Assembly (NCBI GenBank): GCA_963663405.2
Contig: CAXXSM010000100.1
Coordinates: 6,351 to 70,350 of the forward strand
Origin: a bacterium
Lineage (GTDB): Bacteria > Hinthialibacterota > Hinthialibacteria > Hinthialibacterales > Hinthialibacteraceae
Direction of reading: 5' to 3'
Length of the DNA stretch: 64,000 nucleotides
Made by a program: the position numbers and the translations under genes
The notes under the pieces: model-generated
Databases searched by the model: none
Seen by the model: only the letters and a program-made list of their open reading frames with translations
What the model was told of the DNA's origin: nothing
In this document: piece by piece, positions 1 to 64,000 of the stretch
Layout of the letters: the number at the start of each line of letters is the position of its first letter
How positions within the stretch are numbered: position 1 is the first letter of the stretch

Positions 1-1
1 C

Positions 2-934
2 GATGATGCTAAATGCCGCCACGGAGTTAAACCGACCTACAAAAAGAAAAAGGGTTTTCAACCGCTGCAAATGAACTGGGGGCGATTGATTGTTGATGCG
101 GTCTTTCGCGGTGGAAACAAACACTCCAACCATGGTAACACAGTACAACAGATGATTCGCCACATGGTCACCAAAATCCGCAAACAATATCGACAGGATG
201 TTCCCATCATTATCCGTATGGACAGCGGGTTTTTCGATCAGAAGATTTTCAATTTCTGTGAAGAATTGAAAATTGGCTATGTCTGCGGTGGGAAGCTGTA
301 TAAAGATATCAAGTCCTTTGCCGTGGCTTCTACAGACGAAACATGGACCCGTTATTGTTCCGGCAAAAAAGACTATTGGGAGTATATTGAGTTTGGAAGT
401 AAACGGGGCAAAACCTGGGACCGGTTCAGAAGAGCTATCTATTGCAGACTGATCAATGATGGCGATCAGATCTATCTGCCTGGATGCCGGCCCGATACGA
501 TTATCATCACCAATATTGGCCAAGGTCAGCAAATCGATACATTGCTCAAAAAAATTGGAGCTGAAGACTATTTGAAAGCAGACGGCATTGTTGCCTGCTA
601 CCATGAACGTGGCAGTGACGAGCTGGCAAACCGGGCCTTGAAAGACTTCGGCCATGAGCAGTTGCCATTCAAGAAGTTCAACCCCAATGCAGCTTGGTAT
701 TATTCGATGTTGCTGGGTCATTTTTTGATGGAAACCTTTAAAGAAGATGTTGGTACCCCGGTCTTATCGGTTGGTGCTTATGCAACCACGGTTCGCAGAA
801 AATTGATAGACATTGCCGGCAAGATCGTCTCTCATAGTGAGAAAATCATACTCAAGGTTTCTGCCGTTTGTTTTGAAGGTCTTCGCCTGCCGGAGCTTTT
901 TAAACGCTGCCAATATGCGCCGGCTATAACTTAA
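2..934 (+). CDS. IS1380-family-like DDE transposase, 3' part (5' end lies outside the window)
   Basis: The frame of ORF 71..934 stays open back to base 2 (..HGVKPTYKKKKGFQPLQ-MNWG..). IIIRMDSGFF and later acidic motifs resemble IS1380/IS4-type DDE transposases. Confidence 0.55.
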   Translation, partial: DDAKCRHGVKPTYKKKKGFQPLQMNWGRLIVDAVFRGGNKHSNHGNTVQQMIRHMVTKIRKQYRQDVPIIIRMDSGFFDQKIFNFCEELKIGYVCGGKLYKDIKSFAVASTDETWTRYCSGKKDYWEYIEFGSKRGKTWDRFRRAIYCRLINDGDQIYLPGCRPDTIIITNIGQGQQIDTLLKKIGAEDYLKADGIVACYHERGSDELANRALKDFGHEQLPFKKFNPNAAWYYSMLLGHFLMETFKEDVGTPVLSVGAYATTVRRKLIDIAGKIVSHSEKIILKVSAVCFEGLRLPELFKRCQYAPAIT

Positions 935-1073
935 CGCTGGCTGTAACATAAAATTAATCACATAAATCGTATGGTGAGGTGCGCAAAATATCTGAGACAT
1001 TTGACCCAATCGCGTTAAAAATCGTTTGCATTGCTGATTAGAGAGAAATGTCTCGCTCGATAGCAAGGTCTCT

Positions 1074-1259
1074 TCACTTTTTGCCTCTCGCCGACAGGAC
1101 TTTTTGTTGTTCAAACACAAAACCGCTCAGTTTAGGTAAAATCAATTTCTTTCCAGCGGGGAAAAGGAAAATTGCAACTATTGCAGAGACAAAGGCAGAT
1201 GCACAGACAACGGGATCTCCAAAATTCTTAAAAAATTCCATTAACCAATCCATCATCAT
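1074..1259 (-). CDS. Small hydrophobic protein (61 aa), function unknown
   Basis: GAGG lies a few nt upstream of the ATG cluster. One clear hydrophobic helix (VVCASAFVSAIVAIFLF). No family recognised. Confidence 0.25.
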   Translation of the reverse strand: MMMDWLMEFFKNFGDPVVCASAFVSAIVAIFLFPAGKKLILPKLSGFVFEQQKVLSARGKK

Positions 1260-1303
1260 AACCTCTGTTTTATTTATTGTTTTTCCTTAAACAACATAAC
1301 GTT

Positions 1304-1412
1304 CTGCGTGACCGGACGGGAAAACGATCTCGACCTATTAGAAAGACACGTTCAATGATAACTGTGCAAAAGTTAAAAATGGCATCGTTTTCCCGGTCCG
1401 CTGTCTACGCAG
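1304..1412. repeat. Long imperfect inverted repeat / hairpin
   Basis: Left arm CTGCGTGACCGGACGGGAAAACGAT (1304-1328); right arm ATCGTTTTCCCGGTCCGCTGTCTACGCAG (1384-1412). The core is 12 bp perfect (CGGGAAAACGAT/ATCGTTTTCCCG) and CTGCG/CGCAG closes the stem. Confidence 0.6.
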
Positions 1413-1428
1413 TTGTTGTGTGCAATTT

Positions 1429-2133
1429 TCATTTTTTAGCCGATCTATTTTTGTCCCAATCCAGAGTTCGAGCTTTTGCAATTTTTAATTGATTTAGATT
1501 TAAAAATCTCTTTGTCTTTGTAATCATTTCTATGGACCGATGTAAACCGTTCTGAAATGCTAATTCGAACCATACATAGCTTTCCAGAAAATCCTGTTTT
1601 ACACCAGCCCCTTGGTAATACATCATACCTAAGTTATGTTGAGCACCTGGTTCATTTTGTTCGGCAGCTTTTTGATACCATTCAATGGCTTTCTGGTAAT
1701 CCTGATCTAAACCAATCCCATCCTTATACATACAACCCAGATTTAATTGGGCTGGAGCAAAGCCCTGATTGGCTGCTTTCAAATAAAACGCTACAGCTTT
1801 TCTTGTGTTTTTTGTTGTGCCTTGCCCTATCAAGTACATCTCACCAACTATATTTTGCGCCATAGAAAGGCCCTGCAAGGCTGATTTATAATACCAACCG
1901 AAGGCATTTTCATAACTCTGCTCAATGCCGTCACCATTTGCGTGCATAACTCCCAGTGTATACTGGGCATATGCATCTCCGCTTTCTGCTAATGGAATAA
2001 TTTCTTGAAGTGCATTTTGAAACTGCCCCTGTTGTATCTTTATCTCATAGCTTTTTAAATCATTTCCCGAAGTTTTCACGGAAAAAAATACTATGATCAG
2101 CAGTACCATTACCTTGTTTGCTAATTTAACCAT
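1429..2133 (-). CDS. Sel1-repeat (SLR/TPR-like) protein with signal peptide
   Basis: Repeated A.AQ..LG.MY..G.G...D...A..WY.KAA units. The N-terminus MVKLANKVMVLLIIVFF looks like a signal peptide. The ORF track start is 2157; the internal ATG at 2133 has a better RBS. Confidence 0.8.
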   Translation of the reverse strand: MVKLANKVMVLLIIVFFSVKTSGNDLKSYEIKIQQGQFQNALQEIIPLAESGDAYAQYTLGVMHANGDGIEQSYENAFGWYYKSALQGLSMAQNIVGEMYLIGQGTTKNTRKAVAFYLKAANQGFAPAQLNLGCMYKDGIGLDQDYQKAIEWYQKAAEQNEPGAQHNLGMMYYQGAGVKQDFLESYVWFELAFQNGLHRSIEMITKTKRFLNLNQLKIAKARTLDWDKNRSAKK

Positions 2134-2252
2134 TTGGCTACCTTTTGTGGCACACAACGTTTCGCATCACCGGCAACAAAAAGCAGAGCGAGGAACGAGC
2201 GGCGCTTTTTGGTGTCCGAGTGTATGAGCTTGTTGGCTTTCTTTGGTTATAT

Positions 2253-3200
2253 TTATTGTCTTACTCCAGGCCAATTGTTGAGTATTATCTCTGGAGTGAT
2301 CCATCTTGTATCCGCAGAGCAGGCTGCTGCGAGCCAATTTGCCTGTGGCAAATATGGCCGGATTTTCGAGCCAGAATTTTTTCGAGCCTCAACATCGTCA
2401 ACACTCCAACCGTCTCTATATTGAGTCAAAATCCATTTGACTCTTTCCCAAAGAGCCAATAGTGCCTCTTTTTGAATGATTCTTATATTACCTGCCCCGG
2501 CCTCTGCTTCTGGAGCAATTGTAGCTAGATGAGATACAATTGTACCCAACACGGTATATCCCAGGGAATGATACTCACTGTAAGCTCTATTGTATTGGTT
2601 ATGTGCCTGGCCTACATCTTTTGGAAATATTGATGTTTCTGGTGAGTGCTCAATTTTTGCTTCCCAAGTGACAACATATTTAATATTCCCACATGCCAAC
2701 CTCCACCGGCAGTCAGTGGCAGCTGAATGTCTTGGACGACTTGAGGAAAAAGCTAAAATACCTGCTAATTCTGTTAAGCCTTGGGAAAATTGATCATGAG
2801 TTTCGGATTGGAGTTTTTCGGTAATTTTATTGCAGTGTTTTTGAAATCGAGTTCCTCTGACGCCAAGTTTCTCGAGAAGATCATCAAATGAGCGGATAAC
2901 TAAGTCAGAATAATTTTCCGTAAAATGTTCCGTTGAGGCAGCCTGATGCCTTTCTCGATTTAATGAAGCTTTCATTCGGTTGAACCAGGATGAAATTCCT
3001 CCTCGCTGAATAGCTTCTTCTAAAATTGATAGAGCCTCGTTTTCACTCCCTTCGGATAATTTCTTGGCTGCTAGAAATTTGGACTTTGCTAAACACCAAC
3101 CGAAATACGCGCCTAATTCAATAAGGTTTTGTTCTTTAGCCCTATCGTAACAAAGTTGAAATTTGTCCGATGCAATCGAATAATTTTTTGAATGAAACAT
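2253..3200 (-). CDS. Hypothetical protein, possible PD-(D/E)xK-like core; maybe 5'-truncated
   Basis: 315-aa ORF. ..TDCRW..(x)..VVTWEAKIE.. resembles a D...ExK nuclease motif. The frame stays open about 100 nt upstream of the first ATG with no start codon. Confidence 0.5.
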   Translation of the reverse strand: MFHSKNYSIASDKFQLCYDRAKEQNLIELGAYFGWCLAKSKFLAAKKLSEGSENEALSILEEAIQRGGISSWFNRMKASLNRERHQAASTEHFTENYSDLVIRSFDDLLEKLGVRGTRFQKHCNKITEKLQSETHDQFSQGLTELAGILAFSSSRPRHSAATDCRWRLACGNIKYVVTWEAKIEHSPETSIFPKDVGQAHNQYNRAYSEYHSLGYTVLGTIVSHLATIAPEAEAGAGNIRIIQKEALLALWERVKWILTQYRDGWSVDDVEARKNSGSKIRPYLPQANWLAAACSADTRWITPEIILNNWPGVRQ

Positions 3201-3310
3201 TGCAGACCAGCCAATAATTTCATTTTTTGCTAATTCTGTATCATCTTCCTGTATCTCATCAGCAGGAGTTTCTACTTGTAAATCATTTAACTCAGAATCA
3301 AATACAATTT

Positions 3311-3871
3311 ATGAATAAAATTGATTTTTATTCGATCGAACGATTTAAACATGTACAATTGCGAGACGAAACTTATCACATGTTAACGAATCCAGAGCAT
3401 TATATGATTTCTCATAAATGCTATATTGTGAGGCTGAATAGGTTTTTGTTTGAAGACGCATACAGCGGTAAAATTATTTCTTACAAATTAAAATATATGA
3501 GAGAAATAACCAACGCTCGAGAAGAATCATATGTAACTTCAGCTCTGTATGATCATACAGAATCTCAATCTTCAGAAATGTTAGTAAAGGACTTATTAAA
3601 AAGACTATTAATTTCTATTAATTCTATCCCTGATCCAAAAGAAAAATTTTTATTTTTTATGCATAAATATGTTTGTATGAGTAAAAAGGAATGTATGGAC
3701 CTGTTGCATATATCGGAAGAGAAAGAATTTAGAGAAATGATTGCTCATGCAAATACGATCCTTCGTCTCAAACTTGAATCGATCAATAATGATCTTCAAA
3801 CAAAAGAGTACCTTCTAAAATCTGATATTTTTGTGGATTCTCATCCGGATTCGCCGGCTGAAAAGGATTAG
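3311..3871 (+). CDS. Hypothetical protein with C-terminal sigma-70 region-4-like HTH
   Basis: The C-terminus ..IPDPKEKFLFFMHKYVCMSKKECMDLLHISEEKEFREMIAHANTILRLKL fits the region-4 pattern (Lp...r.vf.....s..E.a..l.is...v......A...Lr..L). ATG at 3311 chosen over the track start 3227. Confidence 0.4.
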   Translation: MNKIDFYSIERFKHVQLRDETYHMLTNPEHYMISHKCYIVRLNRFLFEDAYSGKIISYKLKYMREITNAREESYVTSALYDHTESQSSEMLVKDLLKRLLISINSIPDPKEKFLFFMHKYVCMSKKECMDLLHISEEKEFREMIAHANTILRLKLESINNDLQTKEYLLKSDIFVDSHPDSPAEKD

Positions 3872-3879
3872 GTGAGATT

Positions 3880-4287
3880 ATGAGAGATATTTATGAAGAA
3901 ATTCTTGCTGATATTGAGAACCAAAACCTAGACAAAGTGTTAGATTTTTTTCATGATGAAATCTACACTTGCTTGGAGATTCATTCCCTGACAGATCGGT
4001 GCCAAGAAAGGATCGACGAAACTCAGATAAAGGAATGGATCAACAAAAAACAAACGAAAACAGAATTTCTGGATTTTCTTAGTTTACTTGCAAAGTCTCC
4101 CAAAAATATGAAAATCCTCGTTGACTATTTGAATTCCGATGACTTTTTATTTGATTTCTACTCCCGTCCACAGGAATACATTCAATTCATTCTTTATATC
4201 CGTGGCCACAAATTTCGCGAATTTGAACTTAAAAAGGGATCTTCTATATCTTTTCTCCAATTCGTCCCGGTGATCTTTGTGAATTAA
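3880..4287 (+). CDS. Hypothetical protein; probably continues to 4511 after a frameshift at an A5 run (about 4231-4235)
   Basis: ORF 3880..4287. The adjacent frame opens at 4233 (KGIFYIFSPIRPGDLCELKDNEGEVIWSG...) and runs into ORF 4305..4511. Confidence 0.4.
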   Translation: MRDIYEEILADIENQNLDKVLDFFHDEIYTCLEIHSLTDRCQERIDETQIKEWINKKQTKTEFLDFLSLLAKSPKNMKILVDYLNSDDFLFDFYSRPQEYIQFILYIRGHKFREFELKKGSSISFLQFVPVIFVN

Positions 4288-4665
4288 AAGATAATGAAGG
4301 AGAAGTGATTTGGAGTGGCCAAGCGCCCGGAAACCAAACAACTCATACAGATGAAAACATCCGTATGTCCGCTAAAACATCTTACGATAAAGATATCGAT
4401 AATGATTTTATCTCTATGTATAAAGAAAAGATATCCGATATTCCTTTAGTTTTAGAATTTAGAAAATCGAATATTGATTCTTCCCCTTATCTTTTCCTAT
4501 CTCACCAGTAATCGTCGTTCTTTTATGGAGATTAACCATGGAGATAGATCATCTTTCGCATATTGCCCATGTTTATGCGCCAGTTATTTTACTGGATGGA
4601 AATGATCATGTAGTGGGTTCATTCCTCGCTCATTCATTGTTGTTTGTAAATGGTCATCATCGAAA

Positions 4666-5166
4666 GTGTCGATTAATTGGCTCGATCTTGATTCAAGCCC
4701 TTCATCTATCCGTTCTGACACAGTTAGTAATACAAATGAAAAAATCCTACCTTATGTGCTCACCTTTCTAGAACCCTTGATAAACAAAAAGAAAGAATAC
4801 CCTTGTTTTACGATCGAACAAAAACTGACCGACTCGGAAACAGCGATTAGAAAGGAGAAATTTTCATTAGAGGATCTATCCGCTGGGATAGCGATTACCA
4901 TCGGTTTGCTTTCTTCGGCGCTCAAAATTCCTCTTTCTCAAAATTTTTTTTCGACAGGTTGCATAATAGACAATCAAGGACACATCGGGATCGTGTCTCA
5001 CATCTCCCAGAAGTGCAAATGCGCTTTACACGATCATGCCAAAAGCTGGAAAACCATTTTAATCCCAAACGAGCGAGCAACACCATCATCTGCAAACTCG
5101 AGTTATCCTTCTGACTATATTGATATCCTAGAAGAATATCAAAATGTAGAAGAAATGTTTTCATAA
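4666..5166 (+). CDS. Lon-protease (S16) catalytic-domain-like protein; N-terminal part probably in ORF 4538.. in another frame
   Basis: EDLSAGIAITIGLLSSALKIPLSQNFFSTGCIIDNQGHIGIVSHISQKCKCA...ILIPNE aligns motif-for-motif with the Lon C-terminal domain (PSAGIA..L.S......P......TGEI...G.V..IGG...K..AA...LIP.EN), including the Ser and Lys positions. Confidence 0.55.
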   Translation: MSINWLDLDSSPSSIRSDTVSNTNEKILPYVLTFLEPLINKKKEYPCFTIEQKLTDSETAIRKEKFSLEDLSAGIAITIGLLSSALKIPLSQNFFSTGCIIDNQGHIGIVSHISQKCKCALHDHAKSWKTILIPNERATPSSANSSYPSDYIDILEEYQNVEEMFS

Positions 5167-5532
5167 AAAAAAACATATCTGTATAATAAAATATCAGATA
5201 TAGCGAAACATGGAATTATATCCTCGATAAGGAAGAATTACTGATTTGGCTTTTTAAGGAAAATGGTTATAACTTGGCACAAAATTAAACTTACTTTTAG
5301 ATCCCATCCTAGGTAAATCACTAAAACAAAATGCCGAAAAATGCGATTGCAAGATATGAAGATATTGTATTACAATATACTACAAAAAAGAAGTGAAGAA
5401 ATTCATTTGGTGGATGGATTTAATCCTTGGTAATCTAGAGATCTCTCCACGAATTCCAAATTCGTTAATCAATTTGATACTCCATGTTTTTTATGATACT
5501 GAGTTGAAGGAACATGAAGATATTGTATTATT

Positions 5533-5949
5533 ATGGTGGGAACATCGGATCGAGATATAAAAATCCAAATACCATATATGATCTTTTCAAAATTTTACGC
5601 GCAATACCTGTTAACCCTTTTTAAACAAATCTATGAGCGATATGAACCGAAATCTTTTACCATACGAAATATGCTTGTCTCCTTGAGTGAGAATAACCAA
5701 TATAGAGAATTAAGCAACGCTCTACTTATTCTTGGCCGAAAAATATCATGTGAACACGCAATCAATTATTTTAAGGACGATTTAATTCCAATATTAGAGG
5801 CTTATGTAGGAACCTTTGCAGAAATGTATAGAGCGGCCGAATTGGAATGGGAGAATTTTACCAAAAGATCTCCCCATATCAATTCAACGTCCATACCTGA
5901 GTCAGAAGAACAGGTTCAAAACTGGAATAAGAAAGTATTGTTGGGATAA
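5533..5949 (+). CDS. Hypothetical protein (same frame as the 6148.. methyltransferase ORF, separated by one TAA)
   Basis: 138-aa ORF. The stop TAA at 5947-5949 is followed by an open frame in the same phase through to 6999. Confidence 0.4.
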   Translation: MVGTSDRDIKIQIPYMIFSKFYAQYLLTLFKQIYERYEPKSFTIRNMLVSLSENNQYRELSNALLILGRKISCEHAINYFKDDLIPILEAYVGTFAEMYRAAELEWENFTKRSPHINSTSIPESEEQVQNWNKKVLLG

Positions 5950-6147
5950 ACACAGAATATATCACGATTTCATCGAGACCTTCTCTTCGTATTTATCTTT
6001 CACAAATCAAATATTTTCCTTAAGTCCCTTTTTTTTTCAAAGCAAACATGTTATCCAAAACTACATTGGTTTTATCACGAAAGAGAAAAGGCAAAGAAAA
6101 AACAAATATCTATACTCACTTGGATTTGCGATGACCAGCGACGTCCA

Positions 6148-7316
6148 TTGGTGGATTATATTGATGAATTGGTATTCAGTGAATTGCATCAAGGAATACG
6201 CTCACTGACATATCTCTTTGAGCAACTTGATGATTCAGGTACGGAAGAATTATTTAAACCGATGACACCTAAAATGCGAATACGCATTGATAGTGATTTA
6301 TCGAAGATGAGATATTATATCCCTTATAATTCTAATGAAGATAACGGAAATGTTGTTAATAATCCACTACTACTGTGGCAAGGATCAACCGATTTGTGTG
6401 AAATGTGGAGATCAAATGATTGGAATGAAAATAAATGTGAATTGTCATTTTTACCAAACTACAAAACATCAAATCCCCCCCCGAAACTTGGTATAAGTGA
6501 AATATTCTCTTGGCATAATTTTGTTGTTGAAATCGATGGCATTGAGATATTCTTCAATCAGATATTTGAATGGCCTCCCTCCATAGATTCGTTATTTTTT
6601 GTAGAGACCTTAGACAACCATTTTGCGGATAACTTATGCAATGTTAAAAATGTCTGGGATGTTGGTTGCGGTACGGGAATAATTGGAGTCTCAATTGCCA
6701 AGAAATACCAAAATGTCGAGTTATTATTGTTAAGCGATTTAGATCGTAAAAAAGGATTGTTATCTAAGTGGAATGCAAATTACAATTTAAGACAAAGATT
6801 AACACAACAAACTATAAGATACAAATTTATGACGGGAGAAGGATTGTCTTGTAACGAACAGAATCGAAGGTATGATTTATTAGTTTGTGCTCCACCTTAT
6901 TTACCGGAGAGAGATATTTCATCATACAATTGGAATAGATCGAGCGACGAGTGGCACAATTCTATTAGAAGATGTAGTGCTGAATGGTTTTCGACATAGT
7001 CAGGAAGTCGTTCTACAATTTTCAAAAATTGCTTGGCCCGAATTCATTGCGTCTCTTGAAAAATCTGGATGTGATTACAAAATGCCTAGCAGAAAAATCA
7101 GTCCCTGTTAGAATCCCTTCGATCCAACCTTATACACCAGAAGAACATGGGATCAATAGTTCTCATCCGCAATATGAAATCTTTCTTGATAATTATAGAA
7201 AATTAAGAGACTACACTATCTGGCTTGAAGATCAGAACCGAATATATCAACGAAATGAAAGAAATTTCAGATATTGGCATGATATCATAGTAGTCCAGTT
7301 ACTTAAGGGGAGATAA
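6148..7316 (+). pseudogene. HemK/PrmC-like SAM-dependent methyltransferase, apparently split over three frames
   Basis: Motif I is VWDVGCGTGIIGVSIA and motif IV is LLVCAPPYLP (an APPY variant of NPPY/DPPY). The sequence continues plausibly in frame 2 (..GTILLEDVVLNGF..EVVLQFSK) and then frame 0 (ORF 6984..7316). Confidence 0.55.
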
Positions 7317-7477
7317 AAAAATTTTTAGAATTATAACATCTCAATATTTGAAATGACCAAGCCACTATTACTAACAAAGATTACATTTATGATGGAATTT
7401 AGCTATGAATTACTTCGTTTTATCGAACTGGACTATTGCTGAGAATCCGTTACACAACATGAGATGGAATACATTTT

Positions 7478-8516
7478 TCACAATTTATCAATATCTTCCC
7501 TCAATCGTTGGTCATTAAGGTGCGCATATCTCTGTGTTACTTGCAGTGTTTTATGACCCATCAATTCGCGAAGAGAATGAATTCCAACGCCCTTCTGAGC
7601 AAGGTGAGCGCCAAAGGAGTGCCGTAATCCATGAAGCCCTAGATCTTGTCGAATACCGAATCTTTCACCTGCGATCCGCCGAACTTTCTCCCACGGTTTA
7701 CGGATATCTGCACGCGCTGAGCCATCAGGATTTTTTACAACTACTCCAATACGGACGTTCTTCGGGGAACCGACGAGAGGATATCAAGCAATTTGGGATG
7801 GATTGGAACCCCTAGGAATTGTTTATTCTTCCTTGTATCGATTATGATTCTACCTGAATCAATTTTGATCTCATCCCACTTTAATCTAATGATTTCTCCT
7901 TTTCTGAATCCGCCATATCTAGCTAACGCAACAGTCAAGTATATAGGCTCACCACATTCCTTTGCTATTTCGAGCAATTTATCGCACTCGCTTTCAGTAA
8001 AAAAACGTGGCGGTTTAATCTCTAATTTTAGATGTTCGATTTTGGGAGGAGTCCAATCATTTAGGTCTTCCCAAAAATCGGAGGCTTTTTTTAGCATGGA
8101 CAGTAGAACACCGATATACATATTAATACTCCGCTTTGATAATCCACGATTAATTAAGTATGTTTGATATCCTTGTAATTGTTCCTTCCCCAATTTATTT
8201 ATTCGAATATCGCAATCGAAGTATTTTTAATATTTTCATTCGATATAATTCTTTTGATTTCGTAGGTCCATTTTTTTGATCTTCTTTCCTTTGACCATTC
8301 TAAGTATTTTTCCGCAATTTCCTCTAATATTCTTTTCGTACCAATGGTCTTTACGACTGATCCATGACTCATTTTTTTATCAAAGTCACGCTTTTTGACA
8401 AGCGCGATACGTCGATCAGATGTTTTTGTGCTTTTGTATGAACTTTTTCTAGTGAGAGGATGTGTGAATCGGATTTGCCAGTAAGGAGATCCATTACGTT
8501 TGATAAGCGTGGACAT
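7478..8516 (-). pseudogene. Tyrosine recombinase / phage integrase, broken into three frames
   Basis: N-terminal ORF 8199..8516 (GSPYWQIRF...). Middle ORF 7741..8193 (..ARYGGFRKGEIIRLKWDEI..). The C-terminal catalytic part was read by hand in a third frame down to the stop at 7478-7480 (..HGLRHSFGAHLAQKGV..LMGHKTLQVTQRYAHL). Confidence 0.85.
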
Positions 8517-8754
8517 GTTACAAACCTCCTAATAGGATTTTACTATATGATATTTCTCAAACACTTTTTAGAAGAAAAATTGTCTGATATTTGTCTGATT
8601 CTATACGTAAAAAATGGTTGAATAGACGTTAAGTGATGTCACTAAACGGTAATTCTATTATAATAAATAAGTGCAAATAATTGAGATACTTATACTTTAA
8701 ATACTATAGGATAAGTGGGTTAAATATTCAAGAGGTAATAATAGGAACAACCGA

Positions 8755-8820
8755 CTTCTAAGCAGTGGGCCGCAGGTTCGAGTCCTGCCGGGCGTATACT
8801 GATTTTTCTGGACTTACGAA
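8755..8820 (+). repeat. tRNA-Arg(UCU) 3' fragment = att core, left copy
   Basis: 8755-8802 is identical to 23641-23688 (48 nt: CTTCTAAGCAGTGGGCCGCAGGTTCGAGTCCTGCCGGGCGTATACTGA). It contains the anticodon loop (CU-UCU-AA), the T-arm GCAGG-TTCGAGT-CCTGC and the acceptor 3' strand. Similarity continues to 8820 with 4 mismatches. No D-arm or 5' acceptor lies upstream. Confidence 0.85.
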
Positions 8821-8942
8821 TCCTCCTCCAAGTGACAAAAAATTCCAAGCTAACTCAGAGCTAACAAGTTTCTTCACTCCGTGGGCATTGCGCCTGCTTG
8901 GCGAGGATGTCGCGGGCGCGAGGAGCGCGTTCACTCTCTAAA

Positions 8943-8971
8943 CCTTGGGGAACTGGTTCCCCAGGGTTTTT
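8943..8971 (+). terminator. Rho-independent terminator-like hairpin
   Basis: CCTTGGGGAA-CTGG-TTCCCCAGGG forms a 10-bp stem (one G-U pair) followed by TTTTT. Confidence 0.6.
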
Positions 8972-9180
8972 CCTCTTTCCCCTACCACCAGCCTGGCCGT
9001 CCTCATTCTTACCAGAGAGTTGTTTCCCCCCGCCTCGGCTTCGAGGAGGGTGACGCGCTGAATCGTTGTGTGGTATAAGTTATGGTGAGTTGGTGTTGAT
9101 GGTATCTGGTTCAAAGGCGGATTACAGCCGAATAAGAAATCCAATTTTTAAATCGCGATTCAAATCACTAAGGTTAAAGC

Positions 9181-9992
9181 ATGACATCTTCTTTTTGCGC
9201 TTATATTGATGAATCAGGAGATGAAGGTTTTCGGTTTTAGAACGAACTTATCCACACAAAAAAGCAGCGATTGGTTTGTTTTAAGTGCTTTCATCACTCG
9301 AAAACAGAATGATTTGGAAACTGTCAAATGTATCGACCAGATTCGTAAAGATTTTGACATTAACCCTAAAAAGCATGTCCATTGGAAAAAAACTGAAACA
9401 CCCTCAAAAAGTACGTTATTCTCAAATTCTTGCTAGTCTTCATGCTCGAACAATTGGAATTTGCGTTCACAAACCTTCTCTTTTAGAACCGGAGAAATTT
9501 AAAGAACCTTATCGCCTTTATTTTTATGCCGTTCGGTATTTGATGGAACGTTTATCTTGGCTTGCTCGTGATAATCATAATCCAAGAAAATGGGGTGGAG
9601 ATGGAACAATTAGTATTCTATTTTCTAATCGGCAAGGAATGCCATACGATGAAATGAAAAATTATCTGAGACTTTTAGAAATTAAAAAAAACAACAATCA
9701 AGATATTCGAATAGAGTTTCAGCATACGCCTTTAAATAAAATTAGCACTCAAACGCCTGGTCGTTCGATGGGATTACAGTTAGCAGACGCTTGTGCTGGA
9801 GCATTTTTCAATGCCTTAGAACGTGACTTATTTGGGAATACAGAACCGCGCTATATCGAATTATTGAAGCAAATTTTATATAAACACGATGGAACATCTT
9901 GGGGTTATGGAACAAAAATAGTACCAAGAGAAGCCATTAACAATTTGAAGGAAGAATCCAGTCTTGAATGGTTGTGGAGGATGAAGGAATAA
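9181..9992 (+). pseudogene. DUF3800-family protein, two frameshifts
   Basis: The ATG at 9181 gives MTSSFCAYIDESGDEGF (the DUF3800 DESG motif) and then a stop. The sequence continues in ORF 9206..9436 and then ORF 9285..9992 (..GLQLADACAGAF..). Removing one T from GGTTTTCGG restores the first junction. Confidence 0.75.
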
Positions 9993-10159
9993 AAAAAAAG
10001 ACAGATCCCAGGTCGTAGGAGCCCACGCACTAAGCGCTGCCGTCCTGAGGACGACCTACGATAAATCCTGCGCATATCTGTCTATTAAAATTATACCCTC
10101 TTTTGAATAAGTTCGTCAACAGAAATTTCAAAAAAAATTGGGGATTGTATTTCGCCTGC

Positions 10160-10414
10160 TCACTCCCCCCACACCTCCGGCGGAACCGGGCCGTACTCTT
10201 TTTCGAGGATATTCAAAACCATACGCCAATGTTTCGGCGTATATCGCCTAATCCAACTCTCAAGCGTCTGTTTTGGAACGTCCAAAACCTTTTCGAGCGT
10301 TAGAATGCTCTGCCTGCGTGACGGCTCACCAATGTTATCCAGATACCAGCGGAATTTACACTGAAATTCATTTTTCCCGTCCTCCGGGCGTAGTGTTGGT
10401 TCATTCGGTGTCAT
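10160..10414 (-). CDS. Small HTH DNA-binding protein, repressor-like position (divergent from the early operon)
   Basis: 84 aa. ..LTLEKVLDVPKQTLESWIRRY.. looks like an HTH. The start lies 23 nt from a perfect 19-bp palindrome. Confidence 0.55.
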   Translation of the reverse strand: MTPNEPTLRPEDGKNEFQCKFRWYLDNIGEPSRRQSILTLEKVLDVPKQTLESWIRRYTPKHWRMVLNILEKEYGPVPPEVWGE

Positions 10415-10436
10415 TCTTATACCTCACAACGTTGTA

Positions 10437-10455
10437 TCTCATATAGTATATGAGA
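10437..10455. promoter_or_regulatory. Perfect 19-bp palindromic operator candidate
   Basis: TCTCATATA-G-TATATGAGA. The half-site CTCATATA recurs at 10513-10520, overlapping the -10 of the rightward promoter. Confidence 0.6.
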
Positions 10456-10493
10456 AACTCATAAAAAAAATAGGGGAATTTACAAAAAATGGG

Positions 10494-10522
10494 TTGACAG
10501 ATACATGAGATACTCATATACT
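10494..10522 (+). promoter_or_regulatory. Near-consensus sigma-70 promoter (rightward, early operon)
   Basis: TTGACA (10494-10499), a 17-nt spacer, then TATACT (10517-10522). Confidence 0.65.
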
Positions 10523-10570
10523 ATTAATGGAAATGAGCATTATAACCAACCGAAGAAGGAGAATGAGACA

Positions 10571-10792
10571 ATGACACGGGGAACGATGAGCGAAAAAACC
10601 GAAATAGACACCAATCAAGCATTATTTTTCCGCGATGGCGATATGTCATTTGTTACGCGGCCACCGGAGCCAGAGGAAATCGAGCGAGCCAGGGGGCTGG
10701 TTGTTGAAGTCGATGGATACTGCTACGTCATTGGCCGGACTGCGCGGGTTGTGGGATTTGTTGAGTCCGCGTGTCAGAAAATTGACTACTGA
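10571..10792 (+). CDS. Hypothetical phage early protein (73 aa)
   Basis: AAGGAG lies 9 nt upstream of the ATG at 10571. The track start 10505 lies inside the promoter. Confidence 0.5.
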   Translation: MTRGTMSEKTEIDTNQALFFRDGDMSFVTRPPEPEEIERARGLVVEVDGYCYVIGRTARVVGFVESACQKIDY

Positions 10793-11047
10793 GCAGGCGT
10801 GGTGAACAAATGCAATCCACAGTTAATTCATTTTCGTTCACCATTTCTCAACAGTAATTTATCCGCTAACTAACGCGCTATCAATGAGTTATCGATGGAA
10901 TTCACGCGGTGTATTGAAAAATGTTAATAAATGGGGTATTGCGTTTCCCGCAAATGGTAGTAGAGTTCTACGGCTGAGAGCCAAAAACCGAAGTAGCAGG
11001 TAAGAGTAAATGCGTGGACCAACGCATAGCACAATATCGAATTTTCG

Positions 11048-11100
11048 AAGTCCCTCACGGTGAGTGTTGGTCCGCGCAGCCGTGAGGGACTTTTCTGTTT
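11048..11100 (+). terminator. Strong intrinsic terminator inside the early region
   Basis: AAGTCCCTCACGG (11048-11060) pairs with CCGTGAGGGACTT (11080-11092) and is followed by TTTCTGTTT. The loop contains GTTGGTCC, complementary to an upstream GGACCAAC. Confidence 0.7.
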
Positions 11101-11118
11101 ATGGGAAAGGAGCGGGCA

Positions 11119-11436
11119 ATGTCAAAAAAAGTTTTGCAGTTAAAGCCAATTGATTGGAGCGATCCGGAAGCCGTCAAAGCATACAACCGGGCATATTATC
11201 GGGCAAACTGGAAAACGATTCGCGAGCGGCAAAGAAAGTACAAAAAAGAACAGAGTAAGGATTTGACTGATAATTATCTTTTTTGGCTCTTGAAAGATAA
11301 GCATGGTATTGACCGCGAATATGTTACCCCAGAAATGCTTGAAATGTACCGGGATATTATACGTGTCAAGCGCAGTATGCGGGACGGGAATCCTGTTGAC
11401 ACGGTAATATTAAAAAGTTTGGTGCGCAGTCTCTAA
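11119..11436 (+). CDS. Hypothetical phage protein
   Basis: AGGAG lies 6 nt upstream of the ATG at 11119 (MSKKVLQLK..). Basic, helical composition. Confidence 0.55.
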   Translation: MSKKVLQLKPIDWSDPEAVKAYNRAYYRANWKTIRERQRKYKKEQSKDLTDNYLFWLLKDKHGIDREYVTPEMLEMYRDIIRVKRSMRDGNPVDTVILKSLVRSL

Positions 11437-11526
11437 ACATATGAAATCCAATGAAAGGAGGTGTAAACAAAAACTGAGAGAACCAAGAGTATAGAATTTC
11501 AAATCTAAACTATGAGGTAAAAAACA

Positions 11527-11985
11527 ATGCAAGAAATAACAGTAACACCGACAGACAAGCGAAGTCAACACATTGCACGACTACGAGAAGAGCACCGCGC
11601 TAGATTGGAAGCCGAAGCAAGCGCAAAGGAAAAGGAAGAAATGCAAATCAAAGAAGATGAACAGAAATTGAAAGCAAAAGGCTTAAAAGCAGCTGAGGAT
11701 ATGAATAAAGCAGATTTTGAAGAGATTCTCAAAATAGGAGAATTAGAACCAAGGTCTAGCACCAGATACATAGTCGAGAATGGTAATCCAAAAAAGGATA
11801 CATATCAAGAAATGAAAGAGGAGGTTCGGAAAATTCTTAAGGAATATGACGGACCAAAGCCAAAGAATGTAAACGGTCATTTACTTTACAAATATCATGA
11901 AGTTTGTGCCTGGTTTGGTGGCGTCATAGAATATTGGAATTCTATCAAAGATGAGGTCGAAGCCGTAATCCCTAATTCAGAATAA
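11527..11985 (+). CDS. Hypothetical coiled-coil phage protein (paralog A)
   Basis: RLREEHRARLEAE.. lysine/glutamate-rich coiled coil. The C-terminus ..YWNSIKDEVE is shared with the next gene. Confidence 0.6.
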   Translation: MQEITVTPTDKRSQHIARLREEHRARLEAEASAKEKEEMQIKEDEQKLKAKGLKAAEDMNKADFEEILKIGELEPRSSTRYIVENGNPKKDTYQEMKEEVRKILKEYDGPKPKNVNGHLLYKYHEVCAWFGGVIEYWNSIKDEVEAVIPNSE

Positions 11986-12090
11986 TTAATTTAGTTTTTG
12001 GTTTGGTAGGGTATGGTATGGTTTGGTTTGGGTATTACAACAGCAAAGAACAGTGTTTTTATATATAAAATGAAAGTTGAGGTAAATATC

Positions 12091-12498
12091 ATGCAAGAAC
12101 AAACTAACAAAGAAATCATCGAACGGTTGAGAGAAGAACGTCGCGCTGTAATAAAAGAAGAAAAGCGAATTGCAGAAGAAAAACGACAAAAGCAATTAGC
12201 AGCGGAACAGGCCGAGAAAAACAGACAAGAGAAATTGGAGGACGAACAAAAGAAATTATACACACGCGGCTATGAAGCCGGTAAAAAAATACATTATTAC
12301 AATATGCGGATAATTGTGAATTATCACATTAATGGTAACACATTCAAAGATGAGAGGGAAGAAAAAGCATTTTTAACGGTTTTAAAAGAACACGGTTTTG
12401 GGCCGGGAACCCAGCTTCCCAAGATTAATATTTGGGTTGAAGGCGTAAATGCCTACTGGGAAACAATCCGGGATGATGTCGAATTCGATAAACCATAA
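12091..12498 (+). CDS. Hypothetical coiled-coil phage protein (paralog B)
   Basis: GAGG RBS before the ATG at 12091. ERLREERRAV.. and the C-terminus ..YWETIRDDVE parallel the previous gene. Confidence 0.6.
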   Translation: MQEQTNKEIIERLREERRAVIKEEKRIAEEKRQKQLAAEQAEKNRQEKLEDEQKKLYTRGYEAGKKIHYYNMRIIVNYHINGNTFKDEREEKAFLTVLKEHGFGPGTQLPKINIWVEGVNAYWETIRDDVEFDKP

Positions 12499-12651
12499 CT
12501 AAAATAATCATAAATTCCGGCGCCGGAATGAATTTTTTTAGACCAATTTACTATATATAGTAAAAAATGTGGAGAAATTAGAAAAAAAGTTTGCGCGGCT
12601 TGCATTTTTGGTATATCATATAGTGTATACACTCCAAGAAGGAGCCGTGCA

Positions 12652-13302
12652 ATGGCTAAAGTGAAGTTAGAAACATTGTGTTTCCGATGCAACGAAGAAA
12701 CCGCCAACAAGATTCGCAAACGCGCTGATGAGATGGGACTTTCGCTTTACTCATATCTCAAGCAACAGGCGTTGAGCCGCGAGCCATTGACTCAAGCGGC
12801 GGAGGATTATATCCGCGATATCGCCCGTGGCGTTGCGGAACAATTCGGAGGAGAGCCGGATATTAATTTCGCAAAAACGATGATACTGAATGACGCTACT
12901 GCTGGTTATCTGGCTCATTTCCATGAAGAGGGAATCGACTCACTCGGAGCGCGTCCGTTTCTATTTTTTAAACAGGGCAAACCACTTAGCCCAGAGGAAC
13001 AGCAAGATGCGATGATAAACCGGCGTGTTGAAGAAATCCGGCGGCGGAAAAAAGAATTGGAAGAATGGAAAACGTATGCGAACGCATGCCGGAAACAATC
13101 GGAAGACTGGCAGGCGCTAACGATGGAGGTCGTGCGTGAATCAACTAAAGACAATCCAAATATGGAGGCTATCGCCAACCGATTCAATTTGAAAGCAATT
13201 CCGGAACCAGCGGAAGAGGAGCCAACTTCACCGGCTGAGCCGGAACCGGACGCGATTAAAAACCGGTACAATCCACCGAAAATGGCAAAAGTGAAATCAT
13301 GA
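12652..13302 (+). CDS. Ribbon-helix-helix (MobC/CopG-like N-terminus) protein
   Basis: KLETLCFRCNEETANKIRKRADEMGLSLYSYLKQQAL fits a strand-helix-helix RHH pattern. Confidence 0.5.
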   Translation: MAKVKLETLCFRCNEETANKIRKRADEMGLSLYSYLKQQALSREPLTQAAEDYIRDIARGVAEQFGGEPDINFAKTMILNDATAGYLAHFHEEGIDSLGARPFLFFKQGKPLSPEEQQDAMINRRVEEIRRRKKELEEWKTYANACRKQSEDWQALTMEVVRESTKDNPNMEAIANRFNLKAIPEPAEEEPTSPAEPEPDAIKNRYNPPKMAKVKS

Positions 13303-13679
13303 ATTATCTGGACTGGGAGAACCAAAAATACGAATCCGGCGAATCGGGCGGTGAGTCAGGCGAGAGTTTTATTCCTGCGCCGGTTGTCGCGTTTATTCGA
13401 TGTATTTTAAAGAACGTTAATGATAAATATCCATCGTTGGAACTCGATTTTGGAACCGTCATGGCCAATCTGTTGATTGACTGTGTGGCCAGATATCGCG
13501 CGGAAATGGACCAATTTGGAAAGGCTGTAACTGGTGGACGTGGAGCATTTCTGCTAACAACAGAAGGAGAAATGAGGCGGGGGCAGGATTTATACGACGT
13601 GTTGAAAGCACATTACGCGGCGGAAATTCAGAGGCACACGGATAATGAAAGCAAACGGGAAATCGTCCCGTTGAATTGA
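13299..13679 (+). CDS. Hypothetical phage protein
   Basis: 126-aa ORF whose start overlaps the previous stop (ATGA). Confidence 0.5.
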   Translation: MNYLDWENQKYESGESGGESGESFIPAPVVAFIRCILKNVNDKYPSLELDFGTVMANLLIDCVARYRAEMDQFGKAVTGGRGAFLLTTEGEMRRGQDLYDVLKAHYAAEIQRHTDNESKREIVPLN

Positions 13680-13775
13680 TTTATAAAAAATAAAGCCGAG
13701 CGGCGTCAGTTTGGCGACGGAGGCCACTCGGCGAGAAAAGTAGCACAATAGGCTAGGAGCCTACGGGCTATTCTT

Positions 13776-15119
13776 ATGGTACTATCAATGTCGGTTGATG
13801 GCAATGGAAAAAATGAGAAATCCGGAGGAAAGTTAAGCCGGATCAATCCGCCTAAGCGCACGATTTTCCTGCCTGCCTCCACTTTTGAGACAATATGCTC
13901 TTATCCAATCACAAAGGGCGCGATCCTCTTTTATATAGCGATTAGATCATACGCGAATAGTGAGGGCTGGTGCAATCCATCCATAAAAACTTTCGCCGAA
14001 ATGCTCAGCTGTGACCCGCGATCAATTAAGCGCCATATCCAAGAATTGTGTGAATATGGATTGCTCTCTGTCGAGGTGAATAAAGGGCATTCATCGAATG
14101 ATTATTATTTGAATCTCGAACCAAAGAGAGGGGACAATTTTGTCACCTCTGTCACGGCAAAGAGAGGGGACATTTTTGGTCAAAAAACCGGAAGAGAGGG
14201 GACAAAACGTGTAAAGAGAGGGGACATTCCTGGTAAGGCTAACAATATAAACAGTAATAGAACATCATCAGTAAGAACAATTGATGATGATGAACTAAAT
14301 CCCGCGGGAAAAACACGCAACAGCAACAGCATTCCAAACCTGGATTTTCTTTCAAAAAACAAAAAAGAACTGGCTCTCAAATGCTGGAAAATACATCGCT
14401 CGAAATGGGGATCGGCGGAAGAATTTTCAGATACGCTCCGGCGTATTTCAGAAACGGAATCAGACGAAACGCTCCACGGCGCATTGGAAGATAATTCTGC
14501 TCACAGAAATCCACAGGATAGTGAACGTCTTATGGCGGCGGTATACCGTCTCCGGAAAATCTATCCATTAAATCCAAGCAAGAAGAGATTCGGCGAATGT
14601 GAGAAAGCGAAAGAAGAAGATATCCGCCGGGCTGAAGAGGAAGAGCGAAAACGCTTCCAAAAGGCGCGTGAAAAGGTCCAACGTCACCGGCGCGAGGGCT
14701 GGACGGATGACGAAATAATCCGCAACGATTTTAGCCGATGGGAGAAAGACGAAGTCCTGGAATGCGCTATATCGAAAGAAGCGATTGAAAAGCATTATGC
14801 AGAATTGGAAGCATGGGAAGAGGAAAAGCGAAAAGCCAGAGCCGCGGCAAAAAGAAAAGACCAAGAAGAAAAGCGGATTCTCCGGCTCGAAAAGCAAAAA
14901 CAAGAATACGCCGTATTCATCGAAAAATTGGAAGGCATAACTGAAGCTAAGGCCGCTTTCCAATTGCGTTATCGATTCAACCTCGACGGTAAGTCAATTA
15001 CTCCACAAACCACCGAAGATAAAAAACGGCTTATCGAAATTCTTGAGCGCATAGGTATGCGCTTCGACGTGAATAAGAGTGGCTGTCCGGTTAATTGGGT
15101 TGTTCCGCAGAAAGGATAG
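13776..15119 (+). CDS. Replication-initiator-like protein (winged-helix N-terminal domain), carries internal iterons
   Basis: ..YANSEGWCNPSIKTFAEMLSCDPRSIKRHIQELCEYGLLSV.. is a winged-helix/HTH typical of phage O/DnaD-like initiators. Four iterons lie in the linker, followed by a charged C-terminal half. Confidence 0.6.
   Translation: MVLSMSVDGNGKNEKSGGKLSRINPPKRTIFLPASTFETICSYPITKGAILFYIAIRSYANSEGWCNPSIKTFAEMLSCDPRSIKRHIQELCEYGLLSVEVNKGHSSNDYYLNLEPKRGDNFVTSVTAKRGDIFGQKTGREGTKRVKRGDIPGKANNINSNRTSSVRTIDDDELNPAGKTRNSNSIPNLDFLSKNKKELALKCWKIHRSKWGSAEEFSDTLRRISETESDETLHGALEDNSAHRNPQDSERLMAAVYRLRKIYPLNPSKKRFGECEKAKEEDIRRAEEEERKRFQKAREKVQRHRREGWTDDEIIRNDFSRWEKDEVLECAISKEAIEKHYAELEAWEEEKRKARAAAKRKDQEEKRILRLEKQKQEYAVFIEKLEGITEAKAAFQLRYRFNLDGKSITPQTTEDKKRLIEILERIGMRFDVNKSGCPVNWVVPQKG
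14124..14226 (+). repeat. Four direct iterons AAGAGAGGGGACA (putative origin of replication inside the initiator gene)
   Basis: Copies start at 14124, 14160, 14192 and 14214. They are followed by an AT-rich stretch (about 14230-14300). Confidence 0.7.
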
Positions 15120-15123
15120 AAAA

Positions 15124-15312
15124 ATGAAAAACGTTGAAATGGAAGTGAAAGAAAACAAATTACTCATCGAAGTCGATCTCACGCAGGATCACGGGCCGAG
15201 TAAGAGCGGTAAAACCAACATCGTTGCGACAACCGCCGGAAATGTAGCGGTACCGGGAAATAATTCCGTCCGGCTTGGATTGAATGTCTATAAATACTCG
15301 GAGGAAGAATAG
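15124..15312 (+). CDS. Small hypothetical phage protein
   Basis: AAGGA RBS before the ATG at 15124 (MKNVEMEVKENKLLIEVDL..). Confidence 0.5.
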   Translation: MKNVEMEVKENKLLIEVDLTQDHGPSKSGKTNIVATTAGNVAVPGNNSVRLGLNVYKYSEEE

Positions 15313-15317
15313 AAGCG

Positions 15318-15848
15318 ATGGACTTAATCCGTACCACATTTGAAACAAGCCGCCTGATGGAATTCTTTGATGAAAAAGAATTAACAAAACAAATCGGCCA
15401 CAATCGAGGAATGTGGCCGGTTGCGCTCCTAAAAGAATTAATTGACAACGCGCTGGACGCTTGTGAGAGCGCCGGAGTCAATCCGGTTATCGAAGTCTAT
15501 TTGGAGAAGAATAGTCTCTCTGTCCAGGATAACGGGCCGGGTATTCCACCGGAGACAATCGAGAAATCACTTGATTATAAAATTCGCGTATCGGATAAGA
15601 ATAAATATGTCTCACCAAGTCGAGGTCAACAAGGAAACGCCTTGAAATGTGTGTGGGCTGCTCCGTTCGTTGCTACAGGATCTGGAATTATCGAGATAGG
15701 CACTAGGGGCCAATTACATGAAATCGATGTTTCACTGGATCGATTGACGGAAGAGCCGGAGATTGGCCACACAATCACCGATGATTTTGTAAAAAATGGC
15801 ACTTTTGTAAAAATCCATTGGCCAGAGATAGCATTGCTCTCAGGATGA
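15318..15848 (+). CDS. GHKL (Bergerat-fold) ATPase domain protein, topoisomerase VI-B-like
   Basis: MEFF..(x)..LKELIDNALDA (N box), VQDNGPGIPPE (G1 box) and SPSRGQQGNALK parallel the Topo VI-B N-terminal motifs (AEFF, RELIENSLDA, DNGIGIP, RGxxGxG). Only 176 aa. Confidence 0.65.
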   Translation: MDLIRTTFETSRLMEFFDEKELTKQIGHNRGMWPVALLKELIDNALDACESAGVNPVIEVYLEKNSLSVQDNGPGIPPETIEKSLDYKIRVSDKNKYVSPSRGQQGNALKCVWAAPFVATGSGIIEIGTRGQLHEIDVSLDRLTEEPEIGHTITDDFVKNGTFVKIHWPEIALLSG

Positions 15849-15886
15849 AAGTAAAACGGTCGATCGGAAAGGAGCACAACAACATC

Positions 15887-16066
15887 ATGACTAAGATAAC
15901 GGAACAAACAATAGTGCAGGTCTATTGCCAGCGGTGTGGTCATGCGTTGGCAGGCGCGCCGATAGGATCGAGAGTCTACTGTCCTCCATGCCGTGTATGG
16001 ACATTGGCCAAAGAAACAGCGGACCAACCATTGCTCAAGGAGACGAGGTCATGCAAGGAGAAATAG
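15887..16066 (+). CDS. Small zinc-ribbon protein
   Basis: CQRCG...(x)...CPPC four-Cys pattern. Internal ATG at 15887 of ORF 15818..16066. Confidence 0.4.
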   Translation: MTKITEQTIVQVYCQRCGHALAGAPIGSRVYCPPCRVWTLAKETADQPLLKETRSCKEK

Positions 16067-16275
16067 TTTTGAGCGCTAACCAACTGCGCAGCATCATCCA
16101 CGCTGGACTATGCAATGATCGCATGTGGACCGAGGGCTGCTGTCATGAGATCGCTAAGCAGTCGCACTCCAACGGCGAGATATCGCGCGTATCGTTCGCG
16201 GATCGTGACGCAAGACATTCATTTAAAAATGGAATGAAATTTATGCGTTCTGTTTTGCGCAATGATATTAAGTGA
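16051..16275 (+). CDS. Hypothetical phage protein
   Basis: AAGGAG lies 8 nt upstream of the ATG at 16051. Confidence 0.35.
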   Translation: MQGEIVLSANQLRSIIHAGLCNDRMWTEGCCHEIAKQSHSNGEISRVSFADRDARHSFKNGMKFMRSVLRNDIK

Positions 16276-16313
16276 TATATAATATATTTAACAACAATAT
16301 AGGAGTATACATT

Positions 16314-16601
16314 ATGAGCGTAGCATTCGAGCATTCAGGAACTTCATTACATTTGATCGTTGATTTGAGCGCTGTTGAGAGTCTCAGCAACCAGGACGGC
16401 GGGACGGTCCACGTGGGCAGCATGCACGGCGAGATTAACGAGACGTTAACGAAAGAGGGCTATACGATAGATTTATCTGTCCGCCGGGCACTCACTCCGA
16501 GCGAGCGCGAGCAGTACGGCGCTGACCTCCAACTTGATGCGGCTCCAACGGCCAAGCGCGGAGGGGGAGGGCGGTCCAAATCTCCACAGCCTCAAAAATA
16601 G
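16314..16601 (+). CDS. Hypothetical phage protein
   Basis: AGGAG RBS before the ATG at 16314 (MSVAFEHSG..). Confidence 0.5.
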   Translation: MSVAFEHSGTSLHLIVDLSAVESLSNQDGGTVHVGSMHGEINETLTKEGYTIDLSVRRALTPSEREQYGADLQLDAAPTAKRGGGGRSKSPQPQK

Positions 16602-16674
16602 GAACCGTATAGCCTCGCATCGCGCACACAACCGCAATTCCGGTTAGTTTAGCAATTTGTAAAGGAATATAGCA

Positions 16675-17130
16675 ATGCCAAGACAACCAGTACCTACCAA
16701 CCTAAAGATCCTGCGCGGCAATCCAGGCAAGCGCGCAATCAACAAAAATGAACCGCAGCCGAGCGCGGACGGCGTCAAGTGTCCGTCCTGGTTATCACGC
16801 GACGCCAAGGCCGAGTGGCGGCGTGTGGCGCCGGAGTTAAAGCGGCTCGGCCTATTGACAGTCGTTGACGTGTCCGCGCTGGCAATGTATTGCGAGTCAT
16901 ATTCTCAATGGCGCGAGGCCGTCCGGATTATCGAGCGCGAGGGCCAAACGTATTCACATGACGGACTCATCCGCACTCATCCGGCGTGTCACGTGGCTAA
17001 CAATGCGGCGCGGACGGCTAACCTATTCGCCGGGCAGTTCGGAATGACGCCATCGGCGCGAACGAAATTATCTATCGAGCCGCCACAGCAACCGAGTTTG
17101 GTTGACAAATTTTTGAACCGGAGTGGGTGA
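16675..17130 (+). CDS. Phage terminase small subunit, P27 family
   Basis: ..LKILRGNPGKR.. at the N-terminus and ..FGMTPSARTKL.. at the C-terminus are characteristic of P27-family TerS. Confidence 0.8.
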   Translation: MPRQPVPTNLKILRGNPGKRAINKNEPQPSADGVKCPSWLSRDAKAEWRRVAPELKRLGLLTVVDVSALAMYCESYSQWREAVRIIEREGQTYSHDGLIRTHPACHVANNAARTANLFAGQFGMTPSARTKLSIEPPQQPSLVDKFLNRSG

Positions 17131-17398
17131 TATGGACGGCCTAATTTCACAGAGCCAAGTCGAGGACCAACTCGGTATTAATAAGCTCGCGCTGGACACG
17201 CTCCGGAACTTAGGCGTCCTCATTCCGGTTGACACCGGCGACGGTGAGCCGATGTACAGGCAAAGTGACGTCAGTCCATTTCTATTTTATCGATGCGTGT
17301 ACGTTGACGTAACGCTTGAGCGGGTCCGCGCAATTACAGCGGCGCAAACCGAGACGCCGGAAACTTACAATCCAATGCGGGGTGTAAATAATGGGTAG
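17123..17398 (+). CDS. Small HTH (excisionase/MerR-like) protein
   Basis: ..SQVEDQLGINKLALDTLRNLGVLIPV.. HTH_17-like pattern. Confidence 0.4.
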   Translation: MGDMDGLISQSQVEDQLGINKLALDTLRNLGVLIPVDTGDGEPMYRQSDVSPFLFYRCVYVDVTLERVRAITAAQTETPETYNPMRGVNNG

Positions 17399-19076
17399 AC
17401 AGACTATCGGCCAATTGGTTATTGACTTACAGGCGCAGACGTCCAAATTTCATAGCGATATGAATAAGACGTCACGTATGTGGAATAACAAATTGGATTC
17501 CATGCAGCGGACAGCCAAAAATTTTGGCACTGCCATCAAGGCGTATTTCTCATTTCAGGCGCTAAAAGGTCTATCCAATTTTGTGCAGGATAACATCGCC
17601 TGGGCGTCCTCCATGGCCAAGGTAGCCGATACCGTTGGTCTCTCGCTGGATAAATTCCAAGGCCTCTCGATGATCGTAAAGGAGCTATCCATCGAGCAAA
17701 GCACCTTCGAGCGCGCCATACAGCGAATGACGCGCCGGATCGGCGAAGCAGCCGAGGGAACCGGGACGGCAAAAGACGCATACTCCAAGTTAGGCATCCA
17801 GATTACAGATAGCGCGGGCAAGGTCCGGGATACGTTTTCCATTTTTCTCGACGTGGCGCGCCATTACAAAAAATTAAAAACAGAGGCGGATGAACTAAAC
17901 GTATCCAATCAACTATTTGGCCGTGGGTTTGAGGAGATAAATCTGCTGCTCAGGCAGGGCGCGCCTGCCATCGAAACGCAGATCAAAAAATTCGCGCGCA
18001 TGGGATTGATAATCAAAGATCCGCTCATACGCCAAGCGGAATTAGCGGACGATTCGCTCACAGAAATGAAAGACAGTGTTAGCGCGCTCGGCAAAGAATT
18101 CTCGCTTGTATTGGCTCCGGCGATTAAGACAGCGGCGGACGCCATGAGAACCAATGTAGGCGCAATGCGGCTGCTGTTCTCAAAGGCAACCTGGAATGAC
18201 TGGCTCACGGGCAATCCGCTAAAAACGGCGATCATGTACAACGTTATGTCACCGGCTGAAATGTGGGAAAAATATTACTATGGCGGCAAAGGGAAAAAAC
18301 TACTCGCCTACTCCGGGCTTCGGCTCGTCTAAAGGCGATGACGATTACATGGACGTATTTCCACCGGCGCAGGTAACGAAAACACGCGCCGATTGGATGA
18401 ATGACACTGTTCGCCGGATGAAAGACAATATGGAGTCTCTCACCAATGAAATGCAAATGCAGGTTGACGTCATTCGGGATGAGATGCGCTCGGAGCGGGA
18501 CATATACAATCAGCGATTAGAATTACTCAATCAGGCGCGCTCTATTAACATACTCAACGCCGATGAATTTAATACTATGTCCGAGCATGTAAATAACGTA
18601 TTCAACGGCATGGTAGAGGCCAGCCAGCGTTCTGCTAGATTAATAGAGAGCGGTATATCCGGCGCATTGGAATCAATTGCCAATAACGATCTTAATAATT
18701 TCGTAAATAGTTGGATACGCTCATTTGACAAAATCTTTTTTGATTTGGCCGGGCGGAATATTATCAATTTATTAGAACCAACTATGTTAGGCGCAGGGCG
18801 GGTTCCTAAACTTCGCATTCGGCGGCGTGAGAGCCGCAGGCGGGCCGGTTATGGGCGGCGCGTCCTATCTAGTCGGTGAGCGCGGGGCCGGAGTTGTTCA
18901 CACCGAATATCAGCGGACGGATAACACCGCATGAGCAGATAAAAGGCGCGGGCGATATCAACATTGACACCGGCGGCGCTCCACTATTCACCGTTACAAG
19001 CGGCCATGTAGGGCCACAGAGCGCGGCGCAGTTTAGGACAGGACTTCCTCGAATTCATCGAAGACGCGAGGCGTAA
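17391..19076 (+). pseudogene. Phage tail tape-measure-like protein, split over several frames
   Basis: TP901-type core (..KLGIQITDSAGKVRD..LFGRGFEE..). The C-terminal signature GGPVMGGASYLVGERG / PELFTPNISGRITP can be read only by switching frames around 18800-18890. Covers ORFs 17391..18332, 18280..18879 and 18876..19076. Confidence 0.7.
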
Positions 19077-19080
19077 ACGC

Positions 19081-20309
19081 ATGACTATTATACAACGCAT
19101 AAGACAATACATATGGCCGGAGCGGCGCAGCGAATATGAGAGCGCATGGTACAGCGGCGATCCATTGCCGGAGCGGTTCGGCGCGGCTGGAATTCGTGTC
19201 AACGCTGACAACGCCGTCCAACTAACGGCGGTTTTTCGCGTGTGTGAAAAATATTGAGTGAGACGGTCGCGTCACTTGCCATTGATCCTATACAAGCGCC
19301 TACCGGACGGCGGCAAAGCGCGCGCGGTGGAACATCCGCTATACAAACACGCTCCATGATAGTCCAAATCGTTGGCAGGACGTCGTTAGAATTCCGCAAG
19401 TTACTGCAGAGTCACTTATGTTTGCGCGGGAATGGCTACGCCGAGAAAATACGGCCAGGCGGACGGCTGGAATTGATACCGATCCATCCGGATACCTGCA
19501 CTCCTAAAATGAGTGACAGCGGCGTCATAACGTATGAGGTACAGACGCAGGAACAGCGGCGGACGTTACCGCAGAATAAAATACTGCACTTGCGCGGCAT
19601 TGGCAGTAACGGCCTTGTAGGTTTATCACCAATCGAGATATGCAGGGACGCAATCGGCGCTGGTATGGCAGTACAGCAGTATGGCAGCCGGTTTTTCATG
19701 AACAACGCTAGGCCATCGGGAATTATCGAGTATCCGGGCGTCATGCAGGATAAAGAGGAAATTGCAGCGTTTAAAAAGTCGTGGCAAGAGGCGCAGACGG
19801 GCGCGAATCAACATAAGACGGCCGTCCTTGAGCGCGGCATGACTTACAAGCCGATAGGTATATCCAATGAGGATAGCCAATTCCTTGAGACGCGGAAATT
19901 CAGCGTTGAGGAGATAGCGCGGATATACCGCATACCAATGCATCTTTTACAGTCATTGGACAAGTCGAGTTTTAATAATATCAGTCATCAGTCGATGGAA
20001 TTTCTAACATATACAATGATTCCTTGGTTCCGGCGGTGGGAATCAGTGTTAGCGCGCGATTTACTAACAGCCGAGGAGCGCACAGAGTATTTTTTTGAAT
20101 TCCTTGTCGATGGTTTCCTGCGCGGGGATATCCAGACACGCTATAACGCATACACCAAGGGCCGTCAATGGGGCTGGCTCTCACCTAACGACGTTCGCCG
20201 AATGGAAAACATGAATCCGATCGACGGCGGTGACGAGTATCTTACACCGCTCAATATGCAGGCAATAGGACAGCAAGATAACGGCGCTGACAATGCCGAT
20301 AAAAACTAA
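19081..20309 (+). pseudogene. HK97-family phage portal protein, N-terminal region frameshifted
   Basis: ORF 19254..20309 has portal motifs (..LRGNGYAEKI.., ..FMNNARPSGII.., ..EEIARIYRIP..). The N-terminus (MTIIQRIRQY..AVFRVCEKY) and ..LILYKRLPDGGKARAVEHPLYK.. are in other frames. Confidence 0.8.
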
Positions 20310-20331
20310 CATTTTACCGAGGTAAAAAAAA

Positions 20332-21667
20332 ATGAATGAATTACAGAAATTGCAAGCAAGACAGCGTGAAATTGCGCAGCGTATCATTGACATTAATGAG
20401 GCGGCTGTTTTGGAATCACGGGATTTATCCGAGGATGAAAAAAAGGAATGGCGGGATCTCCGGGCCGAGGAAAAAAAAGAACGCTGAGCGTATCAAGAAA
20501 CTCGAAACCGAGCAGCCAGCCGATGAGCGCAGCGTAGGTATCGAGGCGCTGAGCGCGCAGACGAATGGTGAGAGCCGCCAACGGGCGGCTAACCTGGATC
20601 GCCGGAGTTATCGCGGGATGTTTTGCCGAAATGGTGAACAACTCTCCAACGATGGCTTTTCCTCATTCGAAGAATGGATGGCATGTGTCCACAGTGGCCG
20701 TCCAGACGAGCGTCTGCAGTATCGATCGATGGGCAGCGATATTCCATCTGCAGGCGGTTTTCTCGTACCGGATCAATTCGTAGCCGAAATGTTGGATACC
20801 GGCATTGAGAATGAAATTGTCCGTCCTCGCTGCACTATCTGGCCGATGGTAAGTGACACCGCGCGCGCGCCGGGCTGGGATGGCGCGGATCACTCCAGTT
20901 CGTTATATGGCGGGTTTGCCGGGACGTGGCTCGGCGAGGGCGAGACGGCCACCGAGGTTGACGCGCAGTTTCGTTCCATTGCGCTTACGGCGCACAAATT
21001 GGCAGTCTTTACATCCGCGTCAAGCGAGTTGGTACAAGACAGTTTTCTCTCGTTTGATAGCATCATGAATGACGGTCTGCGCAATGCGCTGTCATGGTTC
21101 CTCGATTATGCGGCCATCAATGGGACCGGCGCGGGCCAGCCGCTCGGATTGGTCAATAACAATTCTGTTGTGTCAGTGGCCAAAGAGTCAGGACAGGCCG
21201 CGTCAACTATCGTGTGGAACAACATCTGCAAGATGTATGCGCGTATGTGGCCAAGTGGCCATCAAAATGCCATCTGGATTGCCAACAATACTATCATTCC
21301 ACAATTGTTGGCGCTTACCATTCCGGTTGGTACCGGCGGAAGTGCAGTCGGTCCTAACATCGGCCATCCAGTAATGAAAGAGGATAGTGGTAGTTTTTCA
21401 CTACTCGGCAAGCCGATTTATTTCACAGAAAAAGCTCAATCTCTGGGCACAGCGGGCGATATTATGTATGTCGATCTCTCACAATACGTCATGGGATTGC
21501 GAAAAGAGATCATTATCGAAAAGTCCAACGCCGTCCATTGGACAAGTGACAAGCAAGCCTACCGCGCCATCATGAGGGCCGATGGTATGGGCAAGTGGAA
21601 TAGCGCCATCACACCGAAAAACGGCGATACGCTTAGTTGGTGCGTAACGCTGGCGGCAAGGTCGTAA
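20332..21667 (+). pseudogene. HK97-family major capsid protein, frameshift in an A8 run
   Basis: The ATG at 20332 gives a coiled-coil delta-domain start (MNELQKLQARQREIAQRIIDINE..RAEEKKER*). The A8 run at 20471-20478 separates it from the frame of ORF 20336..21667 (..AGGFLVPDQF.., ..SELVQDS..). Confidence 0.85.
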
Positions 21668-21673
21668 GCTAAC

Positions 21674-22099
21674 ATGAGGACTTACATTCCGCTCATAGCG
21701 TTGTTAGTCATTCTCGCGGGCGCGGCCTATGGCGCTCATTGGTCATGCACAACAACCGAGGATATATCCTGGTCCGTGCGAAAAATTACATGGTCCTGGA
21801 TATCCAACGCAACCGGCGAGGTGGACGCGCAGACAACCGCGTATTTCTCCGGCGCGCCACTCGGTTTCATTGCCGAGCCAGCGGGCGGGGTATCCGCGCC
21901 ATCGGCTGACTATGATATCTCGATCACCGATGAGAATGAATACGACTTACTGCAGTCGAGCGGGGTGGATATGTCAGCGGCGACTAGCGTCTATATTTTC
22001 GATGCGACGTTGACGCCGATATCGAACGATAGGCTTACATTGCATATCAGAGCTGCCGGGAATGCGAACAGCGGCACGGTGGTTTTGTATCTGCGATAG
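21674..22099 (+). CDS. Hypothetical protein with signal peptide, downstream of the capsid gene
   Basis: MRTYIPLIALLVILAGAAYGA.. hydrophobic leader. No family recognised. Confidence 0.5.
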   Translation: MRTYIPLIALLVILAGAAYGAHWSCTTTEDISWSVRKITWSWISNATGEVDAQTTAYFSGAPLGFIAEPAGGVSAPSADYDISITDENEYDLLQSSGVDMSAATSVYIFDATLTPISNDRLTLHIRAAGNANSGTVVLYLR

Positions 22100-22180
22100 G
22101 GTTTCATCCAACCTGCTCGGCTTGTCCATTCCGTGCGGGTAGGTTTTGGTCTCGCCGTTCTCAGGCGGGCTTCGTCGAAC

Positions 22181-22219
22181 AGCCGGGCGCACTACATATG
22201 ATGTAGCCGCGTCCGGCTC
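22181..22219 (+). terminator. Hairpin after the structural operon
   Basis: AGCCGGGCGCACTACAT-ATG-ATGTAGCCGCGTCCGGCT forms an imperfect long stem followed by CTCCTTTT. Confidence 0.4.
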
Positions 22220-22317
22220 TCCTTTTAAAAATGCGCTCTAACGGGCGCTCTCTCTCGCTCGTGGTTTCTATCGGAAAATTCGAGAAGTCCTCACCTGCGC
22301 AGCGAGGCTTGGCCGTT

Positions 22318-23490
22318 CTAGCCGTTTTCCGCTTTCGCCTGTACGTCCGCAAACGATATGATTTTCGATCCATGTTTCCCCAACGCCTCACGCAGCGGGT
22401 CCTGTGCTAGATGCGCGTAGACTTCGGTTGTGCTGAGCGTGGATTGATTCAACGCCTTGCCAACGAGTATCAGCGACTCCCCGGAGGACGCCAGCCAGGA
22501 GCCTACCGTCCTGCGCAGATCATGGATTCGCAGCGTTGGCATTCCGGCGCGGTTGCGGATGCGATGCCATTGGCGCTTTGGAAATATCGCCCAGTGTTTC
22601 GATGGATCGGGGCCGGGGAATATCCATTTACAATTATCGATTCGGGGAATCATTTCGAACATGCCGAGAGCGGCAGTGCTGAGCGGCAAATAAAACGGGC
22701 GGCCTGCCTTTGTATCGTCCAACTTGAGAATCCTTTGCTCACGATCTAAGTCTTTCCATTCTCGCCGCATTAATTCACGATTCCGTAGGCCGGTTAAGAG
22801 GTACAGCCACAGTCCGGCGCGTACGACGGGATTCCACTCCTCATTAATCGCGGCGGCCAATTTAGGTAATTCGTCCGGCGTTACCCACACGTCCCGTTTT
22901 TCCTCTCGATTTTTCTTTATCCGTCTCGCCGGGCTGACGTTATCCTCTTTCAGGAAACCTTCGTTGATTGCGTATGAGTGTATGCGCGAGACGAGAGAGA
23001 CAATTCTATTGGCTTCGATGGGCGCGGTTTTCGATATACGATCATGTATTTTTTCTGATATCCGGGCGGGTGATCGAATCGGCTTTTTTCTTTCCAAGTT
23101 CGGGGCGCAGGTGTTTTTTCAATCCGGCGGCGGTCCTGAACGCCGGTTTTCAATTTCGATGCGTGGCGGGTTAAATAATCGTCAAGAATATCATTGAATG
23201 TTACCGATGGCTTGCCGCGCTTATCTGGATTGTTTACCGGCGGCAATGGTGAGATTCTTTATTCCAGCAATCTGACGCGCCTTCTCCGGCGTGATATTCG
23301 GATATTTTGCGATTGTGATCCATTTCAATTTTCCTTCCCACCGATAGCAGTAGACGAAAGACTTTTGACCGGATTTAAAAAACACGCAGACCGAAATGTG
23401 CGGTTTTCCGTATCCCAGATTATGCCAGGTGTTTTTACTGACTCGCAGAGGTGAGTTGTTATTTTTTTTTTCATAACAGTGGGCCTCCAA
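22318..23490 (-). pseudogene. P4-type tyrosine integrase (DUF4102-like N-terminus), three or more frameshifts at A runs
   Basis: N-terminus ..SFVYCYRWEGKLKWITIAKYPNITPEKARQ.. (23221..23490). Middle ..NPDKRGKPSVTFNDILDDYL.. (frame of 22950..23246). Catalytic part ..LRNRELMRREWKDLD.., ..RIHDLRRTVGSWL.., ..LSTTEVYAHL (22318..23097). Confidence 0.85.
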
Positions 23491-23640
23491 AAAAATAACA
23501 GTGGTTCTAACAGTGGGCCGTTTGAGCTAACACCAAGCTAACACATATGTCTATTTCTGTCCATATCGGAAAATGTAAAAGTAAAAATTTCCTAGGAAAA
23601 ACGGGGATTTGTATATGTCTGTCCATGTAGGGGCGATTGC

Positions 23641-23706
23641 CTTCTAAGCAGTGGGCCGCAGGTTCGAGTCCTGCCGGGCGTATACTGAAAATTCTAGACT
23701 TACGAA
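23641..23706 (+). repeat. tRNA-Arg(UCU) 3' fragment = att core, right copy
   Basis: 48 nt identical to 8755-8802. The 5 nt upstream (ATTGC) would complete the anticodon stem with GCAGT, but no acceptor 5' strand (ACGCCCG) or canonical D-arm is present. Confidence 0.85.
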
Positions 23707-23768
23707 CATAGATTTGGGTAGCGGTAATCTCCAAAGTAGCGTCACGGTAGCGTTTGAAATCAAAAAAA

Positions 23769-23792
23769 AGGGCCTAATTTGCCCTCTTTTTT
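23769..23792. terminator. Bidirectional terminator-like hairpin
   Basis: An A8 run, then AGGGC-CTAATTT-GCCCT, then a T-rich run. It lies between the att repeat and the convergent DGR target gene. Confidence 0.5.
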
Positions 23793-23970
23793 ACTCTTAG
23801 ATCTTTTCCCAGTTTGAATATAATAAATCAATTCATCTCGGCAGGATCAGAAATTACCATTCAAACAAAATTCAAAAATCCCCGCCAGCTGCGCTAGCGC
23901 AGCAAAAAGACAAAAGCAAAGAGTATAAAGTGTCAAAGTGCAAAGGGTAAAAGCGATACAGCAAAAAGCG

Positions 23971-24791
23971 CTAATAAGTCCGGGAATACACAACTCGCAA
24001 ACCTATGACGTCGTCCCTGAGATCTGGGGCCCTGTCGAACCGGTACGCCGATCGGCAGTTCTCTGGATTGTAGAACCAGGAACCGCCCCGAAACACACGA
24101 GCTGCCCCACGGGGTGAATCAATCCAAGCGGAACCATCTTGAGGCGCCTCTTTGTAATTCTCATGCCAATCATCTTCACACCATTCCCGCACATTTCCGC
24201 TCATATCACAAAGCCCCCATAGATTTGGGGATTTTTCTACCTACTTGCTTCGTTTCCTCTTATCACATTATTGTCCGGATACCACGCATAATTCCATATT
24301 TCTCGATAATCATCATCCTCTCCCCAATAAAAGCGTGTCTTCGTTCCCGCCCGGCATGCGTATTCCCATTCCGCTTCGCTTGGAAGGCGAAATGTTCCTT
24401 GACCGAGTTGATTCAATTCAGTAATGAATCTTTGACAATCATCCCAGGAGACAGATTCAACTGGATGATCGGGTTTCCCTTTAAATTCAGAAGGATTCTC
24501 ACCCATCACAGCTTTCCATTGCGCCTGGGTGACGGGATATTTACCAAGATAACAATCATAATCTATTTTGACTATATGCTGTGGACTTTCATCATCATAT
24601 CGACCTTTCTCATTCTTTGGACTTCCCATCTTGAATCTACCCTTGGGTATATGAACAAATTCGATAGGAATCGATTCATTTGGCAAATTCGGTAATTGAA
24701 TGATGATGGTGTCCACGTTCATGTATTTCGAATGCGTCTCGTTTCTTAATTTGGATTTGAGGAACTTTCGTTTGCTCATTCCACGGTTCAA
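23971..24791 (-). CDS. FGE-sulfatase (SUMF1-like) domain portion of target 1 (two fragments), carries VR1
   Basis: ..FVHIPKGRFKMGSP..ESPQH..VTQAQW..VSWDDCQRF..FRLPSEAEWEYACRAG.. and ..MSGNVREWCEDDW..RGGSW..CRSA..R. Confidence 0.85.
23981..24110 (-). repeat. DGR variable repeat VR1
   Basis: Gap-free 130-nt match to the TR. All 20 mismatches (hand count) are at TR adenines (plus-strand T). Confidence 0.9.
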
Positions 24792-25489
24792 TCAAGAGTG
24801 TTTCTTCCAGCCATCTTCGTTTCTCATCTGCAACTGAACATTCCGTAAGCAGACAATCCATTAACAATTCCGATGATTGCATGTATTGGATAATATTCGA
24901 CAAATCTTCTGGAACTTGCAATGGATTCGAGAAATCAATATCAACGTGTGGATCAAACGATCGTTTTTCATTTTTTCTAAATAGGCTCTGGACAAATTCA
25001 CGTATTTCATCACTTCCCGAAGTTGCGAATAAAGCAAGCATTTTATTGACGGAATGAGGATTTGAATTGCTGGAACAAATACAACCTTCAAGATTCTGAA
25101 GAAGCCCAATCACTTCATCATTGGCAAGTTTTGAAATTCCCCGGCGCATAGAAATCAAAAATGAGTATGGATCGCTTAGTTTCTTCCGTTATCAATAAAA
25201 AAAACTTCACGCCATCGCTGTTCCCGCATATGCCGTTCAATAATGGAATCAAGATTCTGGGGATGTTCAACAATCCACAACGCGGTTAAATACTCATGGA
25301 AAGTGAGATGAGAGAAGGAATAGATATGCCTAGCGCGTTCAACCAACAAACCATGATGGCTTTCAATGGAACAAAGCAAAGTTCGACTATCAGTCAGTGC
25401 AATTCCTTTTTCAAATTGAAAAGTTTGTTGAAGGTAATGGGAAATATTATTTTCCAGAGATCTCCGTTTCATAAAAATAGTGTTCTTCA

Positions 25490-27049
25490 TTAAAAACTTT
25501 GATACGCCAATTCTGTCAATAATGAAATTTTAATCTCTTCTGTGAACGACTCTACAACATCAGGCCGTACGATCCCTCTTGTTAAATCCCATTCACGTAT
25601 TAACAAATCGAATGTTTCTCGATATAAATCAGCGCGGCTGGATGGAAACCGTTCTTTTTCAGAATTAGAAAAGACCCAACATAATAATGTTAGAAGCAAT
25701 GGATTTGTAGCTAACTCTAGAAGAGATCGATTCCTATTAATTTCATCATAACACTTTTGTGCTTTTTGGGGATTCTTTTTAAACCAGTTTTGTATAAATG
25801 TTCTGATCTGATCTTCATTAAAGTCCGCCACTTCAACTAAAGTAAATTTTTCAAAGGTTCTGTTATAAGCGGCAAGACGACAGCTAATGATAAAACGGTT
25901 TTTGTTATATCGTTTTGTAAACAAACGAATGGTCTGCACGGCTTCAGCTATTGTACTAAATGAAACCTCATCCAAACCATCCATAATAACTACACAATTC
26001 CCTTTTCTTAGATGCTGGCTGGTAAACTGCATTGCATCTTTAACATCTGCATCTTCAAATTGTTTGGAAATAAATTCAAGTATTGTGTTTTTGCTATCAG
26101 ACCATTCTTTTAAACTTATGAATATGGGTATCTTTTGTTTGTGAAGTTTTCCTTTAAGTATCTCAATGGTTATATATTTAAAAAAAGTAGTTTTCCCCGC
26201 TCCCGGTTTTCCTAATACCATCAAATGGTCATCGTTATCTTTTAATATTTCTATCCCTTCTACGGATTTATTTGAAGACGGATATTGACGCTGCTCGTTT
26301 GATCGAAACTGTTTCTCTAGTTCACTTAACTCAACGGATTGCTCTTTTGTGATCTTCTCAAGAATATGAACTTTAACATATATCGAATCCAAGGATATAT
26401 CTTTATCCATTCCTAAAATCTGAATCGAACTATTGTTCTCATAAATCTTATTTTTATAGGTTTTTAAGTCATGCTCAAAAACTTGCGTTTCTAAAACTGG
26501 TTCGTGAGTAAAAAAAATCTTTGAATCGATATTCGATGTATATAGTTTTATCTCTCCAAGAGGTGGTATTTCTATTTGATGAGTCATAAAACGATATAAA
26601 GTAATGTACTCTCTTTGAATAGATACATTAAAATATCCATAAATCTGCATGAATTCTGGAATATATAAATCCCATTCCGCATGAAAGACAATCGGAATGT
26701 ATTTTTCATTTAATGATTTCTGTTTATATAATTTATAATTAATATTTTGTAATTCTCTAAAACTTCCACGTTTATCAGATTTAGAATATTGTTCTGAACA
26801 TACTATTAATACAAAATCCGCTTTTTCGATTTGTTCAGACATCCAATCGAGCCATCCTTTAGGTGGGAACGGCTCATATTGGTCTATCCAACAATCTAAA
26901 CCATCATATCGAAGTTGATTCGCAAATGACAAAACAAGTTCACTATGCTCATTTGTTTCATGGCAATAGCTGATAAATACTCTTATTTTTTTGGGATAAT
27001 TTTCCATTTTTTTGTTCCAAGACATTTTCCTAGAAATTCTCTTATTCAA
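25490..27049 (-). CDS. TIR-superfamily (SEFIR-like) + NACHT P-loop NTPase fragment of target 1
   Basis: The N-terminus IRVFISYCHETNEHSELVLSFANQLRYDGLDCWIDQ..ADFVLIVCSEQY is TIR/SEFIR-like. Walker A is VLGKPGAGKTTF; Walker B is VVIMDGLDEV. Confidence 0.85.
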   Translation of the reverse strand: MNKRISRKMSWNKKMENYPKKIRVFISYCHETNEHSELVLSFANQLRYDGLDCWIDQYEPFPPKGWLDWMSEQIEKADFVLIVCSEQYSKSDKRGSFRELQNINYKLYKQKSLNEKYIPIVFHAEWDLYIPEFMQIYGYFNVSIQREYITLYRFMTHQIEIPPLGEIKLYTSNIDSKIFFTHEPVLETQVFEHDLKTYKNKIYENNSSIQILGMDKDISLDSIYVKVHILEKITKEQSVELSELEKQFRSNEQRQYPSSNKSVEGIEILKDNDDHLMVLGKPGAGKTTFFKYITIEILKGKLHKQKIPIFISLKEWSDSKNTILEFISKQFEDADVKDAMQFTSQHLRKGNCVVIMDGLDEVSFSTIAEAVQTIRLFTKRYNKNRFIISCRLAAYNRTFEKFTLVEVADFNEDQIRTFIQNWFKKNPQKAQKCYDEINRNRSLLELATNPLLLTLLCWVFSNSEKERFPSSRADLYRETFDLLIREWDLTRGIVRPDVVESFTEEIKISLLTELAYQSF

Positions 27050-27268
27050 GTTTCATCACAAAATAGAGGGCCGCCTAAGCAGGACGTTCGGCCAACACCT
27101 ACCAGCCCCGCCCAGGCCTTTCAATCTTTGTCCGGCAGCCTCGAACGGCCCTCATTGTTCGAACGGCTGCGCGATGCGGGAATATACCTATGGACTCCTC
27201 TTAGTACGCTCAAGGCATCCGTAAATGACTTGACTCTGACCGTGAGAATACCATTCTCACAAGGAGCG

Positions 27269-27398
27269 CGGGAATACACAACTCGCAAACCTATGTTGTT
27301 GTTCCTGTTATCTGGGGTCCTGTTGTTCCGGTTCGCCGATCGGCAGTTTTCTGGATTGTTGTTCCAGGAACCGCCCCGAATCACACGAGCTGCTCTTT
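27269..27398 (-). repeat. DGR template repeat (TR)
   Basis: Translates (non-functionally) to [40 protein letters not shown], with about ten AAC codons. It overlaps the 3' end of the RT ORF. ORF 27121..27384 in the track is this repeat, not a gene. Confidence 0.9.
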
Positions 27399-28463
27399 CC
27401 TGATATATCCCCTTTCTTTACAATTTTTGCGTTTTCGAATAAAGACGTACGTAATCCCCATGAATCGGCATGTGAGACATGACCGATCCAACTGACAACC
27501 GATTGCGTCACATCAAACAATGCGATTTGCTTCTCACGATATTGAACGCGCAATTTCTTGAATCTTTTCAAAAACCGGTGGCCATTGCCATTCCGCACTA
27601 ATACATGACTGGGAAAAACACGATAACCCAGAAAATCAATCCCATCTCTAACCGGAACAACATGCGCGCAGTTTTCATGAATGGATAAATGGTTCTGATT
27701 CAACAAATAGTCAGAGATTTCGTTTTTGATTTCATACAATCGTTGTTTTGAATGATGCAGGACAAGCATATCATCCACATAGCGCAGGTAGGCTTTCACT
27801 CCCAAGGTCTCTTTCACAAAATGATCGAATGGATTCAGATAGACGTTAGCAAAAAATTGGCTGGTTAAATTACCGATTGGAATCCCCAAAGGCCCGTCAA
27901 AATTCAATAGATAATTCCCACGATCGTCAATCGGGTGAGGCTCACGGTAGCTGCGCAGTATATGACGTATTAACCATAAGATGGATTGATCGCCGATTTT
28001 CCGGGAGAGAATTGAGAATAATAAATCCTGTCGAATACTCTGGAAATACTTTCGTATATCTATTTTGATGGAGTACGGATAGTGTTGGATCAACGTTTTC
28101 AATCGATTCACCGCCGCATGAGTCCCTTTACCTTTACGGCATGCGTAGGAATCAGAGATAAACGATCGCTCGAAAATCGGTTCGATGATATTGCAAAAGG
28201 GCATGATGAACGATACGATCACGATAGGGAGCGGCGCTGATGGTTCTTTTCTTCCCTTCATTAATGACAAATTCCCGATACCCTCCATGTTGATACGTCT
28301 TTGTCTCTAATTCACGCTGTAACCGTAAGATCTCTCGCTCAAAATTGAGGTTAAATAGACTCACTTCAAAGCGGAATCGCTTCCCCTTTTGCGCTTTTTT
28401 GGACGCCAGCAATAAATTTTGAAAATCCCTTAGTTGGGGATAAAGGTTTTTATAACGTTTCAT
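27308..28463 (-). pseudogene. DGR-type reverse transcriptase, one frameshift near 28190-28200
   Basis: N-terminal ORF 28152..28463 (..[17 protein letters not shown]). It continues in ORF 27308..28288 ([26 protein letters not shown].., IGNLTSQFFANVYL, YLRYVDDMLVL). The junction lies at GCCCTTTTGC. Confidence 0.85.
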
Positions 28464-28804
28464 GCTTTCGCCTGCTGCTTGATCCAGCCTCCCAACATAG
28501 ATCCCACTTCATCTAAAATTTCAGAGATATACTTGTATCGGCGGAGATCAACAAATTTAAGATCTTTAGCCAATCTCGCCAAGAAACGGAATTTCTCCAA
28601 ATCTAAATTCGCGCGTTTCAGTAGAGCAATTTTCGAGCGTGAATACGAAGCTTCCACCAAAAGATCCAAGATCTCCAACAATACATTTTCCATACGGGAG
28701 CCAATCGTATATCGCTTATTTTTGGGGAATTTTTCAATCAAAGGCATCATCCAAAGAATGATGTCATACATTTTCTGCACGATAGCGGGGTGATTGCTTT
28801 TCAC
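28460..28804 (-). CDS. avd: Avd (accessory variability determinant), four-helix-bundle protein
   Basis: ..[33 protein letters not shown].. is typical of the four-helix-bundle (Avd / 23S-IVS protein) family. GGAGGA lies 5 nt upstream of the GTG at 28804. The 3' end overlaps the RT start. Confidence 0.8.
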
Positions 28805-28920
28805 GTGAATCCTCCAATTTAAAAAATATTCGCGAGCTGCGCTAACGCGCAGCAAAAAGACAAAAGCAAAAAGTATAAAGAGTCAAAGTGCAAAGGGTAA
28901 AAGCGATACAGCAAAAAGCG

Positions 28921-30157
28921 CTAATAAGTCCGGGAATACACAACTCGCAAACCTAAGTAGTTGACCCAGCTAACTGGGGACCTGAAGAACCGGAACGCCG
29001 ATCGGCAGCAGTCTGGATTGTAGTACCAGGAACCGCCCCGAATCACACGAGCGCCTCTACGGGGTGAATCAATCCAAGCGGAACCATCTTGAGGCGCCCC
29101 TTCAAAATTCTCATGCCAATCATCCTCACACCATTCCAGCACATTCCCGCTCATATCATAAAGCCCCCATGAATTCGGTTTCTTTTTCCCCACAGGATGT
29201 GTTTTTTGAGAAGAATTTCCAGTAAACCATGCAAACTGATTTATTTCTTTGATACTCAGGATCATCTCCCCAATAGAACCGCGTGCTTGTACCTGCCCGG
29301 CAAGCGTATTCCCATTCCGCTTCGCTTGGAAGACGGAACGTTCCTTGACCGAGATCATTCAATTTTTTGATGAAATTTTGACAGTCATCCCATGATACGC
29401 ATTCGACTGGGCGATTTGTGTTTCCCTTAAAATTAGCAGGATTCTTACCTAAAACCGCTCTCCATTGTTTTTGAGTTATTGGATATTTCCCTAAATAGAT
29501 ATCATGAGGAATAGTCACTTGATGCTGCGGACTTTCATATTCAGATCTATCTTTTTCTTTTTCCGGACTTCCCATCATGAAGGAACCTGCAGGAATTTTG
29601 CACAATAATAGAGGAACAGATTTACCTGTTGAACTGGGGATTTTAAATTCGATCTCGGAAGATTCATCTATAACTGGTTCGATTGATTTTAAAGGCGGTT
29701 CTACTATTGATGTAGTTGTATCCCTTTCAGGAGGTCCTTCTTCATCCGGCTTGTTTGGTTTGGAAGGTGTTCCGATTAATGATTGAATGGACTTGATAAG
29801 GTTATCAAAGTCTGTATTAGGTGTCCCCTTTTTCCAGCCGGTAAGATCAACCGTTTTAAGATCTCTGAATCCAAAAGGAGGACGTACTTTTTCAATGAAT
29901 ATTGGCCTTAAAATATTTTTATTTAGACCTTCTCTTGCCTCTTCTTTTACCCACTTGGATTTAATAGACGATTCTGACCAAAGCACGATAACACAATGGG
30001 TATTGTCAAGTTCAGCGTCGATAAAATCATAGATATTTTCTGCTATCGGGACTTCTCGATCCCAAAAAACAGACCACCCCCGCGATTGCAATTCTTCAGC
30101 GATAACCTTCGCAATTGCAATATCGTCACTTTTATAGCTAATAAAAATATCACTCAT
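28921..30157 (-). pseudogene. DGR target 2: TIR domain fused to FGE-sulfatase (C-type lectin fold) domain, one frameshift near 29260
   Basis: The N-terminus MSDIFISYKSDDIAIAKVIAEELQSRGWSVFWD..VIVLWSESSIKSKWVKEEA is a TIR. This is followed by a PSKPNKPDEEGPP linker, then ..CKIPAGSFMMGSP..ESPQH..RLPSEAEWEYACRAG.. . The C-terminal fragment ORF 28921..29358 carries VR2. Deleting one base in GAGTATCAAAGAA restores ..DDPEYKEINQFAWF. Confidence 0.85.
28931..29060 (-). repeat. DGR variable repeat VR2
   Basis: Gap-free 130-nt match to the TR. 22 of 23 mismatches (hand count) are at TR adenines. Confidence 0.9.
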
Positions 30158-30327
30158 CCGCTAGCCCTATATATTTGATATAATCATTTCACAATTATCA
30201 AACAATATAGACCAACTATGCAAGGTCCATCAAAATCAAAAAAACCAAAAAATGAGGATGGGCTCTTATTTTCTCATCCACAGCAATTGACAAATTTCTC
30301 TAAATACCTAGGGAACATTTATGATAG

Positions 30328-30358
30328 AACAATGGCATAATTTGCCATTGTTTTTTTT
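30328..30358 (+). terminator. Strong intrinsic terminator
   Basis: AACAATGGCA-TAATT-TGCCATTGTT (10-bp stem) followed by a T8 run. Confidence 0.7.
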
Positions 30359-30701
30359 GTTCGTCTTTCCCAATTTCAAAAGTGATGAATCATTTCATCG
30401 CGGCATGATTGATCGCTTCCGTTCTATCCGCTTCGTCTCCTCCGCTTGACGCCAGATCTTCCATTCCCTTACTAAGTTCATAAAACGAAACCATTTTCTT
30501 CTGAAAAAAATACCATGGAATCCGGATTCCACTATCGTAACTTTTTTTAATTCATCCTAAAAAACTATGTTATCATGGAAATTATTTTATAGGATGGATT
30601 CCTGGATCATGAAAGGACTATAAAACAATGGTTCTTTCTCGATCTTTTTTATATATTCTTTTTACTTGAAATAAAATAATACCATTTTCCGGAGGTTTAT
30701 T

Positions 30702-33075
30702 ATGATCGTATCCAGGCGATATGCGCTTTGGGGCAATCTCTTTCGAATAACCTGTTGTCTTCTTGTCTGGTGTTCCAATGCTGTGGCTTTGTTTGAAACC
30801 GATATGCCGTATGCGGAGCGTGTAACGGATGGACGATTTCCGTTCGTAGGTACGTTTATGGTTTCCAAATGTCGCCAATCTTGGCACCGGCGTTGTAATC
30901 TCTCCCCGGCACATTTTGACATGCGCTCATCTGGCGCCATTCGACGAGGGAATCATTAAAGATTCCTTGTGGTATGAAGAACACGGGGGATCTGCCGACA
31001 ATGCGCGTGATGGGCGTATTAATTTCTATGGAACCGCTTCGACAGGAGACCATCCCAACTATACGACAACGCAGTTCTGGGTGCATCCGGATTACAATCC
31101 GGATTTAGGAAATTTGGCAGGATGGGATTTAATGATCATGGTGACAGCGGAACCGATCGACGATGTCGAGCCGGTTCCAATCATGCCGCGCTTAAACAGC
31201 GATCATTTACGCCGTGGATCGTGGGTTCGTCATGTTGGATTCGGTCCGACGGAAGGAGGCGCCGCGCATCAGTACAAAAGCACGTTACTCACACGCACAC
31301 TCAGCGTAGGTTTGAGTTCGCCGACTCTATATACATGGGGAGATGCGGGAGGCGGCGACTCAGGCAGCCCGGTTTTTCAACGCCGTATGGACGATCATGG
31401 ACAAATGAGAGAAGTATTAGTCGGTGTATTAACCAATGAGGGAATTCGTTCGATTTGGATCGATCCAAACGTATACAGTTGGATACGAAGTATTGTTGAT
31501 CGAATGGATCCAACGCTTCTGCCTGAGGATTACGACGGAGATGGAATTGAGAATATTTTTGATTCCTGTTTGTTGAAAGCGAGCAGCGAATCTGATTCCG
31601 ACAGGGATGAAGATGGGGTCGGCGCTTCGTGCGACACGTGCAGTGATTACAACGGTGGACAGTTCGACTCGGATGATGATGGAAGGGCAAATGGGTGCGA
31701 TCCTTGTCCGATTCCGAGTAGTTTCTTCCGGTTTGATCGATTGAATATTCCCAGTCTTCGCGGGTATTGGACGCAAAGTCCTTTCATGTTGGAATTTTTG
31801 GGTGTTGAAAGTGACGGACGCTGGTTGGATGAAGAATTTACTGTGGCTATCGATCCTGGAAGTGGTGGGGGATTTTATTCTGGACTCAGTCCTACTTTAA
31901 CGTTAGATGATGGCCGATACTCTCTTCGAGCGTCGGCTTTTGATGGATGCGGGAATCTAAGTGAGACACACACGATCGATTTCGGTGTGGATAGCGAACC
32001 TCCTACATTATCGTTTAATCATCCCGAAGAGGGCGCCATGATTCCTCGCGAATCAAATATGACTGTAGAGATCTTCGTTGGAGATATGAGCAGCGGTATC
32101 GGTTCCGTTGAATTATGGTTAGACGCGCCCGGAATGGGAGATGAGTTCAATCCAGGTATCAAGTTATGCGATTTTCCCGGCCCTTGGTTGATCGGATATG
32201 GGAATGTCGATCGTTGCACAGTAAATATGGATTTTCCCTTTGGGACGCATACTCTTTACGCGATCGCAAAAGATGTGGCTGGGAATGAGACGATCGCCCA
32301 AAGAGAAATAATGGTATGGTTATCACAACCGGGAGTTATACTTCCAACTCTTCCACCACTCAATACACCGGAACCGCTTGAATCAGAGCCGACGCCTACT
32401 CCGACCGCAACAAATACATCCATACCCAAAACAAATACTCCGGCGCCTGTGCAGAAAGCAACATTGACTCCAACACCCAAAATATCAGAAGAGTCGATCG
32501 TCTATTCGTTTGATCAAGCGACATTGGAGAAAAATGGCTGGAGTGAAATCCCCGGTGGCTTTATGAAATACGATTCCGGAGATGTGATTGTATCAAAATT
32601 ACCGGCGAATTCGATCCCTTCTTCCGAGGATAATTTGGGATTGGCGATGACTGTTATGGGGGATGAAGTTGCGCTTGTTTATTCAGTCAAGCCATTCGAT
32701 TCGGATGGAAAACCGGTTTTATTACGCTTAAGCGTGCGCGCGACCGGGCCTGACGCGACATTAACCTTGGCTTGTTTGAAAGGAGGAATTCAAACGCAAA
32801 CCGATGGATCGGTCGCCACTCATTCGCCTGCAACCGCGCAGAGTTTCGTTAAAAATGAACGTACGATCGTCCTCATTTATCAACCCGATGACGAGGAACC
32901 AATCAATCCCATAATTCAAGTGGCGGGAATCGGCGCTAAAACGAAAACAACAGTATATATTGATCGATTGGAAGCGTATGTCATTGAAAAAAGTGGTTCG
33001 TATTTGGGTGAATTATTCTATTCCGATCCATTATTCCACAAGCAAATCCCCGGAATTCCTAGCATCAGAGAATAA
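30702..33075 (+). pseudogene. Secreted trypsin-like (S1) serine protease with TSP3-like Ca-binding repeats and Pro/Thr linker; frameshift near 30865
   Basis: The signal-peptide ORF 30702..30959 reads on in the next frame as ..NVANLGTGVVISPRHILTCAHL.. (His), ..WDLMIMV.. (Asp), ..GDSGSPVF.. (Ser). DxDxDG repeats occur at DYDGDGIENIFDSC...DRDEDGVGASCDTC. The linker is EPTPTPTATNT. Confidence 0.75.
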
Positions 33076-33189
33076 TTTCTCAATCGTTACAGAGACAAAA
33101 ATCTATCGTAGCAGGAGACTTTGGCTGATCTGATGATGGTCATGCAAAATTATATACGAAATAGCGGGATCAAATTTTCTCCCATAATA

Positions 33190-34698
33190 CTAGGGCAACC
33201 GGTGGGAAATCTCTTTCATGCGTGGGTAGAGTTCTTTGTATAATTCAAAACGTTCGTTGTAGATGTTGTGATTCTCGTTGTTGGGTTCGTATGTTTTTTT
33301 GATCTTCGCCAGCTGCGAACCGGTTTCGCCAATAGAAGAATAGACACCTGTGGCCGCTCCCGCTAGAATGGCGCAACCCAGACACCCCGATTCCGATACG
33401 GCGGGCACGGCGATGGGAATTCCCATGATATCCGCTTTGATTTGCAGCCAGTATTCTGATTTTGCGCCGCCGCCTGTGGCGAGCAGCAAATGAATGGCCC
33501 CGCCCGCTTCCCGCAGCAGTTCGGCGCACATCCGCATCTCATAAGTCAATCCCTCCAACAGCGCCCGTGTGATTTCTCCCTTGGTTGTGCCCAGCCGCAG
33601 TCCGGCGATAACGCCTTTCGTCTGCGTGTCGAAATGAGGCACACCGGATGTGGTGAAGTGGGGGAGAACTAACAGATTTGTGGGATTGCTCGCTGCTTCT
33701 TCGGTGAGAATATCGTATACATCCCGGCCACTTTCTTCAGCCCGCCGTTGTTCGTCCTGTCCGAATGTATCCCGGTACCAACGAAATAAACTGCCGCCGG
33801 TGAAATTGTAAACCAGGGAGATGAATTGGTCTGGGCAGGTATGGTGGTAACAACAGATGTTGTTCGACAACATCTGATCGTTCAACAGCAATTCTGTGAA
33901 CACCGGCGCGATACATTCCACCGTGCCGATCCCATAAGCGGCCACATTCGGTTTTGTGGCGCCCGCGCCCAGTGTTTGACAGGGTTGATCGTGTCCGCCG
34001 GTAACAACTTTCACTCCTCGCGGGAGACCAATCTCATCCGCGATGGAATCAGGGACAACGCCGATTACGGTTCCGGATGGTTTTGGATCCGGCATCATTG
34101 AACGGTCAACGCCGGCGAATTCTAAAAACTCATCACACCAATCATTCTTTCGTACGTCGAAGAGCATCGTCCGGCCCGCGAGGCTGTAATCAGTTGTGGG
34201 CGCCATTCCTAGACGATAAAGGACCAGATCTTCAAAACAGAGAATTGACTTCGCTTTATGCAGAACCTCTGGTTCATGTTCTTTTAACCACTGCAGCTTC
34301 AGCGCAGTAAAACAAGCCGCCAAAGGCTGGCCTGTGGTTTGAAAGATCTTTTCCCGTCCATATTTTTCTTCCCATTGAGGAACATACGGTTCGGTGCGGG
34401 TATCGAAACTGACGATCGCGTTGTAAAGGATCGTTCCTTCCGCGTCCACGATCGATACCGCTTCTCCCTGACAGGAAGGGGCCATGGCTGTGATGGGATC
34501 ATTTTTCGTCTGACTCGCCACGAAACCAATGCAAGTCTTGATATCCTCCCAAACCCGGTTTCCATCCAATTCCGCCCAACCAGACTGGGGAGAATGCAGC
34601 GGATATTCCCGGTAGGCTGAGGTGAGAATCTTTCCCTCTTCATCAAAAGCGACGGCTTTACAACCAGTCGTGCCAACATCGACGCCTAATAAACTCAC
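33190..34698 (-). CDS. FGGY-family carbohydrate kinase (xylulokinase-like)
   Basis: LLGVDVGTTGCKAVAFDEEG.. N-terminal actin-fold motif and ..LLLATGGGAKS.. C-terminal motif. GTG start with a GGAGG RBS. Confidence 0.8.
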   Translation of the reverse strand: MSLLGVDVGTTGCKAVAFDEEGKILTSAYREYPLHSPQSGWAELDGNRVWEDIKTCIGFVASQTKNDPITAMAPSCQGEAVSIVDAEGTILYNAIVSFDTRTEPYVPQWEEKYGREKIFQTTGQPLAACFTALKLQWLKEHEPEVLHKAKSILCFEDLVLYRLGMAPTTDYSLAGRTMLFDVRKNDWCDEFLEFAGVDRSMMPDPKPSGTVIGVVPDSIADEIGLPRGVKVVTGGHDQPCQTLGAGATKPNVAAYGIGTVECIAPVFTELLLNDQMLSNNICCYHHTCPDQFISLVYNFTGGSLFRWYRDTFGQDEQRRAEESGRDVYDILTEEAASNPTNLLVLPHFTTSGVPHFDTQTKGVIAGLRLGTTKGEITRALLEGLTYEMRMCAELLREAGGAIHLLLATGGGAKSEYWLQIKADIMGIPIAVPAVSESGCLGCAILAGAATGVYSSIGETGSQLAKIKKTYEPNNENHNIYNERFELYKELYPRMKEISHRLP

Positions 34699-35346
34699 AG
34701 TTGATTTCCTCCCCCATATTTATATGGTTTTCGAGATGTATATAATTTTAAAGGCGATCTGGTAATCCAAGCAAGTCTTTCCAGTAGAATAAATTCATTA
34801 TATCGGATTAACAGTGTGTTTTTTTTCATTAAAGATGCGGCGGAAAAAAAGCCTTATAAGACGAAACGAACATAATACACTGCGTATGGCAAGCCTATCA
34901 ACGCTACGATAGATGAGTATCAATTTTATGGTTCATCCGGTAAGTGAGTGCGTAAAGTTAAAATAATTTCTTTCATGCTATACTCCTCTTACATTTGTGG
35001 CCTCTCACCACGACGGCCCTATAAGCAAAACTATCGAGTCAAGATTCCGATTAATGAGCGGCGGGAGGTTCATCCAGTGCGGGAAACGCTCCAGTCTGAG
35101 TTACGAAGACAGGCTAGTCTGGTTATCCCGAACTGGGAGTGAGATTCTATTTTTTTCCTGACTTATCCACAGGGATTCGCCGCGAAAAATGCGTTTTTTT
35201 CATTCTTTTTTTTTCATTTCTTTTTTTCTCTTTGGAATTATAGGACTATTGTTTATTGTCTCACGGGGACAAAAAGATACTACACAGCCTTTAAAAGCTG
35301 GGTATTTTCTGAATAATTCTGAATATATAAACAAACGGTTACTATT

Positions 35347-36248
35347 TCATTCCAATTCGATTGTATACGCGATCATCTGCTCGCCTTGATCCGGGGCTTT
35401 CACGGCCCAATTTCCATCGGGACGCAAGACACCGGTCGGCGCGGAGCAAGGTATATCCGTTGGATGGCAATTATCCGCAGTCACGATCCAGACGTTTCCC
35501 GCCTGGGCGCGGATACGCAGATTCGTTTCGTGGAACGGCCAAAAAACAGTCTTGGACCATTCTCCTCCATTCCGCCCTCCGTTGATCGCGTGAAAAATGA
35601 TCTTCGCGCCCATATCGGATAATTGCTGGCTGAGATGAGGATCAGGCATCGGTGTGCAACCGGGATTACCCCATAGGTCATTACAGATCAAACCACCAAT
35701 GGTAAGCCCATCAAGATTGAACACTCGCAAAGGCCGCGCCGCATAATGGTTAATTTCCCCGCGAGACGGTTCGGTCATTGAACCACAGCGGAGGATTTTA
35801 TTATGAAATCCAAGAAAATTCCCTTTGACCATCATAAAATCGAATCTGGTTGTAACAGCGTTGATCGTCCGGTTCCACGAAACACGTGCCCAGCGCCAAA
35901 GCCAATCCCGCTTTAGAAGAGCGTTTTAGAAGTTGCTTTAAACCTTCCTCAACTTGCGATTGATCAAATTCATGTGTATACCCGCTCAACGATCCTTCGG
36001 GTCGTCAACAGAATATCAGCGTTCTCAGCGATCGCCCAATCGATCGAGCGGGTGATGGTCTTCACATTTTCGGCGATATCCCGCGTAACGGGAATTTGCG
36101 CCGCCGCTACCCGGATTGTTTTTCCCGCGCTTTTCTCTTGTTCTTCCATCGTTTGTTTATTCAATTCTTCCTCTGCATGGATGATTGTACTTTGAAAAAA
36201 TACTATAACGGCTCCAATGATTATGATAGACAATGTATATTTCATCAT
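35347..36248 (-). pseudogene. Carbon-nitrogen hydrolase (nitrilase superfamily), two frameshifts
   Basis: Signal peptide plus ..IRVAAAQIPV.. (35970..36248), ..PEGSLSGYTHEF.. (frame of 35801..35989), ..LTIGGLICNDLW.. with the catalytic Cys (35347..35835). Confidence 0.7.
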
Positions 36249-36294
36249 TGTTTTTCTCCTAATAAATACCTAAATGCAGTTTGGAAAATACATT

Positions 36295-38193
36295 TTATAA
36301 TTCATCATTGTAAGTGACAATCGCAATCTCGTATGTCTCGACCTTAGGAATCGTAAATGAAACAATACCGTCTTCAACATGGTAATGCAGCGAACGATCC
36401 GTTTCCCTCAATGGATTGGCCAACAGGATGCTCTGTACAGTTTTATTTTTCGGTAGGCGGATCCGGGCCTGGACATCTGCAACCGGATCAATCGGATGAT
36501 AATTAACAAGATGGAGAAATCTCCGGCGCCCGCTCTCCGTCAATTCCGCGCAGAGACCGAACGGCGCTTGAACATCCATCGAAAGCCCCTTGTGACTGGC
36601 TTTCTGAATTGCGCTGGTTAAATCACTCGCGCTGTTGATCCACGTCAATTGACGCAAAGGAACGTCATTAAAAATCTGTTCTTTCCGGGTAGTCATCCAT
36701 TCATCATAGATTCCAACTGAACCTAACAGGCACAAATGGCCTCCCTCTTGGACAAATTTCGTGATCTGATGGATATGCGAATCAGAGAGAGCCACGCATC
36801 CAGCCAATACAAGAACTCGATAAGGATTGAGATCTTTAAGATGTTGATCATATACGATCTGAAATGGGATACGATTTTCAATCAGCGTCTGTTCCGCTTC
36901 ATTTGTGAGCTGGGAATATTTGTGATCCGCGAATGATTGAGAGGGAAAACTGCGCAAGACCGCTACATCCGCGATCACGCGGGTGTCACGAAAAATCTCC
37001 CGCCGCGTATGGAAGAATTGGATATAGGGCGCGAGCGCTTCGGAGACGGGTTGGTCCGACCCCGGTTTCTCCACCATCTTCCCGTATTCAAACCAAACCA
37101 CACAACCCAGACAATTCAGATTGAAGGCCATCGACTCGGCCATTTCTAAAGGCGTTGTGCAGTAAGCGAAAGCCATATTGTCCATCCGCCGAGCTGTTTT
37201 GTAGGTTCGAATCCGGTTATGTAAAACACCCTCTCGTACACCAGGAGGTCTTCCTTCATCCCAAAACGCCTCGCCCCCGCCGAGAAGCCTTCCATGATCG
37301 ATTGGAGAGCGGATGTAGCCGCCTACTCCGCCTGGATTGCATTCCAGAAGGACATCTTTTCGCAAACTGCGGGCATACGAACCCATTTCATAATACGAAT
37401 CAGCAAGGGATTGGCAGGAAAAATCATTCCATGCGTAACGTAGAAAGCCAATCGGCGCCTCATCTCCTGGTGGTAAAACGGTATTTACATCGTCAATCCC
37501 ATTGCGTTTTAATGTATCGGTATTGAATCGAGTTCGAAGATAGTTCCGGAAACGCTGGATCGAATTAGCGTCATGTCCCGGACCCACGGAATAATTATCA
37601 AAATGAATCAGATCTGTTTGAATCCTCTCCACTGCGAATTGGACGATATTATTCTTATAAAACGCCTGCGCGGCTGGATGATTTCGATTCCAATAATACC
37701 GATATGTGGCGCTGCCGTATTGAGCCGGATCGCCATTGGGTTTCAAGACAACCCAGTCCTTCGCTTCCGGCGTTTCGGGAAAGAGCAACTCCCACCCAAA
37801 CGCGCCGCTGTACACATACACACCAACGCGAAGTCCGTTCTCATGGCAGAGTTTCGAGAATTGGACGGCGTCAGCCATGCTGTCTCGTTCATTTCCTAAC
37901 CCAAATCCTTTATAGCAGTGCATCATGACGAAATTGACGCCGAGAGATTTTAATTGTTCCACCATCTCCTGACTGTGTTCGCGCTTGTACGCGGCCCGTT
38001 GTTCGGGAGTGGGTTCGTAACCGTCACTTCCATCCCGGCGCACGCGGAACAGCAACGGTTCCCAACTGCCCGCCATGACGATTCCGTCTTCATTAAACCA
38101 GCCCGGCCGCTGATCGTGGGGAAGAGTCAACGTTTCTCCCACAGCGGACGAGATGAATCCAAAACAGAATAAAAGAATTACATGAATGAACAT
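36295..38193 (-). CDS. Putative glycoside hydrolase (GH42-like TIM barrel plus trimerisation-like domain)
   Basis: 632-aa intact ORF with a signal peptide. ..GVNFVMMHCYKGFG.. and ..YRVLVLAGCVALSD..FVQEGGHLCLLG.. resemble the beta-galactosidase GH42 architecture. AGGAAGGA RBS before the ATG at 38193. Confidence 0.45.
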   Translation of the reverse strand: MFIHVILLFCFGFISSAVGETLTLPHDQRPGWFNEDGIVMAGSWEPLLFRVRRDGSDGYEPTPEQRAAYKREHSQEMVEQLKSLGVNFVMMHCYKGFGLGNERDSMADAVQFSKLCHENGLRVGVYVYSGAFGWELLFPETPEAKDWVVLKPNGDPAQYGSATYRYYWNRNHPAAQAFYKNNIVQFAVERIQTDLIHFDNYSVGPGHDANSIQRFRNYLRTRFNTDTLKRNGIDDVNTVLPPGDEAPIGFLRYAWNDFSCQSLADSYYEMGSYARSLRKDVLLECNPGGVGGYIRSPIDHGRLLGGGEAFWDEGRPPGVREGVLHNRIRTYKTARRMDNMAFAYCTTPLEMAESMAFNLNCLGCVVWFEYGKMVEKPGSDQPVSEALAPYIQFFHTRREIFRDTRVIADVAVLRSFPSQSFADHKYSQLTNEAEQTLIENRIPFQIVYDQHLKDLNPYRVLVLAGCVALSDSHIHQITKFVQEGGHLCLLGSVGIYDEWMTTRKEQIFNDVPLRQLTWINSASDLTSAIQKASHKGLSMDVQAPFGLCAELTESGRRRFLHLVNYHPIDPVADVQARIRLPKNKTVQSILLANPLRETDRSLHYHVEDGIVSFTIPKVETYEIAIVTYNDEL

Positions 38194-38356
38194 AATCAGA
38201 TCCTTCCTAATGGGGCATTCCATCTAAGAAATGCCATGTTTTTACTAACGTTCGATTGTGCGATCGCCGGATATCGAAAGGAGCGCTTTATACATCTGTT
38301 TTTCTTCCTATGAGAATGCAATCACTGGAATCCAATCCAGCCGCGTGGACTCTCGT

Positions 38357-39649
38357 TCAACGTTTTCGTACACGGGAAAGAATTTTTTCGTAGCGTTGAC
38401 GGTAGACAGGATTATTCGGATCAAGGTCAATGGCCTTGCGTATCGACCGCAGGCAGAGATCGGCGTCGCCATGGGAATAATAGGCCCAGCTCAAAATGTC
38501 GTACGCTTCCGCCGTAGGTTCGCTGCTCACTACGCTTTCGAGAAGTTCAATCGCTTTTTGGGGACCCTCTTTGCTACTGCTGTAGAGGAAGGTTTTCGCA
38601 AGTCCACGTTTGACCGCGTTGTCGTCTGGATTGAGTTCATGCGCTTTCGCGAGCGCCTGATGAGCGTTTTTCCAGTCTTTCTGCGATGCGAGAATGAGTC
38701 CCAGCCCCAAGTAGTAACGATGATCCTCTCCATTCATCGTCAGCAATTCCCGGAACAGGGTCTCGGCTTTCTTCGGTTGTTCCAGGTCTTGGTAGACCTG
38801 AGCCAACCTGAAACGGGCTTCTTCACTTTTTGGATCGAACGAGAGTGTTTTTAAAAAATGGAACCGGGATTCATTCAACCGGTTGCGCTGGTAATAGATC
38901 GAAGCCACATCAAAATGGACAGCGGCGGCGGAAGCGTTTGCGTTCTCTTGATCGGTCTTTTCGACCACCGTTTCGTCCATATATTTTTCTTCTTCTTTTT
39001 TCTTTTCGCGGAACGTCTCTAACATTTTTTTCGCCGCGTCTTGATCGCCTTGCTGCCGGTAAATCTTGGAGAGTAGATAGTACGGTTCGGGCAAGAGGGA
39101 ATTATACTTGCTCGCAGCTTCCGCTTCGCGCCGGGCTTCATCCAAACGGCCTTCGTCGAAATAACGCTGCCCCAAATAGAAATGACAAGACGCGTCAGTC
39201 GGATTGTATTTCAGTTCCGCTTCAAACGCGTCACGGGCTTCTTCCATACGATTCAACTTTTCGAGCGCCTGCCCGAGCCGCTTGTTCGCCTGCGGAGCGC
39301 CGGGATCGAGCCGCAGCGTTTTTTGATACCAGTCCACCGCGTTTTCATAATCTGGAAGACGGGCGTAGAGAAACGCGACCATCTGCACAATCGACGCTTT
39401 TCCCGGCTCATACTCCAATCCCTTTTTAAAAGCCTCAATCGCTTCCTCATATTTCCTCGCGCGGTAATACACATATCCCATTGCAAAATGACTCGGCGCG
39501 AACTCTGGAAACGCATTCTGAACCTGATCCGCGACACCAACAGTATATTCCAAAACCTTCTTTGGATTCATTTTCTCCGCGGCAAAGACTGAGCAACCGG
39601 CGTGAGAAACAACAGCGAAAAGAAAAAAAACAATGAGTAATCGTTTCAT
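38357..39649 (-). CDS. TPR-repeat protein with signal peptide
   Basis: Multiple A..Y..A......P....A...LG TPR units. Start MKRLLIVFFLFAVVSHA at 39649. Confidence 0.8.
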   Translation of the reverse strand: MKRLLIVFFLFAVVSHAGCSVFAAEKMNPKKVLEYTVGVADQVQNAFPEFAPSHFAMGYVYYRARKYEEAIEAFKKGLEYEPGKASIVQMVAFLYARLPDYENAVDWYQKTLRLDPGAPQANKRLGQALEKLNRMEEARDAFEAELKYNPTDASCHFYLGQRYFDEGRLDEARREAEAASKYNSLLPEPYYLLSKIYRQQGDQDAAKKMLETFREKKKEEEKYMDETVVEKTDQENANASAAAVHFDVASIYYQRNRLNESRFHFLKTLSFDPKSEEARFRLAQVYQDLEQPKKAETLFRELLTMNGEDHRYYLGLGLILASQKDWKNAHQALAKAHELNPDDNAVKRGLAKTFLYSSSKEGPQKAIELLESVVSSEPTAEAYDILSWAYYSHGDADLCLRSIRKAIDLDPNNPVYRQRYEKILSRVRKR

Positions 39650-39854
39650 GATAGTAATACCTCTGCGGAATAACGGCGAATTTCCTGTATTATAGTAAAT
39701 GAGCAATATCAAGCCGTCAATATATTCTAAAATTCGCTTGACAATCTGGATGAGGGAAGCATAATGCGAAGCTACATAGTAACCTGTTCCGATTGAATGA
39801 AGATTATGTGATGATAGGTTCATTAGACGAAAATGTCATAAAGGATAATGGCTG

Positions 39855-40082
39855 GTGATTATAAAGTTCTCACGACACGCAAAACGAAGATCAAAGTTAT
39901 ATGATATATCCCAACAAACAATTGAGAAAATCATTGAAAATTCGAATATAGATGAAGGTAAACATGAATTAATAGAAGATGTTTCTGGTTTTAAATATCC
40001 GATAAAGATAGTTGTTTCAGTGGAAGGTAATATCGTGACTGTGATTACAAATTATCCTTTAAAGAAAGGAAGAAAGCAATGA
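39855..40082 (+). CDS. DUF4258-like small protein (putative toxin)
   Basis: ..FSRHAKRRSKLYDISQQTIEKII.. pattern. Overlaps the next gene by 4 nt. Confidence 0.5.
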   Translation: MIIKFSRHAKRRSKLYDISQQTIEKIIENSNIDEGKHELIEDVSGFKYPIKIVVSVEGNIVTVITNYPLKKGRKQ

Positions 40083-40321
40083 AAGTCCATTACGATGAAG
40101 AAATAGACGCCTTATACATCACTCTTGGCGATCAAAAACCCGATGGAGTGATTGAAATCGATGAGGGGGTAAATATTGATACCACAACGAATGGGAATCT
40201 TACTGGAATTGAAATTCTCAATGCGTCTCAGAAAATAAATATTGAAACGATCTTGTCTTACGTTTTAGAATTTGATCGGGATATACTAAAAAAAACTAGC
40301 CGAAGAAGCCGCCCTATTTAA
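40079..40321 (+). CDS. DUF2283-family protein (putative antitoxin partner)
   Basis: MKVHYDEEIDALYITLGD...NLTGIEILNAS is the DUF2283 signature. Confidence 0.65.
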   Translation: MKVHYDEEIDALYITLGDQKPDGVIEIDEGVNIDTTTNGNLTGIEILNASQKINIETILSYVLEFDRDILKKTSRRSRPI

Positions 40322-40634
40322 TTGTCCGATCACACATTGGTATTCCCAGAATTCAACATGGAAGAAAATCAAATCTTTTTTTAAATACAATTGCTATAAT
40401 TATGGATATAATTATAGATAATTATTGGGATTTAATTGAAGGTTCTCGCCCGCAGAATGTTTTGACAAACAACTGAATTGACTCTTACTGGAATTTTATG
40501 ATCTATGGTTCGATGATGACAATTCACTGCGTATAGCTATTTTGCTTGACAATCGGAACAATGGCTCCATACATATGGACTGAATTTGCCGAATGGCGTT
40601 TTATTATTAATGTTAACCAAAGGGGATAAAGAAA

Positions 40635-41084
40635 TTGAATCAAATGAACGCAGTAAAAAGACTCTATTTCTCTAAACGGGTAATTTTATTCGAATCGATT
40701 GGTTTTATTGTCATGATCCTCTTCTTTTGGATCATTGAATTGGTCGATATTCCCAATTTCATTATGAGGGGGGAACCGACGCCGATTAACTGGGTTGAAG
40801 CGTTAATTGAAAGCTCTGGTATCGCTTTTCTCGGCGCCGTATGTGTGATTTACACAAAATTAATGCTTCTGCGATTGAAATATCTCGAGGGAATTATCCC
40901 CATCTGTTCTTCGTGCAAGAAAATAAGAGATGATTCTGGGCAATGGCGTCAAATTGAGTCTTACATTCGTGAAAAATCCGAAGCTGAATTCAGTCATGGC
41001 CTTTGTCCTGAATGTATGAAAAAATTGTACCCGGATATTTATGCGAAGATGCATGAATCAAACAAAGATAATAACACTTTTTAG
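40635..41084 (+). CDS. Membrane protein with C-terminal Cys/His motif (CxxCKKIRDD..W..E.Y......FSHGLCPxC)
   Basis: Two predicted TM helices, then CSSCKKIRDDSGQWRQIESYIREKSEAEFSHGLCPECMKKLY. Confidence 0.6.
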   Translation: MNQMNAVKRLYFSKRVILFESIGFIVMILFFWIIELVDIPNFIMRGEPTPINWVEALIESSGIAFLGAVCVIYTKLMLLRLKYLEGIIPICSSCKKIRDDSGQWRQIESYIREKSEAEFSHGLCPECMKKLYPDIYAKMHESNKDNNTF

Positions 41085-41389
41085 TGATTTGGCGTTGACT
41101 CAATTTCTTTTGATGACCACATTTTGCGATCTCATACCATAAAATCATTATCCCATCTATTGGAAAAACTCAATTCTCTCAATTGTCTTTTTTTTAAACT
41201 AGAAGACCCTCCACTTCGATTTTCTCTTTTTTCAGATTGAACCACTAAAGTCTAACCGGATTTTGGACGATAGTAGAATTAGACATTTGCTATGTATTGT
41301 AAAGGGTGGATGAGGCGGATTGCAATCCCCACTCCCGATTGAATAACACCGGTCAAACCATTTTATCCATCAGAGCCAAGGACGGCTGA

Positions 41390-42781
41390 ATGGATCCACG
41401 GACGGGTCGAGCTGTACTGATGGCAAAGGCGAAAACTATGAATACCACGCCTAGCCTGAGCGCTCAAACAGTTGGCGTATCCGCATCCATTATCAATGGA
41501 TACACGGCGCCGGAACTCGGTCAACAGTCTTCGAACACCGGTTCATCGGTGAGAATTGCCAGTCATATGATGATTTCGCGGCGCGATAATGCGGTGATCT
41601 CCACCCAGGCGCGGGAGATGGCGCAGATTCGCGAGTCTGGAGAAGATTCTCAAATTCGCCGGATTCAAGAAGCCGCAATGGACGATAAGAGCGATAAGGG
41701 AGGAGTTCCTTTACCGGATGAGTTCACGCTGGAGGCCCAGACCGGATCATTGGCTCGATCGTTAAGCCGTGAACAAGTGGGCGATATCGCCGCGCAGATG
41801 CACAAACTTTTTGGCTTGAATGAAACAGCCAGCCGGCAATTGCTGTCAGAAACCAATTCAACAAATACGAACACATTACAAACCGAAGCCCTTAATCCAA
41901 CCAGCGATACCCCCTCCAATCCATTAGCGGACGTTCAAACCAATCCTGAATTTCAATCGTATATCGCTTTGATCCGTATGCTCTCCAAAGATGATGAAGC
42001 GTTGGGGAAAGCGCTGAATCAGTTGGAAGAATACCTCGCTGGTGAATCGCCGGAATCGGAAGGAATGTCCCTGGACGATATGATGGCAAAGATCGGCGAG
42101 GAATATCAGGCGGAACAAGCCGCGCAGTCCTCCGCGTCATCCTACGTTGAAATCAGAATCAGCAGCCGTCAGGAACTGGAAATCCGGATGGAACAAAACC
42201 AACCGGTACAAACCAGTGAACGGATCGTCTTCAATACAGTGATCGCGGCGGATGGAACTGTTTCTGTCCAGCAAGTCGCGCAAGGTGATCCGTTGGTTCT
42301 CGATTTAGATGGCGATGGAATCGAACTCACTTCCGTCGAGGAAGGAGTCTCGTTCTCTCTCGATGGAACAGGCAGAACTCATCAAACGGCGTTTGTAACC
42401 GGCGGAGACGCCTTTCTCGCATTGGACCGAAACGGAAACGGTGTCATTGACAGCGGAAAAGAACTGTTTGGCGAACAACATGGGGCCAAGGATGGATTTG
42501 AAGAACTCCGTAAATTAGATGACAACCATGATGGTCAAATCGACGCGCAAGACGCAGTCTACTCTCAACTCAGACTCTACAGCGAAAAGAACATGGATGG
42601 AATCTCTCAGCAAGATGAACTGAGAACGCTGGTGGAGGAAGGCGTTTCCGCCATTTCACTTCACGCCGAAAAAGAGAATCAAATCATCGCTGGAAACACA
42701 CTCGATCGCGTGGCCTCCTTCGAGCGGGTGGATGGTTCGCAAGGAATCATCGGTGACGCGCTGCTCAACTTCTACGTTTGA
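41390..42781 (+). CDS. Ca2+-binding-loop protein (Dx[DN]xDG EF-hand/dockerin-like repeats), low-complexity N-terminal half
   Basis: DLDGDGIE.., DRNGNGVIDSGKELFG, DDNHDGQIDAQD, NMDGISQQDE. Confidence 0.55.
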   Translation: MDPRTGRAVLMAKAKTMNTTPSLSAQTVGVSASIINGYTAPELGQQSSNTGSSVRIASHMMISRRDNAVISTQAREMAQIRESGEDSQIRRIQEAAMDDKSDKGGVPLPDEFTLEAQTGSLARSLSREQVGDIAAQMHKLFGLNETASRQLLSETNSTNTNTLQTEALNPTSDTPSNPLADVQTNPEFQSYIALIRMLSKDDEALGKALNQLEEYLAGESPESEGMSLDDMMAKIGEEYQAEQAAQSSASSYVEIRISSRQELEIRMEQNQPVQTSERIVFNTVIAADGTVSVQQVAQGDPLVLDLDGDGIELTSVEEGVSFSLDGTGRTHQTAFVTGGDAFLALDRNGNGVIDSGKELFGEQHGAKDGFEELRKLDDNHDGQIDAQDAVYSQLRLYSEKNMDGISQQDELRTLVEEGVSAISLHAEKENQIIAGNTLDRVASFERVDGSQGIIGDALLNFYV

Positions 42782-42791
42782 TCCCATACGG

Positions 42792-43796
42792 TTAGATAAA
42801 CCGCGCGCCCCCTCGAAACGGAGGTGGTTCATCCGCGTCTCTCCGTTTGAGTGGTTGTAGAACCGCCTTGCGGAAATTGAGCATTTCCGTCCGGCCCATA
42901 CCATCGAACATTAGCACGCAATGCGATAATCCGTTATCGAGCATCCGAGCCGCGTTCCATAGGGACACTTCACATTGCCGAAACACCCAGCGCAGTTTTT
43001 GCGCGTAGAATTCCGCGCGTTGAATCGACGCATAGGCGGTAACCGGCTGCTCGCGATACGTCGAACGCCGCTGTTCACCTACGATCCCTCGATGAAGAGC
43101 AATCCAGACATAAGGAACAACCTCCGCTCCCCAACGGTAGAGCGCGTCTCGTTCTTCCTCATCCTTTTCAAACGCATCCACGGCCAGTTCCGCCGCTTTA
43201 CGGTTGTATAGTTTGTATCCGGATTGAAGATCCGGCCACGGCCCATATTGGCGGTAGTAAATCTGATTGGGCGCGTAGTTCTTCTTCGCCAGAGCGAACT
43301 GTAGAGCGGCGTCGATTACCCCGTTGAGGATTTTCTCATACACCGCCCGGTAGAGCGTTAAGGGAGGTTCCAGCTGATTCCGCCCGCCAACCACAAGAAT
43401 CGGCGCGTCTTCGCATTCCTCCTGCATTTGGCGCCCCAGTTCGAGCATAGCGGAAAAATCATCCACCCGGTGATCTCCATCCGCGTCCCGCACGGCGAAC
43501 CATTCCATGGACGAATCTACAAGCCCACACTGCAGTCCTGCAACCACTCCCTTCCCTTTCCCTTTGTTCTCAGTGGCGTTAACAATCTGGAAATGAGATG
43601 TGGTCTGTTCCCGGATTCGTTCCGCGATTGGAAGAACACGTTCAACACCGTCTATATACACGTATTGATTATCCGGTTCTGCGATCCTCTCAGCCCCCGT
43701 TAAGGTCATGGAAAGCAGCCGCTCGATTTCATCTTCTTCCACACGGTCCGAAAACCAGGCCGGGATAATCATAAACACATTTGAATTACACGACAT
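42792..43796 (-). CDS. Glycosyltransferase-like (GT-A fold) protein
   Basis: ..NKGKGKGVVAG.. and ..VRDADGDH.. (DxD-like) motifs. Confidence 0.4.
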   Translation of the reverse strand: MSCNSNVFMIIPAWFSDRVEEDEIERLLSMTLTGAERIAEPDNQYVYIDGVERVLPIAERIREQTTSHFQIVNATENKGKGKGVVAGLQCGLVDSSMEWFAVRDADGDHRVDDFSAMLELGRQMQEECEDAPILVVGGRNQLEPPLTLYRAVYEKILNGVIDAALQFALAKKNYAPNQIYYRQYGPWPDLQSGYKLYNRKAAELAVDAFEKDEEERDALYRWGAEVVPYVWIALHRGIVGEQRRSTYREQPVTAYASIQRAEFYAQKLRWVFRQCEVSLWNAARMLDNGLSHCVLMFDGMGRTEMLNFRKAVLQPLKRRDADEPPPFRGGARFI

Positions 43797-43808
43797 TCCA
43801 CGCTCCCC

Positions 43809-46391
43809 TTAATATAAAATTCCATTAAACAAGAGCCGGAACGTCCCGTGCGGCTGCGCCCGGTGTTGAACGCGGAATCCGTAAAGAACAATCTTCCCAG
43901 AGCCGTAGGGGATGGCCAAAGCGGCGATTTTTTTCTGCAGATGTTGTTCCCCAAAAATCCAACCGCTAAGTAGAGTAACAGTCTTATCGTATACCGCGAC
44001 GATCTCCGGTTTCCCAATCGCAGGGCCGTCGAAATCTTCTCGCGTCGCGTTTTTAATTATGTCAAATGCGTACGAGCGAGAGAAATAAGCGGCCGCTTTC
44101 TTGGGCATCCCAAAAGCGACGGGCGAGTCTGTGTTCAGATTGATGCGCAACAATGAACCAGCGCAGAAGAATTCAGTTTGTTTCAAACCACTGAGCACAT
44201 TCTTAATGGGTAGATCGAAATGTTTAATTGCAAAGAAACAAGAACTATCCAAACAAAGCAACCGTCCTCCTTGATCAACGAAATCCTGCATGGCCGCCAC
44301 ACCGATATCGCCAATGCCTCCTACATACTGGGGCGCCGTAGTGGATTCTTTACTGCCATTGATTAACGTATCGACACCCATATCTGGAATGATGATCGCG
44401 TCATACCGGTCTCGCAGGTTCCCCGCCCGGATTTCCGCATTGTGCAGTGAAGTGTAATCAAATTCGAATTGTTCGATGACAAAGCGGGTCCATCCCTCAT
44501 CCATGTTGGCGGTCCAGGGTTGATAAAGGCCCAGCCGAGGTTTAGGGATTTCCGCCAGTGTCTCTTTCGGTGGGGATGAAGAAATACGGGCAACTTCTAA
44601 TCCCAATTCCTCGATCCATTCCCGTAGTTGGTTCTCTTGCGAAGAGCCGTTGGGCGCATACAAGAGACAACCGGTGGGATAGTCTTCCTTGCGCGTTCCC
44701 CATTTTTCCGTCATAACGAAGACGGGAATTTCCTCACGAAACGCGCGGTTGGCGAGGATAAAATCGTTAGTGGTTTGATTTTTTGTAATATAGGTCGAAC
44801 CGCTTCCCCGGATTTCAACCGGTGGAATGGAAAAGATTTCTGCGCGGCGAGACTCCGCATCGAAAGTGGTCTGCACGGTGATTACGTTCACGCCCATCTG
44901 ATACGGCAGTGTCCATCCGGCTACATCATAGGGCGCTTCGGCGGGACCACCGGGATATAGAAAGCGGTCAGGGTACTCCTGCGGTTCCATTAAATCTTTC
45001 AGGTGATTGCGGTATGGCTGCGCGCAGTAGGCGATATATGTCCCTGCCCCGTATTCAACGCCATCCGCAATAAAAGAATCTTCCGCGACATCGATCTCAA
45101 TGCCGCCCATCCGCAAAATCCGCAGCATCTTCACTGCCGTCGGAAAATCCCGTTGTTCTTTGGGGATGAGATAAGCGAACGGTGGTTCTTCCGCTCCAAG
45201 ACGGATCGCTTTTTCGCCTAATTCCAGATAATTGCGGTTGAACCGGTCTCGATAACGGGCCGCTACATTGAAAAGAGCGTAACAGGCGATTTCTTCGTAA
45301 TCGATCACATCCCGCAGCCGCCACCAGCCCCCATCCCACGGATCGGCGAAATTGACCTGAGGCCGGTATTCTTGCAAACCCCGTGTATGGCCGCTTAATT
45401 CTGATTTCCGCTGGAAGATGGGAGACGCGACAAGCGGTGAGGCCGCTTCGGTCAGGATCCCAACAATGTTATGACGATAGGGTGTAGTACGATTGCCGCC
45501 ATGCCACCAATTATCGTAAATCGCATTCGTCAATACTCCCTTCTTCCCATTCTCGGCCAATTCAGTGGCCATATGTCCGCCAATTATTTTTAGGGATTCA
45601 TGAATAATCGGATCCACATTGGGATTGATGGGATCGAAAAAGGGAGGGAGGAAGAACCGGCAACCGCTATTTCCCATCTGGTGAATATCATAAATAATGC
45701 AGGGGTACCATTCCTCGTAGAGAACCCGTGTCAAAATCCGCGTTTCTTGCTGTGTAAGCATAAACCAATCACGGTTATTATCGTGTCCTACATATTTTTG
45801 ATACAACCAGGGCATCCCCTGCCCCTCCCACGGTTTCCCCAGGCTGCTCTCATACCAATCAATAACTTTATTTATCCCATCCGGATTGGCCGAGGGAACT
45901 AACAAAATAATCGTATTATCAAGGATCTCCCGCGTCCGTTCGTCCTGATCCACCGCCAGTTGATACAACAGTTCCATCGACAGCTGAGAGGAACCGATCT
46001 CACTGGAATGAATAGCGCAGGAGATGAGAACGACGGTTTTGGCTTTCTCCAAAACCTGTTCCCGCTCCCCTGATTGAATTTCATTGGGATGGGAGAGCAG
46101 CCGCTGATACCGCTTGTAGCGGCCGATTTCCTCTATCGTTTCCGGTGAGGAAATCGTGGCCAACAAGAACGGCGCGTTTTCCGTCGTACGGCCGATTTCT
46201 TCAACAATCGCTCGATCCGTTTCTTCCGCCACATGATAAAAATAGTCTACAATGGTCTCCCATCGCGCCAGTTTAAAATCCGCCCCGACCGGATGCCCGA
46301 TAAACTCCTCCGGCGATTGGATCGACGCCACGCTGGATGACAGTGGGATGGACATTAACAATAAATAGAGAACGAATACGCGTGTTTTCAT
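43809..46391 (-). CDS. M14-family zinc carboxypeptidase-like protein, secreted
   Basis: ..ISCAIHSSEIGS.. (HxxE) and ..LLVPSANPDGINK.. . AGGAGG RBS before the ATG at 46391, followed by a signal peptide. Confidence 0.7.
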   Translation of the reverse strand: MKTRVFVLYLLLMSIPLSSSVASIQSPEEFIGHPVGADFKLARWETIVDYFYHVAEETDRAIVEEIGRTTENAPFLLATISSPETIEEIGRYKRYQRLLSHPNEIQSGEREQVLEKAKTVVLISCAIHSSEIGSSQLSMELLYQLAVDQDERTREILDNTIILLVPSANPDGINKVIDWYESSLGKPWEGQGMPWLYQKYVGHDNNRDWFMLTQQETRILTRVLYEEWYPCIIYDIHQMGNSGCRFFLPPFFDPINPNVDPIIHESLKIIGGHMATELAENGKKGVLTNAIYDNWWHGGNRTTPYRHNIVGILTEAASPLVASPIFQRKSELSGHTRGLQEYRPQVNFADPWDGGWWRLRDVIDYEEIACYALFNVAARYRDRFNRNYLELGEKAIRLGAEEPPFAYLIPKEQRDFPTAVKMLRILRMGGIEIDVAEDSFIADGVEYGAGTYIAYCAQPYRNHLKDLMEPQEYPDRFLYPGGPAEAPYDVAGWTLPYQMGVNVITVQTTFDAESRRAEIFSIPPVEIRGSGSTYITKNQTTNDFILANRAFREEIPVFVMTEKWGTRKEDYPTGCLLYAPNGSSQENQLREWIEELGLEVARISSSPPKETLAEIPKPRLGLYQPWTANMDEGWTRFVIEQFEFDYTSLHNAEIRAGNLRDRYDAIIIPDMGVDTLINGSKESTTAPQYVGGIGDIGVAAMQDFVDQGGRLLCLDSSCFFAIKHFDLPIKNVLSGLKQTEFFCAGSLLRINLNTDSPVAFGMPKKAAAYFSRSYAFDIIKNATREDFDGPAIGKPEIVAVYDKTVTLLSGWIFGEQHLQKKIAALAIPYGSGKIVLYGFRVQHRAQPHGTFRLLFNGILY

Positions 46392-46868
46392 TGATTGCCT
46401 CCTATATGAAACGCGTGATTGTATCTTCAAAGGATGAATGTACGTATCTTGCGGGATGTTTTTCTCCAGGTCAATGCGTAACGGGAGATTTCTATAATTC
46501 GTTGATTTTATCGATCCTGGTATAGCCTTGAGCGCGGCATTATGGTAGATTACTTCTAAAGAAACACCTAGGTATCAACCTCGATGTTGAAATGATACTA
46601 AATCTGGGTTCAATTTTAAATTAATCCAAAAAACGGACAGGTTCGTCTGCTTATAAAAGAAAGCGGTAAAAGCCGAAAAGAGAATCTGCGCAAATCGATA
46701 AACATCATAATAGAGTCTTTATTTTTTTATGAATAGATACGAGTACCGTCTTACAGAAATCGTGTAACTGCAATGTGAGGAAAATGAAGATTGGGAGTAA
46801 AAACCTCTCAATCCACGTTTGTTCATTTTCACCAAACATTTTGATTTCTATTGCATGAGGTAAAGATC

Positions 46869-47204
46869 ATGCGCATCGAGAAAAGTTCGATGGGAGACGT
46901 GGTTCTGCTCAAAATATCGGGAAAGATTTCGTTTACTGATATTCAGACACTAAAGACCATGTTGCGAAAATTGGCGATTTCAGGAAAAGAAAAGATCCTA
47001 GTGGACTGCGCCAATATGGACAGTCTTAACAGCCAAGCGCTAGCGACATTCATGTCAGCGTACAGGATGTTGAAAGAGGGTTTCATTTCATTCGCCAATG
47101 CGAATCCGCATGTCAGGGCGGTGTTTGAAACGACTCATCTCGATCAACGATTCCATCTCTATGATACTATTGAAGACGCGATCACCGAGATGAAATTCGC
47201 TTAA
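46869..47204 (+). CDS. STAS-domain anti-sigma-factor antagonist (SpoIIAA-like)
   Basis: ..VVLLKISGKISFTDIQTLKTML..ILVDCANMDSLNSQALATF.. . Confidence 0.75.
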   Translation: MRIEKSSMGDVVLLKISGKISFTDIQTLKTMLRKLAISGKEKILVDCANMDSLNSQALATFMSAYRMLKEGFISFANANPHVRAVFETTHLDQRFHLYDTIEDAITEMKFA

Positions 47205-47232
47205 AAACGATCCACGCCGCTGGCTATTCGTT

Positions 47233-47964
47233 ATGCCCTATTTACACACCGAAGCCATCACATTGCGGCGGCGGCGTACCCGTGACGCGGACGCGCTTGT
47301 CACACTTTACACGTGCGAAAGCGGAAAAATCACCGTTTCCACTCGTGGTGTTCTGAAACCCACCAGCCGCCGAGCCGGAGTCACGCAGCCCTTCAACCAT
47401 CTCCACACAATCCTCTACGCCAAAAACGAAAACCAGGAAATCTGGACACTTACACAAGTATCTCTTATCCGCCAATATCCCACCATCCAAAACGATCTCA
47501 CCCGGCTCTCCTATACGTCCTGCGTTGCTGAGTGGATCGATCTATTGAGCGGAGAATTCGCTCCGGGCCCCACCATCTGGGAACTTCTGTTAGATCTTCT
47601 CGAACGCTGGGAAAAGAAGGTCCCTGCGGATGAAGAACTGTTTTTCTATCAATGGCGCCTGTTGTCCTGCGCGGGGATTCAACCAGCGGTTCACCCGTGT
47701 TGGAAATGCGGTCGGTTTGAATCGAAGGATTGGCGCTATCAACCGGACGCGGGAGCGGTTTTTTGTGAAACATGTTCTTCAGGAGGCGTTCCACTCAGCG
47801 GCGGCGCGGTCCAAGCGCTGCGAAAGATGGCGAATTCAACAGCGCCTCCTCCCATGAGGCTCTCCACAACACAAAAAAAAGAGATTGGCCTTGTTTTAAA
47901 CAAACATCTCGAATACCACGGTGGAGCGCAAGCGAAAACACAACTCCTGCGGCCATCCCGCTAG
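47233..47964 (+). CDS. recO: DNA repair protein RecO
   Basis: N-terminal OB-fold pattern (..EAITLRRRRTRDADALVTLYT..GKI..) and a CxxC...CxxC zinc motif (CWKCGR..CETCSS). Confidence 0.8.
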   Translation: MPYLHTEAITLRRRRTRDADALVTLYTCESGKITVSTRGVLKPTSRRAGVTQPFNHLHTILYAKNENQEIWTLTQVSLIRQYPTIQNDLTRLSYTSCVAEWIDLLSGEFAPGPTIWELLLDLLERWEKKVPADEELFFYQWRLLSCAGIQPAVHPCWKCGRFESKDWRYQPDAGAVFCETCSSGGVPLSGGAVQALRKMANSTAPPPMRLSTTQKKEIGLVLNKHLEYHGGAQAKTQLLRPSR

Positions 47965-48072
47965 CGCTCGTTTTAGGATGGGGATTATAATAAAAATACT
48001 GTGCGTGATTCGCAACTGATCCTTTCATGATTCCTTGCGAACGATTGTTTAATTTGAGGAGCGTCGATCTAT

Positions 48073-49392
48073 ATGAAACCCATTCTCGTTCTTGGCATTG
48101 GTCCACTGAGTATCGACGATTCTCAAAAATTCCACAGTGGAGGGAACCGCGCCTGGCATTTGACCAAACCGCTGTTGGATGAAGGTCTAGACGTTGTCTT
48201 AATCTGCATGCGTATCACAGACAAGAAAGCGCAAGAGCGCCCTAAAGAAGAACGCCGCCAGCAAGGAACCTTGACTTATTATAGTGTGGATGAATTGACC
48301 TGTTTCGCCGATGACGCCTACCTGCGCGCTAAAATTGAAGAACACAATCCCTGCGCGATCGTAGGCGCTTGTAGCTATCCAGCAGCGCGGGCTGCGTTGG
48401 TGGCGGGCACCCTTCCCGTTTGGGCGGATATCCACGGTTACCCAATGGGCGAAGCCCAAGCGAAAGCGTACCATTACCTGGAACCGGGCTTTATCCATCA
48501 TTTCTGGAACATCCACCGGCCGGCGCTGTTTCGCGCCGATCGCTTTTCCATCACATCGGAACGTCAACGCTTCGCCCTGATCGGTGAATTGGGAACTATG
48601 GGACGTTTAAACGGCAATATATTCGGGGAAAACCTGGTCGAAACCATCCCAATCGCATGGGATCCCCAGACGCCCTTTCATCCCCGGACACGGAGCAAAG
48701 ACGATCCGTTTTACGTCTTCTTCAGTGGGGGATACAATCTCTGGTGTGACGTTGACACATTGTTCAAAGCGTTGGAAACGGCGATGGAGCGCGATTCCCG
48801 CATCCATTTTCTCTCGACGGGAGGAGCGATCGACGGTCATGATGAGAAAACTTACCCACGTTTCCAGGCACAGATCGAACGATCCCGATTCCGCGATCGA
48901 TTCGATTTGCGTGGTTGGGTTTCACGGGATGAACTGGAGCAATGCCAAAAACAAGCGCATCTCGGTATCAATGTAGATTTAGATTGCTATGAAACCGTCA
49001 TCGGCGCGCGCAACCGGATCACGGAATTCATGGCGCGGGGGATTCCGGCACTCACCACTCTCGGCACGGAAATCAGCCAGATTCTTTTCTATAAAGGTGG
49101 CGTTTTGACGGCCCCCATCAACGATCCAACCATTTTGGCCAACGAAATGATCCTCGCCGCCAACCATCCAGACAAAATGGAAAGCATGGCGCGACAGGCG
49201 CGGCAGTTGTTTGAACAGCATTACACCTACCAGACCACGACCATCGAATATTTAAAATGGTGCCAATCCCCCGTCCACAGCCGGGATTTTGGAAAAGAAC
49301 CAATCCGCCTCGATTACCGGCGCCCCGGTGAACTTACCACCCACAGCAAAAATCCTATTAAACGAATGCTCCAGAGATTGCTAAAAAAATAA
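48073..49392 (+). CDS. Glycosyltransferase (GT-B, family 1/4-like)
   Basis: ..YVFFSGGYNLWCDVDTL.. and the C-terminal ..NRITEFMARGIPALTT.. E/G-rich motif. Confidence 0.6.
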   Translation: MKPILVLGIGPLSIDDSQKFHSGGNRAWHLTKPLLDEGLDVVLICMRITDKKAQERPKEERRQQGTLTYYSVDELTCFADDAYLRAKIEEHNPCAIVGACSYPAARAALVAGTLPVWADIHGYPMGEAQAKAYHYLEPGFIHHFWNIHRPALFRADRFSITSERQRFALIGELGTMGRLNGNIFGENLVETIPIAWDPQTPFHPRTRSKDDPFYVFFSGGYNLWCDVDTLFKALETAMERDSRIHFLSTGGAIDGHDEKTYPRFQAQIERSRFRDRFDLRGWVSRDELEQCQKQAHLGINVDLDCYETVIGARNRITEFMARGIPALTTLGTEISQILFYKGGVLTAPINDPTILANEMILAANHPDKMESMARQARQLFEQHYTYQTTTIEYLKWCQSPVHSRDFGKEPIRLDYRRPGELTTHSKNPIKRMLQRLLKK

Positions 49393-49400
49393 AACGTCTA

Positions 49401-49658
49401 TCAAGACTCAACATCTGCAGAAGCTTCCTGCTTGATCTGCGCAAATGTCTTGCGGGATAACTCTCCACGTTCCGCGGCTTCTATACGGGGTTGTAACAAA
49501 GTTTCCAATTGCTCTAACGCCTCTCTCTCATTTTGATCCATTTGAGAAGGCAGAGAACGTTCCAAAACATAGTCTTTGATACTTTGTCCACATAAAGCAG
49601 CGGACGCTTTCAAACGTTTATGTTGTTCCGGTGTAATATCAATGGAAAGCCTTGGCAT
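49401..49658 (-). CDS. Ribbon-helix-helix antitoxin-like protein (orphan)
   Basis: MPRLSIDITPEQHKRLKASAALCGQSIKDYVLE. AAGGGGA RBS before the ATG at 49658. Confidence 0.6.
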   Translation of the reverse strand: MPRLSIDITPEQHKRLKASAALCGQSIKDYVLERSLPSQMDQNEREALEQLETLLQPRIEAAERGELSRKTFAQIKQEASADVES

Positions 49659-49856
49659 CGCTTCATCCCCTTTATATGAAAATGAGTTTCCGAGACTTGC
49701 TCGTTTCCGATTACTCCCGCAACTCATTTTCATTTGCAGGTTGTGATCTTAATCATGATGGTTAACATTAATTATTAATTTTAGAGATATTATTTTAGCC
49801 CACAAAACAACATTTGTACAACTTTTGTTGGATAAAATAATGGTCCACGACGGAAA

Positions 49857-50183
49857 TCAATCCTCTTCCAGTTCTTCATAGACAAAAGTCTTCACTTCTT
49901 CCCCTGCGCTCTTCACAGTGACGATTTTTCGCTTATACAATTCTCCTTCATCTTCGTAGTCATCTAGAATCATAAAAGTTTTATCATCTAAACCAAATAT
50001 AATTTCACCTTCAATTTCTCCAGAATCATCTGGATGAATTACAGGATGCCCAAATTTTGGGCTTGTGAACGCGTATCCCTTCAAGATCGCCTTCTTTCTC
50101 CGCTGGAGGCGAAGTCCGGTGATTTCCTCGAATGTTTTTTCATCCAGGAGCGATCCATAGACAAAGAGATTCTTCACATTCAT
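49857..50183 (-). CDS. Gamma-glutamylcyclotransferase (AIG2/GGACT-like) family protein
   Basis: LFVYGSLLDEKTFEEITG.. N-terminal signature. Confidence 0.65.
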   Translation of the reverse strand: MNVKNLFVYGSLLDEKTFEEITGLRLQRRKKAILKGYAFTSPKFGHPVIHPDDSGEIEGEIIFGLDDKTFMILDDYEDEGELYKRKIVTVKSAGEEVKTFVYEELEED

Positions 50184-50188
50184 GGTTC

Positions 50189-51805
50189 CTAACCTTTCTC
50201 CTGGGCGTTTTTATCCGATGTCAACCGCAGTACAACGGAATAGAAAATCTGAGGACGGAAACGAAACATCATACATGGCGGATTGCTGGTCAAAAACGAG
50301 CAGACTGGATCATCCAGGTCCGCCATGATATCCGGCAAAAGAGGGATTGTGATAAATTGCCCTGGATGTGTCACCGGTCCCCATCTCGCCAGTACAGCAT
50401 ATTCAAAATTCTCTTCCAGCCATTCGTATTCACTGGATATTTTTGAATAGGTATTATGTAGAACCAGAATATCCCCTTCCTTTGGTTTGGTTTCATGCAG
50501 TGGAAGGATATCTTCCCGGCCCGACCAGAAGCGCATTTTGACATTATTGGCGTGCCGCCCATAGGTTTCATCGGACAATACCCGTGCGCCCTTGCCCACT
50601 TCGCGCAAAAATCGCGCCGATTCGGCCAAATCCCCAAATGTAGCTCGTTGATAGTACAACACCGCGCCTGTCATCCCACTTAGATTGATGAGAACCAAAC
50701 CGGTCAATCCAACACGAAGGGCTTGATTTTTGATGTTGTCCTTAAGATTGATGAATCCCCGGCCCGCTAAGATACACCACAATGGAACCAATGGAAGCAG
50801 ATACCGGTATTGAAACGATTGAAATACGCTTTGAACAATTAAAAACGTGAGCGCCGCCAAAAGACTGAAATAGAAAAACTGTTTTTCATCCCTACGTCCC
50901 TGAACAAATCGAAATCCACCGATTATCCCTAAAATAAACAAACAATACGTCACCGCCCAAGGCCAATATAAAACGAATCCTTCAAACATTAAAAAATAGG
51001 AGACTATTGTATTCCAAAGACCATAAGACGCGCGTTCAGTAAATTGTCCAACATGCCCAAATCCCCGGCTCAGAATCCAGGCTCCTAAAAGCAGCCACGG
51101 CAGGAGAGCGAATCCCGTTTTGATTATGGTCATGAGAATCGTGGATTGTTTCTCGGATCGTTCGATTGAATCCACTGTGTCTGGTGAATCGGATGAGATA
51201 CGGGAGTTAAATAAAAAATGTCTTATAATCAAATACCCGGCGCAAAGCAGGAAAAAGAAGGCTTGATATCGGACCAGCGAGGCGAATCCTGTTAATCCGA
51301 TTAATTCCAGCCACGAGCGCCGGGAATCGGAAAGCGCCTTAAAAAAGACCCAGCAACAGCCAATAAAGAAAAGACAGAAAAGCGAATCCGTCATGACACG
51401 AAGCGACCAGCGGTTGAAAATTGGAGAAAGCGCCAGGAACAGCGTTGCCCAAAACGCCTCCCGTTCGTTCTTTAGAAGAAATTTTGCAAATGGATAGAAC
51501 ACAATCAACGCGGCCGTGGATGCGAGAATAGAGACCAACCGGCCAGCGAGCAGGGGGGAGCCCATCAAAGGTTCAAAAATCCATGTCAGCGCGGAATAAC
51601 CCGGGGGGAAAAAAACTATGGGACTTTCCCACAGCCGCAGCTGAATAATCCCATCCGTGTATTCTCCCATGTTGAGATTAATGAGACCGAGTTTCACAAG
51701 AAGCGAAAGAAGAACGATCCCTAAAACCGGAAGGGGGAATTCACCTTTCCGGTCAGGTATGTTCTCCGTTGAAATCCTGGATGTAAAAGAATGTATGCTT
51801 GACAT
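50189..51805 (-). CDS. Polytopic membrane glycosyltransferase (GT39/GT83, ArnT/PMT-like)
   Basis: Many TM helices and an early loop ..FPPGYSALTW.. . 538 aa, intact. Confidence 0.55.
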   Translation of the reverse strand: MSSIHSFTSRISTENIPDRKGEFPLPVLGIVLLSLLVKLGLINLNMGEYTDGIIQLRLWESPIVFFPPGYSALTWIFEPLMGSPLLAGRLVSILASTAALIVFYPFAKFLLKNEREAFWATLFLALSPIFNRWSLRVMTDSLFCLFFIGCCWVFFKALSDSRRSWLELIGLTGFASLVRYQAFFFLLCAGYLIIRHFLFNSRISSDSPDTVDSIERSEKQSTILMTIIKTGFALLPWLLLGAWILSRGFGHVGQFTERASYGLWNTIVSYFLMFEGFVLYWPWAVTYCLFILGIIGGFRFVQGRRDEKQFFYFSLLAALTFLIVQSVFQSFQYRYLLPLVPLWCILAGRGFINLKDNIKNQALRVGLTGLVLINLSGMTGAVLYYQRATFGDLAESARFLREVGKGARVLSDETYGRHANNVKMRFWSGREDILPLHETKPKEGDILVLHNTYSKISSEYEWLEENFEYAVLARWGPVTHPGQFITIPLLPDIMADLDDPVCSFLTSNPPCMMFRFRPQIFYSVVLRLTSDKNAQEKG

Positions 51806-52384
51806 AACTCGTTTAATTGGTTAAGTTTATTATTCGAACAATCAAATCCGCCTTGATTCCGCGGCGTGTTTGTGGTTCAAGGTTATATTGAGGGCTAGTA
51901 TAGACGAAACGGCAAAAAACAAAACTGAAATATTCGCTTATAAAATTAGTATTATTAACTATCTATTATATTAAATTTACCTGAGTTTCGTGTCGAACAG
52001 CGCGAAGCAAGATATGGATGAGCAGCCGTGAAGGCTGTTTTACTGGTTGCAGGTCCGTTTTTCCTCCGCGCCTGGAATGAACTTCAAGTTGTTCGTATCT
52101 TTCGACGCGATGGCGAATATCCCATAAATATTGCATCTGAATACATTTTTAAATGTAAGCGCAGGGTAACATATCCGTAAACACAGAGTAAAATACTCAA
52201 TAAGAATTAAGAATTTTATGGAAATTTAGATTTAATTGATTTGTAATTATGGCGATTACAAATACTTTCTTGTAAAGCAGCCTTCATGGCTGCCCGATCT
52301 TGCGTGAAAACAATCTGAAAGATAAATTCGTAGATTCACTTTGATTGAATCTCAATAAAACCACTTTGAGTCGAGAACAAAAGT

Positions 52385-54178
52385 ATGAGTTTTGAAGCGA
52401 TTTCATCCACGTGTACAACTTTATTCTATTTTTTAGTCGTACTCGGATTGGCGGTCTTTGTACACGAATGGGGGCATTTTATTGTCGCAAAGTTGGCGGG
52501 CGCCAAAGTCGACCGGTTCGCGATCGGATTCGGAAGAGTCGTCTATTCGCGGGTTTGGCATGAAACCGAGTACTGCGTTTGCGTGTTGCCTTTGGGGGGA
52601 TACGTTAAAATCCGTGGAATGGATCCGGAAGAAGAACTCACCGGCGCGGAATTCGAATATTTACAGATTCCACCCTGGAAACGGATTCTTTTCGTGTTCG
52701 CGGGACCATTCATGAATTTCGTTCTCGCCTACCTGATCTACGTATTTCTCCTGGCGTCGTATGGTGAAGCGTATACCGCTACGAAAACTATCGGCCGTGT
52801 CGTGGATGGCTCATGGGGCTGGGAGATGGGCCTGCATGAAGATGACGTGATTCTCGAGGTCAATGGAAATCCAGTTTCTTCCTGGGACGAGATTCTTCAA
52901 TATCAATCCGATCTCAACCGTCCAATCCTCTCCCTCACCATCGAACGAAACGGAGAAACATTTACGCGAGAGAAGCCGATTCCTGAGGGATTCGCGAATC
53001 CCACGGAAGAGATTGAAATACCGGGGGTTTTTGAAGGCATCCTCGTGACCGGTGTGTTGCCAGATGGGGCCGCCGCCCGTGGGGGGCTTGGTGTTGGGTA
53101 TAATATTCTCCGCGTGGATGGCAAATCTCTGGGAACAGACGAAGAATGGTCTAAATACTTTAAATCCCGGTATGAAGAACTCCCAGACGGCAATCATCGA
53201 GCGATCCCCATGGAATTGCTCTGCCTCGATCCACAGGGCGCGACAAAAACCTTAACCGTCAATCCTGACTTGGTTCTCCCGGCGAAAGACGCGGAACCCT
53301 ATCACCCAAAAACCTACTTGGCGATGTCCTATCAGGGAGAAACATCGGTCCGGGAATATTTAACGCCAACGATCCCCCTTTTAGGCGTCTCACCAAAATT
53401 AGCGCCATCCGTCGGCAGTGTTTTGGAAGGCGGACCCGGTGAGACAGCTGGGATCACAGTGGGATCCCGGATCGTCGAGATCGATGGAAAGCCGGTAGAC
53501 GATTGGGTTGACGTGCAATTGGCCATCTATGAAACACTGGAGACACAAGAAGACGGAACCGCAAAAGCCAATCCTATCGAGATCACATGGCACACCCCTG
53601 GTTCAGAAATGAAATCCGCATCCATCACACCGGATGTTATCTACCGGCCCATCATGACCTCCTCCAGCATTAAAACAGGAAAGGAATACGCGCTGGCGCA
53701 GATTGGCCTCGAACGTGAATCGGATCGCCGCAAAATGGGTGTGATCGGAGCCCTCGTTGGGGGATGGAACCGGCTCACTTTTATGGTGAAATTCATGGTT
53801 TCAACGATTTGGAATCTTTTCACTGGAGAAGTTTCCGTTAAAACGCTGGGAGGACCGATCGCCATTTACAATCTGTCGGGTGAAACAGGCCGATGGGGAT
53901 TGGAGCGTTTCTTCAGCTTTATCGCTCTGCTTTCGGCCAATTTGGGGATACTGAATCTCTTCCCGCTTCCTCCTTTTGATGGTGGGCATATTGTATTTTA
54001 TCTTCTTGAAATGATCCGCCGTAAGCCACTGACAATGCGGCAGATGGAAAATTTCGGCCGTATCGGCTTGATTTTAATTCTTCCATTAATCGCGTTTCTA
54101 TTTTGGAACGACCTCAATCGAGTTAATTTTTTCTCTAACGTAGGTGAATTTTTTATGAAAGTGTTTGGTAAGTCATGA
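52385..54178 (+). CDS. rseP: RIP metalloprotease RseP (site-2 protease, M50) with PDZ domains
   Basis: HEWGHFIVAK (HExxH) and the C-terminal NLFPLPPFDGGHI. Confidence 0.9.
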   Translation: MSFEAISSTCTTLFYFLVVLGLAVFVHEWGHFIVAKLAGAKVDRFAIGFGRVVYSRVWHETEYCVCVLPLGGYVKIRGMDPEEELTGAEFEYLQIPPWKRILFVFAGPFMNFVLAYLIYVFLLASYGEAYTATKTIGRVVDGSWGWEMGLHEDDVILEVNGNPVSSWDEILQYQSDLNRPILSLTIERNGETFTREKPIPEGFANPTEEIEIPGVFEGILVTGVLPDGAAARGGLGVGYNILRVDGKSLGTDEEWSKYFKSRYEELPDGNHRAIPMELLCLDPQGATKTLTVNPDLVLPAKDAEPYHPKTYLAMSYQGETSVREYLTPTIPLLGVSPKLAPSVGSVLEGGPGETAGITVGSRIVEIDGKPVDDWVDVQLAIYETLETQEDGTAKANPIEITWHTPGSEMKSASITPDVIYRPIMTSSSIKTGKEYALAQIGLERESDRRKMGVIGALVGGWNRLTFMVKFMVSTIWNLFTGEVSVKTLGGPIAIYNLSGETGRWGLERFFSFIALLSANLGILNLFPLPPFDGGHIVFYLLEMIRRKPLTMRQMENFGRIGLILILPLIAFLFWNDLNRVNFFSNVGEFFMKVFGKS

Positions 54179-55908
54179 GGCAATCCATAGGTTTTTTTCC
54201 GACCTTACGCGAAGTCCCTAAAGAAGCGGAAGCAAAAAGTCACATTTTAATGTTACGAGCCGGTCTGATCCGGCAATTGGCGGCGGGATTGTATCTCTAC
54301 CTCCCGCTTGGTTGGCGCGCGTTACGGAAAGTCGAACAGATTGTGCGGGAAGAGATGGACGCGGCCGGCGCCATTGAAGTGCTGATGCCGGCTCTTCAAC
54401 CCGATGAACTCTGGGATAAGACGGGACGATTGCAAGCGATCGGACCTGAAATGATGCGGCTCAACGACCGCAACGACCGTTCTTTCGTTCTCGGCCCCAC
54501 ACACGAAGAGGTAATTACGCATATTATTGCAGGGGAACTGCGCTCTTACCGCGATCTCCCTAAAAATATGTATCAAATTCAGACGAAATTCCGTGACGAG
54601 CTTCGTCCGCGTTTCGGTGTGGTCCGCGCGCGTGAGTTTATCATGAAGGATGGTTATTCGTTCGATGTGGACGAGGAATCCGCCAAACATTCCTATCAAA
54701 GTATGTATGAGGCGTACAAAAAAGCTTTCAAGCGATGTGGCTTGACAGCCATTCCCGTTGAAGCGGATACCGGCGTCATGGGAGGCGCTCTTTCACATGA
54801 ATTCATGGTTCCAGCGGAAATCGGGGAAGCGGAAGTCGTCACCTGTTCCGCCTGCGGTTACCAAGCGAACCGGGAATTGACGGAATCCGCAATCCCGCAG
54901 GAAAACGCCCCGGATAGCGCTTCCATCCCTCCGGTCGAGGAAGTCCATACTCCCGATCTTCGCACGGTGGAAGAGGTCGCGGAGTTTATGAAAACCACGC
55001 CCAGCCAGATGATCAAAACCATGATCTTCAAATCCGGCGATCAGCCGTATGTCATTCTGCTGCGTGGCGACCATACCATCAATGAAGCTAAAGTGGCGAA
55101 AGCCGTGGGTGGACCGGTCGAGATGGCCGATCCGGAATTAATCTACAAGGTCACAAACGCCCCCGTCGGATTTGCGGGTCCAGTAGGTCTTAATGGTATA
55201 GAGATTTGGGCCGATCATCATATTAAAACAATCCCAAGCGGTGTGACAGGAGCAAATAAAAAAGACTATCACATTCGAAACGCCGCGCTCGGACGTGACT
55301 ATAAAGTCAACCGTTGGGAAGATTTCCGCGCCGTGGACGCGGATGATCCTTGCCCAAAATGTGTGAGTGGAAAACTTGCAATCAGCTGGGGCATCGAAAT
55401 TGGTCATGTCTTTGTACTTGGCACAAAATATAGTGTCGCCCTCGACGCGTACTTCACCGACGAGAAGGGAAACCGGAAACCGATGGTCATGGGATGCTAT
55501 GGAATCGGGATCAGCCGTACCCTCGCGGCGGCGATCGAAGAGCACGCCGACGAAAATGGAATTGTATGGCCGGTATCGATTGCTCCATATCACGTTCATA
55601 TTCTTAACCTTACGCCAAAGAATGACGAAGTCAACCAAGTTTCGAACCAACTTTACGAAACCTTCCAGCAACATGGTTTGGAAGTTTTAATGGACGACCG
55701 TGACGAACGACCCGGCAGTAAGTTTAAAGACTCGGATCTTCTCGGATTGCCATATAGAGTTGTCATCGGTGAAAAGGGATTGCGTGACGGGAAGGTCGAA
55801 TTTGTCGAACGCAAAACCTTGGCGATGGAAAAATTGACGCCGGATGAATGTGTCAAAACCGTCCTGCAGAAATACGAACAAGAATCTACAGCATTGAAGA
55901 GTGTTTAA
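54175..55908 (+). CDS. proS: Proline--tRNA ligase
   Basis: ..QTKFRDELRPRFGVVRAREFIMKDGYSF.. class II motif 2, an insertion/editing domain, and a C-terminal anticodon-binding region. Confidence 0.93.
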   Translation: MRQSIGFFPTLREVPKEAEAKSHILMLRAGLIRQLAAGLYLYLPLGWRALRKVEQIVREEMDAAGAIEVLMPALQPDELWDKTGRLQAIGPEMMRLNDRNDRSFVLGPTHEEVITHIIAGELRSYRDLPKNMYQIQTKFRDELRPRFGVVRAREFIMKDGYSFDVDEESAKHSYQSMYEAYKKAFKRCGLTAIPVEADTGVMGGALSHEFMVPAEIGEAEVVTCSACGYQANRELTESAIPQENAPDSASIPPVEEVHTPDLRTVEEVAEFMKTTPSQMIKTMIFKSGDQPYVILLRGDHTINEAKVAKAVGGPVEMADPELIYKVTNAPVGFAGPVGLNGIEIWADHHIKTIPSGVTGANKKDYHIRNAALGRDYKVNRWEDFRAVDADDPCPKCVSGKLAISWGIEIGHVFVLGTKYSVALDAYFTDEKGNRKPMVMGCYGIGISRTLAAAIEEHADENGIVWPVSIAPYHVHILNLTPKNDEVNQVSNQLYETFQQHGLEVLMDDRDERPGSKFKDSDLLGLPYRVVIGEKGLRDGKVEFVERKTLAMEKLTPDECVKTVLQKYEQESTALKSV

Positions 55909-55954
55909 TACTAGGGGATTAGGTAGAAGGCTGAAGACTGAAGGAAGACGAAAA

Positions 55955-55987
55955 GCCCAGGGCTTGCCCTGGGCGTTGTGTTTTTTT
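55955..55987 (+). terminator. Intrinsic terminator after proS
   Basis: GCCCAGGGC-TT-GCCCTGGGC followed by GTTGTGTTTTTTT. Confidence 0.75.
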
Positions 55988-56012
55988 GATTGAAGCCGGT
56001 GGTTGGTTAAAA

Positions 56013-56966
56013 ATGCTAAAAGTCATATCCGCAATCGATGATTGTTCATTCGATAAGAGTGACAATGTTGTAACCGCCTTGGGATTCTTTGATGGGCTCC
56101 ATTTGGCGCACCGCCGCATCGTGGAAGAATGTAAACGACGCGCGCGGGCCCGTAATGGCTTATGCGTTGTATTTACGTTTCAGAACCATCCCTCCTCTAT
56201 CTTAACTCCTGATTTTTCAACCCATTTACTCACTCCTTATCCACTCAAACTGAAACTATTGGAAGCGATGGAAGTCGACGTGGTAATCGGCGTTCCATTT
56301 GACATGACGTTCAGCCATACAGAAGCGGAGAATTTCATCGATCGGATTTTATGCGAGAAATTGAAAACGCATGAGATTGTGGTTGGATACGATTTCCATT
56401 TTGGCCGGGAGCGGAAAGGAACCGCCGCTCTTCTGCAGTCATACGTTCCCAGCGAGTTTGATGAAGTCACCGTCATCGAACAAATGCGCCTGGAAAATGA
56501 CACCATCAGCAGCACGAACATCCGCCGTTCCATCCAACTCGGTGAACTGGATCGAGCCGCTAATTTACTTGGGCGGCCCTACCAACTTTATGGCCAAGTT
56601 ACCGAAGGCGACGGACGTGGGCGTGAGATCGGATTTCCCACCGCCAATCTCAATACATCCGGCCAAATTCTACCCCCAAAAGGCGTCTATGGCGTCCGTT
56701 TCCGGAAAGAATCCATCAACGCGCAAGGCGAATGGGGAGTCATGAACGTAGGAACAATTCCAACATTCAAAGAAGGAGAACAACTCTCCGTCGAAATCCA
56801 CCTTCTCGACAGCAACGAAAACCTCTACGGAATCACCGCGATTGTAGATATCCTCCAATTCATCCGCCCCGAACAGAAATTCCCCAATCCCAACGCGCTG
56901 ATTGCGCAAATTCACTCCGATATACAGACCTTCCGGGATTGGATTGAGATTCATGACGGCAAATGA
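56013..56966 (+). CDS. ribF: Bifunctional riboflavin kinase / FAD synthetase
   Basis: ..GFFDGLHLAHRRIV.., ..SSTNIRRSI.., ..GDGRGREIGFPTANL.. . Confidence 0.9.
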   Translation: MLKVISAIDDCSFDKSDNVVTALGFFDGLHLAHRRIVEECKRRARARNGLCVVFTFQNHPSSILTPDFSTHLLTPYPLKLKLLEAMEVDVVIGVPFDMTFSHTEAENFIDRILCEKLKTHEIVVGYDFHFGRERKGTAALLQSYVPSEFDEVTVIEQMRLENDTISSTNIRRSIQLGELDRAANLLGRPYQLYGQVTEGDGRGREIGFPTANLNTSGQILPPKGVYGVRFRKESINAQGEWGVMNVGTIPTFKEGEQLSVEIHLLDSNENLYGITAIVDILQFIRPEQKFPNPNALIAQIHSDIQTFRDWIEIHDGK

Positions 56967-57220
56967 GTTTGATGATGTCATGCTTAATTCTAAGACGCTT
57001 TTTTTGTTAATCTTTGGTGAAATCTGATAATCGGCGCTAAAATAGGAATCAATCACCTTTTACTCGATTCTCCATGTCTAAACACTATTTGATGAGAGCA
57101 ATGCAACAAGAATAGTTGGCAATACGAAATCCATAGCCTCGTCTCTTCGCGCCGCTTTAACGAGTGGAACCTTTTGTTAATGTAAAACTAACAATTAAGT
57201 CTTAAAAGGTATGATGGATA

Positions 57221-57832
57221 ATGATTGCAAATTGGATGAAGAATAAGTATGAGCGCGCTTTCACACTTATCGAACTTCTTATTGTCGTCGCGATTATAGG
57301 GATTCTGGCCGCGATCGCTGTTCCCAATTTTTTACAAGCGCAGATTCGCGCAAAAATTTCCAGAGCCGCCAGCGATCAACGGACTATATCAGTCGCGTTG
57401 GATAATTATTTTCTCGACCATAACTCGTATCCACCAGAACGCGCCACCAGCGCCAATTACATGAGAGGGTATACGTATCTAAGCACACCCGTGGCCTATT
57501 TAAACAATATTTTGCTCGATCCTTTTGGACTTAGTAACCTCAGCGATTCACAACGCGGCGACGATTTCGACGCGCAATACGAGTTCTATGTAACCCGCCT
57601 AAGCGGTAACGCCAATAACATGTTCAACATTGAAAGCGTCGGCCCTGATGGATTCGATGACTTTCAACCTACAAGTTCCTATCCATCTCATCCCGCCAGT
57701 TTTGATTTTTACGATTCCAGCAACGGTATTCACAGCAAAGGCGATATTATCAGGGCCGGTGGTATTTTCCTCCCCCGATGGTACAAAGAACGAAAAGGGG
57801 GTTCCGCAACAACAGGACAAGACTGGATTTAG
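57221..57832 (+). CDS. Type II secretion / type IV pilin-like protein (prepilin-type N-terminal methylation domain)
   Basis: ..RAFTLIELLIVVAIIGILAAIAVPNF.. . Confidence 0.85.
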   Translation: MIANWMKNKYERAFTLIELLIVVAIIGILAAIAVPNFLQAQIRAKISRAASDQRTISVALDNYFLDHNSYPPERATSANYMRGYTYLSTPVAYLNNILLDPFGLSNLSDSQRGDDFDAQYEFYVTRLSGNANNMFNIESVGPDGFDDFQPTSSYPSHPASFDFYDSSNGIHSKGDIIRAGGIFLPRWYKERKGGSATTGQDWI

Positions 57833-57968
57833 TATAGTTTCGTCATACAAATCCTTTTTGCCGCCGCATCATCCAACATCTCTATCAATACAGAGAATCT
57901 AAGGTATATAATTCATCTATAGGCTTCCACCATCATCAGAGAATCAAATCGTTGAAAGTGGCCGTACG

Positions 57969-59105
57969 ATGGGTGAACAAATTCCGGTAATACCTTCCGT
58001 TCTAAAGTGGGCTAGAGAGCGATCTGGCTTCACACTAGAAGAAATGCGCGAAAAATATAAAAAGATTGACGATTGGGAGAACGGAAAAACATACCCAACC
58101 TACAGTCAACTAGAAGCGTTATCGGAAAAATACAAATGCCCTGCCGCCGTATTCTTCTTTCCAGAACCACCTAAAGAGGAGCCGATCAAAAAATCATTCA
58201 GAACATTACCCGATTCCGAGTTCCATAAGATTCCACGACAGATTCAAACGCTCTTGCGCAAAGCAAAAGCCATGCAAATTAACCTGGAAGAATTAAATGA
58301 TGGGAATAATCCATCAACTAAACAGATTCTTAAAAATATCAAATTCAATATTAATTCTTCCATTTCTTCGATCACCGGTAGAATCAGAAAATACTTGGGG
58401 ATAACACTTGAACAACAATGTTCTTGGAAAAACACAGCTGAAGCATTTGAACATTGGAGAGAAATTCTAATTGAATGTGGCGTTTCTGTTTTCAAAGATC
58501 ATTTTGATGACAGTGATTTCTCAGGATTCTGCCTTTACGACAAAGAATTTCCAGTGATTTTTGCCAATAACAGTAATGCGAAAAGCAGACAAGTATTCAC
58601 ATTATTTCATGAACTAGCCCATCTTCTTTGTAAAACGAGTGGTATTGATAAAAAGGATAATGATTACATAAACAATCTCGAGAGCAAGGAGAAGGGGATT
58701 GAAACGTTCTGTAATGAGTTCTCTGCAGTCTTTCTCGTTCCAAACAATGATTTTAATGAGTCAATTGCAGGAATGGAATTTGATGAGGAGAAGATCATCG
58801 AACTGGCAAACAAATACAAAGTCAGCCGAGAAGTGATTCTCCGGAAATTACTCGACAGGGATTTGGTAAACCAAGACTATTATAAGGAAAAATCAGAAGA
58901 ATGGACGAAGCAAACAAAACAAAAAGGAAATGGTGGGAACTATTATAGTACACAGATCACATATCTTGGCCAGGATTACATTAATTTAGCGCTAAGCAAA
59001 TATCACCAAAATAAAATAACCATTGAACAATTATCAGATTATCTCAATGTTAAAACAAAAAATATAATTAAATTTGAAAATATATTCATGGGGAGGGGGG
59101 CATGA
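57969..59105 (+). CDS. XRE-type HTH + ImmA/IrrE-family (DUF955) metallopeptidase
   Basis: N-terminal HTH (..RERSGFTLEEMREKYKKIDDWENGKTYPTYSQLEAL..) and FTLFHELAHLL (HExxH). Confidence 0.8.
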   Translation: MGEQIPVIPSVLKWARERSGFTLEEMREKYKKIDDWENGKTYPTYSQLEALSEKYKCPAAVFFFPEPPKEEPIKKSFRTLPDSEFHKIPRQIQTLLRKAKAMQINLEELNDGNNPSTKQILKNIKFNINSSISSITGRIRKYLGITLEQQCSWKNTAEAFEHWREILIECGVSVFKDHFDDSDFSGFCLYDKEFPVIFANNSNAKSRQVFTLFHELAHLLCKTSGIDKKDNDYINNLESKEKGIETFCNEFSAVFLVPNNDFNESIAGMEFDEEKIIELANKYKVSREVILRKLLDRDLVNQDYYKEKSEEWTKQTKQKGNGGNYYSTQITYLGQDYINLALSKYHQNKITIEQLSDYLNVKTKNIIKFENIFMGRGA

Positions 59106-59569
59106 TCTATGTGTTTGATACATCTCCATTAATTGATCTGTTCAAACACTATTATCAAGAACGATTTCCTACTTTGTGGAAACATTTTTATCAAATGATC
59201 GATTCTCAAAGAATTATTTCGACAAGAGAAACACTCCATGAAATCGAGAATCATACAGATTTGCTAAGCCAGTGGGTAAAAGACTATAAAAAAATATTCG
59301 AACCTCCATCCGCAAAAGAAGCGGCGTTTATTACAGAAATATTTCAAATTCCCCATTTTCAGAATATCATCGAAAAAAGAAAAATACTACAGGGGGGATA
59401 TAATGCAGATCCTTTTGTCATCGCTAAAGCAAAAATAAAAAACGCTTCTGTCGTAACCAATGAAGTAGAAAAGCCAAACGCTCCCAACATTCCTGCAATT
59501 TGCGCCCATTTTAGAATACCATATATCAATCTCGAAGAATTTATGGAAACAGAAAACTGGATCTTTTAA
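59102..59569 (+). CDS. DUF4411-family (PIN-like) protein
   Basis: MIYVFDTSPLIDL..YYQERFPTLW.. . 4-nt overlap with the ImmA/IrrE gene. Confidence 0.7.
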   Translation: MIYVFDTSPLIDLFKHYYQERFPTLWKHFYQMIDSQRIISTRETLHEIENHTDLLSQWVKDYKKIFEPPSAKEAAFITEIFQIPHFQNIIEKRKILQGGYNADPFVIAKAKIKNASVVTNEVEKPNAPNIPAICAHFRIPYINLEEFMETENWIF

Positions 59570-59590
59570 CAAATTCAAGGATTCGCTCCT

Positions 59591-61714
59591 ATGGCGCTGA
59601 AAAAATTGATTCTCCGATTCGCTCTTTTTATCTTCGCGTCTCTGCTCCTTCATTCTTGTTCGGGACAGAATCCAGCGCCTGAACGACGGATTATAGTCAT
59701 TGGATTGGATGCGCTGGATTTAAAAATTCTAGGTGAGGTGATCGAGCAAGGCCGTGCGCCTACTTTCGATTACCTTATGGAGAATGGAGCGTACGGCTCT
59801 CTGCAATCATACCATCCACTCCTCTCACCTTTGATCTGGACAACGATCGCTACCGGACGCCCGCCAGACGAACATGGGATCAATCGTTTCCTCGGCGGCG
59901 ATTTGGATGGGAATCCGATCGCGGTTCCTTCTTCCGACAGGAAATGCGCGGCGTTGTGGAACATCGCTTCGGAACAGAATATATCGTGTACGGTTCTCGG
60001 CTGGTACGCGACCTGGCCGGCGGAAACGATTCAGGGAACGATCGTCTCCGATCGGTTTGATGACTCATCCCAGTTGGATTCGATCGAGGACTTACCGCCC
60101 GAAGTGATCTATCCACCGGATATTGTAGAGACCCTATTCAATTTCCGCAAATCATATAACGATATTGGACAATCCCAGCTGAGCCGCTTCATGCGCCTCA
60201 ATCCAGAGGAATGGAAAACCGTCCTCTCCGAGCCTTTTCAAATCGAGAACCGGATCCATCATTTCCATGAAATTCTCGCAAGAACGGAAACCCGGCGAGA
60301 AATTCTGCTCCATTTATTAAAAGAAAAATCCTCCCATTTAACATTGGCGTATTTCGATTTCACCGATTCGGCGCTGCATCTATTCATTGAGGAACGACCG
60401 CCGAAGCGTCCACACGTTTCCCAACGAGATTTCGACCGCTTTTCCGGAACCGTGGACGCTGTATATGAATACGCGGACGGACTCATCAAAGATGTGTTGG
60501 AGACGCTGGATGATTCGGATACGTTGATCGTTATCTCAGATCATGGTTTTAAATCCGGTTCGGAGCGTCTCGAACGATCTTCTCGAACCACAGCGGGCGC
60601 CGCTGCCCAATGGCACCGCCTTGAAGGAACGATCATCGCCTACGGTAATGGGGTTGTCCCCGGTCCTATAAAAGACGCTTCCGTTTTTGATCTAACTCCC
60701 ACATTGTTAACTCTGCTTGATATCCCCCCATCCTATAAGATGTCAGGAAAAGCGCTGCCGGAACTCATCGGTGGATCGGATAACACGACGGAAGGGAAAC
60801 GAGTGGACGATTTGGACGGTGGTTACACGCCTCCGTCTTTACCCAAAACAGACTCCGTTCATTCTCCTCAGCTGGAACGTTTACAAGCGTTGGGCTATAT
60901 CGGAAAAGAATCACCGGATAATGAATCTCAGCTCATCCGGAAATACGAAGCCGACGGCCATTTCAACCTGGCCGCCTATTTCGAAGATCAGGGCCAAATG
61001 GACCGCGCATTCGTTGAAATCGATCGCGCGCTGGCGCTCGATCCCAAACACGTCAACGCGCGGGGCCGGAAATGCGCTCTATTGATCGAACGGGGGAACT
61101 ACACAGAGGCGCAAGCCCTTATCGCCGAACTAAAAACCGAACTCGAACAAGAGATCGATACGTTTAAGAGCCAAATCGAAGCGAAACGAGGCGAGCGTTC
61201 GGATGAAGAGGAGCGGGCGGAGCATGATCGATTGATGACGCTCTGTTTTTCCCTGGCGGAACTTTATCATAGTGAAGGTGAAATTTACTTCAATCAGAGA
61301 AACTTGACTGCCGCCACGCAGAGTTTCGCCTATTCCATCGAACTGGATCCGGATAGTATGGAAACCCTGTACAATCTCGGTACCTGCTACGGGATGACCG
61401 GGCATTACCCGGAAGCGGAGGAATGCCTGGTGAAAGTGTTAGAGCGTGAATCCCACCACCGGAAAGGCCGTCAAAGTCTCGCCGTAACTCGAATTCGGAT
61501 GAAAAAAGGAAAGGAAGCGCGTCCTCTCTTGGAGAGCCTTCTTGAAGAATCGCCAAACGATCCGAACCTTCTCTATCTCATGGGAGAGAGTTATCTCGCC
61601 GCTCAATCCTACCCAGAAGCAATAATGTGGTACAAAAAAGCGCTCGCCATCGATCCAAACTTGCAAAAAGCGGCCCGAAGATTAGAATCCCTCTCAAAAA
61701 TCAATAACAACTAA
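59591..61714 (+). CDS. Alkaline-phosphatase-superfamily (nucleotide pyrophosphatase/phosphodiesterase-like) protein with C-terminal TPR repeats
   Basis: ..IVIGLDALD.., ..SPLIWTTIATGRPPDEHGI.., ..VISDHGF.. . TPR units run from about residue 480. Confidence 0.65.
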   Translation: MALKKLILRFALFIFASLLLHSCSGQNPAPERRIIVIGLDALDLKILGEVIEQGRAPTFDYLMENGAYGSLQSYHPLLSPLIWTTIATGRPPDEHGINRFLGGDLDGNPIAVPSSDRKCAALWNIASEQNISCTVLGWYATWPAETIQGTIVSDRFDDSSQLDSIEDLPPEVIYPPDIVETLFNFRKSYNDIGQSQLSRFMRLNPEEWKTVLSEPFQIENRIHHFHEILARTETRREILLHLLKEKSSHLTLAYFDFTDSALHLFIEERPPKRPHVSQRDFDRFSGTVDAVYEYADGLIKDVLETLDDSDTLIVISDHGFKSGSERLERSSRTTAGAAAQWHRLEGTIIAYGNGVVPGPIKDASVFDLTPTLLTLLDIPPSYKMSGKALPELIGGSDNTTEGKRVDDLDGGYTPPSLPKTDSVHSPQLERLQALGYIGKESPDNESQLIRKYEADGHFNLAAYFEDQGQMDRAFVEIDRALALDPKHVNARGRKCALLIERGNYTEAQALIAELKTELEQEIDTFKSQIEAKRGERSDEEERAEHDRLMTLCFSLAELYHSEGEIYFNQRNLTAATQSFAYSIELDPDSMETLYNLGTCYGMTGHYPEAEECLVKVLERESHHRKGRQSLAVTRIRMKKGKEARPLLESLLEESPNDPNLLYLMGESYLAAQSYPEAIMWYKKALAIDPNLQKAARRLESLSKINNN

Positions 61715-61720
61715 AGAAAA

Positions 61721-61744
61721 AGCCCTGTGGAAAACCACCGGGCT
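61721..61744. terminator. Bidirectional terminator hairpin between convergent genes
   Basis: AGCCCTGTGG-AAAA-CCACCGGGCT (one mismatch), flanked by A-rich and T-rich tracts. Confidence 0.6.
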
Positions 61745-61779
61745 TTAAAAATGTAAAGATAAAAAATCGTATCTTCTTA

Positions 61780-62763
61780 CTAATAGAGCGCCCAATTGGA
61801 GATAGAGACTGGAGTGAAAAATTCGAGGCTGAAGATCATTGTTCCGTCTAGTTGCGGCGCGCCATTTTTACTGCCTTCGGACCATCCGATCCAAGCGCCT
61901 TCATCATCGGCTGTCAGATAGAGAGGATCATCAGGTATTTCCAGATCGAGCTCTCCATCCCGGTCCATCATGGTTACATCAAATCCCATCCCCAATCCAC
62001 CATTCATATCGGGGCCCAGATCGACGACATCGGTTTCCGGCTCGGGTTCGATTCCCGGTTCCAAGAAGTTCATCACGGTTAAAGCCGCCTCAAACCGTTT
62101 GACATAGGGGCCAAACGGACTGGCTGGATCTTCCATTTCAATAATAAGTTTGGCCTCTGAAAACGGAGGACGTCCATCTTCGGTAGCGTCGTTGTAATTT
62201 GAGATGAACGTAGCGGTTCCACCTTCCAAAATTTCTCCGTTCGCATCCGTTTCCTGGCCATACAAGTCCTCTCGGCTGGGATCGTTCAATTGAACTGTAT
62301 ATTGAACATTCCCGGGATCATCGGCCAATCCATATGCGCCACTATCGGAATTATCATACTCAATGTAAATCTCCCACCGGTCATAGAACCAAGTCGCCCC
62401 AGCAGGCGCGAGTGTATCAGGATTGGACCATAGGCTCAGCTGAGTGACGTTGACGTCATCCCACGACCAACCCGCAACGTACAGCTGATTGGCTTCGTCA
62501 TTCCATGCAACCATGAAATAGTTATCCTGGGTACTGGTGCCAAGCGTATTTACTTGATATGACGGATAAAATTCTGCGCAAGCGCGTTTTTCTATCCCCT
62601 CGGGCCAATCATCAAAATTCCCATCGACGGTAATCGGATCGATTTGATACGCCGTCACCTCTTTTGGATTCGTTCCTTCTTGTGGATCATGATACGTAAC
62701 TTGCGCGCTTACAAAAGGAACGAACAGCGTCAGCAGCAATGCGATTAAAAAAAACCTATTCAT
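61780..62763 (-). CDS. Secreted acidic protein, possible CBM9/DOMON-like carbohydrate-binding fold
   Basis: Signal peptide MNRFFLIALLLTLFVPFVSA. ..VDGNFDDWPEG.. motif. Confidence 0.45.
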   Translation of the reverse strand: MNRFFLIALLLTLFVPFVSAQVTYHDPQEGTNPKEVTAYQIDPITVDGNFDDWPEGIEKRACAEFYPSYQVNTLGTSTQDNYFMVAWNDEANQLYVAGWSWDDVNVTQLSLWSNPDTLAPAGATWFYDRWEIYIEYDNSDSGAYGLADDPGNVQYTVQLNDPSREDLYGQETDANGEILEGGTATFISNYNDATEDGRPPFSEAKLIIEMEDPASPFGPYVKRFEAALTVMNFLEPGIEPEPETDVVDLGPDMNGGLGMGFDVTMMDRDGELDLEIPDDPLYLTADDEGAWIGWSEGSKNGAPQLDGTMIFSLEFFTPVSISNWALY

Positions 62764-63170
62764 ACTCAATACCCCCATTTCGAATAATTTTAATCCAACA
62801 AAACCATTTGAAGATTATTTCACATATACTGCTGTAAGTCAAACTTATTTCTCATAAAAATTAAAAAAACATCTATCAATTCATCTGTTATCTAAAAGAC
62901 ATGATGGTTATCGAAAATTTGACATTGTTCAACTAAAACACTACGTCTTCGTCTTGAATCAATGCTAAAAACGATGAAATTTATACTATTGTTTTTGGTT
63001 TTACTTGACCTTTTTTCGAAATCACTTATAAACCTTTTGATTTATCCCAGCGGAGATATAATATCTGGATGCGTTGTGGATGTGTGGCTTTGAGAATTCT
63101 ATCGATTCTCCGTTATTCGTTCATTAAACCGCCCCCATCCAATCAATCCCGGCATTCAATTCCGAGGTAA

Positions 63171-64000
<830 letters not shown>

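Follow-up and report, generated by a model that had tools for sequence, protein, structure and literature searches.

A two-target DGR cassette encoding a frameshifted TIR-lectin variable protein that belongs to a conserved two-domain family

A complete DGR cassette was identified on the minus strand of the window (i.e., the whole 64-kb stretch of DNA that was analysed), with a second target gene (T2), avd, an RT gene, a template repeat (TR) and a first target gene (T1) following one another in that order.

28921 to 30157, minus strand: T2 gene, encoding a variable protein with a TIR domain, a linker and an FGE/C-type-lectin domain; 411 aa after removal of one base
28460 to 28804, minus strand: avd, intact; Pfam bAvd, E 1.5e-21; NCBIfam DivGenRetAVD, 115.8 bits against a cut-off of 80
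27308 to 28463, minus strand: DGR RT gene, a split ORF; RVT_1, E 1.6e-14; YVDD and IGNLTSQ motifs
27269 to 27393, minus strand: TR, 125 nt with 37 adenines, overlapping the 3' end of the RT ORF
23971 to 27049, minus strand: T1, the SEFIR/TIR-NACHT-NCH2-FGE first target, with its variable region inside it and multiple frame breaks

The likely start of avd was a GTG at 28804 with GGAGGA ahead of it, and the RT was 37-47% identical to RTs of other DGR loci. A domain scan placed a NACHT domain in the centre of T1 (E 3.3e-16), which thus has an NTPase between its effector and FGS, and the N-terminal half of T1 matched the PADLOC bSEFIR model (E 2.7e-35). The cassette stretch was richer in AT than its flanks and was adjoined by a phage-like block of portal, capsid, minor tail and integrase fragments at approximately 11-23.5 kb. 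A promoter scan returned no more sites than were found in shuffled sequence. No SLATT or other downstream effector was detected in the window, and neither the ORF list nor the domain scans, taken over the cassette with its flanks, revealed a ThsA-like gene.

As recorded, the T2 gene was spread over two minus-strand ORFs in different frames. The first (30157 to 29156, 333 aa) contained a Pfam TIR_2 domain (aa 4-120, E 3.7e-21, 76.3 bits against a cut-off of 28) and part of an FGE-sulfatase domain (aa 187-305, E 3e-24), the remainder of which (profile positions 159-254, E 2.8e-23) was found in the second (29358 to 28921, 145 aa). The corrected protein consisted of the following parts.

29768 to 30157, minus strand: TIR domain, aa 1-130, starting MSDIFISY and with E73 in WVKEEA; pLDDT 80-97
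29660 to 29767, minus strand: linker of about 35 aa (approximately aa 131-166), Pro/Glu/Lys-rich and flexible
28921 to 29659, minus strand: FGE-sulfatase/C-type-lectin domain of the TvpA type, from Pfam, PDB profile and Foldseek matches

The start codon assigned to T2 is taken to be right because the corrected protein and its homologues share the same MSDIFISY start. A signal peptide was absent, the TIR domain beginning at the N-terminus. An AlphaFold model of corrected T2, built on a 120-sequence alignment, had a mean pLDDT of 90.9, with values below 50, indicative of disorder, for residues 136-159. The original prediction, made from the sequence alone, was of a TIR domain joined through a linker to an FGE-sulfatase domain with no NTPase in between. 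This arrangement was evident from the Pfam matches, from a Pfam scan in which no NTPase domain was found in T2, and from the model, in which only the disordered linker lay between the two domains.

The presence of the catalytic Glu in the TIR domain, which had likewise been predicted, was also upheld. Thus, in an alignment with the NAD+ hydrolase AbTir and two other solved bacterial TIRs (7uxr and 7uwg), E73 fell opposite the Glu of WTNYEL in AbTir, which we take to be catalytic E208, and this residue was invariant across the 25 family members aligned. Partial, sub-threshold matches of the TIR segment to ThsB, SAVED-TIR and ThcB4 models were noted as well (E 1e-5 to 6e-10). The possibility that T2 is T1 minus its NTPase was rejected, the TIRs of T2 and T1 sharing only 16 bits.

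The lectin domain of T2 matched Treponema denticola TvpA (2y3c) in a PDB profile search (E 1.6e-45), and the best Foldseek matches were PvdO and TvpA (target-normalised TM-scores of 0.81 and 0.70, respectively). The variable region of T2 aligned residue for residue with that of TvpA (RVLRGGSW...LGFRL compared with RVIRGGSW...LGLRV), and from this alignment the variable residues are predicted to form a binding face. Comparison with T. curvata FGE (6s07) indicated that the second Cys of the copper-binding pair is kept and that the first aligns to a Tyr, which corresponds to an AAC codon of the TR and hence to a DGR-variable position. All NCBIfam enzyme equivalogs scored far below their cut-offs on T2. 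When T2 was compared with its intact orthologue in locus L001, dN/dS was 0.51 for the TIR domain, which is fairly high, about 1.15 for the linker, 0.26 for the lectin scaffold and 7.3 for the variable region (dS 0.05). Judged from these ratios, the lectin scaffold is under purifying selection.

T2 is a second target of the DGR beside it. The variable regions (VR1 of T1 and VR2 of T2) and the palindromes that follow them are listed below.

28931 to 29055, minus strand: VR2, the 125-nt 3' end of T2, with 20 mismatches at TR adenines and one at a non-adenine
23981 to 24105, within T1: VR1, with 16 substitutions relative to the TR, 16 of 16 at TR adenines
28836 to 28853, no strand assigned: GC-rich palindrome GCTGCGC-TAAC-GCGCAGC, roughly 75 nt away on the 3' side of VR2
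23888 to 23903: counterpart palindrome after VR1

VR2 comprised the final 37 or so codons of T2, and its lone non-adenine mismatch lay at the 5' edge, in keeping with the predicted status of T2 as a target of this cassette. That VR2 would differ from VR1 at most diversified codons also proved correct: of the 17 codons that had changed, 15 specified different residues in the two regions. The 3' flank was conserved between VR1 and VR2, unlike the flank of the TR, and the GC-rich palindrome followed approximately 75 nt further on, a spacing unlike that of the BPP-1 paradigm; each palindrome may be a hairpin of the target site or a terminator. The T2 sequence was represented by a single record, and both variable regions of L001 differed from the TR of the window at the same adenine positions.

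In the recorded assembly, the reading frames of T2, RT and T1 were interrupted by a total of eight breaks across approximately 6.2 kb, all eight of which were insertions and none a deletion. Six of these events, amounting to seven bases by reference to an intact 994-aa orthologue, were in T1; the other two were located as follows.

29247 to 29252, minus strand: T2 frame break, a single surplus base in TAT-C-AAA-G, 29248-29251
28195 to 28198: RT frame break, an extra T that converts CTT-TGC (Leu-Cys) to CTTTTGC

Removal of the C from TAT-C-AAA-G restored EYKEINQFAW, which matches EYKEIDQFAW of the L001 protein, and the corrected 411-aa protein was collinear with intact homologues; the frameshift is real in the assembly. 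Programmed frameshifting was rejected as an explanation, because the eight sites are scattered and 29248-29251 contains no slippery motif known to cause +1 shifts. No exact match to the DNA around the T2 frameshift was found on viral contigs. Because T2, RT and T1 are all frameshifted, the cassette as recorded cannot work, and the recorded copy of T2 is non-functional unless the extra bases are consensus errors.

Both assembly error and recent decay are conceivable sources of these breaks. If the breaks are genuine, the DGR island (i.e., T2, RT and T1) would be a decaying cluster of pseudogenes beside a degraded phage-like element and T2 would now be inactive, an explanation to which we give somewhat less than even odds. 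The breaks were far from uniform, since many long ORFs of the window were intact (e.g., 873, 719, 707 and 642 aa), and the concentration of eight of them in approximately 6.2 kb is as expected of a relic. So are the fragmentation of the adjoining integrase (22318 to 23490), in which +1 shifts likewise occurred, two of them in A6 runs, the AT-richness of the island relative to its flanks and the absence of an identical intact allele from the collections searched. Natural decay, however, should also yield deletions and nonsense codons, which makes consensus insertion errors a serious possibility; no deletion occurred among the eight events, and corrected T1 was free of in-frame stops over 1023 codons, although one stop was cleared by the choice to take two extra bases from a T5 run. 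Moreover, differences from the TR at non-adenine positions numbered zero in VR1 and one in VR2, dN/dS 3' of the T2 break (0.385) was not above that of the whole gene (0.55), and the same +1 pattern was seen in a nitrilase-like gene (35347 to 36248) outside the island. Together, these observations speak for insertion errors in the consensus or for events that are very recent, and the T2 break is considered somewhat less likely than not to be real.

A search performed with repaired T2 returned an intact protein of 410 aa with 77% identity (P0001, the L001 orthologue), the truncated ORF of the window itself (P0002) and, at approximately 45-48% identity, over 20 other TIR-FGE proteins of the same two-domain make-up. 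In all, at least 24 close two-domain homologues of 375-413 aa were present in public data. The gene contexts of these proteins were as follows.

L001, a 5.5-kb contig: intact 994-aa TIR-NACHT-FGE gene, then P0001 directly downstream
L002 and L164, Halobacteriota archaeon MAGs: TIR-STAND-TPR, SLATT, TIR-FGE, HRDC, Avd, RT
L165 and L166: TIR-STAND-TPR, SLATT, TIR-FGE module with no RT nearby
L167, a short contig: only SLATT and TIR-FGE genes visible, with no RT nearby
L003: SLATT, then two TIR-FGE genes; no STAND gene
L005, Accumulibacter: ParA-TIR-nSTAND1-FGE, TIR-FGE
L006, Methylococcaceae: SIR2-TIR, nSTAND1-FGE, Avd, RT, TIR-FGE, methylase, x-FGE
L011, Bryobacteraceae: x-FGE, Avd, RT, TIR-FGE, TIR-FGE; no STAND gene
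L084, L097 and L034: solitary TIR-FGE genes amid housekeeping genes or beside a transposase

TIR-FGE fusions next to DGR RTs, for which the original prediction had suggested looking in other genomes, were thus present in L002, L164, L006 and L011, and the adenine specificity of their TR/VR differences was clear. Mismatches between TR and the end of the TIR-FGE gene were at adenines in 16 of 16 and 13 of 13 cases in L002 and L164, and the corresponding TR/VR values were 16 of 19 in L006 and 13 of 15 in L011. A STAND NTPase gene adjoined the TIR-FGE gene in 8 of the 13 loci examined besides the window, the partner being TIR-bearing in 7 of these 8, and in the archaeal loci a SLATT gene adjoined it as well. 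Two Omnitrophota-labelled loci (L168 and L169) lacked a syntenic island and were both unrelated. On viral contigs, only FGE-domain matches were noted and no TIR-FGE protein, and among the matches listed from metagenome and genome scans most relatives were FGE-only. When 1.84 billion representatives were searched with a profile of the TIR-FGE alignment, giant proteins with multiple FGE repeats swamped the matches, and the outcome is no gauge of family size.

The TIRs of TIR-FGE proteins were mutually close across phyla and formed one clade (80-236 bits), whereas comparisons of these TIRs with those of STAND neighbours gave only 16-50 bits. The closeness of the former and remoteness of the latter indicate that the TIR-FGE fusion is an old, horizontally spread unit. 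T2 belongs to a conserved, horizontally spread family of two-domain proteins of approximately 385-410 aa.

From the evidence presented above, T2 is very probably a TIR-lectin target of a DGR; the adjacent avd-RT-TR unit makes adenine-specific errors when it copies the TR, and the product is written into VR2 and VR1. The means by which such a protein would be activated is a more tentative matter, for which we infer the scheme below at a little under an even chance, and a blend of the confidence in the identity of T2 and that in this mechanism comes to roughly 0.6. In this scheme, T2 would reside in the cytoplasm, because it has no leader and the first TIR strand lies at its start. There, the hypervariable lectin face would bind an invader or other ligand, and a ligand that is probably multivalent, or joint binding with T1 (a TIR/SEFIR-NACHT-lectin protein), would gather TIR domains, which in turn would cleave NAD+ or produce a nucleotide signal. 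TIR NADases normally require oligomerisation. Since TIR enzymes generally have to self-associate and T2 is without an oligomerisation module, activation would need a multivalent ligand or a partner. Depletion of NAD+ would be the likeliest output in the window, where no separate downstream effector was found, while in archaeal relatives the SLATT membrane protein would be a likely receiver of the signal.

The original prediction had gone further in proposing T2 as a minimal sensor-effector that signals directly on recognition. The part of this proposal that concerns make-up, i.e., a two-domain TIR-lectin protein, held, but stand-alone action was not generally borne out by gene context, a STAND gene lying beside TIR-FGE in the majority of loci (8 of 13) and SLATT accompanying it in archaea, with three loci solitary. 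The recurrent STAND neighbour and the archaeal SLATT gene suggest that many members act within a small multi-gene system. Such a setting is not obligatory, because solitary loci exist, and autonomous sensor-effector action of T2 is plausible. A broader proposal is that NTPase-less TIR-lectins constitute a distinct, ancient clade of programmable intracellular receptors of bacteria and archaea in which a DGR rewrites the binding face and ligand capture directly drives the TIR domain, those of the Methanosarcinales type sending the signal to a SLATT pore encoded in the operon, alongside a TIR-STAND-TPR partner. We regard this proposal as unlikely; if true, no simpler receptor-effector immune proteins that hypermutate would be known outside vertebrates, and the hypothesis of a 'DGR-diversified antigen sensor' would become readily testable in TIR-lectins.

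Next to decay of the locus, the most serious alternative to activation of T2 through its own lectin domain is that T2 serves as a co-receptor or adaptor. Its TIR would then dock on the TIR or SEFIR of a STAND partner (i.e., T1 or, in archaea, TIR-STAND-TPR) and so add a second diversified surface to an NTPase-gated oligomer. The occurrence of a STAND NTPase gene beside TIR-FGE in L001, L002, L164, L165, L166, L005, L006 and the window is in line with this role, as is the presence of a TIR in the partner itself at all of these loci but one, L006, which has nSTAND1-FGE as the neighbour and SIR2-TIR as a gene of its own further upstream. The same logic was applied to shared adaptor domains by Kaur et al. 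(PMC8195603). However, T2-type and partner TIRs are distant (16-50 bits), so that homotypic pairing is not obvious, TIR-FGE is solitary in L084, L097 and L034, and in L003 and L011 tandem TIR-FGE genes occur without a STAND gene. A co-receptor role is for these reasons thought unlikely, although it has a good deal more in its favour than the two explanations that follow.

A role in regulation as opposed to immunity, in which T2 would tune intracellular signalling to environmental or self ligands, appears improbable. TIR-, kinase- and GAF-CLec variable proteins of cyanobacteria have been read as components of signal transduction (Vallota-Eastman 2020, PMC7517822), but the neighbours of TIR-FGE genes are those of classic conflict systems, i.e., the NACHT/bSEFIR-like T1 here and, at related loci, SLATT, SIR2-TIR and a DNA methylase, and every family member aligned has the Glu expected of a NADase TIR. 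That T2 is an enzyme of the FGE family (SUMF1/EgtB/PvdO type) with TIR as an accessory domain is hardly credible, since, despite homologues named 'SUMF1/EgtB/PvdO family nonheme iron enzyme' and PvdO as best structural match, one of the two copper-binding Cys positions is DGR-variable and only the other Cys is kept, the enzyme equivalogs are far under their cut-offs and the C-terminus is the VR of a DGR.

For the window, the result is mainly one of annotation, namely a two-target DGR cassette of known type that is possibly damaged or mis-assembled, and the family is more interesting as an experimental system than the T2 locus itself. A protein of approximately 400 aa that combines a TIR read-out with a programmable face of 37 codons is about the smallest test of an effector triggered by a hypermutated lectin, and intact relatives (P0001 of L001, and L002 and L164 with their archaeal SLATT, HRDC, Avd and RT cassettes) offer a better experimental start than frameshifted T2. 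To our knowledge, there is no biochemical evidence for any DGR-diversified TIR-lectin protein. No paper was found in the literature that ties DGRs to SLATT beside TIR-lectin genes or a DGR target to NADase activity, and, according to PMC10907252, none of the intracellular sensors diversified by DGRs has been characterised by experiment.

Compared with known systems, T2 resembles bacterial TIR NADases and signal generators (e.g., AbTir, ThsB, TIR-SAVED and TIR-STING) in its TIR_2 fold and W-x-x-x-E motif but differs in that activation would come via a fused hypervariable lectin as opposed to a nucleotide or partner sensor. It is set apart from Thoeris by matches to ThsB that are partial only and by the lack of a ThsA-like gene in the cassette and flanks. 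The best solved homologue of its lectin domain is TvpA (2y3c), which is a surface lipoprotein without a TIR, whereas T2 has no signal peptide and starts with its TIR. Proteins of the effector-STAND-FGS kind, with TIR among the effectors, have been linked to DGRs and the FGS proposed as a sensor of invaders (Kaur 2021, PMC8195603), and DGRs whose two targets are of the STAND-CLec type, a TIR being present in some, have been placed in clade 5D, none of them characterised (Dore 2024, PMC10907252). The present cassette is similar to these effector-STAND NTPase-FGS/CLec systems in having avd, RT, two CLec targets, an effector of the TIR class and a TvpA-like FGS, and T1 is of exactly the effector-STAND NTPase-FGS kind; T2, in contrast, lacks the NTPase switch or oligomerisation module, and its TIR comes from a separate conserved clade.

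The closest likeness is to cyanobacterial TIR-CLec proteins. One variable protein tabulated by Vallota-Eastman 2020 (PMC7517822), AUT00751.1 of Nostoc sp. CENA543, is entered as 'Toll receptor TIR, CLec', and a 'CLec & Toll/TIR' class of paralogues was listed in the same study. From their description, these proteins are like T2 in having an N-terminal TIR and a C-terminal lectin/FGE domain with a VR and in their predicted cytosolic location. T2 differs from them in its non-cyanobacterial source, in the SEFIR/TIR-NACHT-CLec first target alongside it and in being a frameshifted copy. As to the source, the xylulokinase encoded in the window had its closest homologues, at 75% identity, under the label Candidatus Omnitrophota, with Candidatus Hinthialibacter following at 63%. 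Thus, the direct TIR-lectin DGR target is already on record, if little discussed, and the family to which T2 belongs is common in databases.

All of the frame breaks in the DGR cassette, at window positions 24231, 24261, 24711, 25182, 25204, 25488-25489, 28195-28198 and 29248-29251, were single-base insertions, apart from two bases in one T run, and none was a deletion. Since, in addition, no in-frame stop remained in the NACHT-bearing first target (T1) after correction, the pattern in the sequence would be better explained by consensus insertion errors than by ordinary pseudogene decay. Outside the cassette, +1 shifts had broken two further genes into three ORFs apiece, and two of the integrase breaks were located in A6 runs.

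22318-23490, minus strand, tyrosine integrase
35347-36248, minus strand, nitrilase-like gene

T1 (window 23971-27049, minus strand) is a SEFIR/TIR-NACHT-NCH2-FGE protein, the N-terminal 519 residues of which matched the PADLOC bSEFIR model (E 2.7e-35). Because identity between T1 and its orthologue in L001, a contig with intact relatives of both targets, was just 38% in the N-terminal half as opposed to 68-79% in the C-terminal half, the sequences suggest that the effector-NTPase module was exchanged between otherwise orthologous cassettes. Gene order also differed, in that the TIR-FGE target (T2) is immediately downstream of T1 in L001 (873-5276), whereas T1 follows T2, avd, RT and TR in the window (23971-30157). 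A 3' flank of approximately 100 nt, conserved in L001 and both window targets, contains the near-identical GC palindromes GCTGCGC(TA/TAAC)GCGCAGC, which lie approximately 75 nt 3' of VR1 (window 23888-23903) and VR2 (28836-28853) and are candidate DGR target-recognition hairpins or terminators.

A phage-like block, possibly a degraded prophage or satellite, terminates at the fragmented tyrosine integrase directly adjoining the cassette, and the AT-rich stretch at window 1-11000 (GC 33-40%), which also holds several unannotated ORFs, could represent a further island with a mobile or defence role.

11500-23500, plus strand, phage-like block, including NikA-like and HTH proteins
17391-18332, plus strand, minor tail protein
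19254-20309, plus strand, portal
20336-21667, plus strand, capsid
71-934, transposase-like ORF in the AT-rich stretch
1429-2157, Sel1-repeat-like protein, same stretch
7741-8516, second fragmented integrase, same stretch

A conserved module of TIR-STAND(AAA_16/NACHT)-TPR, SLATT (DUF4231-SLATT_1) and TIR-FGE genes was present in two archaeal loci (L002:1590-8675 and L164:162-7244), in both of which TIR-FGE is followed by HRDC, Avd, RT and TR, with TR mismatches exclusively at adenines. The module recurs, in whole or in part, in L165, L166, L167 and L003. No description of a SLATT pore gene adjoining a DGR-diversified TIR-lectin was found in the literature searched. The Methylococcaceae DGR cluster (L006:599-10261) contains three FGE-type targets, i.e., nSTAND1-FGE, TIR-FGE and a 642-residue x-FGE protein, as well as SIR2-TIR and DNA methylase genes.
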